Positions 1 through 64,000 of a stretch of DNA of 64,000 bases are shown here, piece after piece. The DNA lies in the sequence record NC_052658.1; one strand, given 5' to 3'. The translations under genes and the position numbers were made by a program. The stretch's first letter is position 1, and the number at the start of each line of letters is the position of its first letter. The stretch comes from Escherichia phage nepoznato. The notes below the pieces were generated by a model, which was not told where the DNA came from, made no database searches, and saw nothing but the letters and a program-made list of their open reading frames with translations.

Positions 1-225
1 CTCATGCCAACATAGCGACAAGGTGGGCCACTTGATTATAAATCACACAAACACTTATTTATCAATGGTTTGGCAACTTCATCATATGACGGAACATTGT
101 CAACTGATCCCGCTCATGACAAGCAGACTATTATTTATATGAGAATGATTATTATTTAAACGTTTATTAACATAAAAACTAAAATAAATCAAGATTATTC
201 TGATTTTATTTACGTTTAAGAGAAG

Positions 226-425
226 GTGCTCAACATCCTACCGGATCGCCGTTGGCAATCCTGCGGATATTTACGCCCCCATGATTAAGGTTTATCTCTT
301 TTCTTAGTGCTCAACATATCGCGTAGCGATAGTATTCGCCCCCGTGATATTTGCTCTTCTCTTAGTGCTCAACATTCCCGCCTGTGGCGGTAACATTTCG
401 CCCCCAAAATTATTGACTTTTATTC
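226..425. repeat. Three tandem direct repeats of about 60-70 bp, each with boxes GTGCTCAACAT and TTCGCCCCC flanking a variable short palindrome
   Basis: Copies start near 232, 312 and 364. Confidence 0.7.
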
Positions 426-779
426 TATTATGTGCATAGTGTGCAATGTATCGGAATGATGATAATCATCCTCCCATTGCCCCCATAATTATTGCCATGC
501 TAATTGTTTCCTTATGTAATTATCACAATGACTATTGTTATTGCGCTAATGTTATGATCTTGGTAATTACATATAATGCTAATAATAAGCCAGCGCAATA
601 AGTGTAAGCGTCATTACGCTTGCAATTATTGCAAGCTACGCAGTAACAAGAAATAACCATCACCGATGGTTATGATTGTTGGGGTGTAGTTGGCTTATTA
701 TTAGCTCGCTACGTGTCCGGCGTAGCGTGCTAATGATGAGTCTGTAAATGATTCATTGTGTAATGATTTCATTCAGGCA

Positions 780-1000
780 CTATTTTGCTAATAGTTATTA
801 TTTTAATGGTTTCGTTTGTTATTGTTCGTTAGTTGGTTGTTTTGTCGTGTTATCGTTATCTTGCTTAGTATTCATCATGGTTTGATTGTTTGTCGTTATC
901 AATCATCTTGCTATTATTCCTTTGATTATGATTAGTTTGCTTATTGTTTTATGTTGTTTGTTGGTTAGTTGTTGCGAACTATTATCAACATTATAATTAT
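780..1000. repeat. GT-rich low-complexity tract with strong strand compositional asymmetry
   Basis: Iterated GTT/TTG short motifs. Confidence 0.5.
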
Positions 1001-1249
1001 GCGCTTATATTGCATAGATAATCATGGGTAGATGATAATGGTTATCATTGCACTAGAAAGGAGGTAAAAGGGTGTTTTTGATGGTTTGTTGTTGGTTGTT
1101 GATCGATTTTAACCGCTCTAAATGGCTCTCTAACAGCCTGTAACCCTGGGAGGTATGGTTATTCGTTTGCTGGTTGATTAGCTCGATACCGCGATTTATT
1201 CAGTTTTGTTCTGTGTCGGTTTTTCATAGGCGGAAGCTATCAATATTGT

Positions 1250-1283
1250 TCGGGCAAAAATAAAGGGCGCTTAGTGCGCCCCT
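1250..1283 (-). terminator. Rho-independent terminator after leftward gene 1293-1661
   Basis: GGGCGC-loop-GCGCCC hairpin followed by T-run on minus strand. Confidence 0.6.
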
Positions 1284-1292
1284 TGTATAATC

Positions 1293-1661
1293 TTACTTTG
1301 TGCTGTTGTAAACGTTATCGCGTTCAACCATCACCGCAAGGCGGATCAGTTGATCAGTTGTATCGCGTAAATTGTCGGGCCATGTTTTACTGTTCCAGCT
1401 ATCCAGGTTTGATTGTATATAGGTTTCAATGGCTTGATCCATATTATCAAACAAGTTTTCCTCCAGGCTCTCGGCTGTTTCACACTGGAAAGCATTAGCG
1501 ACACTATTAATCAATAAGCAAGCCAGTAAATCAGCGTTGCGCCAATTTTTACGGATAGTTTCATCTGTCAGATAACCAACGAGATTAACCTTTGCGCCAG
1601 TGGTGGACGTTGCGATCACTTCTTGCGCTTTTTCAACTGCTTTAATTGCTGATTTGCTCAT
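1293..1661 (-). CDS. Hypothetical early protein (about 122 aa); start moved to internal Met
   Basis: Conserved leader element lies inside the ORF-track N-terminus; RBS AGAGGAAAAG before ATG at 1661. Confidence 0.55.
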   Translation of the reverse strand: MSKSAIKAVEKAQEVIATSTTGAKVNLVGYLTDETIRKNWRNADLLACLLINSVANAFQCETAESLEENLFDNMDQAIETYIQSNLDSWNSKTWPDNLRDTTDQLIRLAVMVERDNVYNSTK

Positions 1662-1690
1662 CTTCTTTTCCTCTTTGTGGGCTTGCTGTA

Positions 1691-1737
1691 TTGCTCGCCC
1701 TACGTGATAAATAATAATATAAGGGTGATCCCGTGTC
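1691..1737 (-). promoter_or_regulatory. Early promoter (TTGACA / TATTAT) plus conserved leader box
   Basis: Reverse complement reads TTGACA-N17-TATTAT-TTATCACGTAGGGCG. Confidence 0.55.
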
Positions 1738-1913
1738 AATAGGTAGAATTGTAAAGATTTGATAGTTTATCTCTTTGATGCTTTGTTGTTTGATAGATGT
1801 TAGCTATCAATATATAGCGGGGTCGTCCGGTGATTATCTTCCCTGTTTCCAGTGCCGCCCGTTCAATAAGCATAACAAAAAACAGGACAAAAACAAGCCC
1901 TGTTTTGTAAAGA

Positions 1914-2147
1914 TTAGATGATCTGCATATCTTCCACGATAATTTCTAATTTCCAAACAAGATGATCTAAGCTCCCTGATAAAAATGATTCCGATACATA
2001 ACCGCCATCGGACACCGTAGCAAGGATCTCGCCATTTGCTTGCTCTTTGATTTGAACATCCAGGCGGTTAGCCTTTGCTTTGTTCAGGACGGCGATCAGG
2101 CGGTTAGCTGTAGTCATGATGTTTCTCTCTTCTGTTGTGAGCGGCAC
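1914..2147 (-). CDS. Hypothetical early protein (77 aa)
   Basis: ORF with RBS; own promoter upstream. Confidence 0.6.
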   Translation of the reverse strand: MPLTTEERNIMTTANRLIAVLNKAKANRLDVQIKEQANGEILATVSDGGYVSESFLSGSLDHLVWKLEIIVEDMQII

Positions 2148-2198
2148 TATTGCCGCCCTACGTGATAAACTTTACTACCTGTTGCGCCTGCTGTCAAA
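2143..2198 (-). promoter_or_regulatory. Early promoter TTGACA-N-TAAAGT plus conserved leader stem-loop
   Basis: -35 near 2193-2198, -10 near 2169-2174, hairpin GGCGGCA/TGCCGCT. Confidence 0.6.
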
Positions 2199-2313
2199 CT
2201 ATTTTTTCTTTGCTTCCATTCGTCTAAGGTTACGGCTTGACTTGTTACGCAAGGCGCTCAAATCATCATAACCTTTAAAAGGTTGCATATTGTTCGGATT
2301 CATGCTACGCCCC

Positions 2314-2592
2314 TTAACGGTTATAAACGTCGTGAATAGTGATAAAGGCGCTACGACCATAAGCCGCCAAATCGGGATTGATCCAAGTGTTATCTAACAG
2401 TGTTTCAAGGACGATAGAATCATCATGAATAGCATCATAGAAATCAGGATGTATGATCGTTTCAATATCGTCCGGTGTTAGTTCCCAATTAAGGTTGCAA
2501 ACCGCTAAAACGTCTACCAATAACTTCCAATCTTGCAAATTAGTGGTTAATACTGTTTTCATTTCTTCGGTAGTGAGTTTAACGATGGTCAT
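2314..2592 (-). CDS. Hypothetical early protein (92 aa)
   Basis: ORF; promoter TTGCAA-N-TATAAT upstream. Confidence 0.6.
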   Translation of the reverse strand: MTIVKLTTEEMKTVLTTNLQDWKLLVDVLAVCNLNWELTPDDIETIIHPDFYDAIHDDSIVLETLLDNTWINPDLAAYGRSAFITIHDVYNR

Positions 2593-2599
2593 GATATTT

Positions 2600-2680
2600 T
2601 CTCTTTTTGATGAGGCGGAAAGTGTTCCCGCTCTCGATGTGAAACATTATACAACACTAAAAACTGATTGCAAGTGTTTT
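2600..2680 (-). promoter_or_regulatory. Early promoter (TTGCAA-N-TATAAT) plus leader stem-loop
   Basis: Direct reading of reverse complement. Confidence 0.6.
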
Positions 2681-2683
2681 TAA

Positions 2684-3013
2684 TTATCGCTTGCTATTCT
2701 CTTTCTCTACTTCCCCGATAGCATCGCAAAATTGATTGATAACATCAGGGTGAACGTCAATAGCGTCAAACAATCCGCTATTAGTTGCATTTTGTAAAGC
2801 AATAGACAATTCAGCCAGGGCGTTCAATTGTTTTACACGGAATTGATCGCGGATTGAATCCATATATTCCATCACTGCACTTTCCAGTGTTTCCCATGTA
2901 GTCGCTGCACCTTCGCCTACAGTTACATCCCACAAATTAGACTCGATTTGAGTCAGTACTACAGTTGGGCGACCAGCAACAACACTGCGGGCTAATTCGA
3001 TTTCATTAAACAT
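2684..3013 (-). CDS. Hypothetical early protein (109 aa)
   Basis: ORF; leader hairpin at about 3031-3050. Confidence 0.55.
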   Translation of the reverse strand: MFNEIELARSVVAGRPTVVLTQIESNLWDVTVGEGAATTWETLESAVMEYMDSIRDQFRVKQLNALAELSIALQNATNSGLFDAIDVHPDVINQFCDAIGEVEKENSKR

Positions 3014-3089
3014 TTTATTTTCCTCTTTGTGGGGAGAACTATTCTCCCCTTCATGTAAAACAGTCTACAGGTTTATTTCTCAATGTCAA

Positions 3090-3269
3090 CTATTTATTAT
3101 CGGGATTGTAAGCCAGGACCGCGCCACTTGCTTTCACCGCCCCAGCCTCATAGCTGCGTAAATCTTCCTCGGTGATATTCATTGCGATCACTTCCTCGAC
3201 CTCTACGCCAGTAGCAAGGGCGATCTCTTTGATGATATTTGATGTTTTGATAATGTCGATAGTTTTCAT
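3090..3269 (-). CDS. Hypothetical small protein (about 59 aa); start moved to MKTID
   Basis: RBS AAGGGG before ATG at 3269. Confidence 0.5.
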   Translation of the reverse strand: MKTIDIIKTSNIIKEIALATGVEVEEVIAMNITEEDLRSYEAGAVKASGAVLAYNPDNK

Positions 3270-3279
3270 AGTAAGCCCC

Positions 3280-3399
3280 TTACAGAAGAATAGCCGCGAT
3301 GGTTGAAATGAAAGCAATAACAGCGACGATGATCATCATGTTTTTACCTTCGGTTACTGCTACGTTTTCGGTGCTGTATTCTACGGTATATTTGCTCAT
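3280..3399 (-). CDS. Small hydrophobic (transmembrane) peptide, about 39 aa
   Basis: RBS GAGGG; hydrophobic C-terminus MMIIVAVIAFISTIAAILL. Confidence 0.45.
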   Translation of the reverse strand: MSKYTVEYSTENVAVTEGKNMMIIVAVIAFISTIAAILL

Positions 3400-3488
3400 C
3401 TTTCTACCCTCGTTTGTGGTTGGCTGTTGTCGCCGCCCTATGTATTTAATATACACTACCACGGCAGCATTGCAAGTTTATTTTGCAA

Positions 3489-3779
3489 TTATTTTTCTTC
3501 TGTAAAAAGCCCATCATTAACAACGGCGGCGATGATTTCACGGGCCATTGATTCGGGAAACGGTAGGCTATAATCCTGGCTTGTTTCATCTTCGCAAGAT
3601 ACCCAATGATAAGCTAATGAATAATACCCCTTAGAAACGGTTTTCAGGCTAACAATGATCACGGTGTTTTGTTCGTTGGTAAACGTCGCCGTGATGGTCT
3701 GGTCGTTTTGCACCATATCCATCAAACGGGCGTTATCATTTACCAGGGAAAACATTAGCACGGTGTTAGCTTTACTCAT
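3489..3779 (-). CDS. Hypothetical early protein (about 96 aa)
   Basis: Start set at MSKAN after the leader hairpin. Confidence 0.55.
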   Translation of the reverse strand: MSKANTVLMFSLVNDNARLMDMVQNDQTITATFTNEQNTVIIVSLKTVSKGYYSLAYHWVSCEDETSQDYSLPFPESMAREIIAAVVNDGLFTEEK

Positions 3780-3850
3780 GATTGCATCCTCAAAGGGGCG
3801 CGGCACCATTGCCGCCCTACACGATAACTATAACACAATGTAAAACAGGA

Positions 3851-4057
3851 TCAACCTTTATTTTTCCACGGTGTCAGCTTGTTAATCATTGGTGATAAAT
3901 AGCGTTTACCAACGTAAAACAGTACGCCAACTGATGCAACGGCGGCGACCTCATGCATAGCCGACGGGAAACGGGTATCATAATAAGATCCAATAATAGC
4001 GATAGCGGCAACGGCTGCAACGTCGATAATGATTTTTTCTTGTTTTGCGGTGATCAT
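3851..4057 (-). CDS. Small membrane protein (68 aa)
   Basis: Two hydrophobic segments. Confidence 0.55.
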   Translation of the reverse strand: MITAKQEKIIIDVAAVAAIAIIGSYYDTRFPSAMHEVAAVASVGVLFYVGKRYLSPMINKLTPWKNKG

Positions 4058-4142
4058 AATATTTACCTTTTTGTATGGTGGGGAACTATTCCCCGCCTGA
4101 TGTAATACAGTTTAACAGGTCCGGTTATGGTGTCAACCGTTT

Positions 4143-4328
4143 TTAAAGATATTTTATGCTAATAACGTTTTCCGGTTTAACCTTGTTATAATGTGCATCA
4201 ACATAGATCAAACCATCGTCAGAAAAGCCCAGGATCACGCCCTGCGCAATAAAACCGTATTCGTCACGGTAACGCACGGCTATTTTTAATGTTGCGCTGT
4301 ACGCTGTTTTAAGCTCGTTTAAAGTCAT
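4143..4328 (-). CDS. Hypothetical small protein (61 aa)
   Basis: ORF with RBS GAGGATAAA. Confidence 0.55.
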   Translation of the reverse strand: MTLNELKTAYSATLKIAVRYRDEYGFIAQGVILGFSDDGLIYVDAHYNKVKPENVISIKYL

Positions 4329-4348
4329 TTTTGTTTATCCTCTACATG

Positions 4349-4377
4349 TAAAAAGAAAGGGCGCTTGGTGCGCCCTT
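4349..4377 (-). terminator. Hairpin GGGCGC-TTGGT-GCGCCC with T-run (terminator or processing element)
   Basis: Close copy of the hairpin at 1262-1283. Confidence 0.45.
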
Positions 4378-4383
4378 GTTATG

Positions 4384-4530
4384 TTAATCCTCTAAATCCA
4401 TCCAATTATATTTGTCACTCTTCCCGCGCTTTGTTTTATTACGCTTGTCGCCTTTGCGGATCACTTCCTCGTTCCAGGCCTTGCGGATCTTGGAAGATTG
4501 AATTTTTTCTGCGCGATTAGATGTATTCAT
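4384..4530 (-). CDS. Lys/Arg-rich small protein, about 48 aa, not in the ORF track
   Basis: ATG with RBS GAAGAGGAAA; fills the gap between a leader element and the terminator. Confidence 0.45.
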   Translation of the reverse strand: MNTSNRAEKIQSSKIRKAWNEEVIRKGDKRNKTKRGKSDKYNWMDLED

Positions 4531-4609
4531 TTTGTTTCCTCTTCATATGAGCGGCACCATTGCCGCTATATTGTTAATTTAAACTGTTTTGTAAAATTGT
4601 CAAGGTTTA

Positions 4610-4960
4610 TCATTCATAAGAGCAAGCAAGGATCACGCCTGCAATATAAAGCCAATAATTTTCCCTTTCTCGTTGGATTTTATCATCGCGGCTATTCTCT
4701 TTAATGTATCCCCAGGATGTTAACAGGCGATCAATTTCCCAATATTCGAAAGCGATATTGATATCTGATGGCAAACCTTGTAACCAACTTGCCAGGGCGC
4801 GGACTATTGATCCGTTATATCGTTTTTGATTATCAGGGTACCAGTACTCTGATTCAAAGCGGCGCATCAGTTCGGCTATCTTCTCTTTTTCGCCAGTGAT
4901 GCCATAGTCGATTGATGCTAGGATGTAACCTTTAATTTCGTTTTGTGCTTTCATGGTCAA
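4610..4960 (-). CDS. Hypothetical early protein (116 aa)
   Basis: ORF in promoter-led array. Confidence 0.6.
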   Translation of the reverse strand: MTMKAQNEIKGYILASIDYGITGEKEKIAELMRRFESEYWYPDNQKRYNGSIVRALASWLQGLPSDINIAFEYWEIDRLLTSWGYIKENSRDDKIQRERENYWLYIAGVILACSYE

Positions 4961-4966
4961 TCTCTC

Positions 4967-5188
4967 TTATTTACTTACAACCAGTTGATAACCGTTTTCT
5001 ACATTGCTAAACACTGTTAGCCCGTCGTCGCGCTCACTCATCAACAAGCAAGGCGATAACATGCGTTCGGCAGCTTTACACTCATTATAAGCGGCAGTGA
5101 TGTCTCCTGCTGCCTTGTCTTCTGTAGTAAATGTCTCGTTTACGTAAACCTGACCAGCAACAACGGCGACAATAGCAAAAGTAATCAT
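4967..5188 (-). CDS. Hypothetical early protein (73 aa)
   Basis: ORF; TTGACT-N-TATAAT promoter at about 5231-5262. Confidence 0.55.
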   Translation of the reverse strand: MITFAIVAVVAGQVYVNETFTTEDKAAGDITAAYNECKAAERMLSPCLLMSERDDGLTVFSNVENGYQLVVSK

Positions 5189-5262
5189 GATGTTTCCTTG
5201 TTAATAGTGGTTTCTCTTCTCTATAGCGCCCATTATAAAGCGCTATAACGAAAAGTCAACGA

Positions 5263-5430
5263 TTATTTTTTAAGGCTTAAAGTACCTAACTTGTCAGCAT
5301 GACGCAGACCAGGGAAGATCCATTTGCCTGATTCATCTTTTACCGGAGCTTTAAGCGTAGCGCCCAGGTTGGCGGCGTTAACTTTACGTGCAACGTTGCG
5401 AGCGGCTTCACGGGTAGCGCAAGTGATCAT
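5263..5430 (-). CDS. Hypothetical small protein, about 55 aa, not in the ORF track
   Basis: ATG downstream of leader hairpin 5457-5477. Confidence 0.45.
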   Translation of the reverse strand: MITCATREAARNVARKVNAANLGATLKAPVKDESGKWIFPGLRHADKLGTLSLKK

Positions 5431-5526
5431 GATGTTTTCCTCTTCTCTTTGTTAGGCGGTGGACCATTCCGCCGCCTTGATGTAATACAGTTTACTCTTT
5501 TTCTTTCCGGTGTCAACAATCTTTTT

Positions 5527-5754
5527 TCAGATTAATTCATCCAGGCATAACAGGCGATCAACGTTGAGATCGGTTAGGCTGATGGTTGGCACCTGGTAGG
5601 ATTCGATGTACTCAACGCTCGACCATTGCCCGAAGTTAGCGACCGCCCAGCTATTCAAGGAAGAGTGAAGATCATCCCCTTTCTTCTCGGTGATAACTGC
5701 TACTACCTGGGAAGTGCCAACGGTGCCGGATACGCGAACAATATTGATAGCCAT
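5527..5754 (-). CDS. Hypothetical early protein (75 aa)
   Basis: ORF with own promoter. Confidence 0.6.
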   Translation of the reverse strand: MAINIVRVSGTVGTSQVVAVITEKKGDDLHSSLNSWAVANFGQWSSVEYIESYQVPTISLTDLNVDRLLCLDELI

Positions 5755-5769
5755 GATTTTTCTCTCTTC

Positions 5770-5834
5770 TGTTAGGCGGGGCGCTTGTCGCCCCTATGTG
5801 ATACATCTTACACTAATTTTAAACGTTGTCAAAT
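5770..5834 (-). promoter_or_regulatory. Early promoter plus leader stem-loop (GGCGGGGCG/CGCCCC stem)
   Basis: TTGACA near 5829-5834; hairpin 5772-5790. Confidence 0.55.
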
Positions 5835-5927
5835 TATTTTCTATTTCTTCCGTAATAGCCCAATTTATGATCTAAGCTAAAACGTTTTGTTAGATAGGTA
5901 GAACGATGTTTCATTTTTATATCTCCT

Positions 5928-6167
5928 TTACATTCCAACCATCGCGGCGCGGATCGCTGTAGTGCTATACTTGAAACCGTCTGGAGTTTTATCTTGTCCA
6001 GTTTGTTCCAGGAATAACATCATATCACGGGCAGCATCATTACGATTAGTATTAGCGGCGATAAATTCTTTCGCCAACCGATATAACGATTCATCGTTAT
6101 TAATCCAAAGGCTTACATTCCAATGAGTTTTATTTTTGTGACCTAAGAACATTTTTGATTTAGCCAT
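5928..6167 (-). CDS. Hypothetical early protein (79 aa)
   Basis: ORF; leader element 6188-6225. Confidence 0.6.
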   Translation of the reverse strand: MAKSKMFLGHKNKTHWNVSLWINNDESLYRLAKEFIAANTNRNDAARDMMLFLEQTGQDKTPDGFKYSTTAIRAAMVGM

Positions 6168-6257
6168 GATGTTAATCTCTTTTTTCAGTGAGGCGGGAAG
6201 TGTTCCCGCTCTCTATGTAATACAGTTTACTCTTTTTATTCGTGCTGTCAATGCTTT

Positions 6258-6623
6258 TTATAAATCTTTTTTACGTTTAACATCGCTCGCATGACTGTAT
6301 ACAGTGATCCCATTATCACGGCAAAAACGGGAAAGATACGCGCCGCGTGAAAACTCTTTACCTTCCATATTAATAACCTTGCTAAATTCTTCCAGGGCGA
6401 CGGTATCAAAATGATCACCATAACCATATTGAAACGGAACGTTAACCACCTCGATCAGTTTACCGCCGATCTCAACGTCAACCATTAAAGAAAAATATGT
6501 ATTACCGTAGGACTGTTGAAACCAACGACGGGCGCTAATATGCACCGCCTCAATGCTGGATAGTTCAATTTTAGCCGTGTCAGCCAGGGTAGCATAAGAG
6601 GAAACATTAATATTAATAGCCAT
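6258..6623 (-). CDS. Hypothetical early protein (121 aa)
   Basis: ORF with own promoter. Confidence 0.6.
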   Translation of the reverse strand: MAININVSSYATLADTAKIELSSIEAVHISARRWFQQSYGNTYFSLMVDVEIGGKLIEVVNVPFQYGYGDHFDTVALEEFSKVINMEGKEFSRGAYLSRFCRDNGITVYSHASDVKRKKDL

Positions 6624-6641
6624 GATGATAACCTTTTTATT

Positions 6642-6701
6642 GTTGGCGGCACCATTGCCGCCCTACGTGATAAACTATAACAGAATTTTAAACAATGTCA
6701 A
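6642..6701 (-). promoter_or_regulatory. Early promoter (TTGACA-N17-TATAGT) plus conserved leader TTATCACGTAGGGCGGCAATGGTGCCGCC
   Basis: -35 at 6696-6701, -10 at 6674-6679. Confidence 0.65.
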
Positions 6702-6711
6702 ACGTTTTTTC

Positions 6712-6957
6712 TTAGTTTGCGAAATATGGCGCGGCGGCTGATGCCGTTAAGCTCCAAGTGATTTGACTATCGATCAAGTATTCTTCATTCTTGATCCGCA
6801 CGGTATCAATCGAGAAGTTACTAAAAGGTTTACTTTTAATTTTACGAACAACCGTTACACGACGGTTATTTTTCATCTCTTTTAACTGAATCCAGGCGAA
6901 ACCTTTTTCATTAACGAAAATTTCATTGTGGTTAGTGATAGATGATAAGTGTTTCAT
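6712..6957 (-). CDS. Hypothetical early protein (about 81 aa); start moved to MKHLSS
   Basis: ORF-track N-terminus (MYHVGR...) is a read-through of the leader element. Confidence 0.55.
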   Translation of the reverse strand: MKHLSSITNHNEIFVNEKGFAWIQLKEMKNNRRVTVVRKIKSKPFSNFSIDTVRIKNEEYLIDSQITWSLTASAAAPYFAN

Positions 6958-7049
6958 GATTTTTCTCTCTTCTGTTTTGAGCGGTGGACCATTCCGCCGC
7001 CCTACGTGATACATATTACTACTTTTTCAAACGTTGTCAACAATCTTTT

Positions 7050-7331
7050 TCAACTATATGATCCGCACCGTTCGCAATAGTGATCTTCTTCCTCTTCCAC
7101 TACTTGACCGACAAAATGATCAACCTTTGATTTCAGGCTTTTATAATTACTTTCTACTTCCTGTAGTCGTCGTTGGTAGTATTCCAGGGCTTGCACATAT
7201 GCCGCTTGTTCTGTTTTAGCTTGCATCGCTAAATTCATGCCGCGCGTGTCATCATACAACCAATAACCATCATTGCATTCACTGATTGACAGTGTGGGGC
7301 TTAGTTTTTCGTGACGGATAACCTTGCTCAT
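7050..7331 (-). CDS. Hypothetical early protein (about 93 aa), C-terminal CxxC
   Basis: Start set at MSKVIRHEK. Confidence 0.5.
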   Translation of the reverse strand: MSKVIRHEKLSPTLSISECNDGYWLYDDTRGMNLAMQAKTEQAAYVQALEYYQRRLQEVESNYKSLKSKVDHFVGQVVEEEEDHYCERCGSYS

Positions 7332-7341
7332 AGTGTGCGCC

Positions 7342-7446
7342 TTATAGAATGATTGAAACAACAATTGCTACAGTGATCCACACTGGAACGGCTAACAAAA
7401 TAGCGTTAATCGTTCCAACCGTCAAGCTATTTCCTTTATTAATCAT
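7342..7446 (-). CDS. 34-aa hydrophobic peptide MINKGNSLTVGTINAILLAVPVWITVAIVVSIIL, not in the ORF track
   Basis: ATG after RBS AGAGG, directly downstream of a promoter/leader. Confidence 0.4.
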   Translation of the reverse strand: MINKGNSLTVGTINAILLAVPVWITVAIVVSIIL

Positions 7447-7469
7447 TGTAAGCCTCTTGCATAATTTCA

Positions 7470-7532
7470 CTATGAGCGGCACCATTGCCGCCCTACGTGG
7501 TAAATATTATGCCAGTGGCGGCGATATGTCAA
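7470..7532 (-). promoter_or_regulatory. Early promoter (TTGACA-N17-TAATAT) plus leader stem-loop
   Basis: -35 at 7527-7532, -10 at 7504-7509. Confidence 0.65.
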
Positions 7533-8095
7533 AGACTATTTTCAAAGTTTTCTAGGGCGATCCTTTTTTCTTCCTCTGTCGGCTGATAATCAGGAAAAGC
7601 ATCAGCACACAACAACGGCGGGATCTCTTCGTACTCTTCCTCTTCCGTTGTCTCCTCGTCTTCCTCCTGGGCTATGGCTGCAATTTTGGCTAATTTTCTT
7701 TCAGCTTGAATCAATTTACCATCAAGTACGTTTTTTGCCATGTTGTAAGCGGTCCAGGTGATGCGCTTACTTTCCAGGGCCTGATCGAGCGCCGCTATCT
7801 TGCTGGGGTATTCATCCAGGACACGAAAAGCCGGATCAACTTTGTACAAAGGATTATCTTTCGCGCCGTCGCTCGCATCTTCCGCACTGGATAAATCAGC
7901 GTTACCATTTGCCAGCCAGCCAGGGCGCACATAACGCGCTTTTATGTTGCCGTTACTACGTGCTAACCTGTTACCTATTTGCTCACCGCTATATCCCGTG
8001 GATTCATCGATAAGATGATCGGGAATGATGCGCGGATCATCTGCTTCATGTTTTACCCAAGACTGGATCACATATTCGCGGCCCATATTAACCAC
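7529..8095 (-). CDS. Hypothetical protein (188 aa) with acidic C-terminal tract
   Basis: ORF. Confidence 0.55.
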   Translation of the reverse strand: MVNMGREYVIQSWVKHEADDPRIIPDHLIDESTGYSGEQIGNRLARSNGNIKARYVRPGWLANGNADLSSAEDASDGAKDNPLYKVDPAFRVLDEYPSKIAALDQALESKRITWTAYNMAKNVLDGKLIQAERKLAKIAAIAQEEDEETTEEEEYEEIPPLLCADAFPDYQPTEEEKRIALENFENSL

Positions 8096-8345
8096 CTTTT
8101 TTCAACAATCGGCATACTTTAAAAAGACTTGCTGAATCCTTGCAAGGGTAGAAAGATGTACGATAATCACGTACGCCAACCTTGCGGATCTCGATGTTTT
8201 CGCATGTTGTTTGATCAAAGATATTTATTTCATCACGCCCCCTTATATAAACATAGTGGGGATGTATTAACGCATATTTTGCTAATCTGTAAAAAGCGTT
8301 ATCTTTGAACGCGATCACGTGACCTTTTAATTTGATGTAAAACAT
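8088..8345 (-). CDS. Hypothetical protein (85 aa)
   Basis: ORF; leader element 8355-8385. Confidence 0.55.
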   Translation of the reverse strand: MFYIKLKGHVIAFKDNAFYRLAKYALIHPHYVYIRGRDEINIFDQTTCENIEIRKVGVRDYRTSFYPCKDSASLFKVCRLLKKGG

Positions 8346-8421
8346 TCTACCACCTTACAAATAGCGGGAACTATTCCCGCTTTATGTAACATATTAACAA
8401 ATTAGTCGTTAATGTCAAGCC

Positions 8422-8694
8422 TTAAAGCAAAAACGCTACATCTTGCGCTTTTAATGTAGTGTCAACCATTTTTGGGCTTTTATAATCAACAAAACGCGCG
8501 GTTTTTTCAATAGCAAAACCGAGATAATCTTGTTTATTGAATTTACATTCTTTCTTAAATGTTTCCCGCGCCACGGTGATCGCTGCGTCCAGGGATAAAC
8601 GCCCGTCAATGTTGATATTTGCGAAAGATCCGCCACCGCTCATAGGTTTACCAGTGGTGCCAGCTACGATCATTGTTGCGCTATATGATGCCAT
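8422..8694 (-). CDS. Hypothetical protein (about 91 aa); start moved to MASYS
   Basis: ORF-track N-terminus spans the leader element. Confidence 0.55.
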   Translation of the reverse strand: MASYSATMIVAGTTGKPMSGGGSFANINIDGRLSLDAAITVARETFKKECKFNKQDYLGFAIEKTARFVDYKSPKMVDTTLKAQDVAFLL

Positions 8695-8786
8695 GATTAT
8701 AATCTCTCTTCTGTTGTGAGCGGCTGAACCATTCCGCCGCCCTATGTGATACATCTTATCAGGTTGTTGGTTGTTGTCAATACTTT

Positions 8787-8984
8787 TTATTCTATTCCTG
8801 CAATCTGATTAACGCGTTTGCATTTTGTAGCGTGCTGGTCTTCTGTAATTACTCCCATTTCTAACAGTGAATCAATGAAAGATAAAACCGTTTCATGATC
8901 ATCCTGGGGATGACTGAACTCAGTAAAACCGTTTACTACCACGTTTATTTGTCCAGCTTTCGCCACAATGTGCAATGTTGCCAT
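8787..8984 (-). CDS. Hypothetical protein (about 66 aa); start moved to MATLH
   Basis: RBS GGAG before ATG at 8984. Confidence 0.5.
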   Translation of the reverse strand: MATLHIVAKAGQINVVVNGFTEFSHPQDDHETVLSFIDSLLEMGVITEDQHATKCKRVNQIAGIE

Positions 8985-8996
8985 GATTTTAACTCC

Positions 8997-9060
8997 AAAT
9001 AATGAGCGGCACCATTGCCGCCCTACGTGGTAAATATTATGCCGCCACCTGGCGAACGTC
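8997..9060 (-). promoter_or_regulatory. Early promoter (TTGACG-N-TAATAT) plus leader stem-loop
   Basis: Near-identical to element at 7470-7532. Confidence 0.6.
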
Positions 9061-9171
9061 AATCACTTTTTCAATCTTTTTTATTTTCTTTTTGCTTGCT
9101 ATATATAAAAGAAAGGGCTATCATCTTTCTACCGCGCCAACCTGGGCGCACATCAAAGAAAGGGCGATACC

Positions 9172-9438
9172 ATGACAAATACTACATTACACCTTATGCA
9201 CTCATTGGGCTGGCAAGGCGGCACGGTGCACCAGGTAGCAAGCGCAACGGGCTTAAAGGTTGAAACCGTTCTCAACCTATCAGATTATAAGGTCGAGGAT
9301 AGTTATCAATTACAAAGTTACACGGGCGGTTTTACCTGGGCGCGTGAAGGTGGGAAAGAAAGCAATATACCACATTGGGGAAAAGGTGATATTCATTTTT
9401 GGCTAGGTGTCCTGACCTGGCAAGAAAACAAAAAATAA
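9172..9438 (+). CDS. Small helix-turn-helix protein, putative transcriptional regulator (88 aa)
   Basis: Segment GGTVHQVASATGLKVETVLNLS resembles an HTH. Confidence 0.45.
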   Translation: MTNTTLHLMHSLGWQGGTVHQVASATGLKVETVLNLSDYKVEDSYQLQSYTGGFTWAREGGKESNIPHWGKGDIHFWLGVLTWQENKK

Positions 9439-9442
9439 TCTT

Positions 9443-9471
9443 GACAAGCCCAGGGATCGGGCTTATACTGT
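9443..9471 (+). promoter_or_regulatory. TTGACA-N17-TATACT promoter whose spacer contains hairpin AAGCCC/GGGCTT; promoter versus weak terminator is ambiguous
   Basis: Direct reading. Confidence 0.4.
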
Positions 9472-9690
9472 TTTACATACAGAAGAGGAAGCGCCACCCC
9501 CACGGCGTAAAGGCGGGGCTAACATACCAGGGGCACTGGTTGGAAGGTTGATCGCCGGTAGGCTGGGCGCTATATATTTGTAAAGAAATGTAAAGATAAA
9601 ATAATCGCTTGCTTTCCTGGCTGGATCTGTTATTCTTATTACATGGCGAGGGGACACGGGAGCGCGAGACAAACACCGCCCCTGCGCGTC
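9472..9690 (+). ncRNA. Candidate structured non-coding RNA: GC-rich island with nested complementary segments and no plausible ORF
   Basis: Compositional outlier downstream of the promoter-like element. Confidence 0.25.
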
Positions 9691-9694
9691 ATTC

Positions 9695-9800
9695 TCTAAA
9701 TGAGAATGATTATCATTTACTTTATTAAATAAGAATCAATCTCATTTATAAACCTAAATGCGAATCATTATCATTTGCATTTCCACATGAGAACTCTTCT
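9695..9800. repeat. Four iterated palindromic sites of about 19 bp (AATGATTATCATT; ATGAGAA-CTC-TTCTCAT), Fur-box-like
   Basis: Direct reading; related motifs at 141-160, 455-475, 1014-1045. Confidence 0.5.
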
Positions 9801-9825
9801 CATTCCCATCTGCATAAATTTTTGT

Positions 9826-10030
9826 AAACTTTAAATTTTGCTTTTGTACTTTCATTTTTGTAAAAGCAAAAAAACTTTAAATACTGTGGGCGCGCAAAAT
9901 TTTTAAAATTTTCCTTGACTTTTGAGTTTTGTTTTGTATCTGACATTTTAAGATAATTTTCCTAAACTTTAAATTTTGGTTTTCAACTTTCACTTTTGTA
10001 AATTCTTAAAAAGTTTAAATAATTTGAGGG
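9826..10030. repeat. Two copies of a direct repeat of about 56 bp (AAACTTTAAATTTTG...TTTTGTAAA...TTTAAATA)
   Basis: Copies at about 9826-9885 and 9961-10018. Confidence 0.6.
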
Positions 10031-10162
10031 ATTTTTGAGATAATGGATAGTGGGAATTTGATATAACCTTTAATCTTATTAGTAGACCTTCAGGAACCCA
10101 CCTAGATCGAATCCTGGTGATGCAAACTGAAAAAGACAAGGGTTTGTATAGGACAAAATAAT

Positions 10163-10198
10163 AGGCTCTCTACGGTGCTGTAGGAGCCTTATTTCTGT
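10163..10198. terminator. Bidirectional hairpin terminator (AGGCTC...GAGCCT) with T-rich flanks on both strands
   Basis: Direct reading. Confidence 0.5.
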
Positions 10199-10244
10199 GC
10201 TACAAAGTGACACCTTTGTTCTAAAAATGAAAAAAGTTAAAATA

Positions 10245-10787
10245 TCACAAATATCGTCTTTGCGGTATTTTGTCTGGGAAAAGTATTTCGATCAGTTTGT
10301 TATGATATTTACCTAAAAGATTTTGCCCTTTCCAGTTGACCGGATTTAGCACCCCTGGTTCATACATCCCCATTCCAATTCCGTAAACCTTATCGTAGGG
10401 GCTTGCTTCAACAAACGTTTTGTATTGGTAAAGGTGTAAGTCTGCATACAAATCTGGATTCTGTACATATTTCAAGCATAAACCTCGCATAACAATACGC
10501 TCACGGTTCTCTTCCCATACGTTGTTATCAAAATCCGACACTGCCCTACCCATACGTTTGTAATAAGCTTGGATCTTCTCATCTTTCCGTATCAAACTAT
10601 GAGTCAGAATAGCCTGTGCAGTGTTGTGGTCATTAAAAAGCAAAGCTTTACGCCACATCATATATTGTTCGACACAATTAAATGTTTGATTGTAACCTGG
10701 TTCGGTTTCTGTAAAGGGTGCAATATACCAATTACTAAACACATCTTTATGTGAAAAGAAGAATACATAATCATCAGTTATTCGCAT
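10245..10787 (-). CDS. NADAR (YbiA-like, DUF1768) family protein
   Basis: Recalled YbiA blocks FSNF/FSNW, EHYFQAQKF-like, MGR, and LVEASP-D-WG-G-like C-terminal half. Confidence 0.8.
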   Translation of the reverse strand: MRITDDYVFFFSHKDVFSNWYIAPFTETEPGYNQTFNCVEQYMMWRKALLFNDHNTAQAILTHSLIRKDEKIQAYYKRMGRAVSDFDNNVWEENRERIVMRGLCLKYVQNPDLYADLHLYQYKTFVEASPYDKVYGIGMGMYEPGVLNPVNWKGQNLLGKYHNKLIEILFPDKIPQRRYL

Positions 10788-10998
10788 TTTTCATACTCTC
10801 CAAAATTTCACGTTGCCCTTTCTGATAGGCTTTCATCAGGACCACTTTAAGGTTTGTCTCCAAAAGATCTTCATTGTAGTTATACCGCTCCACAACATAT
10901 GTCAATTCATCATAAAGATCAAGAACGGGGTAGAATACAGGGTTATCTGCTAAACGTGCCATAGTTTCTCCTTTGTTAGTCCATCCACCAGTAGCCAT
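10774..10998 (-). CDS. Hypothetical protein (74 aa)
   Basis: ORF in overlapping operon. Confidence 0.5.
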   Translation of the reverse strand: MATGGWTNKGETMARLADNPVFYPVLDLYDELTYVVERYNYNEDLLETNLKVVLMKAYQKGQREILESMKNANN

Positions 10999-11341
10999 AA
11001 ACTGCGTCTGCGTCGATGAGTTTGTGTTTGTTGTTCCGCATGTAGTCTAAGATAAGTAGACGTTTATTGTATCTGGAGAGATTATGACCCTCTTTTCCGC
11101 CATAGTCAAAATATTTTGCAAGATCTTTACACTCAAACAAAATCAGTTCGGGAGTTTCTTCACACTGGTCTGTCTGGTACACTTGACGAATGATCATGTA
11201 TACATCATCGTCTTCCGCTAAATGCTCTACTGGTCCACATCCAGCAGGAACAAATTCATAGTCCCATCGGATCAGATGTTTCTCTACTGCTTCAAAGAAA
11301 TCCATCCTTTCGTTGCGCATAATTTGAACGTCAACTAACAT
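10976..11341 (-). CDS. Hypothetical protein (121 aa)
   Basis: ORF. Confidence 0.5.
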   Translation of the reverse strand: MLVDVQIMRNERMDFFEAVEKHLIRWDYEFVPAGCGPVEHLAEDDDVYMIIRQVYQTDQCEETPELILFECKDLAKYFDYGGKEGHNLSRYNKRLLILDYMRNNKHKLIDADAVYGYWWMD

Positions 11342-12519
11342 GTTTCCTCCTGTAATGTTCCACCATAAAGTTTATAAATGTTTTGTATTGATGCCATGCA
11401 AGATAACTCCGCTGTCTCTGTGTAGCCATCTGGCATAGCATATTTGCTCACTGCTTCCGTGTGAAGGACACGCTTACAACGCTTTTCTGCATCTTTGCAT
11501 TGCTTCACAGTAGGGAAGTGCCACACTTGGCCCTGTTTCATAGTAAACACATTACGACTATTTTGTTCTTTGATACGGCGATTACTATTATTAGCAATAC
11601 CAAACTTCAGTGCACAGATAATATCTTGCTCATCGTAAATATAATTAATGTAGGCTTGTTGTTGATTTTTGTTAGCACACTGCGGACAACCTTGTCCTAT
11701 GTTTAAAAGGTTGTTTGCAGTTCCTTTTTGTTCCCCATGACTCTTACATACATATTTAAACTTACCTATAGAAGATGGTTTGGTAATCCATCCTATCCAA
11801 ACATACCCTTTCTTTTCTATTTTCTTTCTTACTTTATACGTAATCTGTTCCGCTGTATACCTATAAGATGCAGAGCAACGGCAGGGTAAGTGTCCATATT
11901 TAAGATTGCTACGCGTCATATAAAACTTACCATCACATAGTCCAGCTTTAACATATTCATCATGAGAACAAACAGGACACTGAACCATCCATACCGGATC
12001 ACACCCTTTACGTTCCCCCGTGTTGGTGAAAATAGTGCCTTCCTTAAACTTCCCTGTAGAAAAGAAATCTGCAATATGTTGATCGTCGGGTATTGTTTGT
12101 GACCTCCTTGTGTTCTCATACCTACATATAAGACAACCACTGCCATGTTTAAAACTATCAAAACTACATGTATTCCATTCATGACCATACCTACAACGTA
12201 GCATCATTTTCGTACGCGCACCTTTAAACGGTTCTACGATACCTATGATGGTAATCCCCTTAGCTTCCGCTATTGGTTTACATTCAGTAAGGTATGTTTT
12301 TAAATCTTTAATTTGACCTGCACACATAGGACAACCACTACCACGTTTAAAACTGTTAATACTTGTAGTATCCCATTTATAACCACAATGACACAACAAA
12401 TCAAGTTTTGTATTAACCCCTTTCCATTCTCCCGTCCATCCTAAGATTTGGATTTGCTTACTCTCTGCTATGGGTTGACACTCTTCTTTATATTGTTCCC
12501 ATGATTTTGGTGCTGCCAT
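11335..12519 (-). CDS. Multi-zinc-ribbon protein with C-terminal T5orf172/GIY-YIG-like domain (putative DNA-binding/nuclease)
   Basis: At least four repeats of a Cys-containing module ending GSGCPxC; C-terminal YIYDEQ...KFGIANN. Confidence 0.5.
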   Translation of the reverse strand: MAAPKSWEQYKEECQPIAESKQIQILGWTGEWKGVNTKLDLLCHCGYKWDTTSINSFKRGSGCPMCAGQIKDLKTYLTECKPIAEAKGITIIGIVEPFKGARTKMMLRCRYGHEWNTCSFDSFKHGSGCLICRYENTRRSQTIPDDQHIADFFSTGKFKEGTIFTNTGERKGCDPVWMVQCPVCSHDEYVKAGLCDGKFYMTRSNLKYGHLPCRCSASYRYTAEQITYKVRKKIEKKGYVWIGWITKPSSIGKFKYVCKSHGEQKGTANNLLNIGQGCPQCANKNQQQAYINYIYDEQDIICALKFGIANNSNRRIKEQNSRNVFTMKQGQVWHFPTVKQCKDAEKRCKRVLHTEAVSKYAMPDGYTETAELSCMASIQNIYKLYGGTLQEETC

Positions 12520-12549
12520 CTGTTGCTCCTCTTATTAATCTGATATCCA

Positions 12550-12580
12550 TACAAGAGAAAACCCGCCGAAGCGGGTTTAA
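12550..12580 (-). terminator. Hairpin AAACCCGC-CGAA-GCGGGTTT with T-rich tail on minus strand
   Basis: Direct reading. Confidence 0.55.
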
Positions 12581-12594
12581 TAAATCTCAACTTA

Positions 12595-13734
12595 TTAGAA
12601 CACGCTACCTAATGTGGTGGAACGTTGTGTTACAGGCTCCAGCACCACTCGCAGAGTGTTTCCTGGTGTAGTGCTCATCACCAGAATCTTACCACCTTCA
12701 ATCAGATCACAAGTTAGACCATCAGCAGTTGCACACAGATCAATATGTGGGTCGCCATCTTCATCCAGGATAACATAACTGTTGGTTTCCATTGCTTCCA
12801 CTTCATCATCTTTCAAACTTTGCAGATAGATGTTCAGGGAACAAGCACCCGACAAAAACTTAGTAGGGGTGAAGTCGTGCCAGTTATTGATCCAATTCAC
12901 CTTCAGGGTTTTGCCATTAGCTACGATAGAAGCCACATTCCATTTAGCATCGTTGCCTAAAGAAATACCCATCATTTCCAGACATTCTTTAAAAGTCATT
13001 TTTGGATAGAAATTCAATTCTTCTACAATACCTTGAATAACATCAAAAGACAACTCTGTGCTAACATCCCATAAACGTTGGAAGTTATCTACGTGTTTTT
13101 TATTTACCAAGTTCTTATCCAAGTAATCTAACATAGTTTCACTAGACAGTTTATCGTAATTGAAACTGTAATAGATACGACTAGGACGGTTTACAAAATA
13201 TTCCGAGATATAGCCACTATTTTTAGTGAGGATGTAAAGTTTATTTCCACTTCCTGTTCCATCCAACAAGGTCAACAGTGCTTCCTGATCTTCTTTCTTA
13301 GCGTACACTTTATCAAATTCGTCAAATAAAACAACAGCACGATCTGTAATTTTACTCATAAATTCTAAGAAGCCAGCATCTGTGTAAGGCTGTGTAACCA
13401 AAATGGTTGGAATACCTAAACCTTCTGTGGACATTAGAGACATGCTAATCAGTTTAGCTAACATCGTCTTACCACTGCCCTTTGTCCCTGTCAGTAACAC
13501 CCCAGTATTTTTACCTTCTTTACTACGACGAGCAAATGTTTTAATAACATGTGCGGCGCGGTCTTTAGTTTCCCCATAAAGAGTGTTCGGAAGAGAGAAA
13601 CTTTCGCCACGCACTAAAGAGTAGTTACCGTGCGGATCGCAGTTGACAACCCAAACTCCAGCAGGAAGTTTATTAGCTTCAACACCATATTCCTTATTTA
13701 CAACAGCCACATCTCCAAAAATAGTGTATTTCAT
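12595..13734 (-). CDS. P-loop NTPase (AAA-type ATPase-like)
   Basis: Walker A GTKGSGKT; Walker B VVLFDEFD. Confidence 0.65.
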   Translation of the reverse strand: MKYTIFGDVAVVNKEYGVEANKLPAGVWVVNCDPHGNYSLVRGESFSLPNTLYGETKDRAAHVIKTFARRSKEGKNTGVLLTGTKGSGKTMLAKLISMSLMSTEGLGIPTILVTQPYTDAGFLEFMSKITDRAVVLFDEFDKVYAKKEDQEALLTLLDGTGSGNKLYILTKNSGYISEYFVNRPSRIYYSFNYDKLSSETMLDYLDKNLVNKKHVDNFQRLWDVSTELSFDVIQGIVEELNFYPKMTFKECLEMMGISLGNDAKWNVASIVANGKTLKVNWINNWHDFTPTKFLSGACSLNIYLQSLKDDEVEAMETNSYVILDEDGDPHIDLCATADGLTCDLIEGGKILVMSTTPGNTLRVVLEPVTQRSTTLGSVF

Positions 13735-14090
13735 TAGAACGTTTCTCCTTTTAAAATAATTACTGTAAACTTTGCAGTTTTTTCACTCTTAATATTCTTG
13801 ATTAATAAGTACTCTCCTCCAGGTGCATCTTTGTATTGTTTAATAGCTACTATTTCATTTTTGCAAGTAGCTATAATCGAATAAAAAGGACGTTCCGTGT
13901 TATCTTCTTTTCCTGTATATGCCTCAACATCTTTGCACTCTTCTAGAACACCATTCCCAGGTGTATAGTAAAACTTGTTGCCTGTGATCACAACATCTTT
14001 ACCAATATCCGTTTTAACTGCTACAAATTTTTGAGCGTAAGTGGTGAAGCTTACGGTAGCCAGCAATGTGGCTAAGATTAATTTTTTCAT
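13734..14090 (-). CDS. Secreted protein with N-terminal signal peptide (about 118 aa)
   Basis: MKKLILATLLATVSFTTYA; RBS AGGAGGGAAG. Confidence 0.6.
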   Translation of the reverse strand: MKKLILATLLATVSFTTYAQKFVAVKTDIGKDVVITGNKFYYTPGNGVLEECKDVEAYTGKEDNTERPFYSIIATCKNEIVAIKQYKDAPGGEYLLIKNIKSEKTAKFTVIILKGETF

Positions 14091-14101
14091 AAACTTCCCT
14101 C

Positions 14102-14266
14102 CTATTCCCACAACATACAAATCGCAGCGACAAACATGTTAGCAACAGCCGCACCAAGAACTATAAACATCGCCAGTTCAGAAAAATATTCACCAACCAG
14201 AGGGGATACTATTGCACAGAGTAGTCCCAATGTCAAACACAAGTTGATGATGAAGTTTAAAATCAT
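14102..14266 (-). CDS. Small hydrophobic membrane peptide, about 54 aa, not in the ORF track
   Basis: ATG after RBS GGAGAGAAT; two hydrophobic segments. Confidence 0.4.
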   Translation of the reverse strand: MILNFIINLCLTLGLLCAIVSPLVGEYFSELAMFIVLGAAVANMFVAAICMLWE

Positions 14267-14275
14267 ATTCTCTCC

Positions 14276-14467
14276 TTACAACCAACCCTTTGCCTGGTAG
14301 CCTTTAGAAAATCCATCTTCCCATTCTTCGAATTCCTTTTTGTGTGTCTTTGGACAATATGGATTTACTTTATTAAACATACCAAACTTGAACCCTGCGG
14401 TATACCCCTTCTTAAAAGCTATTGATTCTAAAGAGATCATATTCTTTCTCCTCTTAGAACTCGACAA
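14276..14467 (-). CDS. Hypothetical protein (63 aa)
   Basis: ORF. Confidence 0.5.
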   Translation of the reverse strand: MSSSKRRKNMISLESIAFKKGYTAGFKFGMFNKVNPYCPKTHKKEFEEWEDGFSKGYQAKGWL

Positions 14468-14705
14468 TGATTTTGTCTAAGTGTTCTGCTTCAACTTGGG
14501 ATAATGTTAACACCTGCACCAAACCTCTGTCAATACCAATTTTAATGACTTGCAAATAATCACCAAAAAGATCTGATAAAGAAATAGCATGTTCCGTAAC
14601 TACAATAACTTCATTACCTTTAGTGTATTCTTTCCACACCCGACCACATTTATAAATGTAATCTTTTTGATCTTCAGTAATCATTTTAGGTTTGATACTT
14701 AGCAT
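14454..14705 (-). CDS. Hypothetical protein (83 aa)
   Basis: ORF with overlapping stop/start. Confidence 0.55.
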   Translation of the reverse strand: MLSIKPKMITEDQKDYIYKCGRVWKEYTKGNEVIVVTEHAISLSDLFGDYLQVIKIGIDRGLVQVLTLSQVEAEHLDKIIVEF

Positions 14706-15043
14706 TAAAGACTCCCGTATTCTGGTTCAATATTATGTTTACGACAAATAGTATCCCAACGTTCATTACCAAAACTTCTTCCATGTAGAGCGTTAAATGC
14801 GAAATGCTCTGCCAACCACAATACTACATCATCAGGATCTGTGTCAAGTGGAATCCTAAACTCTCGGTCATAACGCATACGCAGAATAAAATCCTTATCA
14901 TCTTCAAGGAGATACATGTGGCTTTTAGCCCGTGATGCCAAATCAAAGAAAGGAGGCTCATCTTTCCAAATGTGACGCTCAACTTCAACACCATGATCAA
15001 CTACCAGAGTAGCGATCACCTCTCTCATCTCTTTACTAAACAT
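14705..15043 (-). CDS. Hypothetical protein (112 aa)
   Basis: ORF. Confidence 0.55.
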   Translation of the reverse strand: MFSKEMREVIATLVVDHGVEVERHIWKDEPPFFDLASRAKSHMYLLEDDKDFILRMRYDREFRIPLDTDPDDVVLWLAEHFAFNALHGRSFGNERWDTICRKHNIEPEYGSL

Positions 15044-15044
15044 A

Positions 15045-15296
15045 TTAAAGCCCTCCTAATTTAATGGTCCACTCGACACCTGTTGGGTAACTTCCACGGC
15101 AAATCTTACCATCAGAATGCCAGTTGATACTGTCAGGAAAGGTGTGGTTGACTACTTTTTCATGTGGAAGCCAAGCCGTAGGCTTCTCTCCGCCGTTGAT
15201 CCACACAAAACCTGCATCTTCGAGAAGTTCAAGTGCAAATTCCATATCTTTTGCGTCGTATACCGTCATCTTTTGACCTTTTTGGAACTGAATCAT
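15045..15296 (-). CDS. Hypothetical protein (83 aa)
   Basis: ORF. Confidence 0.55.
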   Translation of the reverse strand: MIQFQKGQKMTVYDAKDMEFALELLEDAGFVWINGGEKPTAWLPHEKVVNHTFPDSINWHSDGKICRGSYPTGVEWTIKLGGL

Positions 15297-15308
15297 ATTA
15301 CCCCCCTA

Positions 15309-15497
15309 TTAACCAATTAGTTCAACTGCTTTGCAGATGTAGATCCAAACCGGAGTGAGCATAAGAGCTATACCAAATACACAATTCCACTTGATTCCCA
15401 TTTCCTCTATTAGAGACATGATTAAGCCAACAGCACTAATAATCAGATAGATCCCTAAGAAAGCCATTGTGAAGAATTCAGACATATTTAGCTCCAA
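15309..15497 (-). CDS. Small membrane protein (62 aa)
   Basis: Two hydrophobic helices. Confidence 0.5.
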   Translation of the reverse strand: MELNMSEFFTMAFLGIYLIISAVGLIMSLIEEMGIKWNCVFGIALMLTPVWIYICKAVELIG

Positions 15498-15847
15498 AGA
15501 TTATCAAAATAACTAGCGAATAAAAGACGGCCCTCTAACCGTGCCTTCCTTTGATCTTCAGCATACACGATTTCTGGATTACCACTATCAATAAAAGCAT
15601 TCTCCATCTTTTCTAAAATATTTAACCACTCTCTTCTACCTGTCTCCTCTTCTTCATCTGTATACGGCGCACTTCTATTTGGATACAAAACACGCATCAG
15701 TTTAGTGGGGATCATGACAAACGTGCTATTGTTTGCCTTCTCACGGAAGGCTTTAATTCCTGCATAGATTACCTTCCCCAAAACTGCATCCAAATCCATC
15801 AAGTCACTTTCTTCTATTTGAATTTCGTCGTGTACAATTTTCATCAT
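15488..15847 (-). CDS. Hypothetical protein (119 aa)
   Basis: ORF. Confidence 0.55.
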   Translation of the reverse strand: MMKIVHDEIQIEESDLMDLDAVLGKVIYAGIKAFREKANNSTFVMIPTKLMRVLYPNRSAPYTDEEEETGRREWLNILEKMENAFIDSGNPEIVYAEDQRKARLEGRLLFASYFDNLWS

Positions 15848-16128
15848 GCCTTCTCCCGATCTGCATCTAATTTCGACAAGAAAGCTGTATACTCTTCCGA
15901 ACCTTGGTGTAAAAACATGCGATAAGAGCTTACCAGTTTCTTGGTCGTTGTATAACGTTCCATTTCCCCAACAACACCTCCACCTAGTGTGTAGAGCACA
16001 ATACCTTCAACTCCAACATGGGTTACTACTTCAACCAAATCTGTGTTATCCCAATGGTAGTTAGGTGACACAATAAGATCGCCAACTGTCAGTTTAATGT
16101 TTGCTGCTTCGTCTTGTGAATAATACAT
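15844..16128 (-). CDS. Hypothetical protein (94 aa)
   Basis: ORF. Confidence 0.55.
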   Translation of the reverse strand: MYYSQDEAANIKLTVGDLIVSPNYHWDNTDLVEVVTHVGVEGIVLYTLGGGVVGEMERYTTTKKLVSSYRMFLHQGSEEYTAFLSKLDADREKA

Positions 16129-16140
16129 TTTGTTCTCCTC

Positions 16141-16434
16141 TCACATTAAGACACGTTTTGTATCGATGGGTGCATTATCAAACATGTTAAGAACATTGTC
16201 AAGCAGTTTTACTAATTCATTTGTAATTTGTTCTTTTGAACGGGAGGAAGTGAGCACTTTGCTTTCACCAACGATATGCATAACTTTTATAGGGGCATCT
16301 AAAATAATGTTGTGTTGACGATCCTCTTCAAAAGAAGCCAACCATTTCTCATTGTTACCGTGCAAGGCTACAATCACACCAAAACCGTTAATTGTTTCAG
16401 AAATATTCTTAGTTGCTAAAGTAATGTTCATCAT
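16141..16434 (-). CDS. Hypothetical protein (97 aa), first gene of leftward operon
   Basis: ORF. Confidence 0.55.
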   Translation of the reverse strand: MMNITLATKNISETINGFGVIVALHGNNEKWLASFEEDRQHNIILDAPIKVMHIVGESKVLTSSRSKEQITNELVKLLDNVLNMFDNAPIDTKRVLM

Positions 16435-16439
16435 CTACC

Positions 16440-16530
16440 TCTCTTGTTAATGTTCATACATGATACCTGAAAATAATTTCAGATCAAGTATTGACATACT
16501 TTTTAATCTTGTTAAGATCAACTCCTACCA
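16440..16530. promoter_or_regulatory. Divergent promoter region: TTGACA-N16-TAAGAT rightward, TTGATC-N16-TATCAT leftward
   Basis: Direct reading. Confidence 0.5.
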
Positions 16531-16548
16531 AACAAAAGGAGAAAACAA

Positions 16549-16992
16549 ATGCAAAACATCCAAAACATCAAACTAACTTGGCCCGAAGCTAAAGAAGCAA
16601 TGAAGGAAGGTAGACGTGTTGAGCACCGCCATTTTTGTGGTGGCGAATGGTTTGAGATGCGAGATGGTGTTATTCTCGACGAACAAGGTTATAACATGGA
16701 AACTTGGTTCAGAGGGGAAGCTTGGCAGGAAGAGGGTTGGTCTGTAATTGAAAAAGAAGACAGTAAGGAAGAAGGCGTGTTGTCTAATGTAGAACGCAAG
16801 ATGAGGGAAACAAAGATACCTGCTTTGGATTTTGTATACCTGGAAGAACTTGTGGCAGCATCTTTTGTAGCAGGAAATCTTTGGAATACACCTGTTAGCC
16901 GACTGGAGAACCAAAATAACCCATCTGCTCGTAATCACAAGCTTTATAAGGGTAAAGGTCACAACAAATTAAAGAAAGGAAAGAAGAAATGA
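16549..16992 (+). CDS. Hypothetical protein (147 aa) with Lys-rich C-terminus
   Basis: ORF with RBS AAAGGAGAA. Confidence 0.6.
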   Translation: MQNIQNIKLTWPEAKEAMKEGRRVEHRHFCGGEWFEMRDGVILDEQGYNMETWFRGEAWQEEGWSVIEKEDSKEEGVLSNVERKMRETKIPALDFVYLEELVAASFVAGNLWNTPVSRLENQNNPSARNHKLYKGKGHNKLKKGKKK

Positions 16993-17138
16993 TCTACAAA
17001 AACAAGTTCACTGGTTGTCTCCGTAAATTTATCAATAAGAAAGGGTATGTTTCTCTTGACAAGGGTGTTACGTGGGTGCAAAATGGCACTTCAGAACAAC
17101 TGATCAAGGCTTTACCTTACTATGAGGAGGTTTTATGA
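16989..17138 (+). CDS. Hypothetical small protein, about 49 aa, not in the ORF track
   Basis: ATGA overlaps at both ends. Confidence 0.45.
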   Translation: MIYKNKFTGCLRKFINKKGYVSLDKGVTWVQNGTSEQLIKALPYYEEVL

Positions 17139-17395
17139 CACTTTATCACGTAACTACAGAAGGCGACTGTGAAGGCCGCACTACAAAAGATTTGGGGTAT
17201 GTTGAAGCAGATTCACCTGAACATGCTATCAAATACCTGCATTCCATTGGGAAGTATGCGGGTTATGAGTATACTATCTACGAGGTTGAAATTATTAACC
17301 TTATACAAGTGGCAACTCCTATGGCAGAGTTGAAACATCTTAAGGCAAAAGTAAGACCTGGTATAGTGTCCGATTACAAAGGGGAAGTAAAGTGA
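17135..17395 (+). CDS. Hypothetical protein (86 aa)
   Basis: RBS GAGGAGG. Confidence 0.6.
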   Translation: MTLYHVTTEGDCEGRTTKDLGYVEADSPEHAIKYLHSIGKYAGYEYTIYEVEIINLIQVATPMAELKHLKAKVRPGIVSDYKGEVK

Positions 17396-17604
17396 GTGGA
17401 TGGATTAAAGTATCTGGTACCGAGGATGTTCCTATCGGAGAGTGGCTTGTAATCATGGCAAACGGCAAGAAGGGATTCTGTGAAGTTAACAAAACACGCA
17501 ATGGCACGATAGCTGTTATCAATGGTCATTTTTATTTTGACTTGGCACCTGTGATCGCATACCATGCACTACCAACATATGAAGAGGAGATTAACAATGG
17601 CTAA
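17392..17604 (+). CDS. Hypothetical protein (70 aa)
   Basis: ORF. Confidence 0.55.
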   Translation: MSGWIKVSGTEDVPIGEWLVIMANGKKGFCEVNKTRNGTIAVINGHFYFDLAPVIAYHALPTYEEEINNG

Positions 17605-17914
17605 CAAAGAACCACATGTATATACTGCACTGGTAAAGCACTTGAACAAAGAACGTAACAGGATCATTGCAGATTATCGTAAATTTAAACGTAGTAGTCT
17701 AAATCGTAAATACATGCCACATGCAGCTTTTGACGCTACACGTGCAGTATTTCGTGCAAAGATTGCGGAAATGGATAATCTGCTTAAGCTTGCACGATTA
17801 TCTATTCATGCATCCAAAGTAACAGGAGTCACTCACTTCTTTGACTTCGATACTAAAGCACTATATGCACCAGAAGCAGGTGAACAATTGATTTATCTAC
17901 TTACCAAAAAATAA
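17597..17914 (+). CDS. Hypothetical basic protein (about 105 aa); start moved to MANKE
   Basis: RBS GAGGAG before ATG. Confidence 0.55.
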   Translation: MANKEPHVYTALVKHLNKERNRIIADYRKFKRSSLNRKYMPHAAFDATRAVFRAKIAEMDNLLKLARLSIHASKVTGVTHFFDFDTKALYAPEAGEQLIYLLTKK

Positions 17915-18090
17915 GTGTTGACTTTTTTCAAAAAATATGCTACCCTAACCCCGAAGGGTCGAGCGATAGCGAGTATAGATTATGTAATAGATTAATCTCT
18001 ATCGTTAGATGTTCGAAGAACAGAGATTTAAGTACTTGTTCTTATCGGTAGATGATCGTAAGATCAAGAACAATAATAGGAGAGTGTGTT

Positions 18091-18288
18091 ATGTTAGTCA
18101 GTGAAATACTACCTGACTCTAATGGTAATCAGATCACTATTGATTGGTTTCCTGGTACTGGTACACTAGATCTAACTGCTGAATGGTCTGGTGATATTTA
18201 TGGAGAAGGTGTATTATCATTGTCTACAGAACAAATGATCATCCTTCGTGACTTCTTAATTAGTTTAGATCTAGGAGAAAACAAATGA
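18091..18288 (+). CDS. Hypothetical protein (about 65 aa); start moved to MLVSE
   Basis: RBS AGGAGAG. Confidence 0.5.
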   Translation: MLVSEILPDSNGNQITIDWFPGTGTLDLTAEWSGDIYGEGVLSLSTEQMIILRDFLISLDLGENK

Positions 18289-18554
18289 GTAAGACTTCTA
18301 TCGAGTTTATCGAGAAATCCCCTGTTCCAAAATTATATCGTTTAGATGAAATTGAACCTATGTCTGTTTTCTACTACTACGATTCAGAAGTAAGTGAACA
18401 AGAACGGGACTACTACTTAGCTACAGATACAGGTGCAGTGTGCTTAACAGGTTCTCGTGCAGGAGAATACATTGTGACTAGTCGTTTTAATGAAGCAGAC
18501 TACTGTTGGGCTAAGGTTGAAACTAAGATTGTCATCAACATCACCAATCATTAA
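18285..18554 (+). CDS. Hypothetical protein (89 aa)
   Basis: ORF. Confidence 0.55.
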   Translation: MSKTSIEFIEKSPVPKLYRLDEIEPMSVFYYYDSEVSEQERDYYLATDTGAVCLTGSRAGEYIVTSRFNEADYCWAKVETKIVINITNH

Positions 18555-18636
18555 GACTAATCTGATAAAGAGCTACTTGACATGTGCAAAGCTCTTTGTG
18601 TAGAATAAAGATTCACTTACTAAGGAGATTTTATAA

Positions 18637-18834
18637 ATGGCTACAAAGAAACAGAAAATGAAATGTCTTACTCTCACTGAACTGGGTCAAGCTTCCAACT
18701 GCGTTACTGTTGGTAAGATTTATTCTACAGTTCTTGATAAAGACAACAACAGTTTTACTTTCAAAGATGATAACGGAAACCCTCAAGTTGGAATCTACCC
18801 TTCCTGTGCTTTTGGTACTTGGGAAAAAGTGTAA
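18637..18834 (+). CDS. Hypothetical protein (65 aa)
   Basis: RBS AAGGAG. Confidence 0.55.
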   Translation: MATKKQKMKCLTLTELGQASNCVTVGKIYSTVLDKDNNSFTFKDDNGNPQVGIYPSCAFGTWEKV

Positions 18835-18877
18835 CTAATTAGAGGGTATACTTGTAAATAAGATTAAGGAGGCATTT

Positions 18878-19051
18878 ATGGGAGATAAACAAAGTAACAT
18901 CCGTTACGCTCTTTATGGAAGAATGGGTGCAGATTGTGAATGGATGCTTCTGTCGCAACGTATACCCTCTTACAAAGAGGCTCTTGCGAAAAGAGAACAC
19001 TACAAGCAAACTTGGCGTTTGGTCATCTGTAAGGCTTATGAGGAGGCATAA
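18878..19051 (+). CDS. Hypothetical small protein, about 57 aa, not in the ORF track
   Basis: RBS TAAGGAGG before ATG. Confidence 0.5.
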   Translation: MGDKQSNIRYALYGRMGADCEWMLLSQRIPSYKEALAKREHYKQTWRLVICKAYEEA

Positions 19052-19359
19052 TGAGCACATTAACGAAAGCAGTGGAAGTTCACCAGGCATACGAAGAAGC
19101 TGTTAAGGATCATCCAAACCCTTCTTCACTGGTATTTGAAGACTTAAGCCAATACAAGTGGTGTGAAACTCATGATGAAGTCTACTTTTGGAATCCTCCT
19201 AGTTGCGAAGGTAATGTTCATCTGTATAGCTACGAATTGGAATACCGACATGCTGTAGATGAAGATGATAACTACATCATGTTCTACATCAACGATGGGT
19301 GTGGTAGCCAGTGGCACGTTGTCTTCGACAAAAACAAAAAGTCTGACGAGGAGATGTAA
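19051..19359 (+). CDS. Hypothetical protein (102 aa)
   Basis: RBS GAGGAGG. Confidence 0.6.
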   Translation: MSTLTKAVEVHQAYEEAVKDHPNPSSLVFEDLSQYKWCETHDEVYFWNPPSCEGNVHLYSYELEYRHAVDEDDNYIMFYINDGCGSQWHVVFDKNKKSDEEM

Positions 19360-19718
19360 TGAAAAAGTTGCTATTTGTCCTAATGTTGGCGGTGTCTGTC
19401 AGTGCTTCTGCTCGTGACGGCTTCAAGGTTGGGGCAGATCGCACTAAATTCTTCACATGGTTCGGAGGTGAAGCACTTTACCAAGATGGTAAAGATAAAA
19501 TAAAATGTAAGTATGTAGAAACATTAAAAGGTGTGGATGATTGGGGTGATGCTTATCAAGCAACAGGCTTCTCTTGTAAGAAACACCTTTACATTGTAGT
19601 AAAAGAGTTTCAAGATATAAATAAACAACTTTTTATTTTAGTAGATCCTAGCAAATTTGATGAACGGACAGCTTATGAAGTTGACATGTTCTTAGAATAC
19701 AAGAAGGAGGAAAAATGA
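19359..19718 (+). CDS. Secreted protein with signal peptide (119 aa)
   Basis: MKKLLFVLMLAVSVSASA. Confidence 0.6.
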   Translation: MKKLLFVLMLAVSVSASARDGFKVGADRTKFFTWFGGEALYQDGKDKIKCKYVETLKGVDDWGDAYQATGFSCKKHLYIVVKEFQDINKQLFILVDPSKFDERTAYEVDMFLEYKKEEK

Positions 19719-20077
19719 GAGAAACGATTGTAGATGTTGTTATTAATGGTCAACGTTATGTGCCTGTTGTAGAGAAAGCTGAACCAGACGCTTTAGATGT
19801 TGTTTTTGAAGACGATGATCTTGGAACTGTTACTGTGCGTGAATATTTCAGACGACTGCTCTCTACACTTTGGGAAGAAGAAGACAGTTTCAGTGGAAAA
19901 CGCCCTTTCGGTAACTCTTGCTGGCAGTTCGATTTGATTATTGGTTTGATCGATGCTGGGTACCTGGAAGGTAAAGTTTATCGTGACGAAGATGGTGGTA
20001 TAGAAGATACCGACTATGATCGTGAAGAAGCAGATAAACTCATCCAGGGTCTGATCGCACGTATGTGTTTAGGTTAA
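19715..20077 (+). CDS. Hypothetical acidic protein (120 aa)
   Basis: ORF; high Asp/Glu content. Confidence 0.55.
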   Translation: MRETIVDVVINGQRYVPVVEKAEPDALDVVFEDDDLGTVTVREYFRRLLSTLWEEEDSFSGKRPFGNSCWQFDLIIGLIDAGYLEGKVYRDEDGGIEDTDYDREEADKLIQGLIARMCLG

Positions 20078-20190
20078 ATAGTGAAGGGTATAGTCATGCA
20101 GGGATTGGTAAGGTTCTAAACAGATCTCGCAACTCTGTATCCCACAGGTTAATGCGAAATAAGGTCAACACAAAATAAGAGGAGAATTTT

Positions 20191-20544
20191 TTGAAAAATA
20201 TTATTGATGTAGATGTGTTTGGTATCACAACACTACAAGACAAACAAGCAACATTGTATTACCATAAAAAAGAGGACCAAGCTTACATCTACATCGGGGC
20301 AGAAAAGTTTGGTGTCGGAGATATGGTTTTAAATGTCGAAGGAGATCTTCCTTTAGAACAAAAGTTGAAAGTTTTTCGTTTCACAGGAGATGTTAAACTA
20401 GACGGCGTTATCGCAATCCTACAAGAAGACCATTATTACATGGTAACTTTCGTTACTCCTGCTTTCTCTGGCCTTAATGGAGAAGAAGCTCTTAACGATG
20501 TTATTATCTTAAAGATTGGTAATGCTCTAAACGATGTAAACTAA
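20191..20544 (+). CDS. Hypothetical protein (117 aa), probable TTG start
   Basis: RBS AAGAGGAGAA. Confidence 0.5.
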   Translation: MKNIIDVDVFGITTLQDKQATLYYHKKEDQAYIYIGAEKFGVGDMVLNVEGDLPLEQKLKVFRFTGDVKLDGVIAILQEDHYYMVTFVTPAFSGLNGEEALNDVIILKIGNALNDVN

Positions 20545-20551
20545 AGGGGGA

Positions 20552-21067
20552 GTGAGTATGTTCTTTGATGCAAATTCTCTTTTTGTATCTACAGCAGGGC
20601 AGTCTGCTGTTAATGCAGAATTTGAGGAAAGAGAAGAATGGATTGATAATCACAACTACGATCCAAGTAATTTAAACTGGTGCAGTTTGGATGTTGGTAA
20701 TCTTAGTCGAGATAATGCACTTAGAGCATACTACTCTGTATATACTGTTGACAATCTTTATCAATACTACGTGTTTCGTAGTCTTATTGTTAATCTTAAT
20801 TTAGCTGGACGTTTAAAGAACAATAAGGCATTCACATTGGGACATTATATTCCCTTCCGTAAAGGTGGTGTGCATTTTCCATGTAATTGGATTATTCAAA
20901 CACGAAAAGAAAACAGTTTAGCAGGAGACACCATGCCAAGATTTAAAGATAAGTGGACATGGGAAAAACAAATGGGATACATTAATGCACATTTGCCACC
21001 TAATCTAAAAGAACCTTACGCCAGCAGAGCTAAGGAAATGATGAGGATTGTCAAGAGTTTTTATTAA
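20552..21067 (+). CDS. Hypothetical protein (171 aa)
   Basis: ORF. Confidence 0.55.
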   Translation: MSMFFDANSLFVSTAGQSAVNAEFEEREEWIDNHNYDPSNLNWCSLDVGNLSRDNALRAYYSVYTVDNLYQYYVFRSLIVNLNLAGRLKNNKAFTLGHYIPFRKGGVHFPCNWIIQTRKENSLAGDTMPRFKDKWTWEKQMGYINAHLPPNLKEPYASRAKEMMRIVKSFY

Positions 21068-21081
21068 GAGAGGAGAAATAC

Positions 21082-22674
21082 GTGTCTACACAATTGAGTT
21101 TTACACCTACCGACGAACAATACGCTATTGAAAGTGGGTATCAAGAAAATCGTTTCGTTACAATTCAAGCTAAATCTGGATCAGGTAAAACGTCAACGCT
21201 GTATATGTTGGCTAATGGCACAAATGATAGTATTCTATACTTAGCATTTAACAAAAGTATGGCAGAGGAAGCTCGACGTAAAATGCCGCCCAATGTTATG
21301 TGCCGAACGCTACATTCTATCTGTTACCAGCGTCTTCCACAAAACCTTCGACACAAATTATCTCGTCCAGAAGGTCAATATGTTAACGTAGCTGGCACTG
21401 GTAGTGAGATTGCCAAGAAATTCAAGATTCAGAACTTGATCGATAAGAATGGTAAAGTGCTACTGACTCGTGCAATGATCGGGTTAATGGTAAAACAAAC
21501 TTTAGCTAAATATGAGTTTTCTGACGATGAACATATCGGACATAAACATTTTCCTAAAGTGCACATGTCAGACTTAAAACGTAAAAACATCAACGAACAA
21601 AAACTTATTAACGAAGTTGTTAAATATGCGAAGCAACTTTGGCGTGAGCGTATTGATCCTAAATCAGAAACCATTATGACTCATGACACCTACGTGAAAC
21701 TCTTTGAATTGAGCAAAGAAGACTTAGGATACGATATTATTTTTGGAGATGAATTCCAGGATGTTAACCCTGCATTCCTGTCTATCCTTCGCAATGCTAA
21801 ATCGGCTAAACGTATTGTTGTTGTGGGTGATGAATTTCAGAGTATTTATCAGTTCCGTGGAAGCCAGAACATGATGAAGCAAACGGCTACATATGGGGTT
21901 GAGTTGCCTCTGACAGCTTGTTTTCGCTTTGGTCCTAAAGTTGCGGACATTGCTAATGCGATCCTTTCTGATCGCTCACCTCTGAAGCATCCGCTGGTAG
22001 GCAAAGGTTATGATACTGTCACTGGAAGTTTTCATTCCGATGTGGTAGATTATAGTAAACCTTACACCATTATTTTCCGTAAGAATTTGACCCTGTTGCT
22101 CGAAGCTATGGACCGAATCGCTAACGGAGAAGAGATTATTATTAACGTAGATACCAAAGATTTCATTTCTATGGTCGATAGTGTTAATGCTTTACGTAGA
22201 GGTGATTTGGACAAAGTTAAGCATGAGACAGTTCTACCTTACACTTCTTGGGAAGAATTTGTAGAGTGTGCAGAATCAGATCCTGATGCAAAACGACTTT
22301 TAAACATTGTTGTTTCTGGTAAAGCTAATAATATTGCATACACTTTACGTATGCACCGTAACTCTCCAACGGCTAAAGTTACTTTAACTACAGCCCACAA
22401 ATCAAAAGGTTTGGAATGGGATCAGGTTATTGTTGCAAATGACTTCCCTTCTAATTATGATAAGAAGGGTGAGTGGGTAGGTCTTGAAGAATCAGAACGA
22501 AATCTTCTGTATGTTGCACATACACGTTGTATTAAATGTCTGCAATGGAACCGGACTGTTCAAGAGATTTTAGACATGCATCGTTTAGGTAAGAGCACGG
22601 CTCCTGTATCTGAAGAAGATAAGCTTATAGCTGCCCTTGCTCGTAAGATTAATCAAATCAGAGAGGATCGTTAA
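21082..22674 (+). CDS. Superfamily 1 DNA helicase (UvrD/Rep-like)
   Basis: Walker A AKSGSGKT; Walker B GDEFQD. Confidence 0.7.
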   Translation: MSTQLSFTPTDEQYAIESGYQENRFVTIQAKSGSGKTSTLYMLANGTNDSILYLAFNKSMAEEARRKMPPNVMCRTLHSICYQRLPQNLRHKLSRPEGQYVNVAGTGSEIAKKFKIQNLIDKNGKVLLTRAMIGLMVKQTLAKYEFSDDEHIGHKHFPKVHMSDLKRKNINEQKLINEVVKYAKQLWRERIDPKSETIMTHDTYVKLFELSKEDLGYDIIFGDEFQDVNPAFLSILRNAKSAKRIVVVGDEFQSIYQFRGSQNMMKQTATYGVELPLTACFRFGPKVADIANAILSDRSPLKHPLVGKGYDTVTGSFHSDVVDYSKPYTIIFRKNLTLLLEAMDRIANGEEIIINVDTKDFISMVDSVNALRRGDLDKVKHETVLPYTSWEEFVECAESDPDAKRLLNIVVSGKANNIAYTLRMHRNSPTAKVTLTTAHKSKGLEWDQVIVANDFPSNYDKKGEWVGLEESERNLLYVAHTRCIKCLQWNRTVQEILDMHRLGKSTAPVSEEDKLIAALARKINQIREDR

Positions 22675-22926
22675 ATGGCAGGGTATCACATAACAAATAT
22701 TAAGAAGCAACCTTATGGCAGCATAGAAAAGATTAAAGAGGAAGTAGAAGAACTTTTTGATGCTGTTGAACAGGATTGCAAAATAATGCAACTTGTTGAA
22801 TTATCAGATATTATAGGTGCTGTCGAGGGAGTTTTAGAACAACAGTTCCCAGATATGACTTTACAAGATTTGATCATTATGTCAAACATTACTAAACGCG
22901 CTTTCCGCACAGGAGGAAGATCATGA
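22675..22926 (+). CDS. Hypothetical protein (83 aa)
   Basis: ORF. Confidence 0.55.
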   Translation: MAGYHITNIKKQPYGSIEKIKEEVEELFDAVEQDCKIMQLVELSDIIGAVEGVLEQQFPDMTLQDLIIMSNITKRAFRTGGRS

Positions 22927-23480
22927 ACGTAGCTGTTATTGCTCAAGCTATTGATTACTATGGACGGTTTGCGGAGATGTTGGAAGTCCCTTATCTTGTA
23001 GATGCAGATATCCTTGCATATACATTACCAGAAGGTAAAGAGGATCGCCCCTTGGGGCATCCTAATGGGAAGTTTTATGTTGCCAGTGCCGAGCAATCAT
23101 TCTTGCAAATGGAAAAGGATGGCTACGAGTTTATCGCTGGTCATCCCTACATGGCCCTGACACCATGTTACCGCACAGAGGAAGTGTTGGATGATTCTCA
23201 CTTCAACATCTTCTTGAAGCTGGAGTTGATTGAGTTCTATCCCAGCTTTGGTGAAGTGAAAGAGTATGCCGAAGAAATGCGATACTTCTTCTGGACCTAC
23301 TACAAAGTCCAAACAAGAATTGTAGAAACAGAAATAGGGCTTGACGTGGAAGACATGAATGGTTTAGAATTAGGGTCATTCGGAACAAGATTGTCCCCAC
23401 AAGATCATCCATATATTTATGCAACAGCCATAGCCGAACCTCGTGCATCTATGGCAATTAACAGGAGGAATCATGATTAA
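22923..23480 (+). CDS. Hypothetical protein (185 aa)
   Basis: ORF. Confidence 0.55.
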   Translation: MNVAVIAQAIDYYGRFAEMLEVPYLVDADILAYTLPEGKEDRPLGHPNGKFYVASAEQSFLQMEKDGYEFIAGHPYMALTPCYRTEEVLDDSHFNIFLKLELIEFYPSFGEVKEYAEEMRYFFWTYYKVQTRIVETEIGLDVEDMNGLELGSFGTRLSPQDHPYIYATAIAEPRASMAINRRNHD

Positions 23481-24858
23481 TAAATTTGCCCGTAAACAGG
23501 AAGTTGCTGAAGCAGCACGTCGCGCTGGTGTGTATGACAAATTGTGTGAAGGTATTGTGAAGGTGTATGGCTGGGAGGGAGAAGATGATCCAACCTGTTC
23601 AGGTGATTTTGCAATGAACGATATGACCTTCCCATATATTTCCTACAATGTCTCCACTGGTGAAATAAACGGTGTAACCAGCACCAGTGTTGATCGTTAT
23701 CCAGACGCAGAACAAACCACAGGAGGTTACATGTTAGATTTGATTCTTAAGAAATCAGGGTTATTGGGAATCGAAGACGTTTTCGTAGATGCAGATAGTT
23801 TATCATTAGGAGATGTTGTTAAACTACTGGTAGACTTTAGGTTTGCAACAGGTAAAAGCTTCTGGAAGCCAGAAGATGCTGAACGTTTGAAGACAATCGA
23901 TCCAAGTATGTATGAACTGCCACAATATAAAGATAAACAATTCCGCAAGGTTATCTTCTTTGATCGTCAAGCAGGCTTAGATGCAATGCATATTGAAGTT
24001 GGGGATTTACCACGCCCACACTCTGCTGCTACTGGTGATCGCGGCCTTGTAGAAGTCACGGCTCAAGAATTTAAAAATATGTTTGCTGCGAAATACGATG
24101 AAGCTGCGCCTGTGCCAAGTATTGAGGAGCAAGAGGAAGAACAGTTTGTAGCGGAAGATACTGCATTTGAATATCTGCCGAACACAGGTGTTATGCCTTC
24201 GGAAGATTTCGTGCAGGTTCGCTTCAACAATGGTCAAACAGATGTTGCTAAGGGAACAGTGTTCACTTGGAATATCGACAATCTGGAAGAGTGGGCGATT
24301 AAAGAATACTTCATTCTCCCGCGCACGGCAAAATACAACTATAATAATGGTGGACACCGCCCTTGTGGTGGTCACGTAGAAGTTCTCTTTCGTGACGGAA
24401 CTACGGATAGTGGATCGGCTACGCATTTCACTTGGGGTCATGTTGGATATGATCGGGATATTGTTGGTTGGCTTCCAACTAACAACCCTAAACCACGTTA
24501 CCGTAAGCCTCGTAAGAAGCCTCCGGTAGGTAAGAAGAGTGTCGTTCGTGTCCTCTACACTACGCAACAGACCTACACATTTAAAAATGTGGTAGACGTG
24601 CAAGTAACCGAGGAGCGAGTTTATATCCAATATGATCGTGAAGTTACAGAGGGTATCAAAGAATCGGTTACTACCGAAATTGAAAATAAGCTTGTTATGG
24701 CAATCATTGTGGAAGAAAGTAAAGTAGAGAACGGTAAAGCCTATACTGTTCGTGATAGCTTCTTGCGTAATATCGATGGAACCTGGGATTACAATGGACA
24801 CGATGGGACCGCTGTGAAGAACGGTAAGATCATGGGAAGACAATTCCTCTCCAAATGA
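23473..24858 (+). CDS. Hypothetical protein (about 461 aa); start moved to MINKF
   Basis: RBS AGGAGG before ATG at 23473. Confidence 0.55.
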   Translation: MINKFARKQEVAEAARRAGVYDKLCEGIVKVYGWEGEDDPTCSGDFAMNDMTFPYISYNVSTGEINGVTSTSVDRYPDAEQTTGGYMLDLILKKSGLLGIEDVFVDADSLSLGDVVKLLVDFRFATGKSFWKPEDAERLKTIDPSMYELPQYKDKQFRKVIFFDRQAGLDAMHIEVGDLPRPHSAATGDRGLVEVTAQEFKNMFAAKYDEAAPVPSIEEQEEEQFVAEDTAFEYLPNTGVMPSEDFVQVRFNNGQTDVAKGTVFTWNIDNLEEWAIKEYFILPRTAKYNYNNGGHRPCGGHVEVLFRDGTTDSGSATHFTWGHVGYDRDIVGWLPTNNPKPRYRKPRKKPPVGKKSVVRVLYTTQQTYTFKNVVDVQVTEERVYIQYDREVTEGIKESVTTEIENKLVMAIIVEESKVENGKAYTVRDSFLRNIDGTWDYNGHDGTAVKNGKIMGRQFLSK

Positions 24859-24866
24859 TAAAACTT

Positions 24867-24893
24867 AAAGGCGCACTTTGCGCCTTTTTTGAT
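24867..24893 (+). terminator. Rho-independent terminator AAAGGCGCA-CTTT-GCGCCTTTTTT
   Basis: Direct reading. Confidence 0.7.
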
Positions 24894-24961
24894 TTCCCTC
24901 AAAGCTTTTTTCGGTTGAAAGAGGTAGAATAATAGTTCTACTCACAAAATAAGGATTAATA

Positions 24962-25843
24962 ATGAAAGATTTGTACCAAGATGTTTTTTCTTTTTTAGAT
25001 CGCACTTCAGAAACATACACTAGAGAGAATGCAAACAAACCTTCCCACCTTGTTAACACGCACAGGGATCTCTTGGCGGGGATTTTAAGCAAACATATGG
25101 CAATGACACAGATACTGCCAAAAAACTTGTCAGAATGGCATACAGAAGGTTTTGGACATATTCACGACTTGGATTATCTGCTCTCTCCTCTTACAAACTG
25201 TTGTCTTGTTAATTATCAAGATATGTTAGAGAATGGTTTTAAGATCGGTGCTGCACAGATAGAAAAACCAAAATCTATTGGAGTAGCTACTACAGTGCTA
25301 ACTCAAATCATCCAAGCTGTTGCCTCCAGTCAGTATGGAGGTCAGACGTGTGCGCACATTGATAAAGGTCTTAGTCCTTATGTTGAAGCCAGTTTCCTTA
25401 AAAACATGGAGATAACCAAACGTCGCTACGGTTGTTATGCAAGGAAAGAAGCCCTAGAAATGACCGAACAAGATGTATATGACGCTATGCAAACTCTTTT
25501 GTATCAGGTTAACACTTTAATGAGTGTTAATGGACAATCTCCTTTTATTACAATCAGTATGGGTCTGGATACCTCTGTTTTTGGCAGAATGATCACAGCT
25601 AACTATCTTAAAGTGCATAGTAACGGTCTAGGTAAAGATCATGTAACGCCTGTATTCCCTAAAGTTATTTTCTTTTTACAAGAAGGTGTTAACATGAAAC
25701 CTAGTGATCCTAACTACGACCTTAAGCAACAAGCTTTGGCATGTTGTGCTGATCGTATTTATCCAGATTTTATTTCTGTTCCTTTGAACAAAGAAGTTAC
25801 GGGATCAGCAGATGGTACCGTTACGAGTATGGGTAAACTATAA
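24962..25843 (+). CDS. nrdD: Anaerobic ribonucleoside-triphosphate reductase, N-terminal portion
   Basis: Continuity with 26575-27546, which carries the glycyl-radical C-terminus; combined length about 616 aa. Confidence 0.65.
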   Translation: MKDLYQDVFSFLDRTSETYTRENANKPSHLVNTHRDLLAGILSKHMAMTQILPKNLSEWHTEGFGHIHDLDYLLSPLTNCCLVNYQDMLENGFKIGAAQIEKPKSIGVATTVLTQIIQAVASSQYGGQTCAHIDKGLSPYVEASFLKNMEITKRRYGCYARKEALEMTEQDVYDAMQTLLYQVNTLMSVNGQSPFITISMGLDTSVFGRMITANYLKVHSNGLGKDHVTPVFPKVIFFLQEGVNMKPSDPNYDLKQQALACCADRIYPDFISVPLNKEVTGSADGTVTSMGKL

Positions 25844-26574
25844 CTGCTCATGTAAAATCTGCCTAAACGGGGGAACTCTCAACAGAGACAATCCCGTGCT
25901 AAACGTAACAGAACTCCCAACACAGAAGAAGGGGGTACTGATATGAGAAAACAAATTCGTGATTTTGAAGGGTATGAAATTGACGAGCTTGGAAATGTTT
26001 ATTGTACCAGGTATAAGGATGAAAGAATCCTTCGCTCGTGGGAAGAAATAAACACAGGATACCAACTTGTCAGAATACGTAAAAACAAGAAAACTGTTTG
26101 CTTTCGGGTGCACAGACTTGTAGCTGAAGCGTTTTTACCCAATCCAGACAATTTACCTTATGTGAAGCATAAAGGTGACAATAGGAAAGACAACAGTGTA
26201 TACAATCTTGAGTGGGGATCTTGTCCAGACAACACGCAAGAGGGTTACGATAATAACTGTTATGCTTTCTACACAAGGTGTCACAGTGTAAAAGCTACTC
26301 ATAAGGCTACTGGTGAAGTTTTTTACTTTAAAAGTCTGAGATGTTGTGCTGACGCTTTAGGGTTGGACAGAAAAAGAATATCTGCAATCTTAAAACAAGG
26401 AGCACCAAATAATTATGATTATGAGTTCTGTTACGAAATGCCTAACGACTAGCTGTGATGAATGTAGCAGCGTAGGGTGTAAGCCTATGACACCCCAAAT
26501 GGTAGACATGCTTTAAGCATGAAGATATAGTCTGATCTGCATGGTGACATGCAGCAGCACGTAATGGTGCGGGA
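25844..26574 (+). mobile_element. Intervening element splitting nrdD, carrying a homing endonuclease gene; probable group I intron (splice sites not determined)
   Basis: Endonuclease ORF sits between the two nrdD halves. Confidence 0.5.
25943..26452 (+). CDS. HNH homing endonuclease
   Basis: YEIDELGNVY, VHRLVAEAF, KHKGDNRKDNSVYNLEW, C-terminal DNA-binding module. Confidence 0.8.
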   Translation: MRKQIRDFEGYEIDELGNVYCTRYKDERILRSWEEINTGYQLVRIRKNKKTVCFRVHRLVAEAFLPNPDNLPYVKHKGDNRKDNSVYNLEWGSCPDNTQEGYDNNCYAFYTRCHSVKATHKATGEVFYFKSLRCCADALGLDRKRISAILKQGAPNNYDYEFCYEMPND

Positions 26575-27546
26575 GTGGCCTTGCGAGCCACTTTGAACAT
26601 AATGTGTAGAAGTTTCTTGTCATACTATGCAACAGAGCAAGGAGAAAAATATGATGGACGATTCAACCTTGGAGTAGTTTCTATCAACTTGCCTCTGATT
26701 GCTGCGGAAGCGAGAAGTAAAGGAGAATCTTTCACCGATCTTCTTAATAAACATATGGAGATAGCCTACGATGCTCACATGCTACGTGTAAACCGTATCA
26801 GACATACCAAAGCATCTGAAAACCCTATTCTTTTCATGGAAGGGGCTTTAGCGCGTTTAAATGCCAATGATGAAATTGGTGTTTTGTTTGAAGGTGGTTA
26901 TGCTTCTATTAGTATTGGTTATGTAGGTCTTGCCGAAGCTTTGGAAATCCTTTATCCAGAAGAAAAAGATAAAAAGGAACTTGGTAAAAACATTCTGCAA
27001 CATATGAAAGATGTGTGTGCTGTGTTTAAAGAGCGATCTAAGCTGGCATTTAGTCTCTATGGAACTCCAGCAGAATCTTTGTGCTATAAGTTTGCAACAG
27101 CTTTAAATGAAAAATACCCAGGTTTGGTAGAAAGAGACTATCTTACTAACTCTTTTCATCAACCTGTATGGTTGGTAACAAATCCTTTTGAAAAATGGGA
27201 TTATGAAGCAGGTTTTGCACAGATTAGTAATGGTGGTAACATAAGTTATGTCGAAACACCAAACTTAAAGAATAACTTAGAAGCTTTGGAGACTTTAGTA
27301 GACTACGCTTATGAACATATTCACTATTTTGGTATTAATCAGCCCGTGGATCAATGCTTTAAGTGTGGTTTTCATGGAGAATTTAAGGCAACGGCTAAAG
27401 GGTTTGAGTGTCCTGATTGTGGCAACCATGAAGAAGAAACTATTTCTGTAGTTAGACGTGTATCAGGGTATCTTTCTGCTCCTAATTCACGGCCTTATAA
27501 CAAAGGTAAAATGCAGGAAGTTTTGCAAAGGGAGAAACATCTTTGA
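26575..27546 (+). CDS. nrdD: Anaerobic ribonucleoside-triphosphate reductase, C-terminal portion (true exon start uncertain)
   Basis: CxxC...CxxC zinc site and glycyl-radical motif RVSGYL. Confidence 0.75.
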   Translation: MALRATLNIMCRSFLSYYATEQGEKYDGRFNLGVVSINLPLIAAEARSKGESFTDLLNKHMEIAYDAHMLRVNRIRHTKASENPILFMEGALARLNANDEIGVLFEGGYASISIGYVGLAEALEILYPEEKDKKELGKNILQHMKDVCAVFKERSKLAFSLYGTPAESLCYKFATALNEKYPGLVERDYLTNSFHQPVWLVTNPFEKWDYEAGFAQISNGGNISYVETPNLKNNLEALETLVDYAYEHIHYFGINQPVDQCFKCGFHGEFKATAKGFECPDCGNHEEETISVVRRVSGYLSAPNSRPYNKGKMQEVLQREKHL

Positions 27547-28013
27547 ATTTTGCAGGATATGAACCTGTAGATCTTATTAATGGTGAGGGAGTTAGGTGCT
27601 CCCTCTGGGTTAGTGGTTGTAGCCACGGTTGTCGTGGCTGTTTTAACCAGAAAGCCTGGTCTTATTCTTACGGGGAACCGTTTACTCACGAAAATGTAGA
27701 GCAAGTTTTAAAAGATTTGTCAAGACCGTTTGTAAAAGGTTTAACAATTTTAGGAGGAGAACCATTAGATCCGCAGAATATTTACAATGTTAAAAGCCTT
27801 ATAGAAAAGGTTAGAGACGTTTATGGGTCAAGCAAAGATATAATGGTGTATACAGGATATACTTTTGAGGAAGTGCCTTTATATATTAAAAATCTTGTTG
27901 ACATTATTGTAGACGGAAAGTATGAAATAAACAATCCAACTACAAAACCTTTCAGAGGGTCAGATAATCAAAGATTATGGACCAAAACGGCAAGTGGTTG
28001 GCAATCAGATTAA
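27543..28013 (+). CDS. nrdG: Anaerobic ribonucleotide reductase activating protein (radical SAM)
   Basis: CSHGCRGC motif; directly follows nrdD. Confidence 0.75.
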   Translation: MNFAGYEPVDLINGEGVRCSLWVSGCSHGCRGCFNQKAWSYSYGEPFTHENVEQVLKDLSRPFVKGLTILGGEPLDPQNIYNVKSLIEKVRDVYGSSKDIMVYTGYTFEEVPLYIKNLVDIIVDGKYEINNPTTKPFRGSDNQRLWTKTASGWQSD

Positions 28014-28026
28014 CTTAGGAGGTTTC

Positions 28027-28218
28027 ATGGTTACATATTTTGCTGTAGGAGATAGAGTAGGGACGGCAGGAGAACTGTTGAAGAACAGTGATCGGGACGT
28101 TAAGGAGATTCTTGCAACCCTTGTGGATATTTTACAAAGAAAAGAGTTGCTTTCTGATCGAGATGTTGCTAAATTACTTGATATCGGAGGAGATGAACTT
28201 CAAAGACTTCCATTTTAA
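28027..28218 (+). CDS. Hypothetical protein (about 63 aa)
   Basis: RBS TAGGAGG. Confidence 0.5.
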   Translation: MVTYFAVGDRVGTAGELLKNSDRDVKEILATLVDILQRKELLSDRDVAKLLDIGGDELQRLPF

Positions 28219-28233
28219 GTGAGGAGATAAGTA

Positions 28234-28839
28234 ATGCAACATAGTGTAGTAGTCAACATGCCGAATAGTGGGGATAAATCTTTTGGTGTCCCTGCTAAAA
28301 AAGTGTGGAAAGCCCATTTTCATCTTACTTTATCTAACGTTAGTTCTGAAGAGTTGATGAAAGCAGCTAAGATTATTGGTGCCAAATGCACAACAATTGA
28401 TTTACATCGGGATACAAAGTCTCAACGTGATCGTATGTTAACAAAGTATCAAAGCGATCTCGACACTACTTTAATGTTGCAGTGTGTAGAAAAACTTGAG
28501 AATGCAGGTTTCAATGTTGTTCGTTACAAACTGGAACGAATGTTTAAACATGTTGCCTGTGTTCTTTTCATGGATCTAAGTAAAGAAAATTATGGAGAAG
28601 TTCACATTAAGACTTCAGCAAGTGATCCCGAAGTAGAAACAAACTTCTTCCGTATTTCTTCTAATGCTGAAGAAATTGATTACCGATTTTATAATGCTCG
28701 CTTATATTCCGCAGAAGATAAGTTGCGTTTCAATGAAGCGTATGATATGCTCTTGAACAGTGGGATACAGATAAAAGGCTACCACATAGAACAAGTGGTA
28801 GTGGACAGTAATCTTAACTTAGACGCATGGTGGGCTTAA
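28234..28839 (+). CDS. Hypothetical protein (201 aa); single H-x-T-x motif (HLTL), possible 2H-phosphoesterase-like
   Basis: Weak motif only; gene context. Confidence 0.3.
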   Translation: MQHSVVVNMPNSGDKSFGVPAKKVWKAHFHLTLSNVSSEELMKAAKIIGAKCTTIDLHRDTKSQRDRMLTKYQSDLDTTLMLQCVEKLENAGFNVVRYKLERMFKHVACVLFMDLSKENYGEVHIKTSASDPEVETNFFRISSNAEEIDYRFYNARLYSAEDKLRFNEAYDMLLNSGIQIKGYHIEQVVVDSNLNLDAWWA

Positions 28840-28840
28840 T

Positions 28841-29497
28841 ATGACTATTAAACATATCTCTTTTGATGTATGGAACACACTGATCACAGCAAACTCCAAT
28901 TACGCAGACATGCGAGCCTGGACTATCGCAAAATATGGAGATATTACGGAAGTGGAAGCAAGAGCAGCTTATAAGAAGATCAAAAAGGAACTGGATAATG
29001 CAGCACTTCAAGGCAAAGCCGAGTGTGCAGCATACGCCTGGGAAAGACTTGGTTCTGAACTTGGGATAACACCTTGGAAGTCTGCAAAGCTTCGTTTCGA
29101 GTGTGAACAGTGGTTCCTTAAGTTTCCACCACACGTAGCCGTGGATCTGCCGATGTACTTGCTGTATCTTTCGGGACGTTATGATTTGAGTATTAAGAGC
29201 AATACCAACTTTATATCAGGGGATATCCTGCGTCGTGCTTGTAAGTTTGATAGTTGGAATTGTTTTGAGTTCACCCATTTCTCGGATGAAGCTTTACTTT
29301 GTAAACCAGATCCGCGATTCTTTGCTCGCACGCTCACATATTCTCCGATCCCTCTGTTAGGGCACGAAGTATTGCACGTAGGCGATAGTGAAGAATATGA
29401 TGGAAAATGTGTTGACTTAGGATTTAACTTCTGTCATATTAAGAACCCTAACGACTTACTAGAGAAACTTAAAAGAGGAGAAATTGTAAATGCGTAA
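28841..29497 (+). CDS. HAD-superfamily hydrolase-like protein
   Basis: N-terminal FDVWNTL resembles HAD motif I variant. Confidence 0.4.
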   Translation: MTIKHISFDVWNTLITANSNYADMRAWTIAKYGDITEVEARAAYKKIKKELDNAALQGKAECAAYAWERLGSELGITPWKSAKLRFECEQWFLKFPPHVAVDLPMYLLYLSGRYDLSIKSNTNFISGDILRRACKFDSWNCFEFTHFSDEALLCKPDPRFFARTLTYSPIPLLGHEVLHVGDSEEYDGKCVDLGFNFCHIKNPNDLLEKLKRGEIVNA

Positions 29498-30317
29498 TCA
29501 AACTCAAATTTTTGCAAATAAATTTGATGACCTGGAAACTGCTACTTTTGATATCCAAGATTATTCAAAATTGAAATTTGGTAGTAACCAAGCCGCGCGT
29601 CGTATGGGTAAAGAATTGGCACTTCAGTTTTTTGCTCAAGTGGCAATGAAACATATTGGGGAACAATTTGTTATCATTCCTTCTCCTTACAACCATGTGC
29701 ATAATGCTGCAACAATGATGACAGATCATTTTATTAATTACTTTAACATGTTGCAATCACAATATAATCAAGGTCGTTCAGCAGAACTGGACATTATTCA
29801 TCGTAAAGTTAGCTATATCAACGATTATGGTTTCTTGGATAAAGCTAGTCGTAAGAAACTTATTGATGGGGATACATTCTACTGCAACAAAGAATTCTGG
29901 GGTGATAAGAAGCTTGTATTCATTGATGATGTAAATATCACTGGAACGCATGAAGACAAACTGATTGAGATTCTTGATGAAAATCAAGTTAAAAATGATG
30001 TTTACTTCCTGTATTTTGCAAAATATGAAGGTAATCAAGCAGATACCGAAGCTAAACTGAATTTTAACTACATTAATACACCAGAAGCGTTTGTTAAAAT
30101 GATTAATGAAGAACGTGATGCACAGTGTCTTGTTCGTCCTATTAAATATCTTATGGGCCAAAATCATGAAGACTTCAAAATCATTCTTAGCCAATTGCCA
30201 CACTACTATGTAGAGCAACTTTTCTTCGGCTGTTTAGCTGAAGGCTACAATCGAATTGCAAAGTATACTGAAAACTTTGAATTCTTGGATCGTTACACAA
30301 AACAACACATTCTGTAA
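29490..30317 (+). CDS. Type I phosphoribosyltransferase (PRTase) fold protein
   Basis: PRPP-binding motif LVFIDDVNITGT. Confidence 0.6.
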   Translation: MRNQTQIFANKFDDLETATFDIQDYSKLKFGSNQAARRMGKELALQFFAQVAMKHIGEQFVIIPSPYNHVHNAATMMTDHFINYFNMLQSQYNQGRSAELDIIHRKVSYINDYGFLDKASRKKLIDGDTFYCNKEFWGDKKLVFIDDVNITGTHEDKLIEILDENQVKNDVYFLYFAKYEGNQADTEAKLNFNYINTPEAFVKMINEERDAQCLVRPIKYLMGQNHEDFKIILSQLPHYYVEQLFFGCLAEGYNRIAKYTENFEFLDRYTKQHIL

Positions 30318-30331
30318 TAAGGAGCTAAAAA

Positions 30332-30805
30332 ATGCTTAAAATGAAAACAGGTAATCTTATTGATGCCGCTAAAGCAGGTGAAGTAACTGTTATTGCTCAT
30401 TGTTGCAATTGTATGTGTAATATGGGGGCAGGAATTGCTCCGCAAATTAAACGAGCATTCCCTTATGCATATGCGGCGGATTTAGACACAATGGCTGGTG
30501 ATCAGAGTAAGTTAGGTTCTTTTAGTTTAGGGGTGCCAGACGAACAATCAGACCCTTTGGTATATAATCTATACGGGCAATACCGTTACGGATATAATGC
30601 TAAAGGTCGTCAGTTGGACTATGATGCCCTATACGATGCACTAATAGCTATGGCTAATGATTTGCTTCTCCGTGACCAAAAATGTAAGATCGGTTTACCT
30701 ATGATTGGAGCGGGACATGCCGGAGGTAATTGGGCTATCATCCAAGTGATGATTGAAGAAACTTTAGTAAAAACAGGTCACGATGTGACTATTTATAAAC
30801 TTTAA
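30332..30805 (+). CDS. Macro domain protein (ADP-ribose binding/hydrolase family)
   Basis: Gly-rich blocks IAHCCNCMCNMGAGIA and LPMIGAGHAGG. Confidence 0.55.
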   Translation: MLKMKTGNLIDAAKAGEVTVIAHCCNCMCNMGAGIAPQIKRAFPYAYAADLDTMAGDQSKLGSFSLGVPDEQSDPLVYNLYGQYRYGYNAKGRQLDYDALYDALIAMANDLLLRDQKCKIGLPMIGAGHAGGNWAIIQVMIEETLVKTGHDVTIYKL

Positions 30806-30817
30806 GAGGAGATTAGT

Positions 30818-31039
30818 ATGGGTGTTTTTGCAGGTATTGTTGCAGTGGTAAGCTTTTTTGTTATTGCTTTTATGCTTAGTTTGATTCCAGCTTGGTTACT
30901 GTTGCTGGCTTACAACTATGTTGCTGAAGTTATGGGTCATGCAGATATCACTGTCCCAGTAACCTTCTGGACCGTGGTTTGTGTTTCGTTTATTCTGGCT
31001 GTATTACGAGGAATCTTTTCCTCTCATTCAACAAAATAA
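30818..31039 (+). CDS. Small membrane protein (73 aa)
   Basis: Two hydrophobic helices. Confidence 0.55.
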   Translation: MGVFAGIVAVVSFFVIAFMLSLIPAWLLLLAYNYVAEVMGHADITVPVTFWTVVCVSFILAVLRGIFSSHSTK

Positions 31040-31100
31040 GTGTTGACATAGTTCTTAAAAAGAGTAAGATATATCACATGAAGCGGGGAATAGTTCCCCG
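31038..31100 (+). promoter_or_regulatory. Early-type promoter (TTGACA) plus conserved leader TATCACATGAAG and hairpin CGGGGAA-TAG-TTCCCCG, plus-strand copy
   Basis: Same architecture as the leftward early promoters. Confidence 0.55.
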
Positions 31101-31118
31101 CAAAGAGAGGAGAAAAGA

Positions 31119-32093
31119 ATGCAACTCGGTTTCCCAATTATTGATGTAGTTGTTTTAGTTGGTATTTTGGCATTGTCTATTGGTATCGATTTCTTTGGTC
31201 ATAAAGAGAATAAAGAAATTGGAATTAAATCTGCTTTGCTTTGGTCTATTTTTTGGATTGCTTTAGCTTTAGGATATTACGCATTCATTTGGGTAGAACA
31301 TGGTAAAGAGTTTGCCGCGCTTTTCCTAAGTGGCTATGTGTTGGAAAAGAGTCTTTCTGTAGATAACCTGATGGTGTTCATGGCAATTTTTGCAAGCTTT
31401 GGAATTAAGAGCACACATCTCCAACATAAGATTTTACTTTGGGGGATTGCAGGAGCCATTGTCTTCCGAGGTATTTTTGTTGCAGCAGGCACCGCTTTGT
31501 TTAACCTTCATTGGTCGGTACAAGTGTTGTTCGGTTTGATTGTAGCTTGGTCTGCCGTAGCTATCATCAAAGGTGGTGACGAAGAAGAGGATATTGATTA
31601 CTCTAAGCATTGGGCTGTTCGTTTAGTAGGTAAAGTTCTGCCTGTGCACAATGCACTGGATGGTGAAAAGTTCATTACCATTAAGAATGGTATTAAATAT
31701 GCAACTCCTGCTCTTCTTTGTGTGTTTGTTATTGAGCTTACAGATATTGTCTTCTCTTTTGATTCAGTTCCGGCTGTGATCGGTGTGACACAAGAACCTC
31801 TGCTGGTTTATTCTGCAATGCTGATGGCTGTTCTTGGTTTACGTGCGCTTTTCTTTGTGTTAAGTGTAGCTGTGAAATATCTGGTTCACTTAGAGAAAGC
31901 TGTTGCTGTGGTTCTGGTGTTTGTTGGTGTTAAACTTATGTATCACCCGTTCGGTGAAACACTTCATGCCAAGTGGTCATTCCTCCCGCATGATATTTCC
32001 CCTAACGTAAGTCTGATGATTGTTCTAGGCACATTAGCTCTTGGTGTTATTGCAAGCTTTATCTTCCCTGAAAAAGAAGAAGCTGCTGTTTAA
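31119..32093 (+). CDS. terC: TerC-family integral membrane protein
   Basis: EKSLSVDNLMVF and ELTDIVFSFDSVPA; multiple TM helices. Confidence 0.75.
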   Translation: MQLGFPIIDVVVLVGILALSIGIDFFGHKENKEIGIKSALLWSIFWIALALGYYAFIWVEHGKEFAALFLSGYVLEKSLSVDNLMVFMAIFASFGIKSTHLQHKILLWGIAGAIVFRGIFVAAGTALFNLHWSVQVLFGLIVAWSAVAIIKGGDEEEDIDYSKHWAVRLVGKVLPVHNALDGEKFITIKNGIKYATPALLCVFVIELTDIVFSFDSVPAVIGVTQEPLLVYSAMLMAVLGLRALFFVLSVAVKYLVHLEKAVAVVLVFVGVKLMYHPFGETLHAKWSFLPHDISPNVSLMIVLGTLALGVIASFIFPEKEEAAV

Positions 32094-32100
32094 TAGATGA

Positions 32101-32125
32101 GCCTCCTTCGGGAGGCTATTTTATA
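32101..32125 (+). terminator. Rho-independent terminator AGCCTCC-TTCG-GGAGGCT + T-run
   Basis: Direct reading. Confidence 0.7.
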
Positions 32126-32135
32126 GGAGAGACTT

Positions 32136-32486
32136 ATGAATAATTTTGATGAAATTCAAGAACTTGTTTGGGATTTATCTGGTGATGTGGATTACATTTC
32201 AGATTATCTTTCAAAAGTTTACCCTGGGGTAAGCGTTATGATTGTGACCAAAGATCCGATTAATTTGCCTCCTAATGTGGTAGCTTGTTGTGGAAGTGGT
32301 TCAGGAGAAGTAGAGCCTGTATCTCGTTGGGAATTAACTAAAGCTGTTTCAAAACGAAACGGTGAAGTTTTGAATATTGATATTGAACAAATATGGACTT
32401 CTCCAGCAGCCAAATGGAATGATCCGAATGGTTGGGATTTGTTCTTCTGGGATAATGAAACTGATGATGAGGTATTTTTAAAATGA
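32136..32486 (+). CDS. Hypothetical protein (116 aa)
   Basis: ORF. Confidence 0.55.
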   Translation: MNNFDEIQELVWDLSGDVDYISDYLSKVYPGVSVMIVTKDPINLPPNVVACCGSGSGEVEPVSRWELTKAVSKRNGEVLNIDIEQIWTSPAAKWNDPNGWDLFFWDNETDDEVFLK

Positions 32487-32728
32487 AATACTTGTTGGTT
32501 GTGTTTGAAAATATCTGTTTTGCAATAGGGTTGTTTGTTGTAATTTTTGTATTGACAAGCGTAATCAACGGCAGTAAAGTGAGTTTATACCGAGATGGAG
32601 AGCAAATTTATTGCTTCTCTGGAGATTTCAAACACAGATGTATTAATAGTCAAAATGAGGAAAGCAAATATGAAAAAACTAGCCCTGATTTTAATTGGTT
32701 GTATCTTTTTAACAGCTTGCGAGGATGA
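32483..32728 (+). CDS. Small membrane protein (81 aa); overlaps next gene by about 58 nt
   Basis: Hydrophobic N-terminus. Confidence 0.4.
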   Translation: MKYLLVVFENICFAIGLFVVIFVLTSVINGSKVSLYRDGEQIYCFSGDFKHRCINSQNEESKYEKTSPDFNWLYLFNSLRG

Positions 32729-33107
32729 AACAAATCCTGCACAATACCAACAACCTCCTCAACAATACGCCCAACAAGGATCTGATGGAGATACAACTAT
32801 TATCAACAATGGTGGCGGTTCTAGTAGTAGCGGTGTTGGTGAGTTTGCTACAGGTATGTTGTTAGGGCATATGATGAGCGGTGGTAGTAATCGTAGTGGC
32901 GGGGATTATAACGATAACAGAACAATTATTAATAAACATTATAACACACCTAAACCGAAGACTAATTTTTATGGTAAGCCTAAACAAGAGACAAAAACTT
33001 ATGAAAAGCCGAGACAAACTTTTAAAACAAATAGTAGCTATACAACTCGTAAATCTTACAATAGCCCTTTAAGTAAAAAGAGTTCATCTCGTAGCAAGCG
33101 ACGTTAA
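32670..33107 (+). CDS. Lipoprotein with Gly/Ser-rich and Lys-rich tracts (about 145 aa)
   Basis: Signal peptide plus lipobox LTAC. Confidence 0.6.
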   Translation: MKKLALILIGCIFLTACEDETNPAQYQQPPQQYAQQGSDGDTTIINNGGGSSSSGVGEFATGMLLGHMMSGGSNRSGGDYNDNRTIINKHYNTPKPKTNFYGKPKQETKTYEKPRQTFKTNSSYTTRKSYNSPLSKKSSSRSKRR

Positions 33108-33122
33108 TAAGGAGAAAAAACA

Positions 33123-33566
33123 ATGACAATTTCTATCCGTACTTCCATTACAGGTGTTAAAAGTTTGCCTAATGCTTTGCAAATTACACGCGCTTTGAGG
33201 GATACGTTCTCCGCTGTGGATGAGCATAAGATGCTTGATAATCTCTCAAATTGGCCTTATTTTCATTATTTTAAAAATGAAGACGACGAGTTTATAGATG
33301 CTGTTTCTTATGGTTATGATTTCGGTAAGGAGGTTTCTCCTGAAGAATTTGTAGCTATGGTGTTCCCAAACGGTTTGCCTACTCGCAGTAAACGTAAAAA
33401 AGGACCAAAAAACAAGAAACGTGCTACTAACAAAGCTACCATTTTCTTTACTGATGGCACACAATATACGATTAAAGATTTTGAAGAGGTATCTTATACA
33501 GCAGGTGGGAATCTTTCTTTCTACACCATCAAAAAAACAAAACCCTACGTTCAGCCATGTTTCTAA
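33123..33566 (+). CDS. Hypothetical protein (147 aa)
   Basis: RBS AAGGAGAAAA. Confidence 0.55.
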   Translation: MTISIRTSITGVKSLPNALQITRALRDTFSAVDEHKMLDNLSNWPYFHYFKNEDDEFIDAVSYGYDFGKEVSPEEFVAMVFPNGLPTRSKRKKGPKNKKRATNKATIFFTDGTQYTIKDFEEVSYTAGGNLSFYTIKKTKPYVQPCF

Positions 33567-33720
33567 CATGATTGAAATGTTAGTAGAAGATATTGAAAGC
33601 GTGGCTGTGTTAGGTATGCATAAAAGCTTTTTAATTACAAATATTTCAGATTTCAGTGCACGTTTATCTGGCCCTGATTTTGAAGCCACGACCACGCATT
33701 TCACTTTTAAGGTGTAAGTT

Positions 33721-34311
33721 ATGCATACCGAGAGAGACTTGCAACTCTTGTGGTGGGAAGTGATGCAGGAAATAAAAGAAGATTTTCCTGTTTACTACAA
33801 CATGTTACGTGAAGCAGGATATAAAGCTTGCGTTAGAAACAAAGTGAATAACTCTTTTGGTTGGTGCAATTACCGAGATAAGATTGTTGTTGTAAATTGG
33901 CACTTGCATAAGAACTCCACAAGAGATATGATCGTGGATACAATGAAGCACGAAATTGCTCACGCTATTGATGGTTGTATGGGTAAGTTTAGTAGGCATG
34001 GTGCTCATTGGCAAAAACTGGCAGCAGAATTAGGGGCTAATCCTAAAGCCACTTCCAAAGAGCCGTTGAACCACGAATATAAATATGTTCTTGTTCTGGT
34101 AGATAGGTTTGCGACAAGATGTGTTAGAGGTTATAATCGTAAACCTAATCGCATGTACCCAGGTAAGCAACCTAACATGTGGTTGAAATCAGATAAAGAA
34201 GGAACTGAAGGAAAATTATGGTTGTATAAATGGGATGATTGGGTTAAAGTAGCTAAAGAGTACGGTGTTTCACCATATATAAGAGATGCAGAAGAGGAGA
34301 ATGAAGAATGA
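33721..34311 (+). CDS. SprT-like zinc metallopeptidase domain protein
   Basis: HEIAH (HExxH) in SprT-like context. Confidence 0.55.
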   Translation: MHTERDLQLLWWEVMQEIKEDFPVYYNMLREAGYKACVRNKVNNSFGWCNYRDKIVVVNWHLHKNSTRDMIVDTMKHEIAHAIDGCMGKFSRHGAHWQKLAAELGANPKATSKEPLNHEYKYVLVLVDRFATRCVRGYNRKPNRMYPGKQPNMWLKSDKEGTEGKLWLYKWDDWVKVAKEYGVSPYIRDAEEENEE

Positions 34312-35420
34312 CAAGTCCATTTTTAAAAGCAGCTACTGGTGGTCAGAAGAAGTCTGAAATGAGTGTATTCGCTGCAACAACAGATGCAAGTAAATCTGTA
34401 TTCGCTCCAAGTGTGTTAGATGCCAGTCCTGTTTATGCACCAGCAGCACCGCAAGAAGTTCCAGTTTTGCCTGCTATGACCCGACAAGAGATCGAAGAGA
34501 TTGGGGCAGAGGCAGGAACAACCTTGCGTTCCTTGAATGCCGAGGTATTAAAACATCAACGTAGTAATCAAGGCGATCAGATGAGTGAACGACTCACAGC
34601 TTTGATTAAACAGGCAAAACAACTTGATCCAAATTCTATTAAACAAAGCAAGGGTATTACTAAACTCATTAAAAAAGTTATGGGTATGAAAGAAGACCTG
34701 TTCGGGGAGTTTGATAATGTTAATAACCGTATTGAAGAGTTGGTAAAGAACCTTCAAATGGATATTCGCAAAGAAGAAGATTCCTTGGTATATCTTGAAA
34801 AGCTACATCAAGCTATTGGACAATATGCTGCAAGTTTGAACCGAGATATGCAGCTTCTAACAGCAACCTATGAAAAAGAAGAACAAGCTTTGGCTGCTCT
34901 TCCAGAAGATGCAGTAGAACAGCGACAAGTGATCCGAGATACTTTGGATCTTCTGGAGATTCGTATTGCAGATTTAAAAGCATTGCGCCTACTGTGTGTC
35001 CAAATGGGACCGCGTGTACAAGGTATGCAAAAAGTTTCTGCAAGCTTAATGCGATCTGCGCGTAACATAGTAAATAATGTTATTCCTGCTTACTCTGCTA
35101 ACTTCTCAATGTATATCGAGAGTTTACGTCAAATGAAAGCAGCAGAGACGCAGAATAACGTTCTTGATGAATTTAACCTGGCAATTAAACTGGGTAGCGA
35201 TCTTGCCACACAGAATCAGATCGAAGCAGCAGCACTGGCTAACCGTCAAGTGTTGGATATTGAAACTCTGCGTCACGATCAGGAAAACTTGGTTAAGATG
35301 TTGGAAGAAACTAACCGCATCAATACGGAAGCCCGTGCTGCTCGTGTTGATTATATTAATGAAGTTCAATCTCTGGAAGACGGGATGGTAGCTGCTGTGA
35401 AACGAGGGCTTGGTAAATGA
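34308..35420 (+). CDS. telA: TelA-like (toxic anion resistance family) protein
   Basis: N-terminal GDQMSERLTALIKQAKQLDPN resembles the TelA/YaaN region; coiled-coil rich; Ter context. Confidence 0.55.
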   Translation: MTSPFLKAATGGQKKSEMSVFAATTDASKSVFAPSVLDASPVYAPAAPQEVPVLPAMTRQEIEEIGAEAGTTLRSLNAEVLKHQRSNQGDQMSERLTALIKQAKQLDPNSIKQSKGITKLIKKVMGMKEDLFGEFDNVNNRIEELVKNLQMDIRKEEDSLVYLEKLHQAIGQYAASLNRDMQLLTATYEKEEQALAALPEDAVEQRQVIRDTLDLLEIRIADLKALRLLCVQMGPRVQGMQKVSASLMRSARNIVNNVIPAYSANFSMYIESLRQMKAAETQNNVLDEFNLAIKLGSDLATQNQIEAAALANRQVLDIETLRHDQENLVKMLEETNRINTEARAARVDYINEVQSLEDGMVAAVKRGLGK

Positions 35421-35614
35421 GAATCCGTATCTATATAATTGATGAAGACATTGGTGTCCGTTATGATGACGAAAAACGATTCGCACCGATGGGAGGCATA
35501 TATCCCCCAAGTGTTCTAGCAGTTTGTCGTGATTGTTATATTTATGAAGGTTGTCGTAACTTCCGTAAATTCCAACTACTTGCAGATATTGACTTCAACG
35601 AGGAGGAGGAGTAA
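35417..35614 (+). CDS. Hypothetical protein (65 aa)
   Basis: ORF. Confidence 0.5.
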   Translation: MRIRIYIIDEDIGVRYDDEKRFAPMGGIYPPSVLAVCRDCYIYEGCRNFRKFQLLADIDFNEEEE

Positions 35615-35787
35615 TGAAAATATTACGAGTGAATATTGAAACTGCTTGGTGTGGATGCAATGAGGTTGTGGATATCGAAATTGAAGATGATATGTCTCAA
35701 GAGGATATAGAAGATCTTGCACACGAAACCTTTCAGGACTATTGTAATTACGGGTTTCATATTTTAGAGGAGGAAGAAGATGTTTAA
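35614..35787 (+). CDS. Hypothetical acidic small protein, about 57 aa, not in the ORF track
   Basis: TAATG overlap; RBS GAGGAGG. Confidence 0.45.
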   Translation: MKILRVNIETAWCGCNEVVDIEIEDDMSQEDIEDLAHETFQDYCNYGFHILEEEEDV

Positions 35788-35983
35788 CTACGATAACGAT
35801 CCTAATATTATCCAGTTAACCCGACAAGAACTGATCACAATCATTGAAGATGCTTTTATTGATGGTTGGAATACACAAGATAATGATTGGGGTGGACCCG
35901 AAGCTTTTCTGGAACATCATAAAACGTATGGAGACTTTTGTGAAACCACTGTAGCTCTTGATAATCTGAAGGAGGGTTTGTAA
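35780..35983 (+). CDS. Hypothetical protein (67 aa)
   Basis: RBS GAGGAGGAAG. Confidence 0.55.
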   Translation: MFNYDNDPNIIQLTRQELITIIEDAFIDGWNTQDNDWGGPEAFLEHHKTYGDFCETTVALDNLKEGL

Positions 35984-36543
35984 TGGGTTGTTTTAGTTTT
36001 TTGTGTAAGGAATCTGGAAAAGCTGCCCTTTCTACTTCTTTCGACGGATCACCTTGTTATCTCTTTCTTTTGAAGGACGGTGTTGTTATTGAAGAGATGT
36101 ATGGCAACTATGATAGTTATGGTTGTGTTTTCTCTGGAAAGGAGGATGAAAATGGCGTTCGTGAACGGTTCGAATGGGCTATGGATTGGGGTAAGGTTTG
36201 TGATTTAATGCATTCCTCAAATCCAAGGGACGGTATTGCTATGGTGCTGGAAGAGTACTTTACAGGTGAAATCCCTACAGAACAATCTGACGGAGATCCT
36301 AATCAAGGTTGGGGTGATGGTGAAGAAGATCCAGATTGTTTTTTCAGCACAGAAAAGAATAAGTTTAAACGTGTTGACAACCCTTATCACAAAGTGCATA
36401 ATACTCTCATTGAAACAGAAGATGACAAGATGGAAATTGAAGAAGATCCTCTTGTAACACTTCCTATAAGTGAGTTACAAAAGATCACTAAGGAAGCTTA
36501 CGATTTGGGCTTCAAAATTGGTAGAGGAGGTATGCGTGTTTAG
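35983..36543 (+). CDS. Hypothetical protein (186 aa), acidic
   Basis: ORF. Confidence 0.55.
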   Translation: MGCFSFLCKESGKAALSTSFDGSPCYLFLLKDGVVIEEMYGNYDSYGCVFSGKEDENGVRERFEWAMDWGKVCDLMHSSNPRDGIAMVLEEYFTGEIPTEQSDGDPNQGWGDGEEDPDCFFSTEKNKFKRVDNPYHKVHNTLIETEDDKMEIEEDPLVTLPISELQKITKEAYDLGFKIGRGGMRV

Positions 36544-36814
36544 ATTCAATATTCAAGAAGAAAAGTGTCAGGATTTACCTATTGCTTTCGAAGATCTTGG
36601 CATAGGGGCCACATTCATGTATTATGATGCCTATGAAGACGCAGGGTTGGATACATACCGTAACTTGGTGTTCATTAAAAATTCCACAAACAGTGCGATC
36701 TGTATTAATGGATCACTAGCACAACGAGGCTATACTCATTGCATCCCGCCAGATACAAATATGGTGGAAGTAGATTTAGAAGTTACCAACATTACACTTA
36801 AGAAGGAGAAATAA
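36536..36814 (+). CDS. Small protein, paralog of 37836-38105; probable GTG start
   Basis: RBS AGGAGG 5 nt before GTG; shared F-I-E...DL-G-TF-Y...E-GLD...VT-ITLK pattern. Confidence 0.45.
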   Translation: MFRFNIQEEKCQDLPIAFEDLGIGATFMYYDAYEDAGLDTYRNLVFIKNSTNSAICINGSLAQRGYTHCIPPDTNMVEVDLEVTNITLKKEK

Positions 36815-36815
36815 T

Positions 36816-37610
36816 ATGTCCGAGAAAATCAGCCTGAAAAAACGTCAAGAAAACCTTGCTTTCTCTCTGAAAAAGAATAAGAACCTGAATGAAGGTAAGA
36901 TTGTTCTTCGTGTAGCATGTGCTCTAGATATTTCTGGTAGTATGCATGGTCTATATTCTAGTGGGGTAGTGAGTGATTTTGTAGGTAAACTGCTTCCTTT
37001 TGGTATGCTGTTCGACGATAATCAACAAATTGATATGTGGGCCTTCAATACGAGTTCCCAAGAGCTTACTCCAGCAACAGCAGATGTTTACGATGACTAT
37101 GTTGGTAAATGTATGCGTAATGTTCGTATCGGAGGTGGAACAAATTACGCCCCTGTAATGGCGGATATCTACGATGAGTATTTTGGCACTGTTACTAAAT
37201 ATATTACCACTAAACAAGTGGTACAAGAGGAGGCTCCAAAGAAAGGCTTCTTTAATCGTCTGCTTGGTAAAACTGAAACAGTGTCTGTAGAGCGTGAAAA
37301 AGTTGTAGCTGTATCTGAACCAGGTGCTGACGTTACCCCTGGTGTTGTATTCTTCCAGACGGATGGTGAGAATGGTGATCCTAGTGCTGTTCGTCGTCTT
37401 ATCGAAGAGAATAAGAATAAACCTATTTATTGGTTCATGGTTGGCGTTGGTAATGAGAAGTTCGGCTTCCTGAAAGAACTGGCAAATGCTTATGATAATG
37501 TTGGTTTTATTGGCATTAAAGATTTAGACTTGACAGATTCAGAGCTTTATGACAAACTCTTATCTGAAGAGTTCGGAGAGTGGGTTGTTAAAGTAGGTGC
37601 TAAAAAATGA
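36816..37610 (+). CDS. von Willebrand factor A domain protein (TerY-like)
   Basis: MIDAS motifs DISGSM, GGTNYA, TDGENGD; N-terminal ISLKK as in TerD. Confidence 0.65.
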   Translation: MSEKISLKKRQENLAFSLKKNKNLNEGKIVLRVACALDISGSMHGLYSSGVVSDFVGKLLPFGMLFDDNQQIDMWAFNTSSQELTPATADVYDDYVGKCMRNVRIGGGTNYAPVMADIYDEYFGTVTKYITTKQVVQEEAPKKGFFNRLLGKTETVSVEREKVVAVSEPGADVTPGVVFFQTDGENGDPSAVRRLIEENKNKPIYWFMVGVGNEKFGFLKELANAYDNVGFIGIKDLDLTDSELYDKLLSEEFGEWVVKVGAKK

Positions 37611-37855
37611 TCGACGAGCTTGCCTCTCAAGTCATAGAAAATTATTGGCGCGAGAGAGAAGCTTTCATTATGCGCAGTCTCAAAGAGTATTTCATTGGGA
37701 CTGTGCGAATGGAAGATATTGTAAGTAGAGTAGAGATTCATGTATGGCCCGATTATGAAGAATGGGTTGACAAAGAAAATGAAAATGCTATAATTCTTCG
37801 TATATACAAACCGGAGATAACATTAGGAGGAAGAAGTGTTAAACTTCGAAATTGA
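37607..37855 (+). CDS. Hypothetical protein (82 aa)
   Basis: ORF. Confidence 0.5.
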   Translation: MIDELASQVIENYWREREAFIMRSLKEYFIGTVRMEDIVSRVEIHVWPDYEEWVDKENENAIILRIYKPEITLGGRSVKLRN

Positions 37856-38105
37856 TGAGCAAAAAGTAAATAAACGATGCCTTACCATTAAAGATTTGGA
37901 TGTAGGAGATACTTTCGTCTATGAAAATGCATTTGACGAAAATGGTTTAGACCTTAGTGAAATCATTGTTTATTTAAAAGTAGATGATGGGGAAAATGAT
38001 TGTTCTGCTGTAGAACTAAACCATCATGCACAATTAGTATCAATCCAAAACACATCTAAGCTTTTGGAAGTAGAATTGACTGTAACTGGTATTACACTTA
38101 AATAA
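37836..38105 (+). CDS. Small protein, paralog of 36536-36814; GTG start
   Basis: RBS AGGAGGAAG; paralogy. Confidence 0.5.
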   Translation: MLNFEIDEQKVNKRCLTIKDLDVGDTFVYENAFDENGLDLSEIIVYLKVDDGENDCSAVELNHHAQLVSIQNTSKLLEVELTVTGITLK

Positions 38106-38120
38106 TAGAGGAGACAAAAG

Positions 38121-38723
38121 ATGACTGATAAAATTTCCCTGAAAAAAGGCTCTAGCGAAAAAATTTCCCTGAAGAAAGTTGCTCCGGCTCTGAAAGAACT
38201 GCGCCTGGAATTCTCTTGGAAATCTGATTCTAAACTGGATCTGGATGTAAGTGCACTGGTTTGTCGTCACAATGCCGCTGGCAATCCTGAAATGCTGTCT
38301 GCACGTCACCTGGTTTGCTATGCTAACAAGTTTGATCCTGAACGTTCTACCTTCGCTGGTGACGATGTTCGTGATGGAACTGGCAGCATGGAGCAGATTG
38401 ATATTACTCTGGCTAAAATCTCTCCTGATGCACAAGAGATTGCCTTTGTTCTGACCATTGATGATGATACAGGTCTGAAACGTTTTGGTCATGCTTCTGA
38501 AGGTATGCTTAAAATCTTTGACTCCGAGCGCAATGTGGAAATTCTGGATTTTGACTTCCTGGCTCCTGAAGTAGCTGGCAACACAATCTGCCACGTGGCT
38601 TCCTTGGTTCGTGAAGATGGGGAATGGAAGCTGAAAGCATATGGTGTAGGTAAAGCTGGTCTGGATATTTGTGATGTGGTCATGGCCTTCGGTGGTAAAA
38701 AAGAATGGTATGAATGTCCATAA
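38121..38723 (+). CDS. terD: TerD-family protein
   Basis: Repeated KISLKK N-terminus; GEWKLKAYGVGKAGLD as in E. coli TerD GEWKFRAVGQGYAGGL. Confidence 0.85.
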   Translation: MTDKISLKKGSSEKISLKKVAPALKELRLEFSWKSDSKLDLDVSALVCRHNAAGNPEMLSARHLVCYANKFDPERSTFAGDDVRDGTGSMEQIDITLAKISPDAQEIAFVLTIDDDTGLKRFGHASEGMLKIFDSERNVEILDFDFLAPEVAGNTICHVASLVREDGEWKLKAYGVGKAGLDICDVVMAFGGKKEWYECP

Positions 38724-38741
38724 TAATTAACAAATGATTTT

Positions 38742-38761
38742 GAGGGGGAGAAATCCCCCTC
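38742..38761 (+). terminator. Hairpin GAGGGGGA-GAAA-TCCCCCTC after terD
   Basis: Direct reading; T-run weak. Confidence 0.45.
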
Positions 38762-38790
38762 TTGCAATAAAGCCTCTATCGTGTTATACT
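38762..38790 (+). promoter_or_regulatory. Promoter TTGCAA-N17-TATACT with TG extension
   Basis: Direct reading. Confidence 0.5.
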
Positions 38791-38822
38791 AGAAATTCGT
38801 TAACTTAAAAAGGAGGCAAAAT

Positions 38823-39344
38823 TTGCTGATAAAAAACTTTGTAACAGTTGCGTTACTATCCTTAACTGCTTTTACATTTACACCTGTTGTGGCGAAAGCC
38901 GAAGCTGCAAACGTAAAAACCGCTAAAGTAGTTCACAAATGTACAAAGCAATATAATGATAAAATTCTATTAGCTTGTGCAATTTACGCAGAAGGTCGCG
39001 GTCTGGGTAAAAAAGGAATGAATGCCGTTGGGAATGTGGTAATCAACAGAAGAAATGATACCTACTTCCCTAACACAGTCAGAGGAGTCTTGTTCCAGAA
39101 AGGACAATTCTCATATGCGAAAACTTTTAACGTAACAGAGAAAGATAAGTGGCAGGAAGCAAAAGCAATAGCGGAGCGTTTACTTTATCTAGAGAAACAT
39201 TTTCCTGAATTGCGGTCTGTTTTAGATGTTACTAAAGGTGCTCTATACTTCAAGAAACGGAATATAAAGACACACTGGGAACGTGATATGCGTCTTGTTT
39301 ATCGAGATAAAGTGCATGGTTTCTATCTACCAAAGGGGAGTTAA
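38823..39344 (+). CDS. Secreted SleB-like (Hydrolase_2) cell wall hydrolase; TTG start
   Basis: Signal peptide; block CAIYAEGRG...VGNVVINRR...FPNTV...VLFQKGQF. Confidence 0.65.
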   Translation: MLIKNFVTVALLSLTAFTFTPVVAKAEAANVKTAKVVHKCTKQYNDKILLACAIYAEGRGLGKKGMNAVGNVVINRRNDTYFPNTVRGVLFQKGQFSYAKTFNVTEKDKWQEAKAIAERLLYLEKHFPELRSVLDVTKGALYFKKRNIKTHWERDMRLVYRDKVHGFYLPKGS

Positions 39345-39345
39345 A

Positions 39346-39630
39346 ATGCAAGAAGATAATACTGTTGTTGTAGCAAGTTACCTGGTTGTCGGTCTTACCG
39401 AAGAGGATGTATACTACACCCGTAAGCATTTAGAAGCATACGCTACTTTGTTTATGGAAGATGAAAAGGATGTAGATAAATATAGCATTGATATGATCAA
39501 CGACAGTATTTATCCTTGTATGGTTCTTAAAGTAGATGCTGTGTTGTGGGAGCGTTTTGCAAGGACTCATGATGCTGTAGAATGCTCCGCAGTAATGTCT
39601 CAAAACAACATTTTAGGGGAGATTCATTGA
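39346..39630 (+). CDS. Hypothetical protein (about 94 aa)
   Basis: RBS AAGGGGAG. Confidence 0.5.
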   Translation: MQEDNTVVVASYLVVGLTEEDVYYTRKHLEAYATLFMEDEKDVDKYSIDMINDSIYPCMVLKVDAVLWERFARTHDAVECSAVMSQNNILGEIH

Positions 39631-39860
39631 TGGGAGAAGTCATTGAAGTCAATTTTCGCACTAAACAGAAAGTGCAAAAATATGTCGTTATTAAAAACAT
39701 TTGCGTTGTCTGCTTCAATACAGTAATATACGACTCACGACGCGGAGAAAACGAAAATGAACCTTACATTGAAATTTCTAAGAACAAAGGTCAATGTATT
39801 TGTAAGAACTGTGCAGTAGCTATTAAGGAGGTTGTAAATGAAAACGCTTGGGACCAATGA
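39630..39860 (+). CDS. Small zinc-ribbon protein (about 76 aa)
   Basis: CxxC...CxxC; TGATG overlap. Confidence 0.5.
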   Translation: MGEVIEVNFRTKQKVQKYVVIKNICVVCFNTVIYDSRRGENENEPYIEISKNKGQCICKNCAVAIKEVVNENAWDQ

Positions 39861-40029
39861 AACTGGCGAAATCTCTCTTCAAGAAGTGACAAACGACAAA
39901 CTGATTAAGCTACGAGACGTAGCTCGTGACCATCTTCAAGAATCTTTTAAAGAATACATGGAAGCACGAGATCGTGTCATCCAAATCCAACAGGAAATGA
40001 TTAAACGTGGGATTGTAGCCGACAGTTAA
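39838..40029 (+). CDS. Hypothetical protein (63 aa)
   Basis: ORF. Confidence 0.5.
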   Translation: MKTLGTNETGEISLQEVTNDKLIKLRDVARDHLQESFKEYMEARDRVIQIQQEMIKRGIVADS

Positions 40030-40045
40030 TATAACGGAGGGGAGA

Positions 40046-40609
40046 ATGATTTATTATATTACTCCCTATCTGACAGGAAATATCGGCAAGGCTATCAATG
40101 AAGCCATTGCCGTTCTTCCAGATGATAGTTGGGTGTGTTTAAGAGATACCGATACAATGTTCCTCCTACCTGATCAACCATCTATGCTTGAAGAGCTTGT
40201 TATGTCAAACCCGCCTTTTGATGTAATAGGTGCAACTTGTAACAGGTTAGGCAGTGGTTATCAACTTTTCTCTAACCAAATTAACGATGATCCAGATATT
40301 CTAAACCATATAGAATATGCTAAGATTGCAAGAGAATATCATAAAGTGAGTGTTGAAGAAGTTCCTTTCGGAACACCTCTAGCAGGTTTCTTTTTGCTTT
40401 TTAGAAAATCCTTGTGGAATGAAATTCCTTTCGAAGAAAAATCTATCCAATTCGACTTAATTTTCTCTCGCACTTTACATGAAAAAGGAAAGAGGTTAGG
40501 ATTGATGCGGGGAATGTATCTATTTCACATTTACAGATTAGGTCAAACAAATCCTCAACGGTCTATACATCATTTATTACACTGTCACGATCACAGTAAA
40601 ACTATTTAG
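40046..40609 (+). CDS. Putative nucleotide-sugar transferase (GT-A-like)
   Basis: DxD-like LRDTDTMF; weak. Confidence 0.35.
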   Translation: MIYYITPYLTGNIGKAINEAIAVLPDDSWVCLRDTDTMFLLPDQPSMLEELVMSNPPFDVIGATCNRLGSGYQLFSNQINDDPDILNHIEYAKIAREYHKVSVEEVPFGTPLAGFFLLFRKSLWNEIPFEEKSIQFDLIFSRTLHEKGKRLGLMRGMYLFHIYRLGQTNPQRSIHHLLHCHDHSKTI

Positions 40610-40617
40610 GAGAGAAA

Positions 40618-41301
40618 ATGGAAAATATTAAAATCGGAGTGGGTGTTATCACTGTAGGTGTCCGTCCACTTAAAGACTACCTTGTAACAGATCCACGTGC
40701 AGATTTTCGAGTATTCAACGATCCAGACCGTAAAGGTGTAGCTTATGCCAGGAATGAACTTATGCACCAGTTTTATGAAGAAGGTTATGATTATTGGTTT
40801 ATTTTTGACGACGATTGTTACCCAGTCATGGAAGGATGGGAAACATACTTTGTAGATCAAGCTGTTTCTGGAGGATGGGATTTCTTTGGTATGCCGGAGT
40901 ACTTCAAAGATAAAGTTGTTGGAAGCAAAGGAGAAGTTATTCTCTGGGAACTTGCAATGTGTCAATTTGCAATGTATTCTCGTGCCGTTGTTGAAAAGAT
41001 GGGTTATTTCCGCCCTTACACTCACGGTTATGGTTTTGAAGATGCCGAATGGGGACACCGTTTGAAAGCTGCTGGTTTGAATCATGGTATTCAGGCAACA
41101 CCTTGTCCACTTCGTATCATGGCTTATATCCACCCAGACGATGTTTTTGGAAACAATCCTATGCCTTTTGCTAATCTGACAAAAGAAGAGAAAGAAGCTG
41201 CTATCGAGATTAACTGGGAAGAATATAAAGCATCTTTAGAGGATATTAAAAATGGGAAAATCCGAATTTCCTATGAGGAGGCACTAGCACATGTCAAATA
41301 A
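40618..41301 (+). CDS. Family 2-like glycosyltransferase
   Basis: N-terminal Rossmann-like segment and DDD motif. Confidence 0.5.
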   Translation: MENIKIGVGVITVGVRPLKDYLVTDPRADFRVFNDPDRKGVAYARNELMHQFYEEGYDYWFIFDDDCYPVMEGWETYFVDQAVSGGWDFFGMPEYFKDKVVGSKGEVILWELAMCQFAMYSRAVVEKMGYFRPYTHGYGFEDAEWGHRLKAAGLNHGIQATPCPLRIMAYIHPDDVFGNNPMPFANLTKEEKEAAIEINWEEYKASLEDIKNGKIRISYEEALAHVK

Positions 41302-42238
41302 AAAATGGTCTAAACTAAAAATTGATGCAAAACCTCACAGCGGTTGTGACTATCATCGTATTGTTATGCCATTTAACAACAATAATATTCAACCTAAGAA
41401 AGATGTTGTTGTGTTTAACCGTATCCATTCTAAAGGTGCAGAATACGTTTTATCTTTGAAACGTCAAGGTGTTAAGATTGTTGTAGATTTAGATGATTTC
41501 TACCAACTTAATCCAGAACATTATTTAGCAAGTCTATACGAGTCAAACACTCATGCTATTGTAGCTATGGTTAAGCTTGCTGATGTGGTTATTGTGACTA
41601 CGGAATATTTGGCATATAAGATCCGTCACTTAAATAGGAATGTTGTTGTGATCCGAAATGCGCTTCCTTTTGATAGCGGACAATTTACTTTGTCAAATGA
41701 CCGTTCATCCGGTACCCCTATTGTATGGGCTGGAGGTGCTAGTCACGAACCCGATTTACGACTAGTCTCTAACACTTTTGATGATGAACTTCTTACTATT
41801 GCGGGGTATGAAGCTTCGCAGAGTATCACAGGGCAAGAGTGGATTAAAATCCGTAGAAATTTACCAAATGCCAAATATAAAGCTGCTGTAAAAGATTTAG
41901 ATAATTACATGAGTGTTTACGAAAGTCATGCTATTGCTATAGCTCCTTTGGTAGATAATGATTTTAATAATTGTAAAAGTAATCTCAAAATCCTTGAAGC
42001 TGGGGCAAAAGGTATTCCGATTGTTTGTTCTAAGGTATTACCTTATTTTAACCCTGTAGATGCTCGCGCTGTTGCTTACGCAGAGAATAAAGCTGAATGG
42101 CATTACGAAATTGTTAAGCTTCTTCGCAATCCGAACTATCGGGAAGATCGCGGCTTGTTCTTAGCGGAACATGTTCGAACACATTATAATCTGGCAGATG
42201 CAAACGAATTGCGACGCCAGGTTATTGAAAGCTTGTAG
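41291..42238 (+). CDS. GT-B-like glycosyltransferase, paralog A
   Basis: Paralogy with next gene; low-specificity fold guess. Confidence 0.4.
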   Translation: MSNKKWSKLKIDAKPHSGCDYHRIVMPFNNNNIQPKKDVVVFNRIHSKGAEYVLSLKRQGVKIVVDLDDFYQLNPEHYLASLYESNTHAIVAMVKLADVVIVTTEYLAYKIRHLNRNVVVIRNALPFDSGQFTLSNDRSSGTPIVWAGGASHEPDLRLVSNTFDDELLTIAGYEASQSITGQEWIKIRRNLPNAKYKAAVKDLDNYMSVYESHAIAIAPLVDNDFNNCKSNLKILEAGAKGIPIVCSKVLPYFNPVDARAVAYAENKAEWHYEIVKLLRNPNYREDRGLFLAEHVRTHYNLADANELRRQVIESL

Positions 42239-42245
42239 GTGAAGT

Positions 42246-43190
42246 ATGGGACAAATAATTCTTGACAATCGTAACGGAATCAATTATAGTGTCTGCGATT
42301 TCCATAGGGTAGTGCTGCCTTACTCAAGGCAGTTCTCTTCACAACCTAAACACAACGTTTTCGTTTTTAACGGAGTGCCAACAAAAGGTAAAGAGGGCTT
42401 TTTAGCCCTTAAAAACCTAGGCTTTAAAATGGTTATGGATTTGGATGACTCTTTAGTTATTCCAAAAGGACACATGTTAGAAGGTATTTTTGAATCAGGT
42501 ATTCGTGAACATTTAAAATGGTTTTTAGAGCACAGTGATCTTGTTACAACTACGACACCTGTCTTGCAAGTTGAACTTTCACAATATAATGATAATGTGC
42601 ACATAATCCCTAATGGACTTCCTTACGATGAAGGTCAATTTGTGTTGACCCGTGATCGCTACTCCAAAACTCCATTAGTCTGGGCTGGAAGTGAAACACA
42701 TAAACAAGATTTGGCTATCTTACCCGATTTTGGTAAAGATCTTACAATATGTGGTTTTCGTAGGGATTCTGAAGTTTTAAGTAGTCGTGAATGGTCTTTA
42801 ATCAGAGAAAATGTAGCACCAACTTGTGTTTATGAAGGTGTAAGACCATATGCCAACTACATGGAATCTTACGATGGTCATCAAATCAGTCTTGCACCAT
42901 TGATCGATAACGTGTTTAATAATGCAAAAAGCAATCTTAAAATTCTTGAGGCAGGTGCTAAGGGTTTACCTTTAATCTGCTCTCCTCGTGAGAATTATCA
43001 TACACAAGAGTTTAAAGATTTGTTATTCTTTGCTGAAACACCTTCCGAGTGGAAAGATATTACGGAATACTTATTAAGTGCTCCCGATGTTTGCATGGAG
43101 AAAGGATTAGCATTAGCTAAGTATGTCAGGACTCATTATCACATTGATGTGTTGAATGAGCGTCGTAGACTTTTATTTGAGGAGCTATAA
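42246..43190 (+). CDS. GT-B-like glycosyltransferase, paralog B
   Basis: Shared blocks VWAG...H..DL and NN-KSNLKILEAGAKG-P. Confidence 0.4.
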   Translation: MGQIILDNRNGINYSVCDFHRVVLPYSRQFSSQPKHNVFVFNGVPTKGKEGFLALKNLGFKMVMDLDDSLVIPKGHMLEGIFESGIREHLKWFLEHSDLVTTTTPVLQVELSQYNDNVHIIPNGLPYDEGQFVLTRDRYSKTPLVWAGSETHKQDLAILPDFGKDLTICGFRRDSEVLSSREWSLIRENVAPTCVYEGVRPYANYMESYDGHQISLAPLIDNVFNNAKSNLKILEAGAKGLPLICSPRENYHTQEFKDLLFFAETPSEWKDITEYLLSAPDVCMEKGLALAKYVRTHYHIDVLNERRRLLFEEL

Positions 43191-43468
43191 TGATTAACAC
43201 TTTTGATTTTGAATACACCACTCGTAACGGGAAAGCCTTGGTCGTGGAGGTGGATTACTATTATGAAGAACCTAATCCACTTTCTCGTGAAAGCGATTGG
43301 GATTACCACGGAGGGCTTTTAATTGACGGTATTCGTTTTTATGAAGGATCTACAGAAGTTTTTGAAAAAGATTTAAATGTAACTGTAGCAGAAATTGCTT
43401 TCCAATTTAGAAAGCACATGGAAGAACTAGAAGCAGAATATATGATGGAGACTAACGAACCATTTTAA
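43190..43468 (+). CDS. Hypothetical protein (92 aa)
   Basis: ORF. Confidence 0.55.
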   Translation: MINTFDFEYTTRNGKALVVEVDYYYEEPNPLSRESDWDYHGGLLIDGIRFYEGSTEVFEKDLNVTVAEIAFQFRKHMEELEAEYMMETNEPF

Positions 43469-43480
43469 CAGGAGAACAAA

Positions 43481-45259
43481 GTGTCGCACATTATAACTAA
43501 ATATGGATTTGATGTTGATCTTAGCAAGGAAGGACATACAGGTTGTCCGCGCTGCATGAAAAATGGCAAGGATCGCTCTCGTAATAACCTGATGGTTTAC
43601 GGATTAGATTCTAATGGAGAGCATAAAGGTGCTAAGTGCTTTGCGTGTGAATACACTATTCCTAGCGTAGAATGGTTACGAGAAAATGGTGAAGTTTTAG
43701 AAGAAGAGGAGGAGATTGTGGGTTCGGAATTTAATAAACAGATTCATCGTAAAATTGTTCAAGAAACATCAACCAACCCACGTGGTTATCGAGGCATTAA
43801 AGAAAAAGTTTCATCTTTCTATGGTGTTCGTTATGAATACCGTCAGGAAGGGGATCAGATGGTAGTAGAAAGTTGTTTATATCCAACTACCATCGGTAAA
43901 GAATTGGTTGGTTTTAAGCGTCGTATTCATCCTAAAGATTTCAGTAAACCTATTGGTCAAGTAGGTAAAGATGTAGATCTTTTTGGACAAATTCGTTTTG
44001 CAGACCGTTCTCATACTGTTGTAATTACAGGTGGTGAACACGATGCTCTGGCAGCTTATCAAATGCTATCTGAAAACTTGGACAGTAAATATGAGCTTCC
44101 AGCCGTAGTAAGTGGCACAACTGGTGAAACCAGTATGTATAAACAAGTTCAGGCACAATATCCTTTCTTTGAAAAATTTAAGAAGATTATTGTTTGCATG
44201 GATAACGACAAAGCAGGTAACGAGGCATTTGAAAATATTGTTAAGGTGCTGCCTCGTAACAAAGTCTACCGTATGCAGATGGATCTTAAGGATGCCAATC
44301 AGTATCTGGAAGAAGGTCGTGCAAAAGATTTCGTAAAAGCTTTTTGGAGTGCTCGTCTATACACCCCAGCAGGTGTTTATGCTTCTAATGTCTTGTATGA
44401 AGCTGCATTGGAATGCTTGGAATCCAAGATGATTACCTTGCCTCCTTTTATGCGTGTTGCTGCAAATATGTTGGGTGGTGGTTTAGTAGAGGAAGAGATT
44501 ACAGTCATCCTGGCAAAGACCAGTATCGGTAAAACTTTGATGGTGAACGAGATCACCAAACATATTATTGTTGCACACCCAGAACATACCCTAGGTATTC
44601 TGTCCTTGGAAGCAACTTATAAAAAGTATTCTCGTAACCTGTTATCCTCTTTCCTACACATTCCTCTACACAGGAAAACACCAGAAGAGAAATTTCAAAT
44701 CTTGGAAGAGAATAAAGAAAAAATCCTAGATTTTTACGAAAGAGAAGATGGATCACCACGTTTTTATGTGTGTGATGATCGTGGAGCAGATGTGGAGTCT
44801 ATCAAAGAAAAAGTTTTGGAGATGATCATCTATTTTGGAGTAACAATTCTTGTTATCGACCCTTATTCTGATTTGCTTTCTGGTATGGATGTTCAAGCCC
44901 AGGAAGAGTTAGCAACATGGTTGAAGCGAATCATGAAAGAGTATGCTATAACTATTATCGTCATCTCACACGTTAAGAAGTCAGCTAACGGTGGCAATGA
45001 GCACTTAACAGAGGACGATGCAATGGGTAGTAGTTTCTTGGCTAAAGGTGCTGGTATTACCTTGGCTTTGGAACGAGATAAGGCTGCTGAAGATCCTGTA
45101 GAACGTAATACAACTCATTGCTTTATCCTAAAAAACCGTGAGTTCTCGGAGACTGGTCCAGCAGGGCAGTTTTACTATGACATTAGAACTGCAACTCTTC
45201 ACGACAAAGAGCAGTATTTTAACAACCCTGCTAACTTACCTACGGATAGCAACTACTAA
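43481..45259 (+). CDS. Bifunctional DNA primase-helicase (T7 gp4-like)
   Basis: N-terminal Cys4 zinc site, TOPRIM motifs GGEHD and DNDKAG, Walker A AKTSIGKT. Confidence 0.8.
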   Translation: MSHIITKYGFDVDLSKEGHTGCPRCMKNGKDRSRNNLMVYGLDSNGEHKGAKCFACEYTIPSVEWLRENGEVLEEEEEIVGSEFNKQIHRKIVQETSTNPRGYRGIKEKVSSFYGVRYEYRQEGDQMVVESCLYPTTIGKELVGFKRRIHPKDFSKPIGQVGKDVDLFGQIRFADRSHTVVITGGEHDALAAYQMLSENLDSKYELPAVVSGTTGETSMYKQVQAQYPFFEKFKKIIVCMDNDKAGNEAFENIVKVLPRNKVYRMQMDLKDANQYLEEGRAKDFVKAFWSARLYTPAGVYASNVLYEAALECLESKMITLPPFMRVAANMLGGGLVEEEITVILAKTSIGKTLMVNEITKHIIVAHPEHTLGILSLEATYKKYSRNLLSSFLHIPLHRKTPEEKFQILEENKEKILDFYEREDGSPRFYVCDDRGADVESIKEKVLEMIIYFGVTILVIDPYSDLLSGMDVQAQEELATWLKRIMKEYAITIIVISHVKKSANGGNEHLTEDDAMGSSFLAKGAGITLALERDKAAEDPVERNTTHCFILKNREFSETGPAGQFYYDIRTATLHDKEQYFNNPANLPTDSNY

Positions 45260-45280
45260 GGGCTTCGGCCCTTTTATTAA
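45258..45280 (+). terminator. Rho-independent terminator AAGGGC-TTCG-GCCCTT + T-run
   Basis: Direct reading. Confidence 0.7.
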
Positions 45281-45289
45281 AAATACCTG

Positions 45290-45318
45290 TTGACAACTTT
45301 GCGGAAGGGACTTATACT
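45290..45318 (+). promoter_or_regulatory. Promoter TTGACA-N17-TATACT
   Basis: Direct reading. Confidence 0.6.
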
Positions 45319-45351
45319 TGTCTCATCAACCAAACAAGAGGAGAAGTAAAA

Positions 45352-45783
45352 ATGCGTATGACAATCGATCTGAATGCAAAAGTTAAAGCTGCTGGTGCTC
45401 TAGGTGCTGGTGTTATTAAACACAAACAAGCGTTGGCATTTGCCATCCCACACATGATTGTTGAGGATCATCCTGAAGAGTTTGCTGTAAAAGTTGTTGA
45501 GAACAATGTCTCTGTTATTGAGTATATCCCAACTGGACGTTCTTACCGTGTTGTTTCTTCTAAAGGTTTCCGTTTCGATGTAAGCCCTTCTTTCACAAAA
45601 GGTGCTGGTCGTAGTAAAGTGGGTATTCTTTCTTACAAATATTATATCGATAAAGTTGCAGATGGTGTTGCATTCTGTCGTGTAAGTGAAGGTAAAGTAG
45701 ATATCATCTTTAAAAATACCAAAAACATGGTTATTTCTGATGATGGTAAAGTTGACCTCACTATTGAGTTCGCTAACAACTAA
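45352..45783 (+). CDS. Hypothetical protein (143 aa)
   Basis: RBS GAGGAGAAG. Confidence 0.55.
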   Translation: MRMTIDLNAKVKAAGALGAGVIKHKQALAFAIPHMIVEDHPEEFAVKVVENNVSVIEYIPTGRSYRVVSSKGFRFDVSPSFTKGAGRSKVGILSYKYYIDKVADGVAFCRVSEGKVDIIFKNTKNMVISDDGKVDLTIEFANN

Positions 45784-45792
45784 GGAGGACTA

Positions 45793-46587
45793 TTGAGCAA
45801 GTTGAACACACTTGATCAATATTACACTAACCCCGCTTATGCGGGGTTCTTATGTGATAAGATCAAAGAAATTTTTGGAGAGGAAGCTAACTACGTAGAA
45901 CCATCTGCGGGAGAAGGGGCTTTCTCTTCTTGTTTTAAAAACATAACTTCTTTTGATATTGACCCTAAGTTTGAAGATTGTATTGAGGCAGATTTTTTAG
46001 CTCAATCTGTTGAGTCTGTTGGCAGTGTAACTGCTTTTGTCGGTAATCCTCCGTTTGGAAAAAATGCTAGTCTTGCCATTAAGTTCTTTAACCATTGTGC
46101 TGAAATGTTGGATAACGAAGGTGGTATTTGTTTTATCTTGCCTCGCACATTTCAAAAAATCTTTTTTGCACACAAACTAAATCCCCACATGCATCTTCTT
46201 TACGAAGAAGAATGTCCAAAAGGATCTTTTATTCTTCATGGAGAACCTTGGGATGTTCCTTGTGTATTCCAGATATGGATTAAACGCAACGAGAAGCGTT
46301 CTCCCGTTGTTTTAGGAGAAAATCGACTATTCGTATTAGGCAACAGTAAAGACTACGACATAGCCGTTAGGAGAGCGGGAGCAAGTGCAGGTAAAGTGTT
46401 ATCAGAAGAGGATTCTTTATCTGAAGCATCTACCTATTTTTTAAAAGCCTTGACTTCTGATCTTAAAACGCGTATCATTGAGGCTTACCCGTTACTTAAA
46501 GCTGAAGCTAGTAAAACTGCGGGAGTAAGAAGTTTAAGTTTAAAAGAACTTCAGTGGGTTCTGGAGAACATTAGAAAGGAGGAATAG
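45793..46587 (+). CDS. DNA N6-adenine (amino) methyltransferase
   Basis: AdoMet motif EPSAGEGAF; catalytic GNPPFG. Confidence 0.7.
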   Translation: MSKLNTLDQYYTNPAYAGFLCDKIKEIFGEEANYVEPSAGEGAFSSCFKNITSFDIDPKFEDCIEADFLAQSVESVGSVTAFVGNPPFGKNASLAIKFFNHCAEMLDNEGGICFILPRTFQKIFFAHKLNPHMHLLYEEECPKGSFILHGEPWDVPCVFQIWIKRNEKRSPVVLGENRLFVLGNSKDYDIAVRRAGASAGKVLSEEDSLSEASTYFLKALTSDLKTRIIEAYPLLKAEASKTAGVRSLSLKELQWVLENIRKEE

Positions 46588-49500
46588 TGAGTAAGTTTAC
46601 ATGGGATATTGAAGCAAACGGATTGTTGAATAATGATACTATTGATTATTTAGCTAGTCCTTATCGTCTCAAAGACACATTTCAAATGCACTGTATTGTC
46701 TTAGAGAACCATGAAACAGGAGAAATAGTAGCTTTCCACGATGGCCCTAAATACATTTTTGATGGTCGTCCTTATGAAGAGTCAGATGATAAATATACAT
46801 ATGTTCTTAAAGAATATGTGGCGCAAGATTACACACATTTTCAACTAAAAGATTTCCCAGATTTTATTAATCATGAAGGTTATTTTAAAGACAAGCCTGA
46901 ATATTTGGTTGAAATGGCTGTGGCACACAACGGTATCAACTATGACTGGTTGGCTACAAAACTGTTTTATGGATTAGATTACAGTGTTAAATATAACACG
47001 TGGGGTAAAAGCAAGGTAAAACTTATTGACTCCTTAATTTTGAGTAAAGTGTTAAACCCAGATCGAAAGATTGAGGGCAAATCAGGACATAGTTTGGCAG
47101 CACTTTCTCGAAAGGCAGGCGGGGATGTAAAAATAGATTTCCGTAAAGAGATTCCAGAAGAAGATCGATTTAAGACTTTTGCTGCGGATATGCTTTATTA
47201 CTGTATCTATGATAACAAAGCCAACACAAGTGTATATAATTACCTCATGGAAGAATGGGGTGATTATGATAAATGGGAAGGTCCATTTGAACTTGAACAA
47301 CGTGTAGCAGACATTATCACGCGCCAGGAACACCGTGGGTTTGCTTTTAACATGAAGCAAGCAGAAGAGAACCTTGCTTTTTTGGATGCAGAAATGGAAC
47401 GTCTTCGTTTACTCGTTGAGCCTATTTTGCCACCTAAACCAGCAACAAAAGGTTATCTTAAAGCTTTTATTCCGCCTAAATTGCAAATTAAAAAGAACCT
47501 CGAACCAACTAACCATATGATCAATTTTGCTAAAAAACATGATGGTCATTTGGAAGAGAGGGATGGCGATTGGTGGTTAGTTATGTTGGGGAAAGAGTGG
47601 AAACTGCCAGTTGCAGCAGATGAGCCTTTGTGTGATCCTAATATCCCTGCAACATTGAACGATACAACCCATATTAAAAACTGGCTTGTAGGATTAGGTT
47701 GGGTACCGTCTGAATATAAAGATAAAGACTTGACTCTTAAATCTGGCACCAAGATTAAAAAGAGTGAGGAAGAACTTCAGAAAGGTATTCGAGCTTACAT
47801 TGAGCAAACTCTATCTTCTAATTTTTGTCAGGATCGTTGTGATCATCTGGAGTGCACACCGGAAACCTTGGAAAGGAAGATTCAAGAGCGTATAGCAAAA
47901 GGTAAAGGTCGCGGTCTTAAAGTATTGACTAACCCATGTTTTACCAAAGGTCAGGAAAAAGAAATTTGTCCTAACCTGCAAGCTTTGGGTGAGAAATTTC
48001 CTTATGCTACACAGATTGTAGAATACTTAACGTATAAACACCGTAGGAACTCTATTTTAGGTGGTGGTGCCGATTGGGAAGAAGACGAAGAAGATCAAGA
48101 ATACAACAAAGGTTTCTTGGCAGCAGTTCGTGCAGATGGACGTATACCTACGCCAGCGGCTACATGCGATGCAGCAACCTCTCGTATGAAGCATAGGTCT
48201 GTAGCCAATATTCCTCGTGTTACCTCTTTGTTTGGATGGCAGATGCGTAACCTGTTTGGTGTAGAGGTTCCTAAATACTTCCAGATTGGTTATGACTTTG
48301 ATTCATTAGAGGCGAAGATTGAGTCGCATTATACGTGGAGATATGATAATCCTGATCATGCTTACTGTAATGCACTTCTGTTAGAAAAACCAAACGATGT
48401 GCATACTATGATGGCAAAACATATTACTGATATTATTGGACGTAAGTTTGAACGTGGTCCTGCTAAGAGCGTTAAATACGGTTGTGTACCTGTAGATAAT
48501 ACGGAAGTGTTAACAAGAACGGGTTGGAAGAAACGTAAAGATCTTTTTGTAGGGGATGAAGTTTTATCTTATAATACTCACACCGCTCTTTACGAATATA
48601 CCCCTATTCTTAAGCTGTGGGACTATAACGATGCAGAAGTTGTCTCTCTCGGTAACAAGTGGTTCAAAGTAGAAGTTACTAACGATCATATGTGGATTAA
48701 CGCACAGAGAAAAACTATGCGATCAGATGGTAACAATGTTAAGTATATGCAAGTGGAGCGTAGATCTACAGAGGATTTAAACTCGGAGTCAAACATAATT
48801 GCAGCAGGGCGATCTGGTGTGGTGTCTACTCTAACAGTGGAAGAAGGTCGTTTCTTAGGCTGGCTTCTTTCGGATGGCTACTATAAGTGGTCTGGCAAAG
48901 CCAGAAATAAAGTAATGGGTATTACAGTCACGGTAGATCAAGATGAGAAAAAATTCTTAGAAGAAGCACGTGAGGCTGTGGGAGATATCTTCACATTTGA
49001 CGAGTATGTATCTGGAACGATGCATTCATTACGTCCTAATAAGAGTCAGTTTAGGGAATTTTTGACTAAATGTGGCGTTGAAGTGGGTCAAAATAAGCAC
49101 GAAGTGGACTGGTCTACATTAATTGCTAATCAAGGTCAAGCTGTGTTGGAAGCATTCTTAGAGGCATTCTGGATGGCAGATGGTCATAAGCGTCCAAACG
49201 GCAGTCTTGTTATCCGTCAAAAGAAAGGTAAGATTAGCGACGCTGTTTCTTTGGCTATCAATATGACAGGTAATATTGCGTATGGTTCTGTTCAAAAAGA
49301 TGGCATGTTAACGTTGGCAATCAATAACGGACAAACTATTTCAGGACAGAGGTTGACAAAAGCTTTTTCACGAGTAACAGATGTATTCTGTATCTCAACC
49401 AAGAATGAATCTTTTGTTATGCGTCAGAATGGTTTTATCACGTTGACAGGTAACTGCACGTACGGCGCTCAAGCAGACAAGGTTGCTAAAACAATTGGTA

Positions 49501-50156
49501 GCGATAAATACACAGGGCAACTGGTGTTCGATGCTTTCTGGGAAGCTGCATTCCCACTGGCGCGTCTTAAAGAACGTTTAAACGATTTCTGGGTTAAGAC
49601 TGGTAAACAGTATGTTTTGGGTATTGACGGTCGTAAGGTTCCTACTCGTTCTGCTCACGCGATTCTTAACTCTCTGTTCCAAAGTGGTGGGGTTATCTGT
49701 GCTAAACGTGCAATGGTTATTTATGACGACATGATCGAAGAAGAAGGGCTAAGTGTTGACTTCTTTAAAGATGACTGGAAGAATAAAGACTTCGTGCAAC
49801 AAATGATTGCATATCACGATGAAGCCCAGCTTGAAGTTTCTCGTAGCCTTGTAGAATTTAAATGGTTTTCACCTGAATCATTAGGTTGGAAGAAAGTAGA
49901 CGATCCTGAAGAACAAAAGAAAATTGATAAAGAATGCCTTGCTAAAGTTGAAGAATGGAAGCATAATAAGGAAAAAGAGACAGGGCAAATTTGGGCTAAC
50001 ATTCATGAATCTCCCAAAGGTGGATGGTTTACAGCCTATAGTCGGGCAGGTGAACTTGCTGCTTTAGCTGTTACTAAGGCTGGAGAATTTTACAATCTTA
50101 ATGTTCAGCTTACTGCCGGATATGATGTGGGTAACTCCTGGGCGAGCTGCCATTAG
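46587..50156 (+). CDS. Family A DNA polymerase with 3-prime to 5-prime exonuclease domain, interrupted by an intein
   Basis: Exo I DIEANG; motif A DFDSLEAKI; motif B PAKSVKYG/CTYG split by intein; motif C YHDE. Confidence 0.85.
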   Translation: MSKFTWDIEANGLLNNDTIDYLASPYRLKDTFQMHCIVLENHETGEIVAFHDGPKYIFDGRPYEESDDKYTYVLKEYVAQDYTHFQLKDFPDFINHEGYFKDKPEYLVEMAVAHNGINYDWLATKLFYGLDYSVKYNTWGKSKVKLIDSLILSKVLNPDRKIEGKSGHSLAALSRKAGGDVKIDFRKEIPEEDRFKTFAADMLYYCIYDNKANTSVYNYLMEEWGDYDKWEGPFELEQRVADIITRQEHRGFAFNMKQAEENLAFLDAEMERLRLLVEPILPPKPATKGYLKAFIPPKLQIKKNLEPTNHMINFAKKHDGHLEERDGDWWLVMLGKEWKLPVAADEPLCDPNIPATLNDTTHIKNWLVGLGWVPSEYKDKDLTLKSGTKIKKSEEELQKGIRAYIEQTLSSNFCQDRCDHLECTPETLERKIQERIAKGKGRGLKVLTNPCFTKGQEKEICPNLQALGEKFPYATQIVEYLTYKHRRNSILGGGADWEEDEEDQEYNKGFLAAVRADGRIPTPAATCDAATSRMKHRSVANIPRVTSLFGWQMRNLFGVEVPKYFQIGYDFDSLEAKIESHYTWRYDNPDHAYCNALLLEKPNDVHTMMAKHITDIIGRKFERGPAKSVKYGCVPVDNTEVLTRTGWKKRKDLFVGDEVLSYNTHTALYEYTPILKLWDYNDAEVVSLGNKWFKVEVTNDHMWINAQRKTMRSDGNNVKYMQVERRSTEDLNSESNIIAAGRSGVVSTLTVEEGRFLGWLLSDGYYKWSGKARNKVMGITVTVDQDEKKFLEEAREAVGDIFTFDEYVSGTMHSLRPNKSQFREFLTKCGVEVGQNKHEVDWSTLIANQGQAVLEAFLEAFWMADGHKRPNGSLVIRQKKGKISDAVSLAINMTGNIAYGSVQKDGMLTLAINNGQTISGQRLTKAFSRVTDVFCISTKNESFVMRQNGFITLTGNCTYGAQADKVAKTIGSDKYTGQLVFDAFWEAAFPLARLKERLNDFWVKTGKQYVLGIDGRKVPTRSAHAILNSLFQSGGVICAKRAMVIYDDMIEEEGLSVDFFKDDWKNKDFVQQMIAYHDEAQLEVSRSLVEFKWFSPESLGWKKVDDPEEQKKIDKECLAKVEEWKHNKEKETGQIWANIHESPKGGWFTAYSRAGELAALAVTKAGEFYNLNVQLTAGYDVGNSWASCH
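48483..49454 (+). mobile_element. Intein (about 324 aa) with LAGLIDADG homing endonuclease domain, in polymerase motif B
   Basis: Starts CVPVDNTEVLT; LGWLLSDGY and LEAFWMADGH blocks; ends TLTGN before Cys; coordinates approximate. Confidence 0.7.
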
Positions 50157-50173
50157 TTAACTCATTGTTTTAT

Positions 50174-50195
50174 AAGGGGCTTCTGCCCCTTTATA
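50174..50195 (+). terminator. Rho-independent terminator AAGGGGC-TTCT-GCCCCTT
   Basis: Direct reading. Confidence 0.65.
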
Positions 50196-50204
50196 GGAGG
50201 AGAT

Positions 50205-50396
50205 ATGCATTACGATTTAGACTGTCTTGGTATGCCTTACCTACCAGATGAATTTGAAGGTGAAGAAGAACGTGAATGGGACGATGGGGATATCCGTTGT
50301 TGGTCTTGTGGTAAAGATATGTCTTATGAACAGCATATGCACAACGATGGCTACTGCATACATTGCTATAATGAAATTGATCTGGAGGAAGATTAA
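50205..50396 (+). CDS. Small acidic zinc-ribbon protein (63 aa)
   Basis: CWSCG...CIHCY; RBS AGGAGGAG. Confidence 0.55.
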   Translation: MHYDLDCLGMPYLPDEFEGEEEREWDDGDIRCWSCGKDMSYEQHMHNDGYCIHCYNEIDLEED

Positions 50397-50563
50397 TGGG
50401 AAATGGTATCATGATTTGCTATAAAATTGTGCGTATTGTCGGAGACGAAATTACCACTCGGTATTTTATGATAGAGTCTCAAGCCGATGATGTTTACAAT
50501 GACTGGCTTGAAAAAGGTGGATACGATTTTGTATCTAAAGAAACTTTCCGTTTAGAAGTATAA
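50396..50563 (+). CDS. Hypothetical small protein, about 55 aa, not in the ORF track
   Basis: TAATG overlap; ends before RBS of next gene. Confidence 0.4.
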   Translation: MGNGIMICYKIVRIVGDEITTRYFMIESQADDVYNDWLEKGGYDFVSKETFRLEV

Positions 50564-50573
50564 GGAGAAAACA

Positions 50574-50792
50574 ATGCGTAAATTAGTGAGCTTTAATGTT
50601 TCAATTCTTGTTGATGAACAAAATGAAGATGTTATTAAAGGTCTTGCAAATAAGATTGAAGGTGGAATGACGGAAGCAGAAGTATGGGAAGAATGTGCTC
50701 GACTTTATGAGGAAGGTGTTATTGAGGTCTTGGGGGATGAGATTAATATGGACGATGTTGTAAAAGTAACTGTGGAGCGTATCCATGACTAA
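50574..50792 (+). CDS. Hypothetical acidic protein (72 aa)
   Basis: RBS AAGGAGAAAA. Confidence 0.55.
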   Translation: MRKLVSFNVSILVDEQNEDVIKGLANKIEGGMTEAEVWEECARLYEEGVIEVLGDEINMDDVVKVTVERIHD

Positions 50793-51378
50793 ATCAAAAC
50801 AAATCAATATTGCCAAAGAAATTCTTACCGTATTAAAGATTGCTGATCCTAATTCTGTCTTGGCTGGCGGCGCTGTTCGTGATTGGCGTATTCTTGATAT
50901 TGCTGGACGTGATCTGGATTTTTACACGTCTCTTCCTGCACATCGATCAGAAGAGCAAATACAAGAATTGATTGCATCTGCTTTGATGGGAACTAATGTT
51001 CGTAAATTAGGAAACAAAGAGGCTTCTGACAATTATGAGGGTGTTACTGGTCTTAAACACGTTTTTGAGTTTGAACATGATGGTCAGCTTTGCAACCTTA
51101 TGATTATGGAACCAAGCGTAATGACAACCTTTCTAAATGAGTTTGATCTGTCCATCTGCCAGGCTGCATTTGATGGGAAGGATTGCTATTATTCTAAAGA
51201 TTTTGAAACAACCTTGGAAACAGGGATCTGCTTCTTGCACAAAGATGTTAGAGAAGATGCCAAACACGTTATTAAAATTGCTACACGTTTCCCATATCTT
51301 CGTTTTGTGAAAGAGGTTAAGGTTCCACGTCCACCTCAAGTAGATACCAGATTGGAAGAAGATGATATTCCTTGGTAA
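50785..51378 (+). CDS. Nucleotidyltransferase (CCA-adding/poly(A) polymerase head-domain-like)
   Basis: GGAVRDWRILDIAGRDLDF. Confidence 0.5.
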   Translation: MTKSKQINIAKEILTVLKIADPNSVLAGGAVRDWRILDIAGRDLDFYTSLPAHRSEEQIQELIASALMGTNVRKLGNKEASDNYEGVTGLKHVFEFEHDGQLCNLMIMEPSVMTTFLNEFDLSICQAAFDGKDCYYSKDFETTLETGICFLHKDVREDAKHVIKIATRFPYLRFVKEVKVPRPPQVDTRLEEDDIPW

Positions 51379-51423
51379 TTAAAGCTTGACAATATTAAAC
51401 ATTTTATGATAGGATAGCATTCA

Positions 51424-51816
51424 ATGACTGAACGTTCTAAGATAGCTGTTGAAACTGTTTATGGAAACTACACCAGTTTGACACTAGTTGAGAAAAATGT
51501 TGTAGGTCTTGACAACTCTTTTTATTTTCAAATTTTGGTTATTCAAGGTGGAAACAAGAAGCTAACTGCTCGTGTCGAAACATCTGAAATAATTGAAACC
51601 ACTGTTACAAACAAAGAATTCATTTCACTGCAAGATACAATCCGAAACGTTATAGACGAAGAAGGCAAAGCTGCCACAATTAAACTCGGAGGTTTCCCAG
51701 TGCAAATAGTTCATTTTCCTAATGGTGAAATTGGAGTTGGAATAGGTAAAGGTAAATACCTGTTAGAGCAAGATGATATGGAAAGACTCCGCTCTTTCTG
51801 TGCAAAATTAATGTAA
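51424..51816 (+). CDS. Hypothetical protein (130 aa)
   Basis: ORF. Confidence 0.55.
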   Translation: MTERSKIAVETVYGNYTSLTLVEKNVVGLDNSFYFQILVIQGGNKKLTARVETSEIIETTVTNKEFISLQDTIRNVIDEEGKAATIKLGGFPVQIVHFPNGEIGVGIGKGKYLLEQDDMERLRSFCAKLM

Positions 51817-51832
51817 TATAGAGGAGATAATA

Positions 51833-52720
51833 ATGTCCATAATTAATACTGAAACTGATCGTAAAGGCAAAACCGTAACTTATGCAACTGGTATCGTAGA
51901 CTACGTTAAACTGGATAAATTCGCTGAACCTAAAACTTTTCATTGGGAAGGAAAAACGATTGTTTCAACTCACCGAGCTTCTCTTGTTCTGAAAGAGAAA
52001 GGTGCTAAACCAGAGGAGAAAGGTGTTTGGATTTCTCTTGGTGATATTGAACTGAAAGAAGGTTATGAAAACCTGCAAGTTAAAGAAGGTGATAACTGGA
52101 TCACTATTGAAAAAGGTGTAGAAGTAAGTATTGATATTGATCGCGTTGACAATAAAGGCGGTAAAACTTACTACAATACTAAAAAATCTCGTATTACAGT
52201 ATTGTCTACCGATGGTGTTCAGAAGTCTAACAAATCTTCTGGCAATAAGGGTTCCAACGATGCTGCTCCTAAACAGTCCTATAAAAAACGTGATACTGTA
52301 GGTCTGGAAACTGGTCACGCAGTAAATGGTGCGCTGGAACTGATTCGTAATGGTGTTAAAGGCGATGCTTTTGATATCGCTGGGGTTGTTCAATCTGCGA
52401 CTGTCACGTTGAAATCGGAAATTGCTGAATCTCGTGGCGTTGATATTAATGATTATGATCTTGGGGCAGCTGTTGGTCACGCTATTCTCAATGCTTGTAA
52501 AGACCATACCATTAAGACTGTCTCTGTAGAAGATCTGATTGATTCTGCTCGTAAAGTTCTGGCTCTGTCTGATAAAGTTGCTGCTGCCATTCGTGGTTCC
52601 GCAGAACAACCTAAGAAAGAAGAGAAGAAAGAAGTTAAAAAGCCTGAACCACAACCAGAACCAACTCCAAGCAATCAAGAAGAACCTCCAATGGACTTCG
52701 ATGATAATATTCCTTTTTGA
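51833..52720 (+). CDS. Single-stranded DNA-binding protein-like
   Basis: C-terminal acidic tail ending DFDDNIPF (E. coli SSB ends DDDIPF). Confidence 0.5.
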   Translation: MSIINTETDRKGKTVTYATGIVDYVKLDKFAEPKTFHWEGKTIVSTHRASLVLKEKGAKPEEKGVWISLGDIELKEGYENLQVKEGDNWITIEKGVEVSIDIDRVDNKGGKTYYNTKKSRITVLSTDGVQKSNKSSGNKGSNDAAPKQSYKKRDTVGLETGHAVNGALELIRNGVKGDAFDIAGVVQSATVTLKSEIAESRGVDINDYDLGAAVGHAILNACKDHTIKTVSVEDLIDSARKVLALSDKVAAAIRGSAEQPKKEEKKEVKKPEPQPEPTPSNQEEPPMDFDDNIPF

Positions 52721-53148
52721 TCAGTAAGTTATGCTCGTGTTGTGGGGCTGAAAAGCCCCTCAACATGTTCCAAGTAAGGAAGGCTTCTAAAGATGGCTAT
52801 ACGGCATCCTGTAAAGCTTGCTTAAAAGAACGTGACCGTATACGAGATCAAGACCCTAATCGTAAAGCAGCAAAAGAAAAGTATGTAAAGGGAAAAGGAA
52901 AGGATAAAGCAGACGCGGCTAAAAAACGTTGGCAAGAAAAGAATCCCAAGAAGCGTAGTGTTCACGTTTTAGTTGGCAACGCACTCCGAGATGGAAAGTT
53001 AGTAAAACAACCTTGCCAAGTGTGTGGGTCTGTTGATGTTCATGCTCATCATTGTGATTATGATAAACCGTTAGATGTTCTATGGCTGTGTCCTCTGCAC
53101 CATGAAGCTTGGCATCAAGAACATGGGGAAGGGTTGAACGCTGAATAA
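52717..53148 (+). CDS. HNH endonuclease with N-terminal zinc ribbon; probable TTG start
   Basis: CQVCGS...HAHHCDY...LWLCPLHHEAWH. Confidence 0.65.
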   Translation: MISKLCSCCGAEKPLNMFQVRKASKDGYTASCKACLKERDRIRDQDPNRKAAKEKYVKGKGKDKADAAKKRWQEKNPKKRSVHVLVGNALRDGKLVKQPCQVCGSVDVHAHHCDYDKPLDVLWLCPLHHEAWHQEHGEGLNAE

Positions 53149-53182
53149 AAGAAAGGAGCCAAATGGCTCCTTTTCTTATTTA
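53147..53182. terminator. Bidirectional terminator GGAGCC-AAAT-GGCTCC between convergent genes
   Basis: T-rich flanks on both strands. Confidence 0.7.
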
Positions 53183-55848
53183 TAATTGGAAGGAATGTTG
53201 TTATAATCAGAAAGTTTTGTGCAATACCTGAATAGGTAACTATTAGCTACTCCGCCTAATGTATTTGTTAATGTTGTTCCTGTTCCTGTAAGATTTGTGC
53301 ATCCACTAAAGAAAGAAGATAATGCTCCACGTTTACCACAAACAGTTAACCCTGGGTTGTCATTAAAGATCTTATTAAAATCTGTAAGTCCTAAACAACC
53401 TTGGAATGTAGCTGTTAAAGAGGTCACTTTCGTTGGAATATTATCAAACATTCCTGCTGGAACTTCTGCAAGAGAGGTGCAATCTTTAAAGGTGTAAGAA
53501 TATCTTGTAACTTTTGACAGATTCTTAAATAAATCTGAAGGAATAGATGTTAAAGATGTACAACCTTCAAACGTGCTTGACATTGTTGTCATTGAAGGAA
53601 ATAAAGCATCACTGAATAATCCTTCAGGGATAGCTGTCAAACTTGTGCAGCCAGAGAAGATACCGCTTATAGATGTTCCGGTGTAAGATGTGTTACTAAA
53701 ACAATCAGAAGTTATTCGTCTTAAGTTAGCACAACCTTTTAAGAATTGTGAGGCTGGGCTTGTAGAATAACTAATTCTATTACCGCCCCAAAGTTCTAAA
53801 AGACTTTGGTTTGCTTCCATAGACACTTCCACACTATTAACTACGGAAGCACTTGCAAATTCAATAGCCAGTCTGTATTCTCCTGCTGGATAACTATCCA
53901 CTGTAGAGAAAGCTTTGTTTCTAAATATTACCTTACTTGAAGGAACTACAACGTCATCCACCTTAACTACAAAGTTAGCTGGTGCGACAGTACCCGATAA
54001 AGTTGGGAACGTAATCGCCCCATCTGCCGAGTGGTTGAAATATCCGTTTAGAACCGTTAAACTACTACTCGGAGATGGAGCTAACTCCTTTCCCGCAACA
54101 GCGTTCACCGTTAAATAAGAACTATCAGAAGCGGTAACAACACCTTGATACGTAGCTGTGCAACCAATCCTACAACCACCATCACCAACACCAGTTATTA
54201 CACCAGTTGTAGGATCTACTGTAGCAACATTAGGATCTGTAGTTGTATACTCAACAACCATACCAGGTAAGCTTGCTGCTCCTGTTGGCGTTATTTCTGC
54301 TACTATTGTTTGTGTTGTTCCTACATCCATCGCAGATAAGCTAGGGGTGTAAACGCTCAATGTTGAAGCATATCCTCTAGAGGTATCTGATAAAGTTGTT
54401 CCTTCAGCGTTTAAGGCTGTCATACCTGCATCAAAACCACCTTCTGCTTGGAAAGTCATTAAGCCAGTAGATGATATTGTCATGTTTGCAGGGGCAGAAG
54501 AAGTGTATTTAATATTGAAAAGTTTACCTCCTTCTGGGCTAACAGAATGTGTCAACTGTTTAGTTCCACCTACAATACAAATTCCTAAAGAATCTGTAGT
54601 TAAGCTAGTTGCCAGCACATCACCCGTAATCACGGAGCTTGCTATTGGTGTGAATTTATTATAGTTTAGACCACTATTGAACAGATATGACGCTTTCCCA
54701 TCTTTCCAAATACCGGAATAATACATATCTCCATTATAAACGAAAAAGGTTCCTTGATAACCTAATTGGTTAGTAACATCCATATTCAGCGTATGAACGC
54801 TTGTGAGCTTGTTTATATCCCAGGCACCCACTCCTTCAGGTTTAACTGGTTTTCCCACTTGGAGTGGATCTCCGCTCGCAGAATCATACCCCAAACCTAA
54901 GTTTGCCGTATAGTTCTTACCAATAGCCCACAAGGAATTATTAATCCCAACGAAAAAAGAGTGGCGGCTTGGTGGAAACTTCCATGTTGAGAAACCTGCT
55001 GCAAAGGTATCCAGTTTAGTGTAGGTTGTTTCTGTATTAGACCTAACATATAAGTAGTTTACTGTACCCGTGCCGCCGGAGGTATCTCCTACAACTATTG
55101 TCTGGGAAACTGTATTGATGTAATCTTTGACATACACTGTTTCAGTAGCGGATATTTTGGCATTGACAAAAGCTGTTGTTGTGTTATTATTACCTGCTAA
55201 ACCTTTACTAGCTCCACAAACACGCAAGGTTCCCACATTGTTGACATAAGAGCATTGGTTGTAGCCTGCATCAAAAGCAACTGCTGCACTTGTTATCTGA
55301 CGAGGAGTAGAAACTTCGTTAGTAGTACTTGCACCTAAACTGCCTACTGTGTTTTGACCTGATCCATAAAGAACACCACTATTCATTAACCAGAGAGTGT
55401 TGTTATATCCTCCCTTAACCTCTTTAAGATTGGCTAAAGAGATAGTCCCTGTTATTACAGATGGAAAGCTGGTCCAAGTAGTTACACATGCATCCATACC
55501 ACCTGCTGCTATAGATCCTACCAACCCTGCTGTCAATCCTGAATATTGCCATCCCCCACTGTTAGTTTTAATAACAAAACAACGATCTGCGGTAAACACA
55601 TCCGCTACTACAGTAGAAGCTAAGTGGAAATTATTGAATCGTGCACTACGAGTTCCATCTGCAATCTCACCAAAAAGGTTTGCGCCTTGAGTAAACAATC
55701 TACCATCATTAAGCAAAATTGCTAAACTGCTATTAGAATTACCAGCATTATCTGGGTAATCTAAAGTGATTACTTTTTTAACAATACCTGCTGGCAGAGG
55801 AACGACACCAGTGCTGGTCATAATAGTAAATATTGGAATTGGAAACAT
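53176..55848 (-). CDS. Tail fiber/adhesin with RCC1-like repeats, Ig-like region and C-terminal BspA-type leucine-rich repeats
   Basis: Repeats GCTSLTSIPSDLF / GCTSLTAIPEGLF / DCTSLAEVPAGMF. Confidence 0.5.
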   Translation of the reverse strand: MFPIPIFTIMTSTGVVPLPAGIVKKVITLDYPDNAGNSNSSLAILLNDGRLFTQGANLFGEIADGTRSARFNNFHLASTVVADVFTADRCFVIKTNSGGWQYSGLTAGLVGSIAAGGMDACVTTWTSFPSVITGTISLANLKEVKGGYNNTLWLMNSGVLYGSGQNTVGSLGASTTNEVSTPRQITSAAVAFDAGYNQCSYVNNVGTLRVCGASKGLAGNNNTTTAFVNAKISATETVYVKDYINTVSQTIVVGDTSGGTGTVNYLYVRSNTETTYTKLDTFAAGFSTWKFPPSRHSFFVGINNSLWAIGKNYTANLGLGYDSASGDPLQVGKPVKPEGVGAWDINKLTSVHTLNMDVTNQLGYQGTFFVYNGDMYYSGIWKDGKASYLFNSGLNYNKFTPIASSVITGDVLATSLTTDSLGICIVGGTKQLTHSVSPEGGKLFNIKYTSSAPANMTISSTGLMTFQAEGGFDAGMTALNAEGTTLSDTSRGYASTLSVYTPSLSAMDVGTTQTIVAEITPTGAASLPGMVVEYTTTDPNVATVDPTTGVITGVGDGGCRIGCTATYQGVVTASDSSYLTVNAVAGKELAPSPSSSLTVLNGYFNHSADGAITFPTLSGTVAPANFVVKVDDVVVPSSKVIFRNKAFSTVDSYPAGEYRLAIEFASASVVNSVEVSMEANQSLLELWGGNRISYSTSPASQFLKGCANLRRITSDCFSNTSYTGTSISGIFSGCTSLTAIPEGLFSDALFPSMTTMSSTFEGCTSLTSIPSDLFKNLSKVTRYSYTFKDCTSLAEVPAGMFDNIPTKVTSLTATFQGCLGLTDFNKIFNDNPGLTVCGKRGALSSFFSGCTNLTGTGTTLTNTLGGVANSYLFRYCTKLSDYNNIPSNYK

Positions 55849-55865
55849 TTAAACCCTCCATAAAA

Positions 55866-55888
55866 AGAAAGCCCCTTTCGGGGCTTCT
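55866..55888 (-). terminator. Hairpin AAGCCCC-TTTC-GGGGCTT with T-rich tail on minus strand
   Basis: Direct reading. Confidence 0.55.
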
Positions 55889-55889
55889 G

Positions 55890-57914
55890 TTATCGTGTTA
55901 CAACAACCATGTCCACGATATTACCCACACCAGGATACGTTAATTGCAAAATTGTTACTGCGTTGGCAGTAGTTGCTATTTCTGTATCATTCAGTGCTCC
56001 ATAAGACGCATCTAGTGTAACCGTGTGTCCCGTTGTATCTTGAATCAAATAAATCATTGCTGAAAACGCTTTAGGCTTTGTAGAGCCAGTGACACCAGGC
56101 CATGCTCCAACTGTTAAAGCATCGGTTACTGTAACAACATACATATTGGAAGTTCCAGAAGGAGTCCAAGATGCTCCAGAGTTGGCAGTAGTTGTTTCAA
56201 GTTCCATGAAACCTGCTGTAACTCTAGTTGGTGTTATAGCTTCCGTAGGATCTGATCCTGATATTTCAATCCAGTTTCCATCAGAACGACCATAAGTCAA
56301 GCCGTCTTGAGGGGCTTCTGGTATACTAGGAAGAGTTCCTATAAGTGTCCACGTAGAAGAATCTGTTTTCTTAAATACTGCTCCAGTGGTAGTATTGAAG
56401 GCGTAATCATTGATAACACCGTCTCCTGCGACTGGATTAGTTGTTGCTACAAACCACTGTGCGCCGTCCTTACCGTTGGCCCCATCAGTACCGTTGGTTC
56501 CGTTTGTTCCAGGATCACCCTTATCTCCTTTATCCCCTTTTTCACCTTTGTCGCCCTTAATACTTCCCATGTCAACAAAAGATGCGGAATTGGTGTCTTG
56601 ATCGTAGGTATAGATGTAAAGATTACTGGTATCCTCAGTTAAGTAGGCATCACCATAGTTATTATAAACAGGGAGAGCTTCTCCGTTTGCAACATGACCT
56701 TTAGCTGTAATAGATCTGCCTCCCAAACTGCCTACATTGAGCCAAGTTTGGTTGTCATCAATCCACACATAAAGTTCATTTTTTATGATGTAGGCATCAC
56801 CGACCTCCGCTACAGAGGGTAACTCTGAAACATCTGCCAATTCTCCGTTTACAGAAAGACCTGCACCAACTGGACCTTGGATACCTTGAACACCCTGTTC
56901 ACCTTGTGGACCAGGATCTCCCTTCTCGCCCTTGTCTCCCTTTTCACCTTTTAAAGCAGCAACAAAATCTACTTCTGTCCCTTCATTACCAGCGTCCAGC
57001 CAACTTTGATATGCAGATTTCCCTTCGTCTCCATCTGTTCCATCTAGACCGTCTTTACCTGCCTCACCTTGTGGACCTTGAGGACCAACAATATTACCCA
57101 TGTTGACCCAAGCTGTCCCATTAGAGACATAAAGATTACCATTAATAGAATAAGCTTGGCTTACGTTTTCAGAGTTAGGTTGTGGTAAGTTACTTGTAGA
57201 AGGCAAATCTCCACGGTAATCAAAACCATTAGCGTTGACACCAGGTGCACCCTGTGGACCTGTAGGACCAACGTCTCCTTTATCACCTTTTATAGAGGCA
57301 AGAAAGTCATAAACAGATCCTGTATTACCATCTGCCAACCATACCTCGTAAGCTGATTTCCCTTCTGGTCCAAGAGAAGAAATAAGTTTCCAAACAGAAC
57401 CGTCCCAAGCGTAAATCACATCACCTACGATATAACCATCCCCTGCAACGTTACCTGTAGATGGTAGTTCACTAGTGCTTGCTAATGATCCTTTAATATT
57501 AAGTTGAGCACCAGTATCCCCTTTCAAAGAAGCAAGCCATTGTGCTTCTGTTCCAACAAAACCATTATCAAGTGCGATCTGATAAGCCGATTTACCAGCT
57601 TCAGGTATTGCTTCTGACAAATCATCGATCTGTTGTTGCACTGCCGTAAACTTGGCATTGATAATTGCTATATCATCAGCAGTCCCAACACTTTGCCATG
57701 CAAGGGAAGAAATACCACCTGTGGTGGCTGGCGTAGAGTTTGCTGGAACTACTTTAGGAAAAGTTCCTTTCCATTGGTAATAATTCCCTTCTGCCGCTAA
57801 CAGCAAAACTTCACGGGAATTACGTAATGTAAAACCTGCCTCAAAACTGCGACGTTTTCGATAAGTAGCTTCTACCAGATCGGCTATCGCACTATTAGGT
57901 CTTGTTAAATTCAT
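55890..57914 (-). CDS. Tail fiber protein with collagen-like G-X-Y segments
   Basis: Runs such as GDKGEKGDKGDKGDPGTNGTNGTDGANGKDG. Confidence 0.6.
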   Translation of the reverse strand: MNLTRPNSAIADLVEATYRKRRSFEAGFTLRNSREVLLLAAEGNYYQWKGTFPKVVPANSTPATTGGISSLAWQSVGTADDIAIINAKFTAVQQQIDDLSEAIPEAGKSAYQIALDNGFVGTEAQWLASLKGDTGAQLNIKGSLASTSELPSTGNVAGDGYIVGDVIYAWDGSVWKLISSLGPEGKSAYEVWLADGNTGSVYDFLASIKGDKGDVGPTGPQGAPGVNANGFDYRGDLPSTSNLPQPNSENVSQAYSINGNLYVSNGTAWVNMGNIVGPQGPQGEAGKDGLDGTDGDEGKSAYQSWLDAGNEGTEVDFVAALKGEKGDKGEKGDPGPQGEQGVQGIQGPVGAGLSVNGELADVSELPSVAEVGDAYIIKNELYVWIDDNQTWLNVGSLGGRSITAKGHVANGEALPVYNNYGDAYLTEDTSNLYIYTYDQDTNSASFVDMGSIKGDKGEKGDKGDKGDPGTNGTNGTDGANGKDGAQWFVATTNPVAGDGVINDYAFNTTTGAVFKKTDSSTWTLIGTLPSIPEAPQDGLTYGRSDGNWIEISGSDPTEAITPTRVTAGFMELETTTANSGASWTPSGTSNMYVVTVTDALTVGAWPGVTGSTKPKAFSAMIYLIQDTTGHTVTLDASYGALNDTEIATTANAVTILQLTYPGVGNIVDMVVVTR

Positions 57915-57978
57915 TTATCTCTCCTATTATTAGACCATTCTATTGGAAGAAGAGGGGGAATCCCCCTCTCTATTTCCA

Positions 57979-60900
57979 TTAGGTTGTTGGCACATCTACC
58001 ACTGGTGTTGGGCGAATAACCGCAGTATTACCTACAGAAACATTACTAGAATCGTTAGGTATGGTTTTGATTCTAACTCCAGCACTCGTAGGCGTTACAA
58101 TTGGATCTGCAATGTCTATTTTAACTGGGTTAGTCCACGTATCATTATCTTGATAAGGTGCACGAGTGATAACTGTGTCCAAATCTGCTCCACCTACACC
58201 AGCACCAGGAATACGGATACGTGTTCCTGCTGACAGAGGATAGTGATACAACCAAGAAGCGTTTGTTGCTGTCCCATTAGGAGTCAAGTTCTGGGTCAGG
58301 AAGGTATCTCCTGCTTGTGTAGCTCGAATACCGAAAGCTGGGATATCTGGAATGTATGCCCCACTTGTTGTTACAAGGAAGAACGTATTATCCGCTTTGA
58401 CTATCATATCCCCTTTGTCAAACTCCTTCCCTGTTGGGAAATGCATCCCATCAATGTTTCGGCTAGGGTTAGGCTCTAAGTAATAAACTTTGCCAGTTGT
58501 CCCTACAATAGCTCCAATACCACCTGCGATATTGGTATACATATTAGCTTCAACATTACAGTTGACACGATGAATATCCGAGTAACGGCAACGGCTCCAC
58601 TGTGGACGACCAGTAACCATCGTCTTGCCATCTGGGTAACAGTTTACGTTAACCATCTCAAGAACAGATTTTTCTCTACGGAAGAATCCATCATAAAATG
58701 TCCCTGGACCAGATTCAGGTTGACCAACACAATCGAAGATATTACAGGTGATGTTAGACATTGAAAGCCAAGAAGCTATACCGAACAACTGCAATGCGGC
58801 GCAACGAATATTTTCAAAGCTAACTCTGTTTTCATAACCTGGCCCAGCGGAAACTCCCGCAAAAACACGCCCAGTTTTGGTGTGAATGTTACGAACAGAA
58901 TAGTTAAAGCATGGATTTGAAGGTCTACCCTGTGCCGGAACTACCGGATTACCCTCTTCGTCCAGAACTGCGTTAGTTCCCCACTCCAAATAAATCATAC
59001 GGATATTACTTGCAAGTGTGCTACCGTCTGTTTTAGGCTCTCCATAAACACCATCAATCGTAAAGTCTTTACTTCCATACATTACAACTGCGCCAGTTGC
59101 CAAACCTGTCCCAACAGATACAGTTTGGTCTGGATCGCCATGAATGTTTTCGATAGAGATATTACGACCAACTTCTACGTGGACAATCTGACGACAACGT
59201 TTTGCAAAAACGTTACGAATTGTAATATTCTTGCAATATTGATCATCAGGAATTCCGTAACCATATGGTCCTTTACCAGCTACACCAATACCGATACCCC
59301 AGTTGGACAGAGGAATAGGAGCGTTAGTCCCATCGATATTAGACAGGTAAATATTCTCAATCACACAACCATCATCATAATGTTTATTGATGACGTTCAG
59401 TTCTATTGCATCACCTTGCATGTCCATGAAGGTAAGGTTACGGAAGACACCGCGTGTTACTGGTTCCCCTGTTCCTTGTTGAAGGATGCCATATAACCCG
59501 TTTTTAAAAGTACAATTATCAATTTCAAAAGTACCTGATATTGGGTTGCCTTGGAATACCAAGCTACCAACTTGACCTGCGCGAGGAGCACCGTCCCACA
59601 AACAATCGAACATGCGCACAGCACCACCCCAATACATAACACGAGAGTTACGGAAAGTTGTGCCTTCTACTGTAGCATTTTGCACACGATAGTCACGTTG
59701 ACCACGGAACACACCCCCACGCAAAGTGATACCTTGAATATCAAAAGAGCTTGTCGTGAAAGTCATATCGCAACCGTAAGCATCGAGAATCTTGCTTTTC
59801 GAAGCTTTTGCTGCTAACAGTGCCGCCTGGAAAGCTGCTTCTGGTGTGGTATAGGTAGTTGTATTGTTAGCAAATTCGGACAAGTAGACAACATCGAATA
59901 AATCGTTGTATGTTCCACCACGAGGGGTTAACAGTCCTTCTGTATTGGTCAGAACCCATGCATTTGGACCTAATCCACCGCTTGTCTCCAATGTATCAGA
60001 GGCCAAAATACTTTTTGGTAAACTTCCAGCCCAACGATAACGACCAGCACCACGTCCAATCGTCTGATTTTTAGCTGTCAGAGTTACGTTATTACCAAAG
60101 CTTGTAGGCAAATGAACAAACTGTCCACGTTCAACAGCCAGTGCAGAAAGATCTACGGACCCCCCAGAATAAGTCATTACTCCAGAAACAGATAAGGATG
60201 TTAAAGTTCCTGTGATGTTAGGAGGTAATGTGTAGGAAGACTGTGCTACTGGATCATACAGAGCTTTAATCCCTGTTAACGATTGACCTGCTGTTGCGTA
60301 AGCCACCTCATCATCTAACAAACCATATTTACGAGCAATAGTTTGCAGAGGGACTTTATCCATGCTTTCTGTTAGTTCTTCCGTTTTTGTTTCTAAACTA
60401 ACAAGACGGTTCTCTAGATTAGGATCTGTATCTGCTGAAGCTACGATTTTACCAATATAAGCAAAAAGCTTGTTTGGTAGTCCTGTTGCAGGATCGTGTC
60501 CCAAAGGTTCAGATAAAATGATTTTACTATCTTCTATGCGGAAAGCTTCTCCCAGAACCTGAATAACACCATTGATTGTAACAATAGCACTATCAAAGAT
60601 GTAGGGAGGACTGATTACTGTTTCATAACCAGTTGCACCAGAATATACCCAAGGGGTGACTTCTGTTGCTAGTTGTTCTGTCTTCAGTCCCCACAATACC
60701 CAGTTGTTATCTCCTACTGGAGTCCCTTGCATAGGAATTGGGTTTACCAGCGTAGCATTAGGCGCATAGTAATAACCACTCAACACTCCGTTCTGGAAAT
60801 AACGAAGTTGGTTAAAAACTGTTTCGTTTGTGCCTTGCGCCCAATCTAATGGACTTTTAAAGAAAAAGTTGTCAACAAGGGCTTTTCTCAGGGTTGGTAT

Positions 60901-61032
60901 CAACCCTGATTCTGTTTCAATACTCTCTGTAGCACTTCCATTAATAACATCATGGAGTTGGTTAGACGAGAAAATAACCAGATCTACGCCCTGTTCGAGA
61001 GACGTTGCTGGATATGTTGGGAATGTTGCCAT
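57979..61032 (-). CDS. Tailspike with right-handed beta-helix (pectate-lyase-like), putative polysaccharide depolymerase
   Basis: Asn/Gly-rich rungs NCTFKNG, NLTFMDMQGDAIEL, ITIRNVFAKRCRQIV, NISIENIHGD. Confidence 0.6.
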   Translation of the reverse strand: MATFPTYPATSLEQGVDLVIFSSNQLHDVINGSATESIETESGLIPTLRKALVDNFFFKSPLDWAQGTNETVFNQLRYFQNGVLSGYYYAPNATLVNPIPMQGTPVGDNNWVLWGLKTEQLATEVTPWVYSGATGYETVISPPYIFDSAIVTINGVIQVLGEAFRIEDSKIILSEPLGHDPATGLPNKLFAYIGKIVASADTDPNLENRLVSLETKTEELTESMDKVPLQTIARKYGLLDDEVAYATAGQSLTGIKALYDPVAQSSYTLPPNITGTLTSLSVSGVMTYSGGSVDLSALAVERGQFVHLPTSFGNNVTLTAKNQTIGRGAGRYRWAGSLPKSILASDTLETSGGLGPNAWVLTNTEGLLTPRGGTYNDLFDVVYLSEFANNTTTYTTPEAAFQAALLAAKASKSKILDAYGCDMTFTTSSFDIQGITLRGGVFRGQRDYRVQNATVEGTTFRNSRVMYWGGAVRMFDCLWDGAPRAGQVGSLVFQGNPISGTFEIDNCTFKNGLYGILQQGTGEPVTRGVFRNLTFMDMQGDAIELNVINKHYDDGCVIENIYLSNIDGTNAPIPLSNWGIGIGVAGKGPYGYGIPDDQYCKNITIRNVFAKRCRQIVHVEVGRNISIENIHGDPDQTVSVGTGLATGAVVMYGSKDFTIDGVYGEPKTDGSTLASNIRMIYLEWGTNAVLDEEGNPVVPAQGRPSNPCFNYSVRNIHTKTGRVFAGVSAGPGYENRVSFENIRCAALQLFGIASWLSMSNITCNIFDCVGQPESGPGTFYDGFFRREKSVLEMVNVNCYPDGKTMVTGRPQWSRCRYSDIHRVNCNVEANMYTNIAGGIGAIVGTTGKVYYLEPNPSRNIDGMHFPTGKEFDKGDMIVKADNTFFLVTTSGAYIPDIPAFGIRATQAGDTFLTQNLTPNGTATNASWLYHYPLSAGTRIRIPGAGVGGADLDTVITRAPYQDNDTWTNPVKIDIADPIVTPTSAGVRIKTIPNDSSNVSVGNTAVIRPTPVVDVPTT

Positions 61033-61035
61033 TAA

Positions 61036-61371
61036 TTACCCCTTATTCTGTGTACGTTTAACTATGTCATCTAGCATCATTTGGATAGTCGCATTCTTGA
61101 GGTCCATAATCTTTTCAATCTTTTGCTCAAGAGTGTTATTATTTGCCATTAATGTAGAGTTAATTTGATTTAGCATCTGGGTAAGTTCGGCTTTAGTTGC
61201 ATAAGTTGATTCAACAAAGACCAACTTCTTCTCTAGCTCTCGACTTTTCTCCTCCATTTCCTCAAGATCAGAGCCGAATTTATCCATTTTTTGTTTGAAA
61301 AAGAACCAGATGACTCCGATTAAAGGGATAATTGCATCCTTAGCAAGTCCCCATGCTTCTTGAAATTCCAT
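61036..61371 (-). CDS. Small protein with one N-terminal TM helix and coiled coil (111 aa)
   Basis: IIPLIGVIWFFF then heptad-like region. Confidence 0.5.
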   Translation of the reverse strand: MEFQEAWGLAKDAIIPLIGVIWFFFKQKMDKFGSDLEEMEEKSRELEKKLVFVESTYATKAELTQMLNQINSTLMANNNTLEQKIEKIMDLKNATIQMMLDDIVKRTQNKG

Positions 61372-61381
61372 ACTGTATCCC

Positions 61382-61921
61382 TTACTGAGTAGGTCTATCA
61401 GGCCACTGAATGTTGTTCAAGTCTTTCAGATCTAATAGAACTAAAGATGCTCGATATAATTTAACAGCTTTTAACCATTTTTCTTGTGTCTCTGACAAAC
61501 CTTGTAACTCTTGCAAATCTGTCAAAGCACCTATTTGGTTTCCAGCCCACGTTAATTCTGTCTCTAAGGTAGTATCCACATCTTCTTGTGTCCAAGTGTT
61601 GTGTTTTTCAAAAGTTATTCCATTATATCTCCATTGTCTTGGATATTCAGTCATACCTTTTGGAACATTATCTGTAACAACAACACGCATATTGTGGGGG
61701 AATAATCCTGCTGCGTCCTCCCCTACACCTAAAACTAAATTATCAGTGTTTAAGCTAACAAAATATGCATCAGGATACTTAGCATCCAACTCTTTCGACA
61801 AATCATACCAATCCCTGCCAGACGAATCCTTTAGAAATCCTACTCCTAAACTAATTAAAAAGAGCGTATCCTCATTAGGTTCTGGAGTATATAGTTCAAA
61901 ACCATCGTAAACAATATTCAT
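61382..61921 (-). CDS. tfa: Tail fiber assembly protein (lambda Tfa-type chaperone)
   Basis: C-terminus WLKAVKLYRASLVLLDLKDLNNIQWPDRP matches recalled Tfa end W-KYRV-LNRVD...IEWP. Confidence 0.7.
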   Translation of the reverse strand: MNIVYDGFELYTPEPNEDTLFLISLGVGFLKDSSGRDWYDLSKELDAKYPDAYFVSLNTDNLVLGVGEDAAGLFPHNMRVVVTDNVPKGMTEYPRQWRYNGITFEKHNTWTQEDVDTTLETELTWAGNQIGALTDLQELQGLSETQEKWLKAVKLYRASLVLLDLKDLNNIQWPDRPTQ

Positions 61922-61936
61922 TATTTATTCTCCTAC

Positions 61937-62968
61937 TTAATAGCTTACTGTTACCCATCCACCATTCACATAATACTGCAATGGCCCAGACCAATAAGAA
62001 GCACCACGAAGTTCTTTCTTATTACCGAAAGCCCAACCAGTCATAACGTGACCAGCATAATAAGGTGACTCTGATACACCTAATTGGATACGTCCGTTAA
62101 TACGAACTGCTGTTACACGGGCATTAACTTGATTTTGAAGTGAGTTTATTTGATTTTGTAAGCTGTTCTGCAAATTATCAATACGAGAATTTAAATTGCT
62201 GTTAACGTTATTCAAATTATTTTGAACACTGTTAATATTTGTTTGTAATGTGTTTTGAAGAGAGCTTAAACGAGAGTTCAAATAATCCAAGCGAACCAAG
62301 GCATTTCCGTTAGAAGTGTCTTGTCCATTGTTTGATCTTGGATTATCTATTAGAACATAACCTGCATCATATAAACGAACACCTGCGGCTACACCACCTG
62401 TGCTAGGATTTCTACGATAAATATAAAGTTGACCTCCACTTTGATATTCCGCAGAAATCTCTCCGTTAGTTTGTCCTGCAAAGTTCTTGAAAAACAGGGT
62501 TGCAGGATCTGTTGTGGAAGTACCGTTAACATAAACATCACCACCATAAATAGCACCACCTGCATCACGTTTTACCAACACGTTTGGTGTTACTATTGAA
62601 CTAGTAGCATCTGTAATGTTTGCCGATAAGTGATTATGACTGTTATCTTGAACTTGGATAGATAAAGTAACTTCTTTATTACCATTCCAAGTAGCCTCAC
62701 CAGTAGCATCACCTGCCATTGTAATCTTAGTTCCAACTAAAGGCAAGTAAGTATTAGGTAAAGTTGGAATAAAGTCATCCACCAAATAACGAATCCATAA
62801 ACCGATATTATTAAGAATCCAGTTCATTTCTTCGCAAGTCATGATTTGACCATAATCCATACCAACTGTGCGGATGGTTTCTTTAGGTCTAATTTTGTTT
62901 GTGTTTAAAGTTCCTGGGAGCGTTACAGTTTGTGTAGCCCAGTCAGGATAATATATTGGCTTCGCCAT
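61937..62968 (-). CDS. Tail fiber protein with Asn/Gln-rich coiled-coil repeats
   Basis: NSRLSSLQNTLQTNINSVQNNLNNVNSNLNSRIDNLQNSLQNQINSLQNQVN; followed by tfa. Confidence 0.65.
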   Translation of the reverse strand: MAKPIYYPDWATQTVTLPGTLNTNKIRPKETIRTVGMDYGQIMTCEEMNWILNNIGLWIRYLVDDFIPTLPNTYLPLVGTKITMAGDATGEATWNGNKEVTLSIQVQDNSHNHLSANITDATSSIVTPNVLVKRDAGGAIYGGDVYVNGTSTTDPATLFFKNFAGQTNGEISAEYQSGGQLYIYRRNPSTGGVAAGVRLYDAGYVLIDNPRSNNGQDTSNGNALVRLDYLNSRLSSLQNTLQTNINSVQNNLNNVNSNLNSRIDNLQNSLQNQINSLQNQVNARVTAVRINGRIQLGVSESPYYAGHVMTGWAFGNKKELRGASYWSGPLQYYVNGGWVTVSY

Positions 62969-62977
62969 TTAAACTCC

Positions 62978-63607
62978 TTAATCTATTTGCTTGAGAAGCG
63001 TACACATGCGTCCTGTTTCATCCCCAGTAGATTCCATGTACAGGGAACCTAAACCACCAATACCATGAGGCGGTTTGGTAGCATAATAAGAACTAAAACC
63101 AAAAGCTGATCCTGCTTTTGCTCCAAGACGGTAGCTGCTAATAATAGGAAAAACACTTAGCAACTGCTCTAAAGCTTGATCAGATTGAAGACACAGGTTG
63201 TAGAAAAACACGTCAAAGGTTTTATTCAAACCTACATAAGTATTAAGCGTTTCACGCTCGGTTCCTGTGAAACGGGCGAAGATATCAATTATGTCACCAC
63301 GAGTCCCCGATGAGGCTACGCGGTAAGCCCTGATTTTTAATATTGTTCTATACTCTTCATCATCAGAGCCATTACGTTCGATCCCCATTTCTTCTCCTAA
63401 GATATCTAGGTATTTGCCTGTGGCTGTGGAGATCAAGCGGTGTTTAGCAAGATAGATCATTGCCTGATCTATCTTTTGCTTTTCACTGGATACGATGTAG
63501 AGGAGCTTGACAATGTTAGGAGAAGATTTAAAATCTTCAATCAGAAGGTTTTTAACGTCTTCATTGATACTGGCCCAAGTTGTTACATGGTCAACACTCA
63601 CTGCCAT
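62978..63607 (-). CDS. Hypothetical structural protein (209 aa)
   Basis: ORF within tail gene block. Confidence 0.45.
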   Translation of the reverse strand: MAVSVDHVTTWASINEDVKNLLIEDFKSSPNIVKLLYIVSSEKQKIDQAMIYLAKHRLISTATGKYLDILGEEMGIERNGSDDEEYRTILKIRAYRVASSGTRGDIIDIFARFTGTERETLNTYVGLNKTFDVFFYNLCLQSDQALEQLLSVFPIISSYRLGAKAGSAFGFSSYYATKPPHGIGGLGSLYMESTGDETGRMCTLLKQID

Positions 63608-63609
63608 TT

Positions 63610-64000
63610 TTACACTCCATACTCGTAAGAAATGTTATCAAGGTCAAAAGAAGGGACAACATTATAAGCAGGAATTATATTATTCTCTGTATATTTACTG
63701 TCATCCTCAGTATTAAGTTTAACATAAACACGAAGAGAAGTCAAGCGTCCAAAAGCAAGTGCTGCATAAATAACACCTTTGATTTGATCGTTCGTTACTG
63801 AAGAACCTAACTCAAAGTAAGCTTGCAGGTTTTGTAAAGCTTCTACGATGTTTTGTTTTTCTGTTCCACTTAAAGTTGTTCCGTTGACAGTTTGATAAAC
63901 AAGTTTTACGGAATACATAGCAGAAGCACCAGGAGAGAAGCGAATAATTTCTTGTCCTCCATCTTCTGTTGTAACTGTTATGTTAGTTGTTCCGTGTGTC
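63610..64000 (-). CDS. Hypothetical structural protein, 5-prime partial (reading frame stays open to the window edge)
   Basis: No in-frame stop upstream of the ORF-track Met; start lies beyond 64000. Confidence 0.5.
   Translation of the reverse strand, partial: THGTTNITVTTEDGGQEIIRFSPGASAMYSVKLVYQTVNGTTLSGTEKQNIVEALQNLQAYFELGSSVTNDQIKGVIYAALAFGRLTSLRVYVKLNTEDDSKYTENNIIPAYNVVPSFDLDNISYEYGV

Follow-up and report, generated by a model that had tools for sequence, protein, structure and literature searches.

The 64,000-nucleotide window analyzed here is from Escherichia phage nepoznato (NC_052658.1), and the region under study contains four consecutive rightward genes followed by a group of Ter-type genes (Table 1). 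All four are plus-strand open reading frames with exactly the boundaries assigned to them in the first-pass annotation. The first two are 1 nt apart, the second and third overlap by 8 nt, and 14 nt lie between the third and the fourth; a GAGGAG ribosome-binding site is located 8 nt 5' of the ATG of the first gene, which encodes a 201-amino-acid protein that we refer to as U201. The neighboring "Ter module" is also real, with genes for TerC, TelA, a vWA-TerF-like protein, and TerD all within 9 kb downstream. Compared with phAPEC8-like phages of the genus Phapecoctavirus, the region shows 98% identity, and because of this identity the phage is taken to be virulent, as had been proposed.

Table 1. 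Genes and predicted signals in the region studied, with positions in the window
Feature	Position	Strand	Matches and remarks
201-aa protein (U201)	28234-28839	+	No Pfam, NCBIfam, or PDB match
HAD-superfamily hydrolase, 218 aa	28841-29497	+	Motifs I-IV; weak PF00702, TIGR02252
Type I PRTase, 275 aa	29490-30317	+	PF15610 (PRTase_3, "PRTase ComF-like")
Macrodomain protein, 157 aa	30332-30805	+	PF01661; T4 Tk.4/AdfM homolog
Hydrophobic small protein, 73 aa	30818-31039	+	phrog_16065
Promoter-like site of TerC gene	31043-31070
TerC-family integral membrane protein	31119-32093	+	PF03741, E 1e-40
Terminator-like hairpin of TerC gene	32100-32117
TelA-like protein	34308-35420	+	PF05816, E 3e-33
vWA protein, TerF C-terminal type	36816-37610	+	PF10138, E 2e-37
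TerD-domain protein	38121-38723	+	PF02342, E 3e-28

The promoter-like site and the terminator-like hairpin hint that the TerC gene might have a promoter and a terminator of its own; the promoter scan gave no enrichment over shuffled sequence.

The HAD hydrolase, the phosphoribosyltransferase, and their linkage to Ter genes

The second gene had been recognized by its FDVWNTL sequence, which is indeed motif I of the HAD superfamily. In profile searches the protein gives weak matches to TIGR02252 and to PF00702, the latter with a score under the family cut-off, and motifs I to IV are still recognizable. A weak match to PDB 2om6 shares the FDVWNTL motif. An alignment of 38 family members gives [FL]D.W.T for motif I, SNT for motif II, KP for motif III, and GDxxxD for motif IV, and the motif residues conserved in the family are D9, S120-N-T, K154-P, and G-D182-xxxx-D187. 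Motif I is atypical (DVWNT). In HAD phosphatases, the Asp at position +2 of motif I is the general acid/base, and this residue is absent from the alignment of 38 sequences, in which the position is Trp in 37 and Tyr in 1. Since the Asp is replaced by a conserved Trp, simple phosphatase chemistry is not assured.

The third protein has both the fold and the PRPP loop (LVFIDDVNITGT) of a type I phosphoribosyltransferase (PRTase), as first described. The loop is intact and satisfies the pattern of four hydrophobic residues, DD, two residues of any kind, and TGxT. The protein matches PF15610 with 142 bits (cut-off 28.7; E 2e-41) over model positions 9 to 264 of 264, and its C terminus is a helical domain of ~90 residues. 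The suggestion that it might be an ordinary purine or pyrimidine salvage enzyme was not borne out: no Pfam or NCBIfam salvage family (OPRT, HGPRT, UPRT, or APRT) was matched, a sequence search of the PDB gave no match, and identity in structure comparison is at most 19%. The GenBank label "orotate PRTase" is likewise unsupported. Judged by these comparisons, the PRTase falls outside the salvage enzymes of purine, pyrimidine, and NAD metabolism. Identity to Helicobacter pylori ComFC (PDB 7p0h) is 9%; unlike ComFC, the phage PRTase lacks an N-terminal zinc finger and has the extra C-terminal helical domain, and the DNA uptake context of ComFC is unrelated to its own. A full-text literature search on PF15610 and PRTase_3 found nothing, and to our knowledge no PF15610 enzyme and no Ter-linked HAD hydrolase has been characterized.

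The HAD gene is directly upstream of the PRTase_3 gene in 40 of 42 viral loci and in 73 of 80 bacterial loci, with 4-nt and 1-nt overlaps as the commonest spacing. When PRTase homologs were collapsed at 60% identity into 30 lineages, a HAD gene was adjacent in 22 and a Ter gene was nearby in 18. Within 10 kb of the PRTase_3 gene, the 80 bacterial loci contain TerD (64 loci), TelA (49), and TerC (45); near the gene in the 42 viral loci are TerC (19), TerD (18), TerF-type vWA (15), and TelA (14). The published context of TerD, vWA, PP2C, and kinase genes was recovered in Bacteroidota loci. The pair is also present without Ter genes, in Rhizobiaceae and in several phages.

When compared with Ter-associated biosynthetic enzymes, the HAD and PRTase proteins match a two-enzyme module. 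The Ter biosynthetic module (Anantharaman, Iyer & Aravind 2012), as summarized in PMC11994780, has two or five enzymes and always includes a PRTase and a HAD protein. The phage locus resembles the two-enzyme form in having a PF15610 PRTase with an adjacent and overlapping HAD gene and in the clustering of this pair with TerD, TerC, TelA, and TerF-type vWA genes, the same arrangement that we find in Bacteroidota genomes and many viral contigs. It differs from described Ter modules in that its carrier is a virulent coliphage and in that TerB, which is "almost exclusively present" with biosynthetic modules (PMC11994780), was not detected, there being no Pfam match to it among the open reading frames tested between positions 27994 and 39630. 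Of the five-enzyme version, the phage lacks the ATP-grasp protein, the TIM-barrel lyase, and the second PRTase, and the genes that it does have, the pair included, are scattered over ~10 kb among phage ORFans. Ter systems with a PRTase and a HAD protein, described as "signal biosynthesis" enzymes, have been reported in the Acinetobacter jumbo phage vB_AbaM_ME3 and in "certain other related smaller tailed phages" (Iyer et al. 2021, PMC7824862). ME3 belongs to another phage group and has another host, and its Ter locus is compared here by its published description. Based on family membership and gene context, we conclude that the HAD and PRTase_3 pair is the two-enzyme Ter "biosynthetic module" predicted in 2012, the presence of which in phages was already noted in 2021. 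A literature search for functional work on these genes in the Stephanstirmvirinae found none.

The macrodomain protein and U201

The assignment of the fourth protein as a macrodomain holds: its PF01661 score of 23 bits is just over the cut-off of 22, and matches to macrodomains in the PDB support it. The best of these is SCO6735 (E 1e-12), followed by BT1257, DarG, and TARG1, with 5m31 at E 9e-7. DarG is the top profile in both NCBIfam (E 4.5e-9) and PADLOC (E 1.6e-10). By BLASTP, the protein is 37% identical to T4 Tk.4 (E 2e-21), a level of identity at which shared specificity is not guaranteed, and homologs are found in 2,928 phage records. N22 of DarG aligns with N26 and is conserved, as are the glycine-rich loops, and K80 of DarG aligns with Q83; T4 Tk.4 and SCO6735 also have Gln at this position. 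T4 lacking tk.4 is sensitized to DarTG2 (bioRxiv 10.1101/2025.11.20.689424), and the AdfM protein of PhiKZ removes DarT2-added ADP-ribose from DNA (PMC13309987). Like Tk.4/AdfM and PhiKZ gp104 AdfM, the phage protein is a stand-alone macrodomain of ~155 amino acids. It differs from DarG and PhiKZ AdfM in having Gln in place of their Lys (K80 and K78, respectively) and from DarG in lacking a DarT-binding domain. By homology, it is a stand-alone member of the Tk.4/AdfM group, in the DarG2/TARG1/SCO6735 class.

Two of the 30 lineages have a macro gene near the HAD and PRTase pair, and none of the 80 bacterial loci does. Among the 35 viral loci that do not belong to the subfamily of this phage, one has a macro gene, at a distance of 6 kb. 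The T4 tk.4 neighborhood has no PRTase gene and no HAD gene. Within Phapecoctavirus and Justusliebigvirus the order HAD-PRTase-macro is kept, and in phi92 the PRTase and macro genes overlap, so some local co-regulation of the pair and the macro gene is possible; in two loci (L010 and L011), other genes lie between PRTase and macro. In a comparison of viral loci and their neighborhoods, a gene for the 73-amino-acid protein was found directly 3' of the macro gene only in loci L001, L007, and L009 to L013, and this placement is thus limited to the subfamily of this phage.

U201 is the founder of an uncurated alpha/beta domain family and is probably outside the Ter pair. It has the pair nearby in one lineage out of 30, among close relatives only, and in none of the 80 bacterial loci; in one contig it is 14 kb from the Ter-pair cluster. 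Family members elsewhere are fused to NUDIX, HD, and MazG-like hydrolases, and in some phages relatives adjoin PARG, Acb1, NADAR, and SIR2 genes. ME3 also encodes a protein with a fold that matches U201. The family alignments A2 and A6 are too divergent for locus scans, which yielded 4 loci in the viral scan and 3 in the metagenome scan, and a tblastn search of plasmids with a family member found nothing. The PADLOC AbiEi models PDLC02277 and PDLC02279 match U201 with E 5e-13, and with E values down to 2e-30 within the family. AbiEi antitoxin is nonetheless doubtful as an identity for U201: no Pfam AbiEi family and no PDB chain was matched, the predicted model begins with a beta strand and has no N-terminal winged helix-turn-helix as in AbiEi, and no adjacent AbiEii nucleotidyltransferase partner was found among U201-family contexts with Pfam-annotated neighbors.

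One pathway or several

The first-pass annotation had proposed that the HAD, PRTase, and macrodomain proteins form a trio acting in one nucleotide- or ADP-ribose-related pathway. One part of this stands, in that the HAD and PRTase genes are a linked pair in both viral and bacterial loci; the other part is not supported, as the macro gene, like the U201 gene, is near the pair in so few lineages. On balance, we favor the interpretation that the four genes, in what would be an early or accessory block, make up three distinct entities that lie next to one another. The HAD and PRTase_3 genes are translationally coupled as one unit, the biosynthetic module of the Ter stress-response system. In this unit, the PRTase would join PRPP to a base-like acceptor, for which the literature favors a pyrimidine-like one, and the HAD protein would remove the 5'-phosphate to give a diffusible ribonucleoside-like ligand, which could then act on the membrane-associated Ter proteins. 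The likely payoff in a lytic phage would be remodeling of the envelope or of ion homeostasis, or exclusion of competing phages. The macrodomain protein would be an orphan ADP-ribosyl glycohydrolase of the DarG2 type, from the Tk.4/AdfM family, and probably strips DarT2-added ADP-ribose off phage DNA independently of the pair. U201 is a candidate nucleotide-linked domain, the place of which beside the pair is lineage specific. A more speculative version, which we consider improbable, is that the U201 family binds or processes an NAD/ADP-ribose- or alarmone-type molecule as an anti-defense factor beside the macrodomain protein and that, separately, the pair makes a phage-specified ribonucleoside messenger, through which the Ter membrane proteins are driven to shut out competing phages.

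A link to phage NAD reconstitution did not hold up. NARP1 consists of Adps and Namat, and NARP2 of Nampt and Nmnat; Adps is PRPP-synthetase-like, and Namat and Nampt are type II PRTases. None of the four phage proteins resembles these enzymes, as no match to PRPP-synthetase-like, NAMPT/NAPRT-type, or NMNAT families was found with Pfam, NCBIfam, or structure comparison. The likeness to NARP1 and NARP2 is a general one, namely, phage use of PRPP and of ADP-ribose chemistry against defense.

A single pathway of the HAD, PRTase, and macrodomain proteins, and perhaps U201, for making, recycling, or detoxifying a metabolite or defense signal derived from ADP-ribose or NAD is in our estimation very unlikely. 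The conserved gene order in the two genera and the PRTase/macro overlap in phi92 are consistent with it, as are the Rhizobium phage RHph_TM2_3B locus, where an NMN adenylyltransferase/NUDIX gene follows two genes downstream of the pair, and the NUDIX fusions and the PARG, Acb1, NADAR, and SIR2 neighbors of U201 relatives. Against these stand the absence of the macro gene from every bacterial locus and from all but one of the viral loci outside the subfamily, the lack of any fusion to a macro or HAD domain among the 120 PRTase_3 homologs listed, the disparity between ~2,900 phage records with macro homologs and 155 with PRTase homologs, and the fact that the PRTase is of neither the NAMPT/NAPRT type nor the PRPP-synthetase type.

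Two further alternatives concern individual genes. The HAD and PRTase pair might be an effector that consumes or cleaves a nucleotide or PRPP, as do the PRTase-domain toxins of retrons and of ShosTA/PsyrTA, and that gives the Ter module its killing or exclusion function, or drains a host immune nucleotide. This seems quite unlikely, as PF15610 and ComF are matched far better than conflict-system PRTases are, the PRPP loop and overall architecture are transferase-like, and bacterial chromosomes stably carry the pair within Ter operons, where no immunity gene is evident. The macrodomain protein, rather than opposing DarT2, might serve an ADP-ribosylation program of the phage itself or, like Poa1p, clear ADP-ribose-1''-phosphate left by RNA repair. 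Its annotation in GenBank and CDD is "Macro_Poa1p_like," it weakly and partially matches the ADP-ribose 1''-phosphate phosphatase 6lfu (E 0.002), and it has Gln where DarG has its catalytic Lys. SCO6735, BT1257, DarG, and TARG1 are nonetheless much closer to the phage protein than Poa1p is, and genetics shows that T4 needs Tk.4, a protein that also has this Gln, to withstand DarTG2 (bioRxiv 10.1101/2025.11.20.689424). We therefore consider this alternative unlikely and retain the assignment as a probable anti-DarT2 glycohydrolase.

These findings alone do not alter current understanding. If either part of the speculative version, the U201 anti-defense factor or the messenger against competing phages, were true, the gene block would be devoted to nucleotide-based conflict, as a small cluster of such functions, and not to housekeeping metabolism. 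A virulent Escherichia coli phage with the minimal two-enzyme form of the Ter "biosynthetic module" predicted in 2012, plus TerC, TelA, TerF-vWA, and TerD, is a compact, tractable system in which the Ter metabolite could be identified and the reason for Ter genes in lytic phages could be sought. The U201 family, being uncurated and recurring in fusions with NUDIX, HD, and MazG domains, may merit description as a family in its own right, and the macro gene represents one more lineage for the newly described AdfM anti-DarT2 family.

Gene block and its surroundings

The four rightward ORFs (28234-30805) lie exactly where the first-pass annotation had placed them and encode a 201-aa protein (U201), a HAD hydrolase, a phosphoribosyltransferase (PRTase) and a macro domain protein. 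The Ter (tellurite-resistance-type) module that it had reported next to them is also present, with all four of its genes downstream. The block is tightly packed (U201 and HAD lie 1 nt apart, HAD and PRTase overlap by 8 nt, and 14 nt separate PRTase from macro), with a GAGGAG ribosome-binding site 5' of U201 and the anaerobic ribonucleotide reductase genes for NrdD and NrdG upstream, and it is 98% identical to phAPEC8-like myophages (genus Phapecoctavirus, subfamily Stephanstirmvirinae). Its genes, with their motifs and folds, are established.

Coordinates of the block and of neighboring features
Feature	Position	Strand	Remark
471-aa ORF	23443-24858		SKA64 annotation "class III ribonucleotide reductase"; no Pfam match at E <= 0.01
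nrdD	24962-27546		split: ORFs 24962-25843 and 26575-27546
HNH-type homing-endonuclease ORF	25943-26452		in nrdD insert
Group I intron-like RNA	26315-26554		in nrdD insert; Rfam RF00028, 39 bits (below gathering score of 50), E 1.7e-7
U201, 201 aa	28234-28839	+	ORF call
HAD protein, 218 aa	28841-29497	+	ORF call
PRTase, 275 aa	29490-30317	+	ORF call
Macro protein, 157 aa	30332-30805	+	ORF call
Promoter-like TTGACA-16-TAAGAT	31043-31070		flanks TerC
TerC	31119-32093		downstream of block
GC-rich hairpin, T-rich tail	32100-32117		flanks TerC
SprT-like metalloprotease	33721-34311		overlaps TelA start
TelA	34308-35420		downstream of block
TerF-type vWA protein	36816-37610		downstream of block
TerD	38121-38723		downstream of block

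Because a promoter-like site and a hairpin bracket TerC, the arrangement suggests that this gene can be transcribed independently. Taken as a whole, promoter hits were not enriched relative to shuffled sequence. The SprT-like gene is found in some relatives only (viral loci L001, L011 and L012) and is absent from phi92-like phages. The nrdD gene is uninterrupted in the close relative SKA64, and a spliced variant is annotated in phi92. Phages named for Campylobacter, Acinetobacter and Pseudomonas share 78 to 98% identity with the E. coli Phapecoctavirus genes described here, and their names may be wrong host labels or may reflect an unusually broad host range.

The HAD-PRTase pair and its linkage to Ter genes

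The PRTase matches Pfam PF15610 (PRTase_3, "PRTase ComF-like"; E 2e-41), with no match in NCBIfam or to PDB sequences. Its PRPP loop is LVFIDDVNITGT, and D146, D147, T151, G152 and T153 are invariant among 40 homologues. The HAD protein has superfamily motifs I to IV, and its sole PDB relative, 2om6, has the FDVWNTL motif in common with it. HAD phosphatases typically carry a general acid two residues after the nucleophilic Asp of motif I. In the 38 relatives adjoining PRTase_3, motif I reads [FL]D.W.T and the nucleophile is retained, as are motifs II to IV in the paired HAD proteins, but the Asp+2 position is a conserved Trp (one Tyr) in the window protein and 37 homologues. In this respect the whole family departs from canonical HAD phosphatases.

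We collected 42 viral or plasmid loci and 80 bacterial loci with a PRTase_3 relative and used each protein of the window as a query against their ORFs. A HAD homologue is near PRTase_3 in 40 of the 42 viral and 73 of the 80 bacterial loci. The corresponding counts are 18 and 64 for TerD, 19 and 45 for TerC, and 14 and 49 for TelA, while the TerF-type vWA gene is near PRTase_3 in 15 viral loci and was not detected in the 80 bacterial loci. The HAD gene lies directly upstream of the PRTase gene, most often overlapping it by 4 nt or 1 nt, and Ter genes frequently abut the pair. When the PRTases were collapsed to 30 lineages at 60% identity, HAD was adjacent in 22 of them and a Ter gene lay within 10 kb in 18. 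HAD-PRTase coupling and Ter linkage across phyla are established. One Bacteroidota locus has the order RmuC, three TerD, two vWA, AIM24, PP2C, protein kinase, HAD and PRTase, which is the context that the literature attributes to the Ter system.

As PMC11994780 relates it, the Ter "biosynthetic module" of Anantharaman, Iyer and Aravind (2012) exists in a two-enzyme and a five-enzyme form, both of which contain a PRTase and a HAD, and its predicted product is a pyrimidine-derived ribonucleoside. PRTase and HAD Ter systems were earlier noted in phage ME3 and "certain other" related smaller tailed phages (PMC7824862). Based on these two descriptions, we conclude that the pair is one more case of a known, predicted and biochemically uncharacterized system. 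The PRTase would join PRPP to some base, and the HAD protein would dephosphorylate the product to yield a ribonucleoside-like ligand for Ter proteins, through which the phage might change envelope or ion physiology or exclude competitors. Caveats to this mechanism and to the Ter-module reading are the atypical HAD motif I, the failure of Pfam to detect TerB among the ORFs tested at 27994-39630, and the occurrence of the pair without Ter genes in Rhizobiaceae and in some phages. It is distinctly unlikely that the PRTase is instead an effector-type enzyme. The finding is valuable mainly for offering a tractable coliphage in which the Ter metabolite could at last be identified.

Rhizobium phages carry the pair without Ter genes (L002, 4519-6855; L003, 5312-6786 and 11135-12762). 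In one it is two genes upstream of an NMN adenylyltransferase/NUDIX gene, and in another NadR-like and PnuC genes are a few kilobases away. The closest bacterial PRTase_3 homologues (38 to 40% identity) are from Rhizobium and Ensifer (L055-L065, Rhizobiaceae; L004), mostly plasmid-borne and with Ter genes absent; on one plasmid the neighbors are glycosyltransferase, radical SAM, epimerase, GMC oxidoreductase and UbiA prenyltransferase genes.

The macro domain protein

The first-pass annotation had proposed HAD, PRTase and macro domain as a candidate nucleotide or ADP-ribose-derived metabolite pathway. Although the link to Ter holds, the trio is a juxtaposition: the macro gene is near PRTase_3 in 8 of the 42 viral loci and 0 of the 80 bacterial loci. 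The viral cases are Stephanstirmvirinae-like (L001, L007, L009-L013), in two of which (L010, L011) PRTase and macro are separated by additional genes, plus L018, where it is 6 kb away. None of the 120 PRTase_3 matches listed has an extra domain, T4 tk.4 has neither PRTase nor HAD as a neighbor, and macro relatives occur in 2,928 phage records from many families. The macro gene falls outside the HAD-PRTase unit, and a single ADP-ribose/NAD pathway is very improbable.

The nearest matches to the protein are SCO6735, BT1257, the DarG macrodomain and TARG1, and in both NCBIfam and PADLOC the top models are DarG. Identity to T4 Tk.4 is 37% (E 2e-21). Homology to Tk.4 and DarG is established. Aligned with Thermus aquaticus DarG, N22 corresponds to N26 and K80 to Q83, a Gln common to Tk.4, SCO6735 and the window protein. 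Tk.4 was lately named AdfM because T4 with tk.4 deleted becomes DarTG2 sensitive (bioRxiv 10.1101/2025.11.20.689424); PhiKZ AdfM strips DarT2-added ADP-ribose from DNA (PMC13309987). Judging by homology, the simplest interpretation is that the protein is an orphan homologue of the DarG2-type antitoxin. The gene belongs to this freshly described anti-defense family, and its product would act against DarT2. A non-DarT role is unlikely.

The 201-aa protein

U201 has no curated match (Pfam, NCBIfam or PDB) and is the sole genuinely uncharted element of the block. An exhaustive profile search gave a family of 257 cluster representatives with the invariant motifs HxHxT, KxTxIDL, RxKxE, ExHxK, SxN, FxNxR and DxWW. 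Members are fused to NUDIX, HD_4, MazG-like and HTH domains, which hints that the ligand or substrate is derived from a nucleotide. The GenBank label "MazG-like pyrophosphatase" on some homologues was probably carried over from fusion proteins. PADLOC models named "AbiEi" (PDLC02277, PDLC02279) match 62 of 63 members. The label aside, nothing in the family is AbiEi-like. Neither a Pfam AbiEi family nor any PDB chain matched, and contexts with Pfam-annotated neighbors showed no AbiEii partner.

U201 is near PRTase_3 in 4 of the 42 viral loci and 0 of the 80 bacterial loci and stands beside the pair in close relatives only; in one contig a homologue is 14 kb from a Ter-pair cluster. Other phage contigs place homologues near Acb1 and NADAR, DUF4326 and SIR2, AAA_28 and AAA_33 kinases, or dCMP deaminase; the remaining contexts examined were uninformative. 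Acb1 is an anti-CBASS protein, and PARG is an ADP-ribose glycohydrolase. At L045 (6001-7021) a stand-alone homologue overlaps an Acb1 gene, and NADAR is encoded 4 kb further downstream. In the metagenomic phage-like contig L143 (3620-5488), a NUDIX-U201 fusion is followed after 13 nt by a microbial-type PARG and then by DNA polymerase A.

Follow-up and report, generated by a model that had tools for sequence, protein, structure and literature searches.

The core proteins TerC, TelA, vWA and TerD encoded in the window, by which we mean the whole stretch of 64,000 nucleotides analysed, form together with a HAD-PRTase_3 gene pair a cassette that is found again in many lytic phages unrelated to each other. 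We interpret the block as an abbreviated Ter system that is carried by phages, has been passed down vertically throughout the subfamily Stephanstirmvirinae (phAPEC8, phi92 and 05F01-like phages) and possibly acts as proposed in the last section; to this reading, mechanism included, we assign a probability of slightly less than one half (about 0.45). The window is 98% identical to phages ZCKP1 and ESCO13 and belongs to Phapecoctavirus, the lytic phage infecting E. coli and falling into the phAPEC8/phi92 group. The prediction of a Ter module is correct but not new, since TerC, TelA, TerD, VWA and SprT are already named in the GenBank records of ZCKP1 and ESCO13 and phage Ter systems with PRTase/HAD were described by Iyer et al. 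in 2021 (PMC7824862). These authors attributed signal synthesis to PRTase/HAD and sub-membrane structures to TelA and vWA, and proposed superinfection exclusion, with superinfecting phages as the targets. Experiments on any phage Ter gene were not found in the searchable literature.

Ter genes of the window

Pfam HMM searches supported all five family assignments of the original prediction (TerC, SprT-like, TelA-like, vWA and TerD) with scores above the curated cut-offs, confirming a Ter gene block in a lytic phage, and the PRTase/HAD module proposed just upstream is likewise real (Table 1). The block, which had been described as contiguous, is not purely Ter: about ten further open reading frames without Ter homology are interspersed between the named genes.

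Table 1. Genes and sites in and around the Ter block (positions refer to the window).
Feature	Position	Strand	Evidence or remark
HAD-superfamily hydrolase, first gene of the HAD-PRTase pair	28841..29497	+	PHROG 14393 'hydrolase' E 3e-117; weak NCBIfam HAD-IA matches
Type I phosphoribosyltransferase, PRTase_3 (ComF-like), extra C-terminal helical domain	29490..30317	+	PF15610 E 2.3e-41
Macro-domain protein, TARG1/DarG/SCO6735 type	30332..30805	+	Pfam Macro E 8e-5; NCBIfam DarG 4.5e-9; PADLOC DarG 1.6e-10
73-aa protein, two hydrophobic helices	30818..31039	+	hydropathy; 60% identity in phi92
terC promoter, sigma-70-like, TTGACA-16-TAAGAT	31043..31070	+	kept in phi92, 05F01, L015, L016, L017
5' leader hairpin, GC-rich, GCGGGGAA-TAG-TTCCCCGC	31083..31101	+	-14.6 kcal/mol
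TerC/Alx-family integral membrane protein	31119..32093	+	PF03741 E 1.3e-40
Terminator-like hairpin AGCCTCC-TTCG-GGAGGCT then ATTTTAT, closing the terC unit	32100..32117	+	
81-aa single-pass membrane protein	32483..32728	+	hydropathy; phi92 homologue 49% identity
Predicted lipoprotein, MKKLALILIGCIFLTAC lipobox, low-complexity Lys-rich tail	32670..33107	+	sequence; PHROG 21570
SprT-like zinc metallopeptidase, HEIAH	33721..34311	+	PF10263 E 4.2e-9, 36.7 bits vs 25.6 cut-off
TelA-family protein, soluble, all-helical, very long helices	34308..35420	+	PF05816 E 3.4e-33
186-aa protein	35983..36543	+	314 homologues; not Ter-specific
Promoter-like site, near-consensus, TTGACA-17-CATAAT	36374..36402	+	upstream of first phrog_11278 gene and vWA
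phrog_11278 small protein, paralogue a, directly upstream of vWA	36536..36814	+	PHROG 11278 5.9e-48
Stand-alone vWA, TerF C-terminal type, complete MIDAS	36816..37610	+	PF10138 E 1.6e-37
Promoter-like site, perfect consensus TTGACA-16-TATAAT, upstream TG	37767..37794	+	12/12 matches; precedes second phrog_11278 gene and TerD
phrog_11278 small protein, paralogue b, directly upstream of TerD	37836..38105	+	PHROG 11278 2.6e-45
TerD-family protein, shortened, partly degenerate Ca2+-binding motif	38121..38723	+	PF02342 E 3.2e-28
Block-end hairpin, GC-rich, GAGGGGGA-GAAA-TCCCCCTC, without T-run	38742..38761	+	-17.2 kcal/mol

Hydropathy analysis revealed nine hydrophobic segments in TerC and no transmembrane segments in TelA, vWA or TerD. 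The AF2 model of TelA (pLDDT 73) shows two long helices (131-197 and 203-367), and no significant structural neighbour of the model was found. Owing to this and to the moderate confidence of the model, a role as sub-membrane scaffold is not supported structurally. The complete MIDAS predicted for the vWA protein was present as DISGS...T...D, the D-x-S-G-S, T and D residues being invariant in 19 phage homologues; the protein is 28% identical to the C-terminus of TerF, and its N-terminus repeats the TerD-like hairpin motif ISLKK...SLKK. The TerD assignment, including the quoted stretch GEWKLKAYGVGKAGLD, was confirmed, with an additional match to PDB 2kxt (E 1.5e-15). Other phage TerDs keep the Ca2+ motif GDNxTGxxxGDDE, whereas the TerD of the window reads GDDVRDGT--GSME; half of the motif (GDDE) has been lost in the TerD of Stephanstirmvirinae.

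The HAD-PRTase_3 pair and the cassette in other phages

The module was refined by comparing 25 PRTase_3 loci, and in every one of them the HAD gene immediately precedes PRTase_3. The PRPP loop (DDVxITGTHE) does not vary among 57 PRTase_3 homologues, and the fold of the AF2 model (pLDDT 93.4) matches HGPRT, ComF and PyrR. In the HAD protein motifs II-IV are intact, motif I reads FDVWNT, and the Asp+2 acid/base residue is therefore missing. As the position two residues after the nucleophile Asp is occupied by W or Y in all 27 homologues, and the general acid/base of HAD phosphatases is thus absent throughout, a "phosphatase" step is uncertain.

The recurrent cassette consists of HAD, PRTase_3, TerC (or DUF475), TelA, vWA and TerD. 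The link of the Ter genes to PRTase/HAD, for which the original prediction had relied on published work, was tested independently of the literature and stood: in seven of the 14 diverged lineages outside Stephanstirmvirinae, TerD, vWA and TerC/DUF475 are found on the same strand no more than 10 kb from the pair, five of these seven also containing TelA. The gene order is shuffled (e.g., TelA-vWA-x-TerC/DUF475-x-HAD-PRTase-TerD). Within the subfamily, phi92 has the same gene set and so has 05F01, with DUF475 in place of TerC. By tblastn, PRTase was found in 155 phage records, TerD in 144, TelA in 221 and vWA in 208, among them Caulobacter/Brevundimonas jumbo phages and Pseudomonas phiPsa374-like phages.

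Two separate systems might nevertheless be present, the HAD-PRTase_3 pair being a stand-alone two-step (phospho)ribosyl-transfer device and the Ter quartet acting independently, which we regard as somewhat unlikely. The pair would then carry out a transfer from PRPP to an acceptor (base, glycan, lipid or nucleic acid) with subsequent processing of the 5'-phosphate, and could thereby modify nucleotides or glycans, perhaps in concert with the four glycosyltransferases encoded at 40046-43190. About half of the diverged pairs are without a Ter gene within 10 kb (L002, L013, L020-22, L025, L028, L029), PRTase_3 and TerD are approximately 30 kb apart in Brevundimonas phage Gurke, and in Rhizobium phages more than 80 kb separate PRTase_3 from vWA. 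A pair on a Sinorhizobium plasmid is surrounded by genes for a glycosyltransferase, a radical SAM enzyme, an epimerase, an SMR transporter, a GMC oxidoreductase and a UbiA prenyltransferase. The isolated pairs and the rhizobial plasmid copies amid glycan-pathway genes indicate that coupling between the pair and Ter is not obligatory. Furthermore, it is established that ribofuranosylated glycans can be made by PRPP-dependent transfer and the subsequent action of a HAD phosphatase (PMC11127046); the glycan PRTs of that route, however, differ in fold from the enzyme of the window, which is a type I PRTase and most resembles purine PRTases, ComF and PyrR. Separate systems also do not account for the pair being embedded inside the Ter cluster in seven independent lineages, in one case (L011) between TerC/DUF475 and TerD, nor for the fact that TerD and vWA accompany the pair more often than any other gene family.

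The abbreviated system differs from bacterial ter loci in several respects. TerB, which is central in bacterial ter operons, is absent from the block, a single TerD replaces the multiple TerD paralogues of resistance operons, and the canonical ter island contains only other PRTase families and no PRTase_3/HAD homologue. The core cassette genes are under strong purifying selection (dN/dS 0.04-0.15), and their conservation across the whole lytic subfamily with dN/dS of about 0.1 argues for a role in the infection cycle itself. A moron-type benefit to the host by tellurite or xenobiotic resistance was thus disfavoured and is considered extremely improbable. It is suggested by the family names and GenBank labels, which read "tellurite resistance", and Iyer et al. 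also named resistance to xenobiotics during pseudolysogeny as a further possibility (PMC7824862), but the phage group is strictly lytic, with no lysogenic carrier state to benefit the host, and the missing TerB and TerD paralogues likewise argue against it.

The terC unit and neighbouring genes

TerC forms a unit of its own, comprising a sigma-70-like promoter, a 5' hairpin, the gene and a terminator, which is kept across Stephanstirmvirinae and is built in the same way as the clustered promoters of the phage's small genes. The architecture of promoter and leader hairpin occurs in 13 further copies on the minus strand between 1.7 and 8.8 kb, and the hairpin core was found again on that strand at 3033, 4080 and 8365; on the plus strand the motif occurs only once, as the terC promoter, all its other copies lying in this small-gene region. 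The unit is kept in six lineages with covarying stems, the hairpin preceding TerC/DUF475 in phi92, 05F01 and three metagenomic relatives, and hairpins equivalent to the terminator lie 3' of TerC in phi92 and of DUF475 in 05F01. The predicted early-type promoter with conserved leader hairpin is therefore real; judging from the promoter type, TerC would be expressed early.

The TerC protein scored 320 bits against a cut-off of 246 for the TerC/Alx subfamily TIGR03718 (NCBIfam), is 48% identical to TerC of a plasmid ter operon and 48-50% identical to bacterial TerC/Alx proteins, and its transport motifs E..LS.DN and E..D..F..DS.P are invariant. These features, together with the intact MIDAS of vWA, are consistent with genes serving metal homeostasis only, without any conflict role: TerC would be an Alx/TerC-type exporter of Mn2+ (or another divalent cation) or a metalation factor, TerD, vWA and TelA would buffer or sense metal, and cytoplasmic and periplasmic metal would be tuned to the needs of phage enzymes or of exported proteins. 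One such protein might be the SleB-type lysin whose gene follows just downstream and which bears a signal and has an N-terminal hydrophobic segment. Mn2+ export and metalation of exported enzymes by TerC family proteins have been described (PMC10550928, PMC10197570). The autonomy of terC, with its own strong promoter and exchangeable for the related DUF475 membrane protein, also fits. Nevertheless, we judge this explanation unlikely, as it leaves unexplained why the genes are repeatedly linked to an enzyme pair that uses PRPP, why the Ca2+ motif of this TerD has been partly lost, and why bacterial ter loci confer phage and colicin resistance (summarised in PMC7824862); moreover, neither a Mn riboswitch nor another known RNA element was found upstream of terC.

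Like an AbiEi-like protein, SprT, the Macro protein and the 186-aa protein are neighbours of the Ter cassette and not parts of it, the latter three being lineage-specific. The SprT-like peptidase with its HEIAH motif was correctly assigned to its family but is not a conserved member of the module: it occurs in 05F01-like loci (44% identity), L016 and L017 and is absent from phi92-type phages and from every cassette outside Stephanstirmvirinae. Unrelated phages commonly encode the N-domain of the 186-aa protein (~135 aa), and homologues occur in replication modules that lack Ter genes. Homologues of the lipoprotein are present in phi92 (with annotated signal peptide) and 05F01, and phi92 has one phrog_11278 copy, 63% identical to paralogue a. 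The Macro protein, which matches PDB 5e3b (1e-12) and also 5m31 and adjoins the HAD-PRTase pair in Stephanstirmvirinae only, probably represents an orphan counter-defence gene resembling an antitoxin and not a part of the Ter system.

The region might be seen as a counter-defence island enriched in orphan antitoxin-like genes, in which the Ter proteins would shield the membrane of the infected cell from depolarising or perforating abortive-infection effectors of the host. A 201-aa protein matches PADLOC AbiEi models over nearly its full length (E 5e-13), phage-encoded mimics of DarG-like antitoxins are documented (PMC11481870, PMC11825919, PMC13309987), and the early-type terC promoter would fit action before host defences fire. 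We nevertheless consider this improbable. Phage phi92 lacks the AbiEi-like gene; outside Stephanstirmvirinae the Ter cassette is not accompanied by Macro, AbiEi-like or SprT genes; TerC, TelA, vWA and TerD match no PADLOC model; and inhibition of any defence system by Ter proteins is without direct evidence.

Possible role during infection

For the abbreviated Ter system, we propose that host RNA polymerase would make TerC straight after infection and that TelA, vWA and TerD might assemble at the inner membrane face, on or near TerC, into a complex dependent on divalent metal (Mn2+/Ca2+/Mg2+). The HAD-PRTase_3 pair would catalyse PRPP-driven phosphoribosylation of an acceptor followed by processing of the product, which might be coupled to the Ter complex as a ribosylated ligand or signal. 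In the infected cell, the complex would alter the ion and envelope state. The block may act in a stress response, as originally predicted. The most likely effect of the complex would be to keep out superinfecting phages and to dampen pore-forming insults up to programmed lysis, in parallel to the phage inhibition and colicin resistance seen with bacterial ter loci. The Ter proteins of Stephanstirmvirinae may represent an early-installed, membrane-associated, metal-dependent complex functioning in phage-phage or phage-host conflict.

Ter genes and their transcription signals

Profile searches with Pfam models supported every family named in the original prediction: TerC, a SprT-like protein, TelA, a vWA protein and TerD all scored above the curated cut-offs (see table). 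The TerC match is full-length, and NCBIfam TIGR03718 (320 bits against a cut-off of 246) assigns the protein to the TerC/Alx metal-homeostasis subfamily. Hydropathy analysis separated the membrane protein TerC, which is polytopic with nine hydrophobic segments, from TelA, the vWA protein and TerD, which have none and are soluble in character. Metal sites are intact: all 12 phage TerC sequences compared carry both acidic motifs, E..LS.DN and E..D..F..DS.P, unchanged, and the MIDAS of the vWA protein (D-x-S-G-S, T, D; DISGS, GGT and TDG in the window) is invariant in 19 phage homologues. The vWA protein is of the TerF type and had no match in PADLOC, and the TerY-P partners (PP2C phosphatase and Ser/Thr kinase) were absent among its neighbouring ORFs in Pfam and PADLOC searches. 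Likewise, no match to TerB (PF05099) was obtained in any ORF scanned between 27.5 and 43.5 kb. PDB sequence searches related TerD to the solved TerD structures 2kxt (E 1.5e-15) and 3ibz (E 2.9e-14) and returned nothing for TelA, PRTase_3 and the 201-aa protein. The AF2 model of TelA, which is of moderate confidence (pLDDT 73, pTM 0.46), had no PDB neighbour at E <= 0.001 in Foldseek. At TM <= 0.4, the search retrieved generic helical bundles only, for example BAR domains and components of the ClyA family.

Features of the Ter block and its surroundings in the window
Feature	Coordinates	Strand	Evidence or description
nrdD, N-terminal part	24962-25843		
HNH/NUMOD homing-endonuclease ORF	25943-26452		Between the nrdD parts
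Group I intron match	26315-26554		RF00028, E 5e-7, below gathering score; inside nrdD
nrdD, C-terminal part	26575-27546		
201-aa protein, AbiEi-like	28234-28839		Two PADLOC AbiEi models, near full length, E 5e-13; directly upstream of HAD
HAD-like hydrolase	28841-29497	+	Just upstream of the Ter genes
PRTase_3, 'ComF-like' phosphoribosyltransferase	29490-30317	+	PF15610 E 2.3e-41, 142 bits against 28.7
Macro-domain protein	30332-30805	+	TARG1/DarG/SCO6735 class; PADLOC DarG 1.6e-10; PDB 5e3b 1e-12, 5m31 9e-7
terC promoter	31043-31070	+	TTGACA-16-TAAGAT
terC leader hairpin	31083-31101	+	8 bp, GC-rich, -14.6 kcal/mol
TerC	31119-32093	+	PF03741 E 1.3e-40, 139 bits against 27.8
Hairpin after terC	32100-32117	+	UUCG loop, then ATTTTAT
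Frameshifted gene	33123-33717	+	PHROG 27550, 197 aa in relatives
SprT-like protein	33721-34311	+	PF10263 E 4.2e-9, 36.7 bits against 25.6; HExxH zinc site HEIAH at residues 77-81
TelA	34308-35420	+	PF05816 E 3.4e-33, 115.6 bits against 30; profile positions 13-327/332
186-aa protein	35983-36543	+	
Promoter-like site	36374-36402		
phrog_11278 paralogue	36536-36814	+	PHROG 11278; directly upstream of vWA
vWA-TerF-like protein	36816-37610	+	PF10138 E 1.6e-37, 130 bits against 29.4; MIDAS DISGS...T...D
Promoter-like site	37767-37794		12/12, with TG
phrog_11278 paralogue	37836-38105	+	PHROG 11278; directly upstream of TerD
TerD	38121-38723	+	PF02342 E 3.2e-28, 98.9 bits against 25.3; includes GEWKLKAYGVGKAGLD
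GC hairpin	38742-38761		Without T-run
SleB-type cell-wall hydrolase	38823-39344		PF07486 E 1.5e-17; N-terminal hydrophobic segment; directly downstream of TerD
Glycosyltransferase-like genes (four)	40046-43190		Consecutive
Paralogous pair among these	41291-42238, 42246-43190		38% identical

The block is a tightly packed run of plus-strand ORFs between 31.0 and 38.8 kb. About ten small ORFs without Ter homology are interspersed among the named genes. Also encoded are a 73-aa protein with two TM segments, an 81-aa protein with one and a lipoprotein with a lipobox. The two phrog_11278 paralogues are each preceded by one near-consensus, sigma-70-like promoter-like site; phi92 has a single copy. 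The block ends with a GC hairpin downstream of TerD. The SleB-type hydrolase that follows is annotated as endolysin in phi92, and its adjacency to TerD recurs in a diverged metagenomic cassette (locus L026). After the lysin gene come four glycosyltransferase-like genes, all conserved in phi92, one of which gave a weak match to TET-associated glycosyltransferases.

The terC gene forms an autonomous sigma-70-type transcription unit. The 80-nt gap upstream of it holds the promoter and the leader hairpin, which is followed by a strong Shine-Dalgarno sequence, and the second hairpin lies directly behind the stop codon. This order of promoter, hairpin, Shine-Dalgarno sequence, membrane gene and terminator is conserved at TerC in phi92 and three metagenomic relatives, and also at the TerC-like DUF475 gene of Klebsiella phage 05F01. 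The leader stems vary in sequence across the relatives while their pairing is kept (-13 to -16 kcal/mol). Since the whole unit is conserved and the stems still pair, the predicted promoter with its conserved leader hairpin is confirmed, and terC would be expressed early, judging from the promoter type. A window-wide scan yielded 13 minus-strand copies of the design in the many-small-gene region at 1.7-8.8 kb, the terC site being the only plus-strand copy with a strong hairpin. The minus-strand copies consist of TTGACA, 16-17 nt, TAnnnT, a (G)TATCACaTAG-like stretch and a GC hairpin of 6-9 bp (-11 to -18 kcal/mol). Every one of them precedes a small gene, and they presumably represent an early-gene regulon with stabilising 5' hairpins.

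No Mn riboswitch (yybP-ykoY) or other known RNA was detected upstream of terC when 23-45 kb was scanned, the sole known-RNA match being the group I intron in nrdD. This gene for the anaerobic ribonucleotide reductase (24962-27546 in total) is split exactly at Pfam NRDD position 263, a known kind of feature, as phi92 annotates a spliced nrdD.

Conservation, recurrent cassette and passenger genes

Sixty records cover at least 80% of the block, and in the best 25 of these it is 97.9-98.6% nucleotide-identical over its full length; the Phapecoctavirus phages ZCKP1, ESCO13, ESCO5, nieznany and a phAPEC8 variant are among these best matches. Proteins 100% identical to its TerD and vWA occur among sequenced Stephanstirmvirinae, the coliphage subfamily of the window; sequenced carriers of the genes are phAPEC8, ESCO13, ZCKP1, phi92 and the BASEL phages JohannJBalmer and PaulScherrer. 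Existing GenBank labels read 'integral membrane protein TerC', 'TelA superfamily protein', 'tellurium resistance protein (TerE)', 'VWA domain-containing protein', 'SprT-like family protein', 'putative phosphoribosyltransferase' and 'HAD-like'. Taken as a function, that is as tellurite resistance of the host, the tellurium label is in our judgement very improbable. In phi92 (Justusliebigvirus) the layout is the same, and the Ter genes were flagged by RAST already in 2015. The window differs from the sequenced Stephanstirmvirinae in essentially nothing but an extra A in a poly-A run, by which one unrelated ORF is frameshifted: seven A's are found at 33531-33537 compared to six in ESCO13. A sequencing error, slippage or a pseudogene could account for the difference.

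Ortholog comparison demonstrated that phi92 retains HAD, PRTase, Macro, the 73-aa TM protein, TerC, the 81-aa TM protein, the lipoprotein, TelA, the 186-aa protein, one phrog_11278 protein, vWA and TerD, and is devoid of SprT, the 201-aa protein and several small ORFs. In 05F01, SprT is kept, DUF475 replaces TerC and Macro is located elsewhere. HAD, PRTase, Macro, TerC, TelA, vWA and TerD are under purifying selection, with dN/dS values of 0.04-0.24 (0.04-0.15 for the four Ter genes) computed, with synonymous sites near saturation, against phi92 and against L017, a collected PRTase_3-bearing locus that is a 79-93% relative. Amino acid identity to L017 varies along the block in a mosaic manner (HAD 93, PRTase 79, Macro 91, TerC 72, TelA 91, vWA 73 and TerD 91%), and L017 carries a phi92-type TerC allele with its motifs in a Phapecoctavirus-like backbone, which together suggest that single units have been exchanged by recombination between genera. 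Recent capture of terC from E. coli was considered and rejected: no blastn match was found among 5,426 E. coli genomes.

By tblastn against 50,697 phage records, PRTase was found in 155, TerD in 144, TelA in 221 and vWA in 208 records. Carriers beyond the coliphage subfamily include Caulobacter/Brevundimonas jumbo phages, phiPsa374-like Pseudomonas phages, RaK2/121Q-like jumbo phages (TelA) and Rhizobium phages (PRTase, vWA). Public phage genomes, metagenome contigs and IMG/VR supplied 25 PRTase_3 loci, which we scanned, including 10-kb flanks, with iterated HMMs built on confirmed members. HAD lies immediately upstream of PRTase in all 25. The proposed link of the Ter genes to a PRTase/HAD module stood in half of the diverged lineages: in 7 of the 14 lineages outside the coliphage subfamily, TerD, vWA and TerC/DUF475 are encoded on the same strand at <=10 kb from the pair, in varied order (for example TelA-vWA-x-x-x-TerC/DUF475-x-HAD-PRTase-TerD), with TelA detected in five of the seven, but in the other seven the 10-kb flanks contain no Ter gene. 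The enzyme pair can thus exist without Ter genes nearby. No non-Ter family accompanied the pair as often when all ORFs of the loci were subjected to unsupervised clustering, and an RNA ligase was found near it in four loci only. The recurrent cassette therefore consists of HAD, PRTase_3, TerC/DUF475, TelA, vWA and TerD.

The SprT, Macro, 186-aa and 201-aa proteins are lineage-specific neighbours, absent from every cassette outside Stephanstirmvirinae. The inclusion of SprT in the module was accordingly not upheld, this gene being missing from phi92 as well. A hidden Ter component was considered for the 186-aa protein and rejected: its N-terminal ~135 aa form a domain that unrelated phages, marine ones included, commonly carry in replication contexts without Ter genes. 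This very widespread domain is strongly conserved (50-65% identity) and has no Pfam model; its 314 homologues include some on marine metagenome contigs, which lie among replication genes.

The 201-aa protein is carried by Phapecoctavirus-like phages and, lacking any Pfam, NCBIfam or PDB match, resembles AbiEi, the antitoxin of the AbiE abortive-infection system, which makes it a candidate orphan antitoxin mimic. An H-x-T-like motif had raised the idea of a 2H phosphoesterase acting as partner of Macro, for which Pfam and PDB gave no support, the protein matching AbiEi instead. By sequence, Macro falls in the TARG1/DarG class (PDB 5m31 is the DarG macrodomain), and because phage-encoded DarG-like mimics against DarTG have been published, it is probably a counter-defence gene rather than a part of the Ter system. 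Both genes, together with the published DarG mimics, would favour the view that the Ter proteins work in a counter-defence neighbourhood and protect against membrane-targeting abortive-infection effectors of the host. We regard this role as unlikely.

The HAD-PRTase_3 pair and the TerD metal site

The PRPP site of the transferase is intact, its binding loop DDVxITGTHE being invariant in 57 PRTases. In the AF2 model (pLDDT 93.4) the core matches the type I PRTases HGPRT, ComF and PyrR with E values down to 6e-7, at a TM of merely 0.35-0.45 because of an extra C-terminal helical domain. This domain has no counterpart, and the acceptor is not deducible from the model. In the HAD protein, motifs II (SN[TS]), III (KP) and IV (GDxxxD) are all intact. 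Motif I reads (F/L)D(V/F/I/A)(W/Y)xT in 27 of 27 homologues (loci L001-L029), residue 2 after the nucleophilic Asp always being aromatic (W, once Y). It thus departs from the phosphatase motif DxDx(T/V) and is without the Asp+2 general acid/base of HAD phosphatases. The protein is a fold member whose phosphatase chemistry is not assured, and motif I resembles that of the 2-haloacid-dehalogenase type.

Bacterial HAD-PRTase_3 pairs occur on rhizobial plasmids. One with 40% identity, on a Sinorhizobium plasmid (NZ_CP120375, 9370-10840), is surrounded by genes for a glycosyltransferase, a radical SAM enzyme, an epimerase, an SMR transporter, a GMC oxidoreductase and a UbiA prenyltransferase. This neighbourhood resembles PRPP-based polyprenyl-phospho-pentofuranose glycan pathways. 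In the pentofuranose route a PRPP-dependent transferase acts first and a HAD phosphatase second, and known systems of this two-step ribofuranosyl transfer combine a glycan PRT or polyprenyl-P PRT with a HAD-family phosphoribose phosphatase (PMC11127046). The phage pair follows the same scheme, in which a PRPP-dependent transferase is adjacent or fused to a HAD-fold enzyme; it differs in that its transferase is a soluble type I PRTase, not of the gPRT/UbiA fold, and its HAD has no Asp+2. That the block holds two independent systems, with an enzyme pair that would modify glycans or nucleotides, is an explanation we consider rather improbable.

The TerD of the window keeps DLDVSA, but its long Ca2+ motif is GDDVRDGT--GSME, two residues shorter and devoid of the GDDE acidic pair, so that the complete motif GDN(R/L)TGxGDGDDE plus DLDxSA is not present. 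This half-lost motif is conserved in all Stephanstirmvirinae TerDs, whereas GDNxTGxxxGDDE is intact in the Klebsiella TerD (2kxt) and several other phage TerDs, the Caulobacter and metagenomic ones among them. The pattern fits a reduced or non-metal-binding paralogue.

Known Ter systems and a proposed role in the infected cell

Iyer et al. 2021 (PMC7824862) described Ter systems of phages that include PRTase/HAD and proposed that they act in superinfection exclusion, and a Klebsiella phage paper makes the same statement. The window matches these in combining TerD, TerC, a TerF-type vWA protein and TelA with PRTase/HAD 'signal biosynthesis' enzymes. It differs in belonging to a 150-kb non-jumbo coliphage, in the unrelated small ORFs scattered between its Ter genes and in giving TerC an early-type transcription unit of its own. 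CcrColossus, in comparison, has a bare, tight TelA-vWA-DUF475-TerD operon, homologous to the window proteins at 22-35% identity.

Enterobacterial ter islands are more elaborate, as exemplified by Enterobacter roggenkampii plasmid NZ_CP096189 (terZABCDEF, terW and an ATP-grasp/PRTase/aldolase arm). Both the phage and the island place a PRPP-using biosynthetic arm beside membrane and TerD genes, and TerC is 48% identical, the vWA protein 28% to the TerF C-terminus, and TerD 24% to TerZ, its best BLAST match. The island has TerB and five TerD-domain proteins (TerZ, A, D, E, F), while the phage has no TerB and one TerD and is without TerW, ATP-grasp, HpcH aldolase, StiP/PRTase_1, PRTase_2 and DUF4236. 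Conversely, TelA is absent from the island, and the phage HAD and PRTase_3 have no homologue in it.

The Bacillus subtilis yceCDEFGH-type operon, which we take to encode TerD paralogues, a TerC (MeeF) and a TelA (YceH), shares with the phage a TerD, TerC and TelA core when likened by description only; on the same basis, the phage adds vWA and the HAD-PRTase pair and has a single TerD. According to PMC10550928, TerC members of the B. subtilis type export Mn and take part in metalating secreted enzymes. Together with PMC10197570, which likewise connects TerC proteins to Mn export and metalation, this speaks for a pure metal-homeostasis role of the Ter proteins, an account that we find unlikely for the phage.

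The reading we prefer, at a probability of roughly 45%, is a composite one. Host RNA polymerase would make TerC at once, and TelA, vWA and TerD would come together at the membrane in a complex that depends on divalent metal and shifts the envelope and ion state of the infected cell. The most plausible effect would be that superinfecting phages are excluded and pore-forming insults resisted until lysis, while the HAD-PRTase pair would use PRPP to make a ribosylated ligand coupled to this complex. The exclusion part is that of Iyer et al. 2021 (PMC7824862), which rests on the phage-inhibition and colicin-resistance phenotypes of bacterial ter. The alternatives considered are not mutually exclusive.

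The Ter module of the window is real, and its interpretation agrees in essence with what has been published. The genes, phage Ter systems and the exclusion hypothesis were already known, since the genes are annotated in near-identical genomes and phage Ter systems were published in 2021; with the exclusion hypothesis published too, the discovery itself adds little. The value lies in refinements: genes are sorted into core and passengers, terC is recognised as an autonomous early-type unit, the HAD motif is atypical and the TerD metal site degenerate, and the enzyme pair is separable from the Ter quartet. Beyond gene lists, we found no experiments in the literature on phage Ter genes, on PRTase_3/PF15610 or on ter operons as named anti-phage systems. 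The mechanism by which Ter/TelA loci shield bacteria from tellurite, colicins and phages has, to our knowledge, been an unsettled question since the 1990s, for some 30 years.

The phage version is strongly conserved and has one each of TerD, vWA, TelA, TerC and the HAD-PRTase pair. With six genes, it is easier to approach by experiment than the bacterial islands, which comprise 15-20 genes, and the BASEL phages JohannJBalmer and PaulScherrer, close relatives that are tractable on E. coli K-12, provide testable models. In its boldest form, which we hold to be improbable, the proposal states that the pair makes a novel PRPP-derived ribosylated ligand via a non-classical HAD (Asp+2 to Trp), that this ligand switches TerD-vWA-TelA on TerC, and that a minimal six-gene Ter machine installed within minutes closes the cell to competitors. 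If true, the Ter mechanism would for the first time become solvable both genetically and biochemically in one system, because close relatives are available in the BASEL collection of E. coli K-12 phages.

Follow-up and report, generated by a model that had tools for sequence, protein, structure and literature searches.

The small proteins A and B, encoded in the 64-kb window analysed here (the whole stretch of DNA, which comes from a Phapecoctavirus, a phAPEC8-like E. coli phage), are diverged paralogues that share a predicted SH3-like small beta-barrel fold. Their genes lie at the vWA-TerF-like/TerD end of a Ter (tellurite-resistance-type) cluster that the phage encodes (Table 1), and on gene order and sequence they are best read as an accessory of the phage Ter module, and a dispensable one. 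For the explanation as a whole, in which an acidic SH3-like family of ~90 aa (phrog_11278), restricted to phages, is embedded in the Ter cluster as an accessory that would act by binding, we put the chances at about even.

Table 1. Features of the Ter-type cluster and of the A/B locus (window coordinates).
Feature	Position	Strand	Description
Upstream portion of Ter-type cluster as a whole	29490..35420	+	
PRTase_3	29490-30317	+	upstream Ter-type cluster; Pfam above gathering threshold
Macro	30332-30805	+	upstream Ter-type cluster; 23.0 versus cutoff 22
TerC	31119-32093	+	upstream Ter-type cluster; Pfam above gathering threshold
SprT-like	33721-34311	+	upstream Ter-type cluster
TelA	34308-35420	+	upstream Ter-type cluster; Pfam above gathering threshold
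Small protein A	36536..36814	+	92 aa; GTG start; net charge -6; phrog_11278; predicted SH3-like small beta-barrel
vWA-TerF-like protein	36816..37610	+	264 aa; Pfam PF10138, 130.1 bits (cutoff 29.4)
vWA N-terminal head	36825..36875	+	residues 4-20, KISLKKRQENLAFSLKK; double h-x-L-x-K motif
82-aa ORF	37607..37855	+	phrog_22387; ATGA overlap with vWA stop; overlaps start of B by 20 nt
Putative sigma-70 promoter of B-TerD unit	37767..37794	+	TTGACA-16 nt-TATAAT, extended -10 TG; ends 42 nt upstream of B start
Small protein B	37836..38105	+	89 aa; GTG start; net charge -11; phrog_11278
TerD-domain protein	38121..38723	+	200 aa; Pfam PF02342, 98.9 bits (cutoff 25.3)
TerD N-terminal head	38130..38177	+	residues 4-19, KISLKKGSSEKISLKK; aligns with VSLSKGG-NVSLSK at N-terminus of solved TerD
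GC-rich hairpin	38742..38761	+	GAGGGGGA-GAAA-TCCCCCTC; 19 nt past TerD stop; no T-run

Links between Ter systems and resistance to tellurite, colicins and phages go back to the 1970s, and plasmids, chromosomes and phages commonly carry such systems; these stress-response and tellurite-resistance systems comprise terZABCDEF together with TelA. The Ter genes of the window form one co-directional cluster, and PRTase_3, TerC, TelA, vWA-TerF-like and TerD each score above their gathering thresholds, which identifies a Ter system at the operon level; a HAD match in the cluster lies below threshold (21.2 versus 26.4). In bringing together TerD, a TerF-type vWA, TelA, TerC, PRTase and a weak HAD-like match, the cluster resembles known Ter systems, and it matches the 'relatively complete Ter system' that excerpts of one report describe for some phages (PMC7824862). 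It differs in being phage-encoded, in having a single TerD with no TerB, TerA, TerZ or TerE seen among its scanned products, and in carrying one or two small genes of predicted SH3-like fold, whereas none of 48 bacterial vWA-TerF-like loci (0/48) holds a member of the small family. The comparison with TerF, in which TerD is fused to a C-terminal vWA domain (PF10138), is similarly two-sided. The phage vWA is a full-length PF10138 member, and its double h-x-L-x-K head is the one that links the TerD domain to the vWA domain in the fusions (P0081, P0084 and the actinobacterial L083-L102), but in the phage TerD and vWA are two polypeptides, with the 82-aa ORF, B and a putative promoter between their genes.

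BLASTP aligns A (36536-36811) with B (37836-38102) without gaps, with 29/89 identities (33%), 51% positives and 51.6 bits (E 2e-15). A preliminary description had taken the two for paralogues and proposed pairwise alignment as the check, and this significant similarity, a common PHROG and a common predicted fold bear it out. Both cover phrog_11278 (PHROGs v4) end to end (A, residues 1-92 on profile positions 1-92, E 5.2e-49; B, residues 1-89, E 2.6e-45), an entry that comes without function or context; the present analysis adds a predicted fold and a neighbourhood that is exclusively vWA/TerD. A family HMM built here matched exactly these two ORFs in the window, at 105.5 bits for A and 100.8 bits for B. 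In BFVD, the AF2 model obtained for A (pLDDT 83.5) matches the phAPEC8 copy of B best (TM 0.80/0.82), and the closest known counterparts of the predicted fold would be SH3-like small beta-barrel adaptor domains such as HspQ/YccV, FeoA, the DtxR C-terminal domain, KOW and Tudor. Throughout the family an N-terminal M-x-x-F tail is invariant and the net charge is negative, from -2 to -11 (median -5.5); scattered chance matches were all that a Pfam scan of the 30 family members returned at E up to 1, and the small proteins match phrog_7832 weakly (E 8e-4). The GTG starts of A and B each lie 5 nt after a GGAGG-type Shine-Dalgarno, and every homologue has its N-terminus at the aligned position. The 82-aa ORF was considered as a third, degenerate paralogue and ruled out (hhalign probability 0.3%).

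The gene junctions along 35983-38723 are, in order, an 8-nt overlap, a 1-nt gap, an ATGA overlap, a 20-nt overlap and a 15-nt gap. Each small gene directly precedes a gene whose product has an ISLKK head, as had been described: the stop codon of A (36812-36814) lies 1 nt before the vWA ATG (36816), and that of B (38103-38105) 15 nt before the TerD ATG (38121). This 1-nt gap gives A a spacing suited to translational coupling with vWA, and the Shine-Dalgarno of the vWA gene is carried in A's last codons.

The MIDAS motif of the vWA protein is intact (D38-x-S40-x-S42, T109, D183); D38, S42, T109 and D183 do not vary among 31 homologues, in which conservation of S40 reaches at least 90%. Foldseek matches of its AF2 model (pLDDT 91) are integrin I and vWA domains, a Rossmann-like MIDAS fold. 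TerD matches its Pfam profile with residues 5-179 on positions 3-177 of 187 and aligns with the solved TerD beta-sandwiches PDB 2KXT (E 1.5e-15) and 3IBZ; in the Ca2+ motif region the phage 'agdd.vrdgtgsmeqi' stands opposite 'tgdnrtgegdgddesl' of 2KXT, with several acidic ligand positions replaced. The vWA protein begins with MSEKISLKKRQENLAFSLKK and TerD with MTDKISLKKGSSEKISLKK, so that both open with KISLKK-type double motifs and share the pattern M-[ST]-[ED]-K-I-S-L-K-K; each head has a net charge of +4 over 27 residues. Residues 7-20 of the vWA head are predicted by AF2 to form a helix, and this head hardly varies through the vWA-TerF-like family, bacterial members and fusions of TerD with vWA included. 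The head of TerD corresponds to the canonical VSLSKGGNVSLSK segment at the N-terminus of the solved TerD sequence.

The near-identical starts of the two downstream products speak for the claim of a duplicated two-gene cassette, in which a small gene and an ISLKK-headed gene were copied together and the downstream genes then diverged into vWA and TerD. BLASTP does align the two heads (E 0.013 and 0.11), but the alignment is restricted to the first 20-29 residues with no similarity past ~29, and vWA and TerD differ in Pfam family and in fold. Bacteria and jumbo phages without a small gene also have the two adjacent or fused, relatives with one or zero small genes exist, and the head Ser codons differ (AGC versus TCC). 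The heads are features of whole families, found in bacteria too, rather than products of a local duplication. We therefore give the cassette almost no credence; what stands of that claim is that the small gene was duplicated and diverged, and we conclude that it was duplicated alone and not as part of a two-gene module.

Relatives' loci were gathered by exact-protein look-ups and vWA-anchored scans. The phrog_11278 family comprises 22 clusters among 5.8 billion proteins and gave 21 matches in 1.84 billion representatives, all of at most 93 aa except two marginal long repetitive proteins. It is thus tiny and phage-restricted, and is found in one phage clade, in which the longest contigs measure 140-155 kb. 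A tblastn search with the distant member P0092 returned no match in isolated phages, and copies turned up neither at other sites of these genomes of roughly 150 kb nor in other phages. In the window, in 14/14 loci retrieved through the small gene and in all four IMG/VR loci that carry it, the small gene directly adjoins vWA and/or TerD.

Four layouts occur in relatives, namely small-vWA-TerD, vWA-small-TerD, vWA-small-small-TerD and vWA-TerD without a small gene. The small gene thus varies between 0, 1 and 2 copies around an invariant vWA-TerD pair, while no other gene of the layout varies in number or position, and it was kept beside vWA/TerD through at least two duplications (that of A and B, and the one that gave L012-L014 their tandem pair) and a single slot change. 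B's slot between vWA and TerD is the one used by more distant relatives. The small gene is missing from L016 and L017 (vWA 65-69% identical) and from L020-L027, as well as from all jumbo-phage and bacterial loci examined, with vWA-TerD and both heads present in each case. Because close relatives keep vWA-TerD and the heads without it, the small protein appears not to be needed for core function. The small genes evolve much faster than their neighbours: for the same genome pairs, identity is 50-56% for A and 44-51% for B, versus 74-83% for vWA and 90% for TerD. The conserved neighbourhood could reflect inherited synteny, the TerC-TelA-vWA-TerD-Hydrolase_2 block being collinear across all retrieved phage loci.

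A role of A and B as partner or chaperone of vWA/TerD would fit this exclusive neighbourhood, but is weakened by the close relatives without the gene, by fast evolution and by a codon usage unlike that of the highly adapted TerD. TerD codons are strongly E. coli-adapted (17/19 Leu as CTG, 8/8 Arg as CGT or CGC), whereas none of the Leu codons of the two small genes is CTG (0/7 and 0/12), a contrast that speaks against a stoichiometric partner. In our preferred reading the small proteins would be adaptors or regulators, probably present in sub-stoichiometric amounts, with vWA and/or TerD as their binding targets. The most plausible contact would be between the acidic barrel, or the invariant M-x-x-F tail, and the Lys-rich N-terminal heads, with A perhaps specialised for vWA and B for TerD; the negative net charge of the small family is complementary to the +4 of each head. 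Historically, B would retain the older slot, A would be a copy relocated upstream of vWA, and B would later have been lost in phi92-like and 05F01-like phages. If this is correct, a phage lineage acquired a tiny accessory protein right at the junction of vWA and TerD, duplicated it and let the copies sub-specialise.

We give a smaller but appreciable weight to the possibility that A and B are passengers, that is, fast-evolving small acidic phage proteins (host-takeover or anti-defence factors, for example) that sit in permissive gaps and owe their adjacency to vWA/TerD to inherited synteny. Small acidic ORFans are common in phages, and the absence of the gene from close relatives that keep vWA-TerD, its rapid divergence, its codon usage and the collinearity of the block all speak for this. 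Several observations speak against it: every member found adjoins vWA or TerD, two duplications and a slot change did not take the copies away from there, the genes are spaced closely enough for translation to be coupled, and no further copy came to light in these genomes or in other phages. Were the small proteins unrelated passengers, the locus would represent ordinary ORFan turnover in a phage accessory region. By analogy with KOW, Sm and L2-type barrels, the A and B barrels might also be nucleic-acid-binding regulators that act on RNA or DNA and so adjust how the vWA and TerD genes downstream are translated or transcribed, which we consider improbable.

The heads themselves co-vary. In a set of 22 non-redundant loci from phages, TerD and vWA of one genome carry the same aliphatic residue (I, V or L) at the four head motif positions, and by a same-residue measure the four head pairs take ranks 1-4 among 812 pairs of aliphatic columns between the two proteins. 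The observed match is 0.85, versus 0.34 +/- 0.09 when genome pairing is shuffled (0/20,000 shuffles reach 0.85); by mutual information the head pairs do not stand out, since clade-specific columns score equally high. At three sister-lineage switches all four head positions change together, and the bacterial TerD/vWA pairs examined are consistent with the co-variation. It exists at the amino-acid level, and gene conversion as the source of the matching heads is ruled out by the different codons that the four motif copies use within a genome. Base composition was likewise rejected as the cause of the head state, as L040 and L042 both have a GC content of 0.29 yet carry L and V, respectively, and L030 (0.37) carries I while L028 (0.44) carries L. 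The co-variation is present with or without the small gene, which rules out the small protein as its cause.

One reading of this pattern, which we regard as rather doubtful, is that the heads may be co-evolving interaction modules that physically couple the unfused TerD and vWA, through mutual contact or one common receptor, with the acidic small proteins as phage-specific cap or regulator (A for vWA, B for TerD). The vWA head might, for example, mimic or pair with the TerD N-terminal hairpin. If the co-varying heads do reflect contact, they would provide the first sequence-level handle on the TerD-vWA interface.

Excerpts of reports on the virulent phages ZCKP1 (PMC6141743), phiKp34 (PMC8386662) and Jug (PMC12880540) describe 'four tellurite-resistance related genes' or terC/terF-vWA/terD/telA clusters, and in Jug phages a hypothetical gene flanked by two terD genes, with highly transcribed terD operons (PMC12880540). 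In these excerpts we found no discussion of small paralogues, a B-TerD promoter or head co-variation, nor any mention of the small family in the portions of the Ter literature consulted. The A/B locus offers a compact and genetically tractable entry to Ter: the phage infects E. coli, the proteins have 90 aa, and variants with 0, 1 and 2 copies exist in nature.

We found nothing in support of two existing annotations, 'RNA ligase' (EF1-1) and, for the vWA gene, 'RNA-binding protein' (vB_Ec-G1), and an Rfam scan of 35900-39000 gave no match. The 82-aa ORF is restricted to two-copy Phapecoctavirus-type loci, where it would have been inserted ahead of B carrying the putative promoter. This sigma-70 consensus is the only perfect match in the window, although at least one perfect match arises in 11/100 shuffles, and it is kept at the same place in three further loci (L003, L004 and L005); B and TerD would thus form their own predicted transcription unit. 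The hairpin downstream of TerD is absent from the calls of a terminator scan, and possibly marks the end of that transcription unit.

The two short genes that lie upstream of a vWA-TerF-like gene (vWA) and of TerD, here called A and B respectively, encode paralogous proteins. Their products align without gaps and significantly over 89 residues (33% identity, E 2e-15), both are full-length members of phrog_11278 (the small family), and the viral structure that best matches an AF2 model of A (pLDDT 83.5) is B from phAPEC8 (TM 0.80). Among the ORFs of the window, an HMM of the family matched A and B alone. Both start with GTG, each with a GGAGG-type ribosome-binding site 5 nt before it, and these starts agree with the conserved N-terminus of all homologues, in which M1 and F4 are invariant. 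A single nucleotide separates the end of A from the vWA ATG, and 15 nt lie between B and the TerD ATG. The preliminary description was thus right in treating A and B as paralogs and in placing each immediately before a gene with an ISLKK-headed product.

Coordinates of the features discussed in this part
Feature	Position	Strand	Remark
nrdD (anaerobic ribonucleotide reductase)	24962-27546		split gene
nrdD, first piece	24962-25843		NRDD profile 1-263
HNH/I-HmuI-like endonuclease ORF	25943-26452		in gap between nrdD pieces
group I intron match	26315-26554		in nrdD gap; 39.3 bits, E 2.9e-8; gathering score 50 not reached
nrdD, second piece	26575-27546		NRDD profile 263-562
186-aa acidic ORF	35983-36543	+	phrog_14928; net charge -19
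A	36536-36814	+	
vWA	36816-37610	+	
vWA head	36825-36875		
vWA beta-arm	37188-37322		residues 125-169
82-aa ORF	37607-37855	+	
putative promoter	37767-37794	+	TTGACA-N16-TATAAT, extended -10 TG
B	37836-38105	+	
TerD	38121-38723	+	
TerD head	38130-38177		
GC-rich hairpin	38742-38761		GAAA loop; no T-run after

That description had also read the two gene pairs as a duplicated two-gene cassette, a model that is effectively refuted. vWA (PF10138, 130 bits) and TerD (PF02342, 99 bits) differ in family and fold: the AF2 model of vWA matches integrin I domains, and the TerD sequence can be aligned with 2KXT and 3IBZ, both solved structures of TerD. BLASTP similarity between vWA and TerD is confined to 20-29 residues at the N-terminus (E 0.013 and 0.11), where vWA begins MSEKISLKKRQENLAFSLKK and TerD begins MTDKISLKKGSSEKISLKK. 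An equivalent of the TerD head, VSLSKGG-NVSLSK, forms the N-terminus of solved TerD, the vWA head is near-invariant (L7, K9, L18, K20) in 31 vWA-TerF-like proteins, bacterial ones included, and TerF-type fusions carry a vWA-type head between their TerD and vWA domains. The heads are thus ancient traits shared throughout their respective families, and neither arose from local duplication. AF2 also predicts a long two-stranded beta-arm within the vWA domain; its tip bears a conserved KGFFxKLFGK, in which conservation of G144 and G151 is 90% or more, and the arm is mostly missing from shorter homologues.

The stretch from A to TerD ends a co-directional Ter-type cluster on the + strand (weak HAD-like match, PRTase_3, Macro, TerC, SprT-like, TelA, several small ORFs, the 186-aa ORF, A, vWA, the 82-aa ORF, B, TerD), after which a cell-wall hydrolase gene follows. 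The 2.4-kb region matches several dozen genomes of Phapecoctavirus (phAPEC8-like, subfamily Stephanstirmvirinae) at 98.8-99.3% identity. Over the same region, records named Campylobacter phage B15, Acinetobacter phage vB_AbaM_ABPW7, Klebsiella phage ZCKP1 and 'Dompiswa phage' show 98.8-99% identity to phapecoctaviruses of E. coli, which reflects either a wide host range or doubtful host labels. The 186-aa ORF overlaps the start of A by 8 nt and is found in phi92 and phiWec190; locus L004 has none and carries a DUF7167-like ORF directly 5' of A. The Ter cluster of these phages and the existence of phrog_11278 are already known: one report gives "four tellurite-resistance related genes" for phapecoctaviruses (PMC6141743), and Ter operons of other virulent and jumbo phages are discussed as devices that might act in superinfection or stress (PMC7824862; PMC8386662). 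Our analysis adds the A/B paralogy, the predicted fold, the restriction of the small gene to vWA/TerD neighbourhoods and its varying copy number there, a putative B-TerD promoter and the co-variation of the heads, none of which we found described in a literature search of incomplete coverage.

Gene order was compared in 14 loci retrieved via the small protein, 40 IMG/VR loci retrieved via the vWA protein and 49 from a genome collection, all HMM-scanned; vWA adjoins TerD in many of them. One of the 49 (L057, JAEZZU010000159.1, 'MAG: Proteobacteria bacterium') is an 18.6-kb contig with the A-vWA-B-TerD block and a 100% identical vWA; it most likely comes from a phapecoctavirus and was mis-binned as bacterial. 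The order small-vWA-TerD occurs in phi92 (Justusliebigvirus), Klebsiella phage 05F01, L018 and L023; small-vWA-(81-82 aa)-small-TerD in the window, phiWec190, L004 and L015; vWA-small-TerD in L006, L008/L019, L009, L010 and L011; and vWA-small-small-TerD in L012-L014. The small gene is missing from the vWA-TerD loci L016 (vWA 69% identical) and L020-L027, from L017 (65%), whose contig stops directly past vWA, and from all jumbo-phage and bacterial loci, where TerD is adjacent, nearby or not found. The small family comprises 22 clusters among 5.8 billion proteins and 21 matches among 1.84 billion representatives, at most 93 aa long except for two marginal long repetitive proteins, and these searches found no case away from vWA/TerD genes. 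In a neighbour-joining tree of this short protein, built without support values, A-slot and B-slot copies are sister clades nested within a family whose remaining members occupy the vWA-TerD gap. We infer that B holds the older slot and A is a relocated copy, that B was lost from phages of the phi92 and 05F01 types, and that L012-L014 duplicated the small gene independently.

The putative promoter lies within the 3' end of the 82-aa ORF, 42 nt upstream of the B start, and is the only perfect sigma-70 match in the 64-kb window, where chance predicts 0.12 (at least one in 11 of 100 shuffles). It is kept at the equal position in the two-copy relatives L003 (5229-5256), L004 (5935-5962) and L005 (1020-1047), and phi92 has TTGACT-17-TAAAAT directly 5' of TerD. 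B is probably co-transcribed with TerD. CTG supplies 17 of 19 Leu codons in TerD, and CGT or CGC all eight Arg codons, whereas none of the Leu codons of A (0/7) or B (0/12) is CTG. The codon usage of TerD is strongly E. coli-adapted and suggests very high expression; from the promoter and the codon contrast, we infer that TerD may be produced abundantly and that B would not be its stoichiometric partner. In most neighbours of TerD, CTG makes up <25% of Leu codons. The hairpin, 19 nt past the TerD stop and uncalled by a terminator scan, may mark where the B-TerD transcript ends, or stabilise that transcript.

Based on these data, the small proteins are most likely an accessory of the phage Ter module, dispensable and specific to this lineage. 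There is about an even chance that they act as an adaptor or regulator that would bind vWA, TerD or both, with the basic heads as a possible contact: the small family is acidic (net charge -2 to -11, with -6 for A and -11 for B), and the first 27 residues of vWA and of TerD each carry net +4. It is less probable, though still a reasonable possibility, that A and B are unrelated passengers, as their repeated loss, fast evolution and codon usage unlike that of TerD could suggest. Between the window and L003/L004, the small proteins have diverged far more than the genes beside them: A is 56/50% and B 44/51% identical, vWA 74/83% and TerD 90/90%. Against passengers, and for a functional link, stand the exclusive neighbourhood, copies that stayed put through duplications and one slot change, and spacing tight enough for translational coupling. 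A nucleic-acid-binding regulator seems improbable.

The AF2 model of A has five strands, one short helix and a low-confidence N-terminal tail, and a Pfam search of 30 small-family members gave no family match. M1 and F4, which alone are invariant across the family, fall in this tail (A residues 1-15), which is unstructured in the model (pLDDT about 52), making it a candidate strand for partner pairing. In L055 (Escherichia phage EF1-1, PQ571289.1) the B homologue is labelled 'RNA ligase' with no supporting note, and the A homologue is annotated as a shorter ORF with a two-piece tblastn match, which may reflect a frameshift or sequencing error; vB_Ec-G1 labels its vWA gene 'RNA-binding protein'.

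Each head contains two h-x-L-x-K motifs (TerD residues 5 and 15, vWA residues 5 and 16), and their first aliphatic residue is the same in TerD and vWA of one genome: I in Stephanstirmvirinae, L030 and L048; V in L010, L020 and L042; L in L012, L028, L033, L034, L040, L052 and L053. The observation draws on L001-L053 and L059-L072, with rankings on 22 non-redundant loci. By residue match, the four head column pairs rank 1, 2, 3 and 6 of 29,627 variable inter-protein pairs, and 1-4 of 812 aliphatic ones. The mean head match is 0.85 against 0.34 +/- 0.09 for shuffled genome pairing, a null that ignores kinship and reached the observed value in 0 of 20,000 shuffles. Mutual information did not separate the head pairs from clade-driven columns. 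Independent transitions are few; all four positions switch jointly between the sisters L008 (I)/L020 (V), L010 (V)/L012 (L) and L028 (L)/L030 (I). Co-variation also occurs in loci without the small gene, and is thus independent of it. The few bacterial pairs are consistent (Gallionellaceae MAINLQK/MAINLEK; Accumulibacter and Chitinimonas all I; Ruminococcus all V). Recent gene conversion and base composition were ruled out as causes, since codons differ among the four motif copies and GC content does not follow the state. In the AF2 model of vWA, residues 7-20 are helical, whereas in TerD the head forms the N-terminal segment of its domain.
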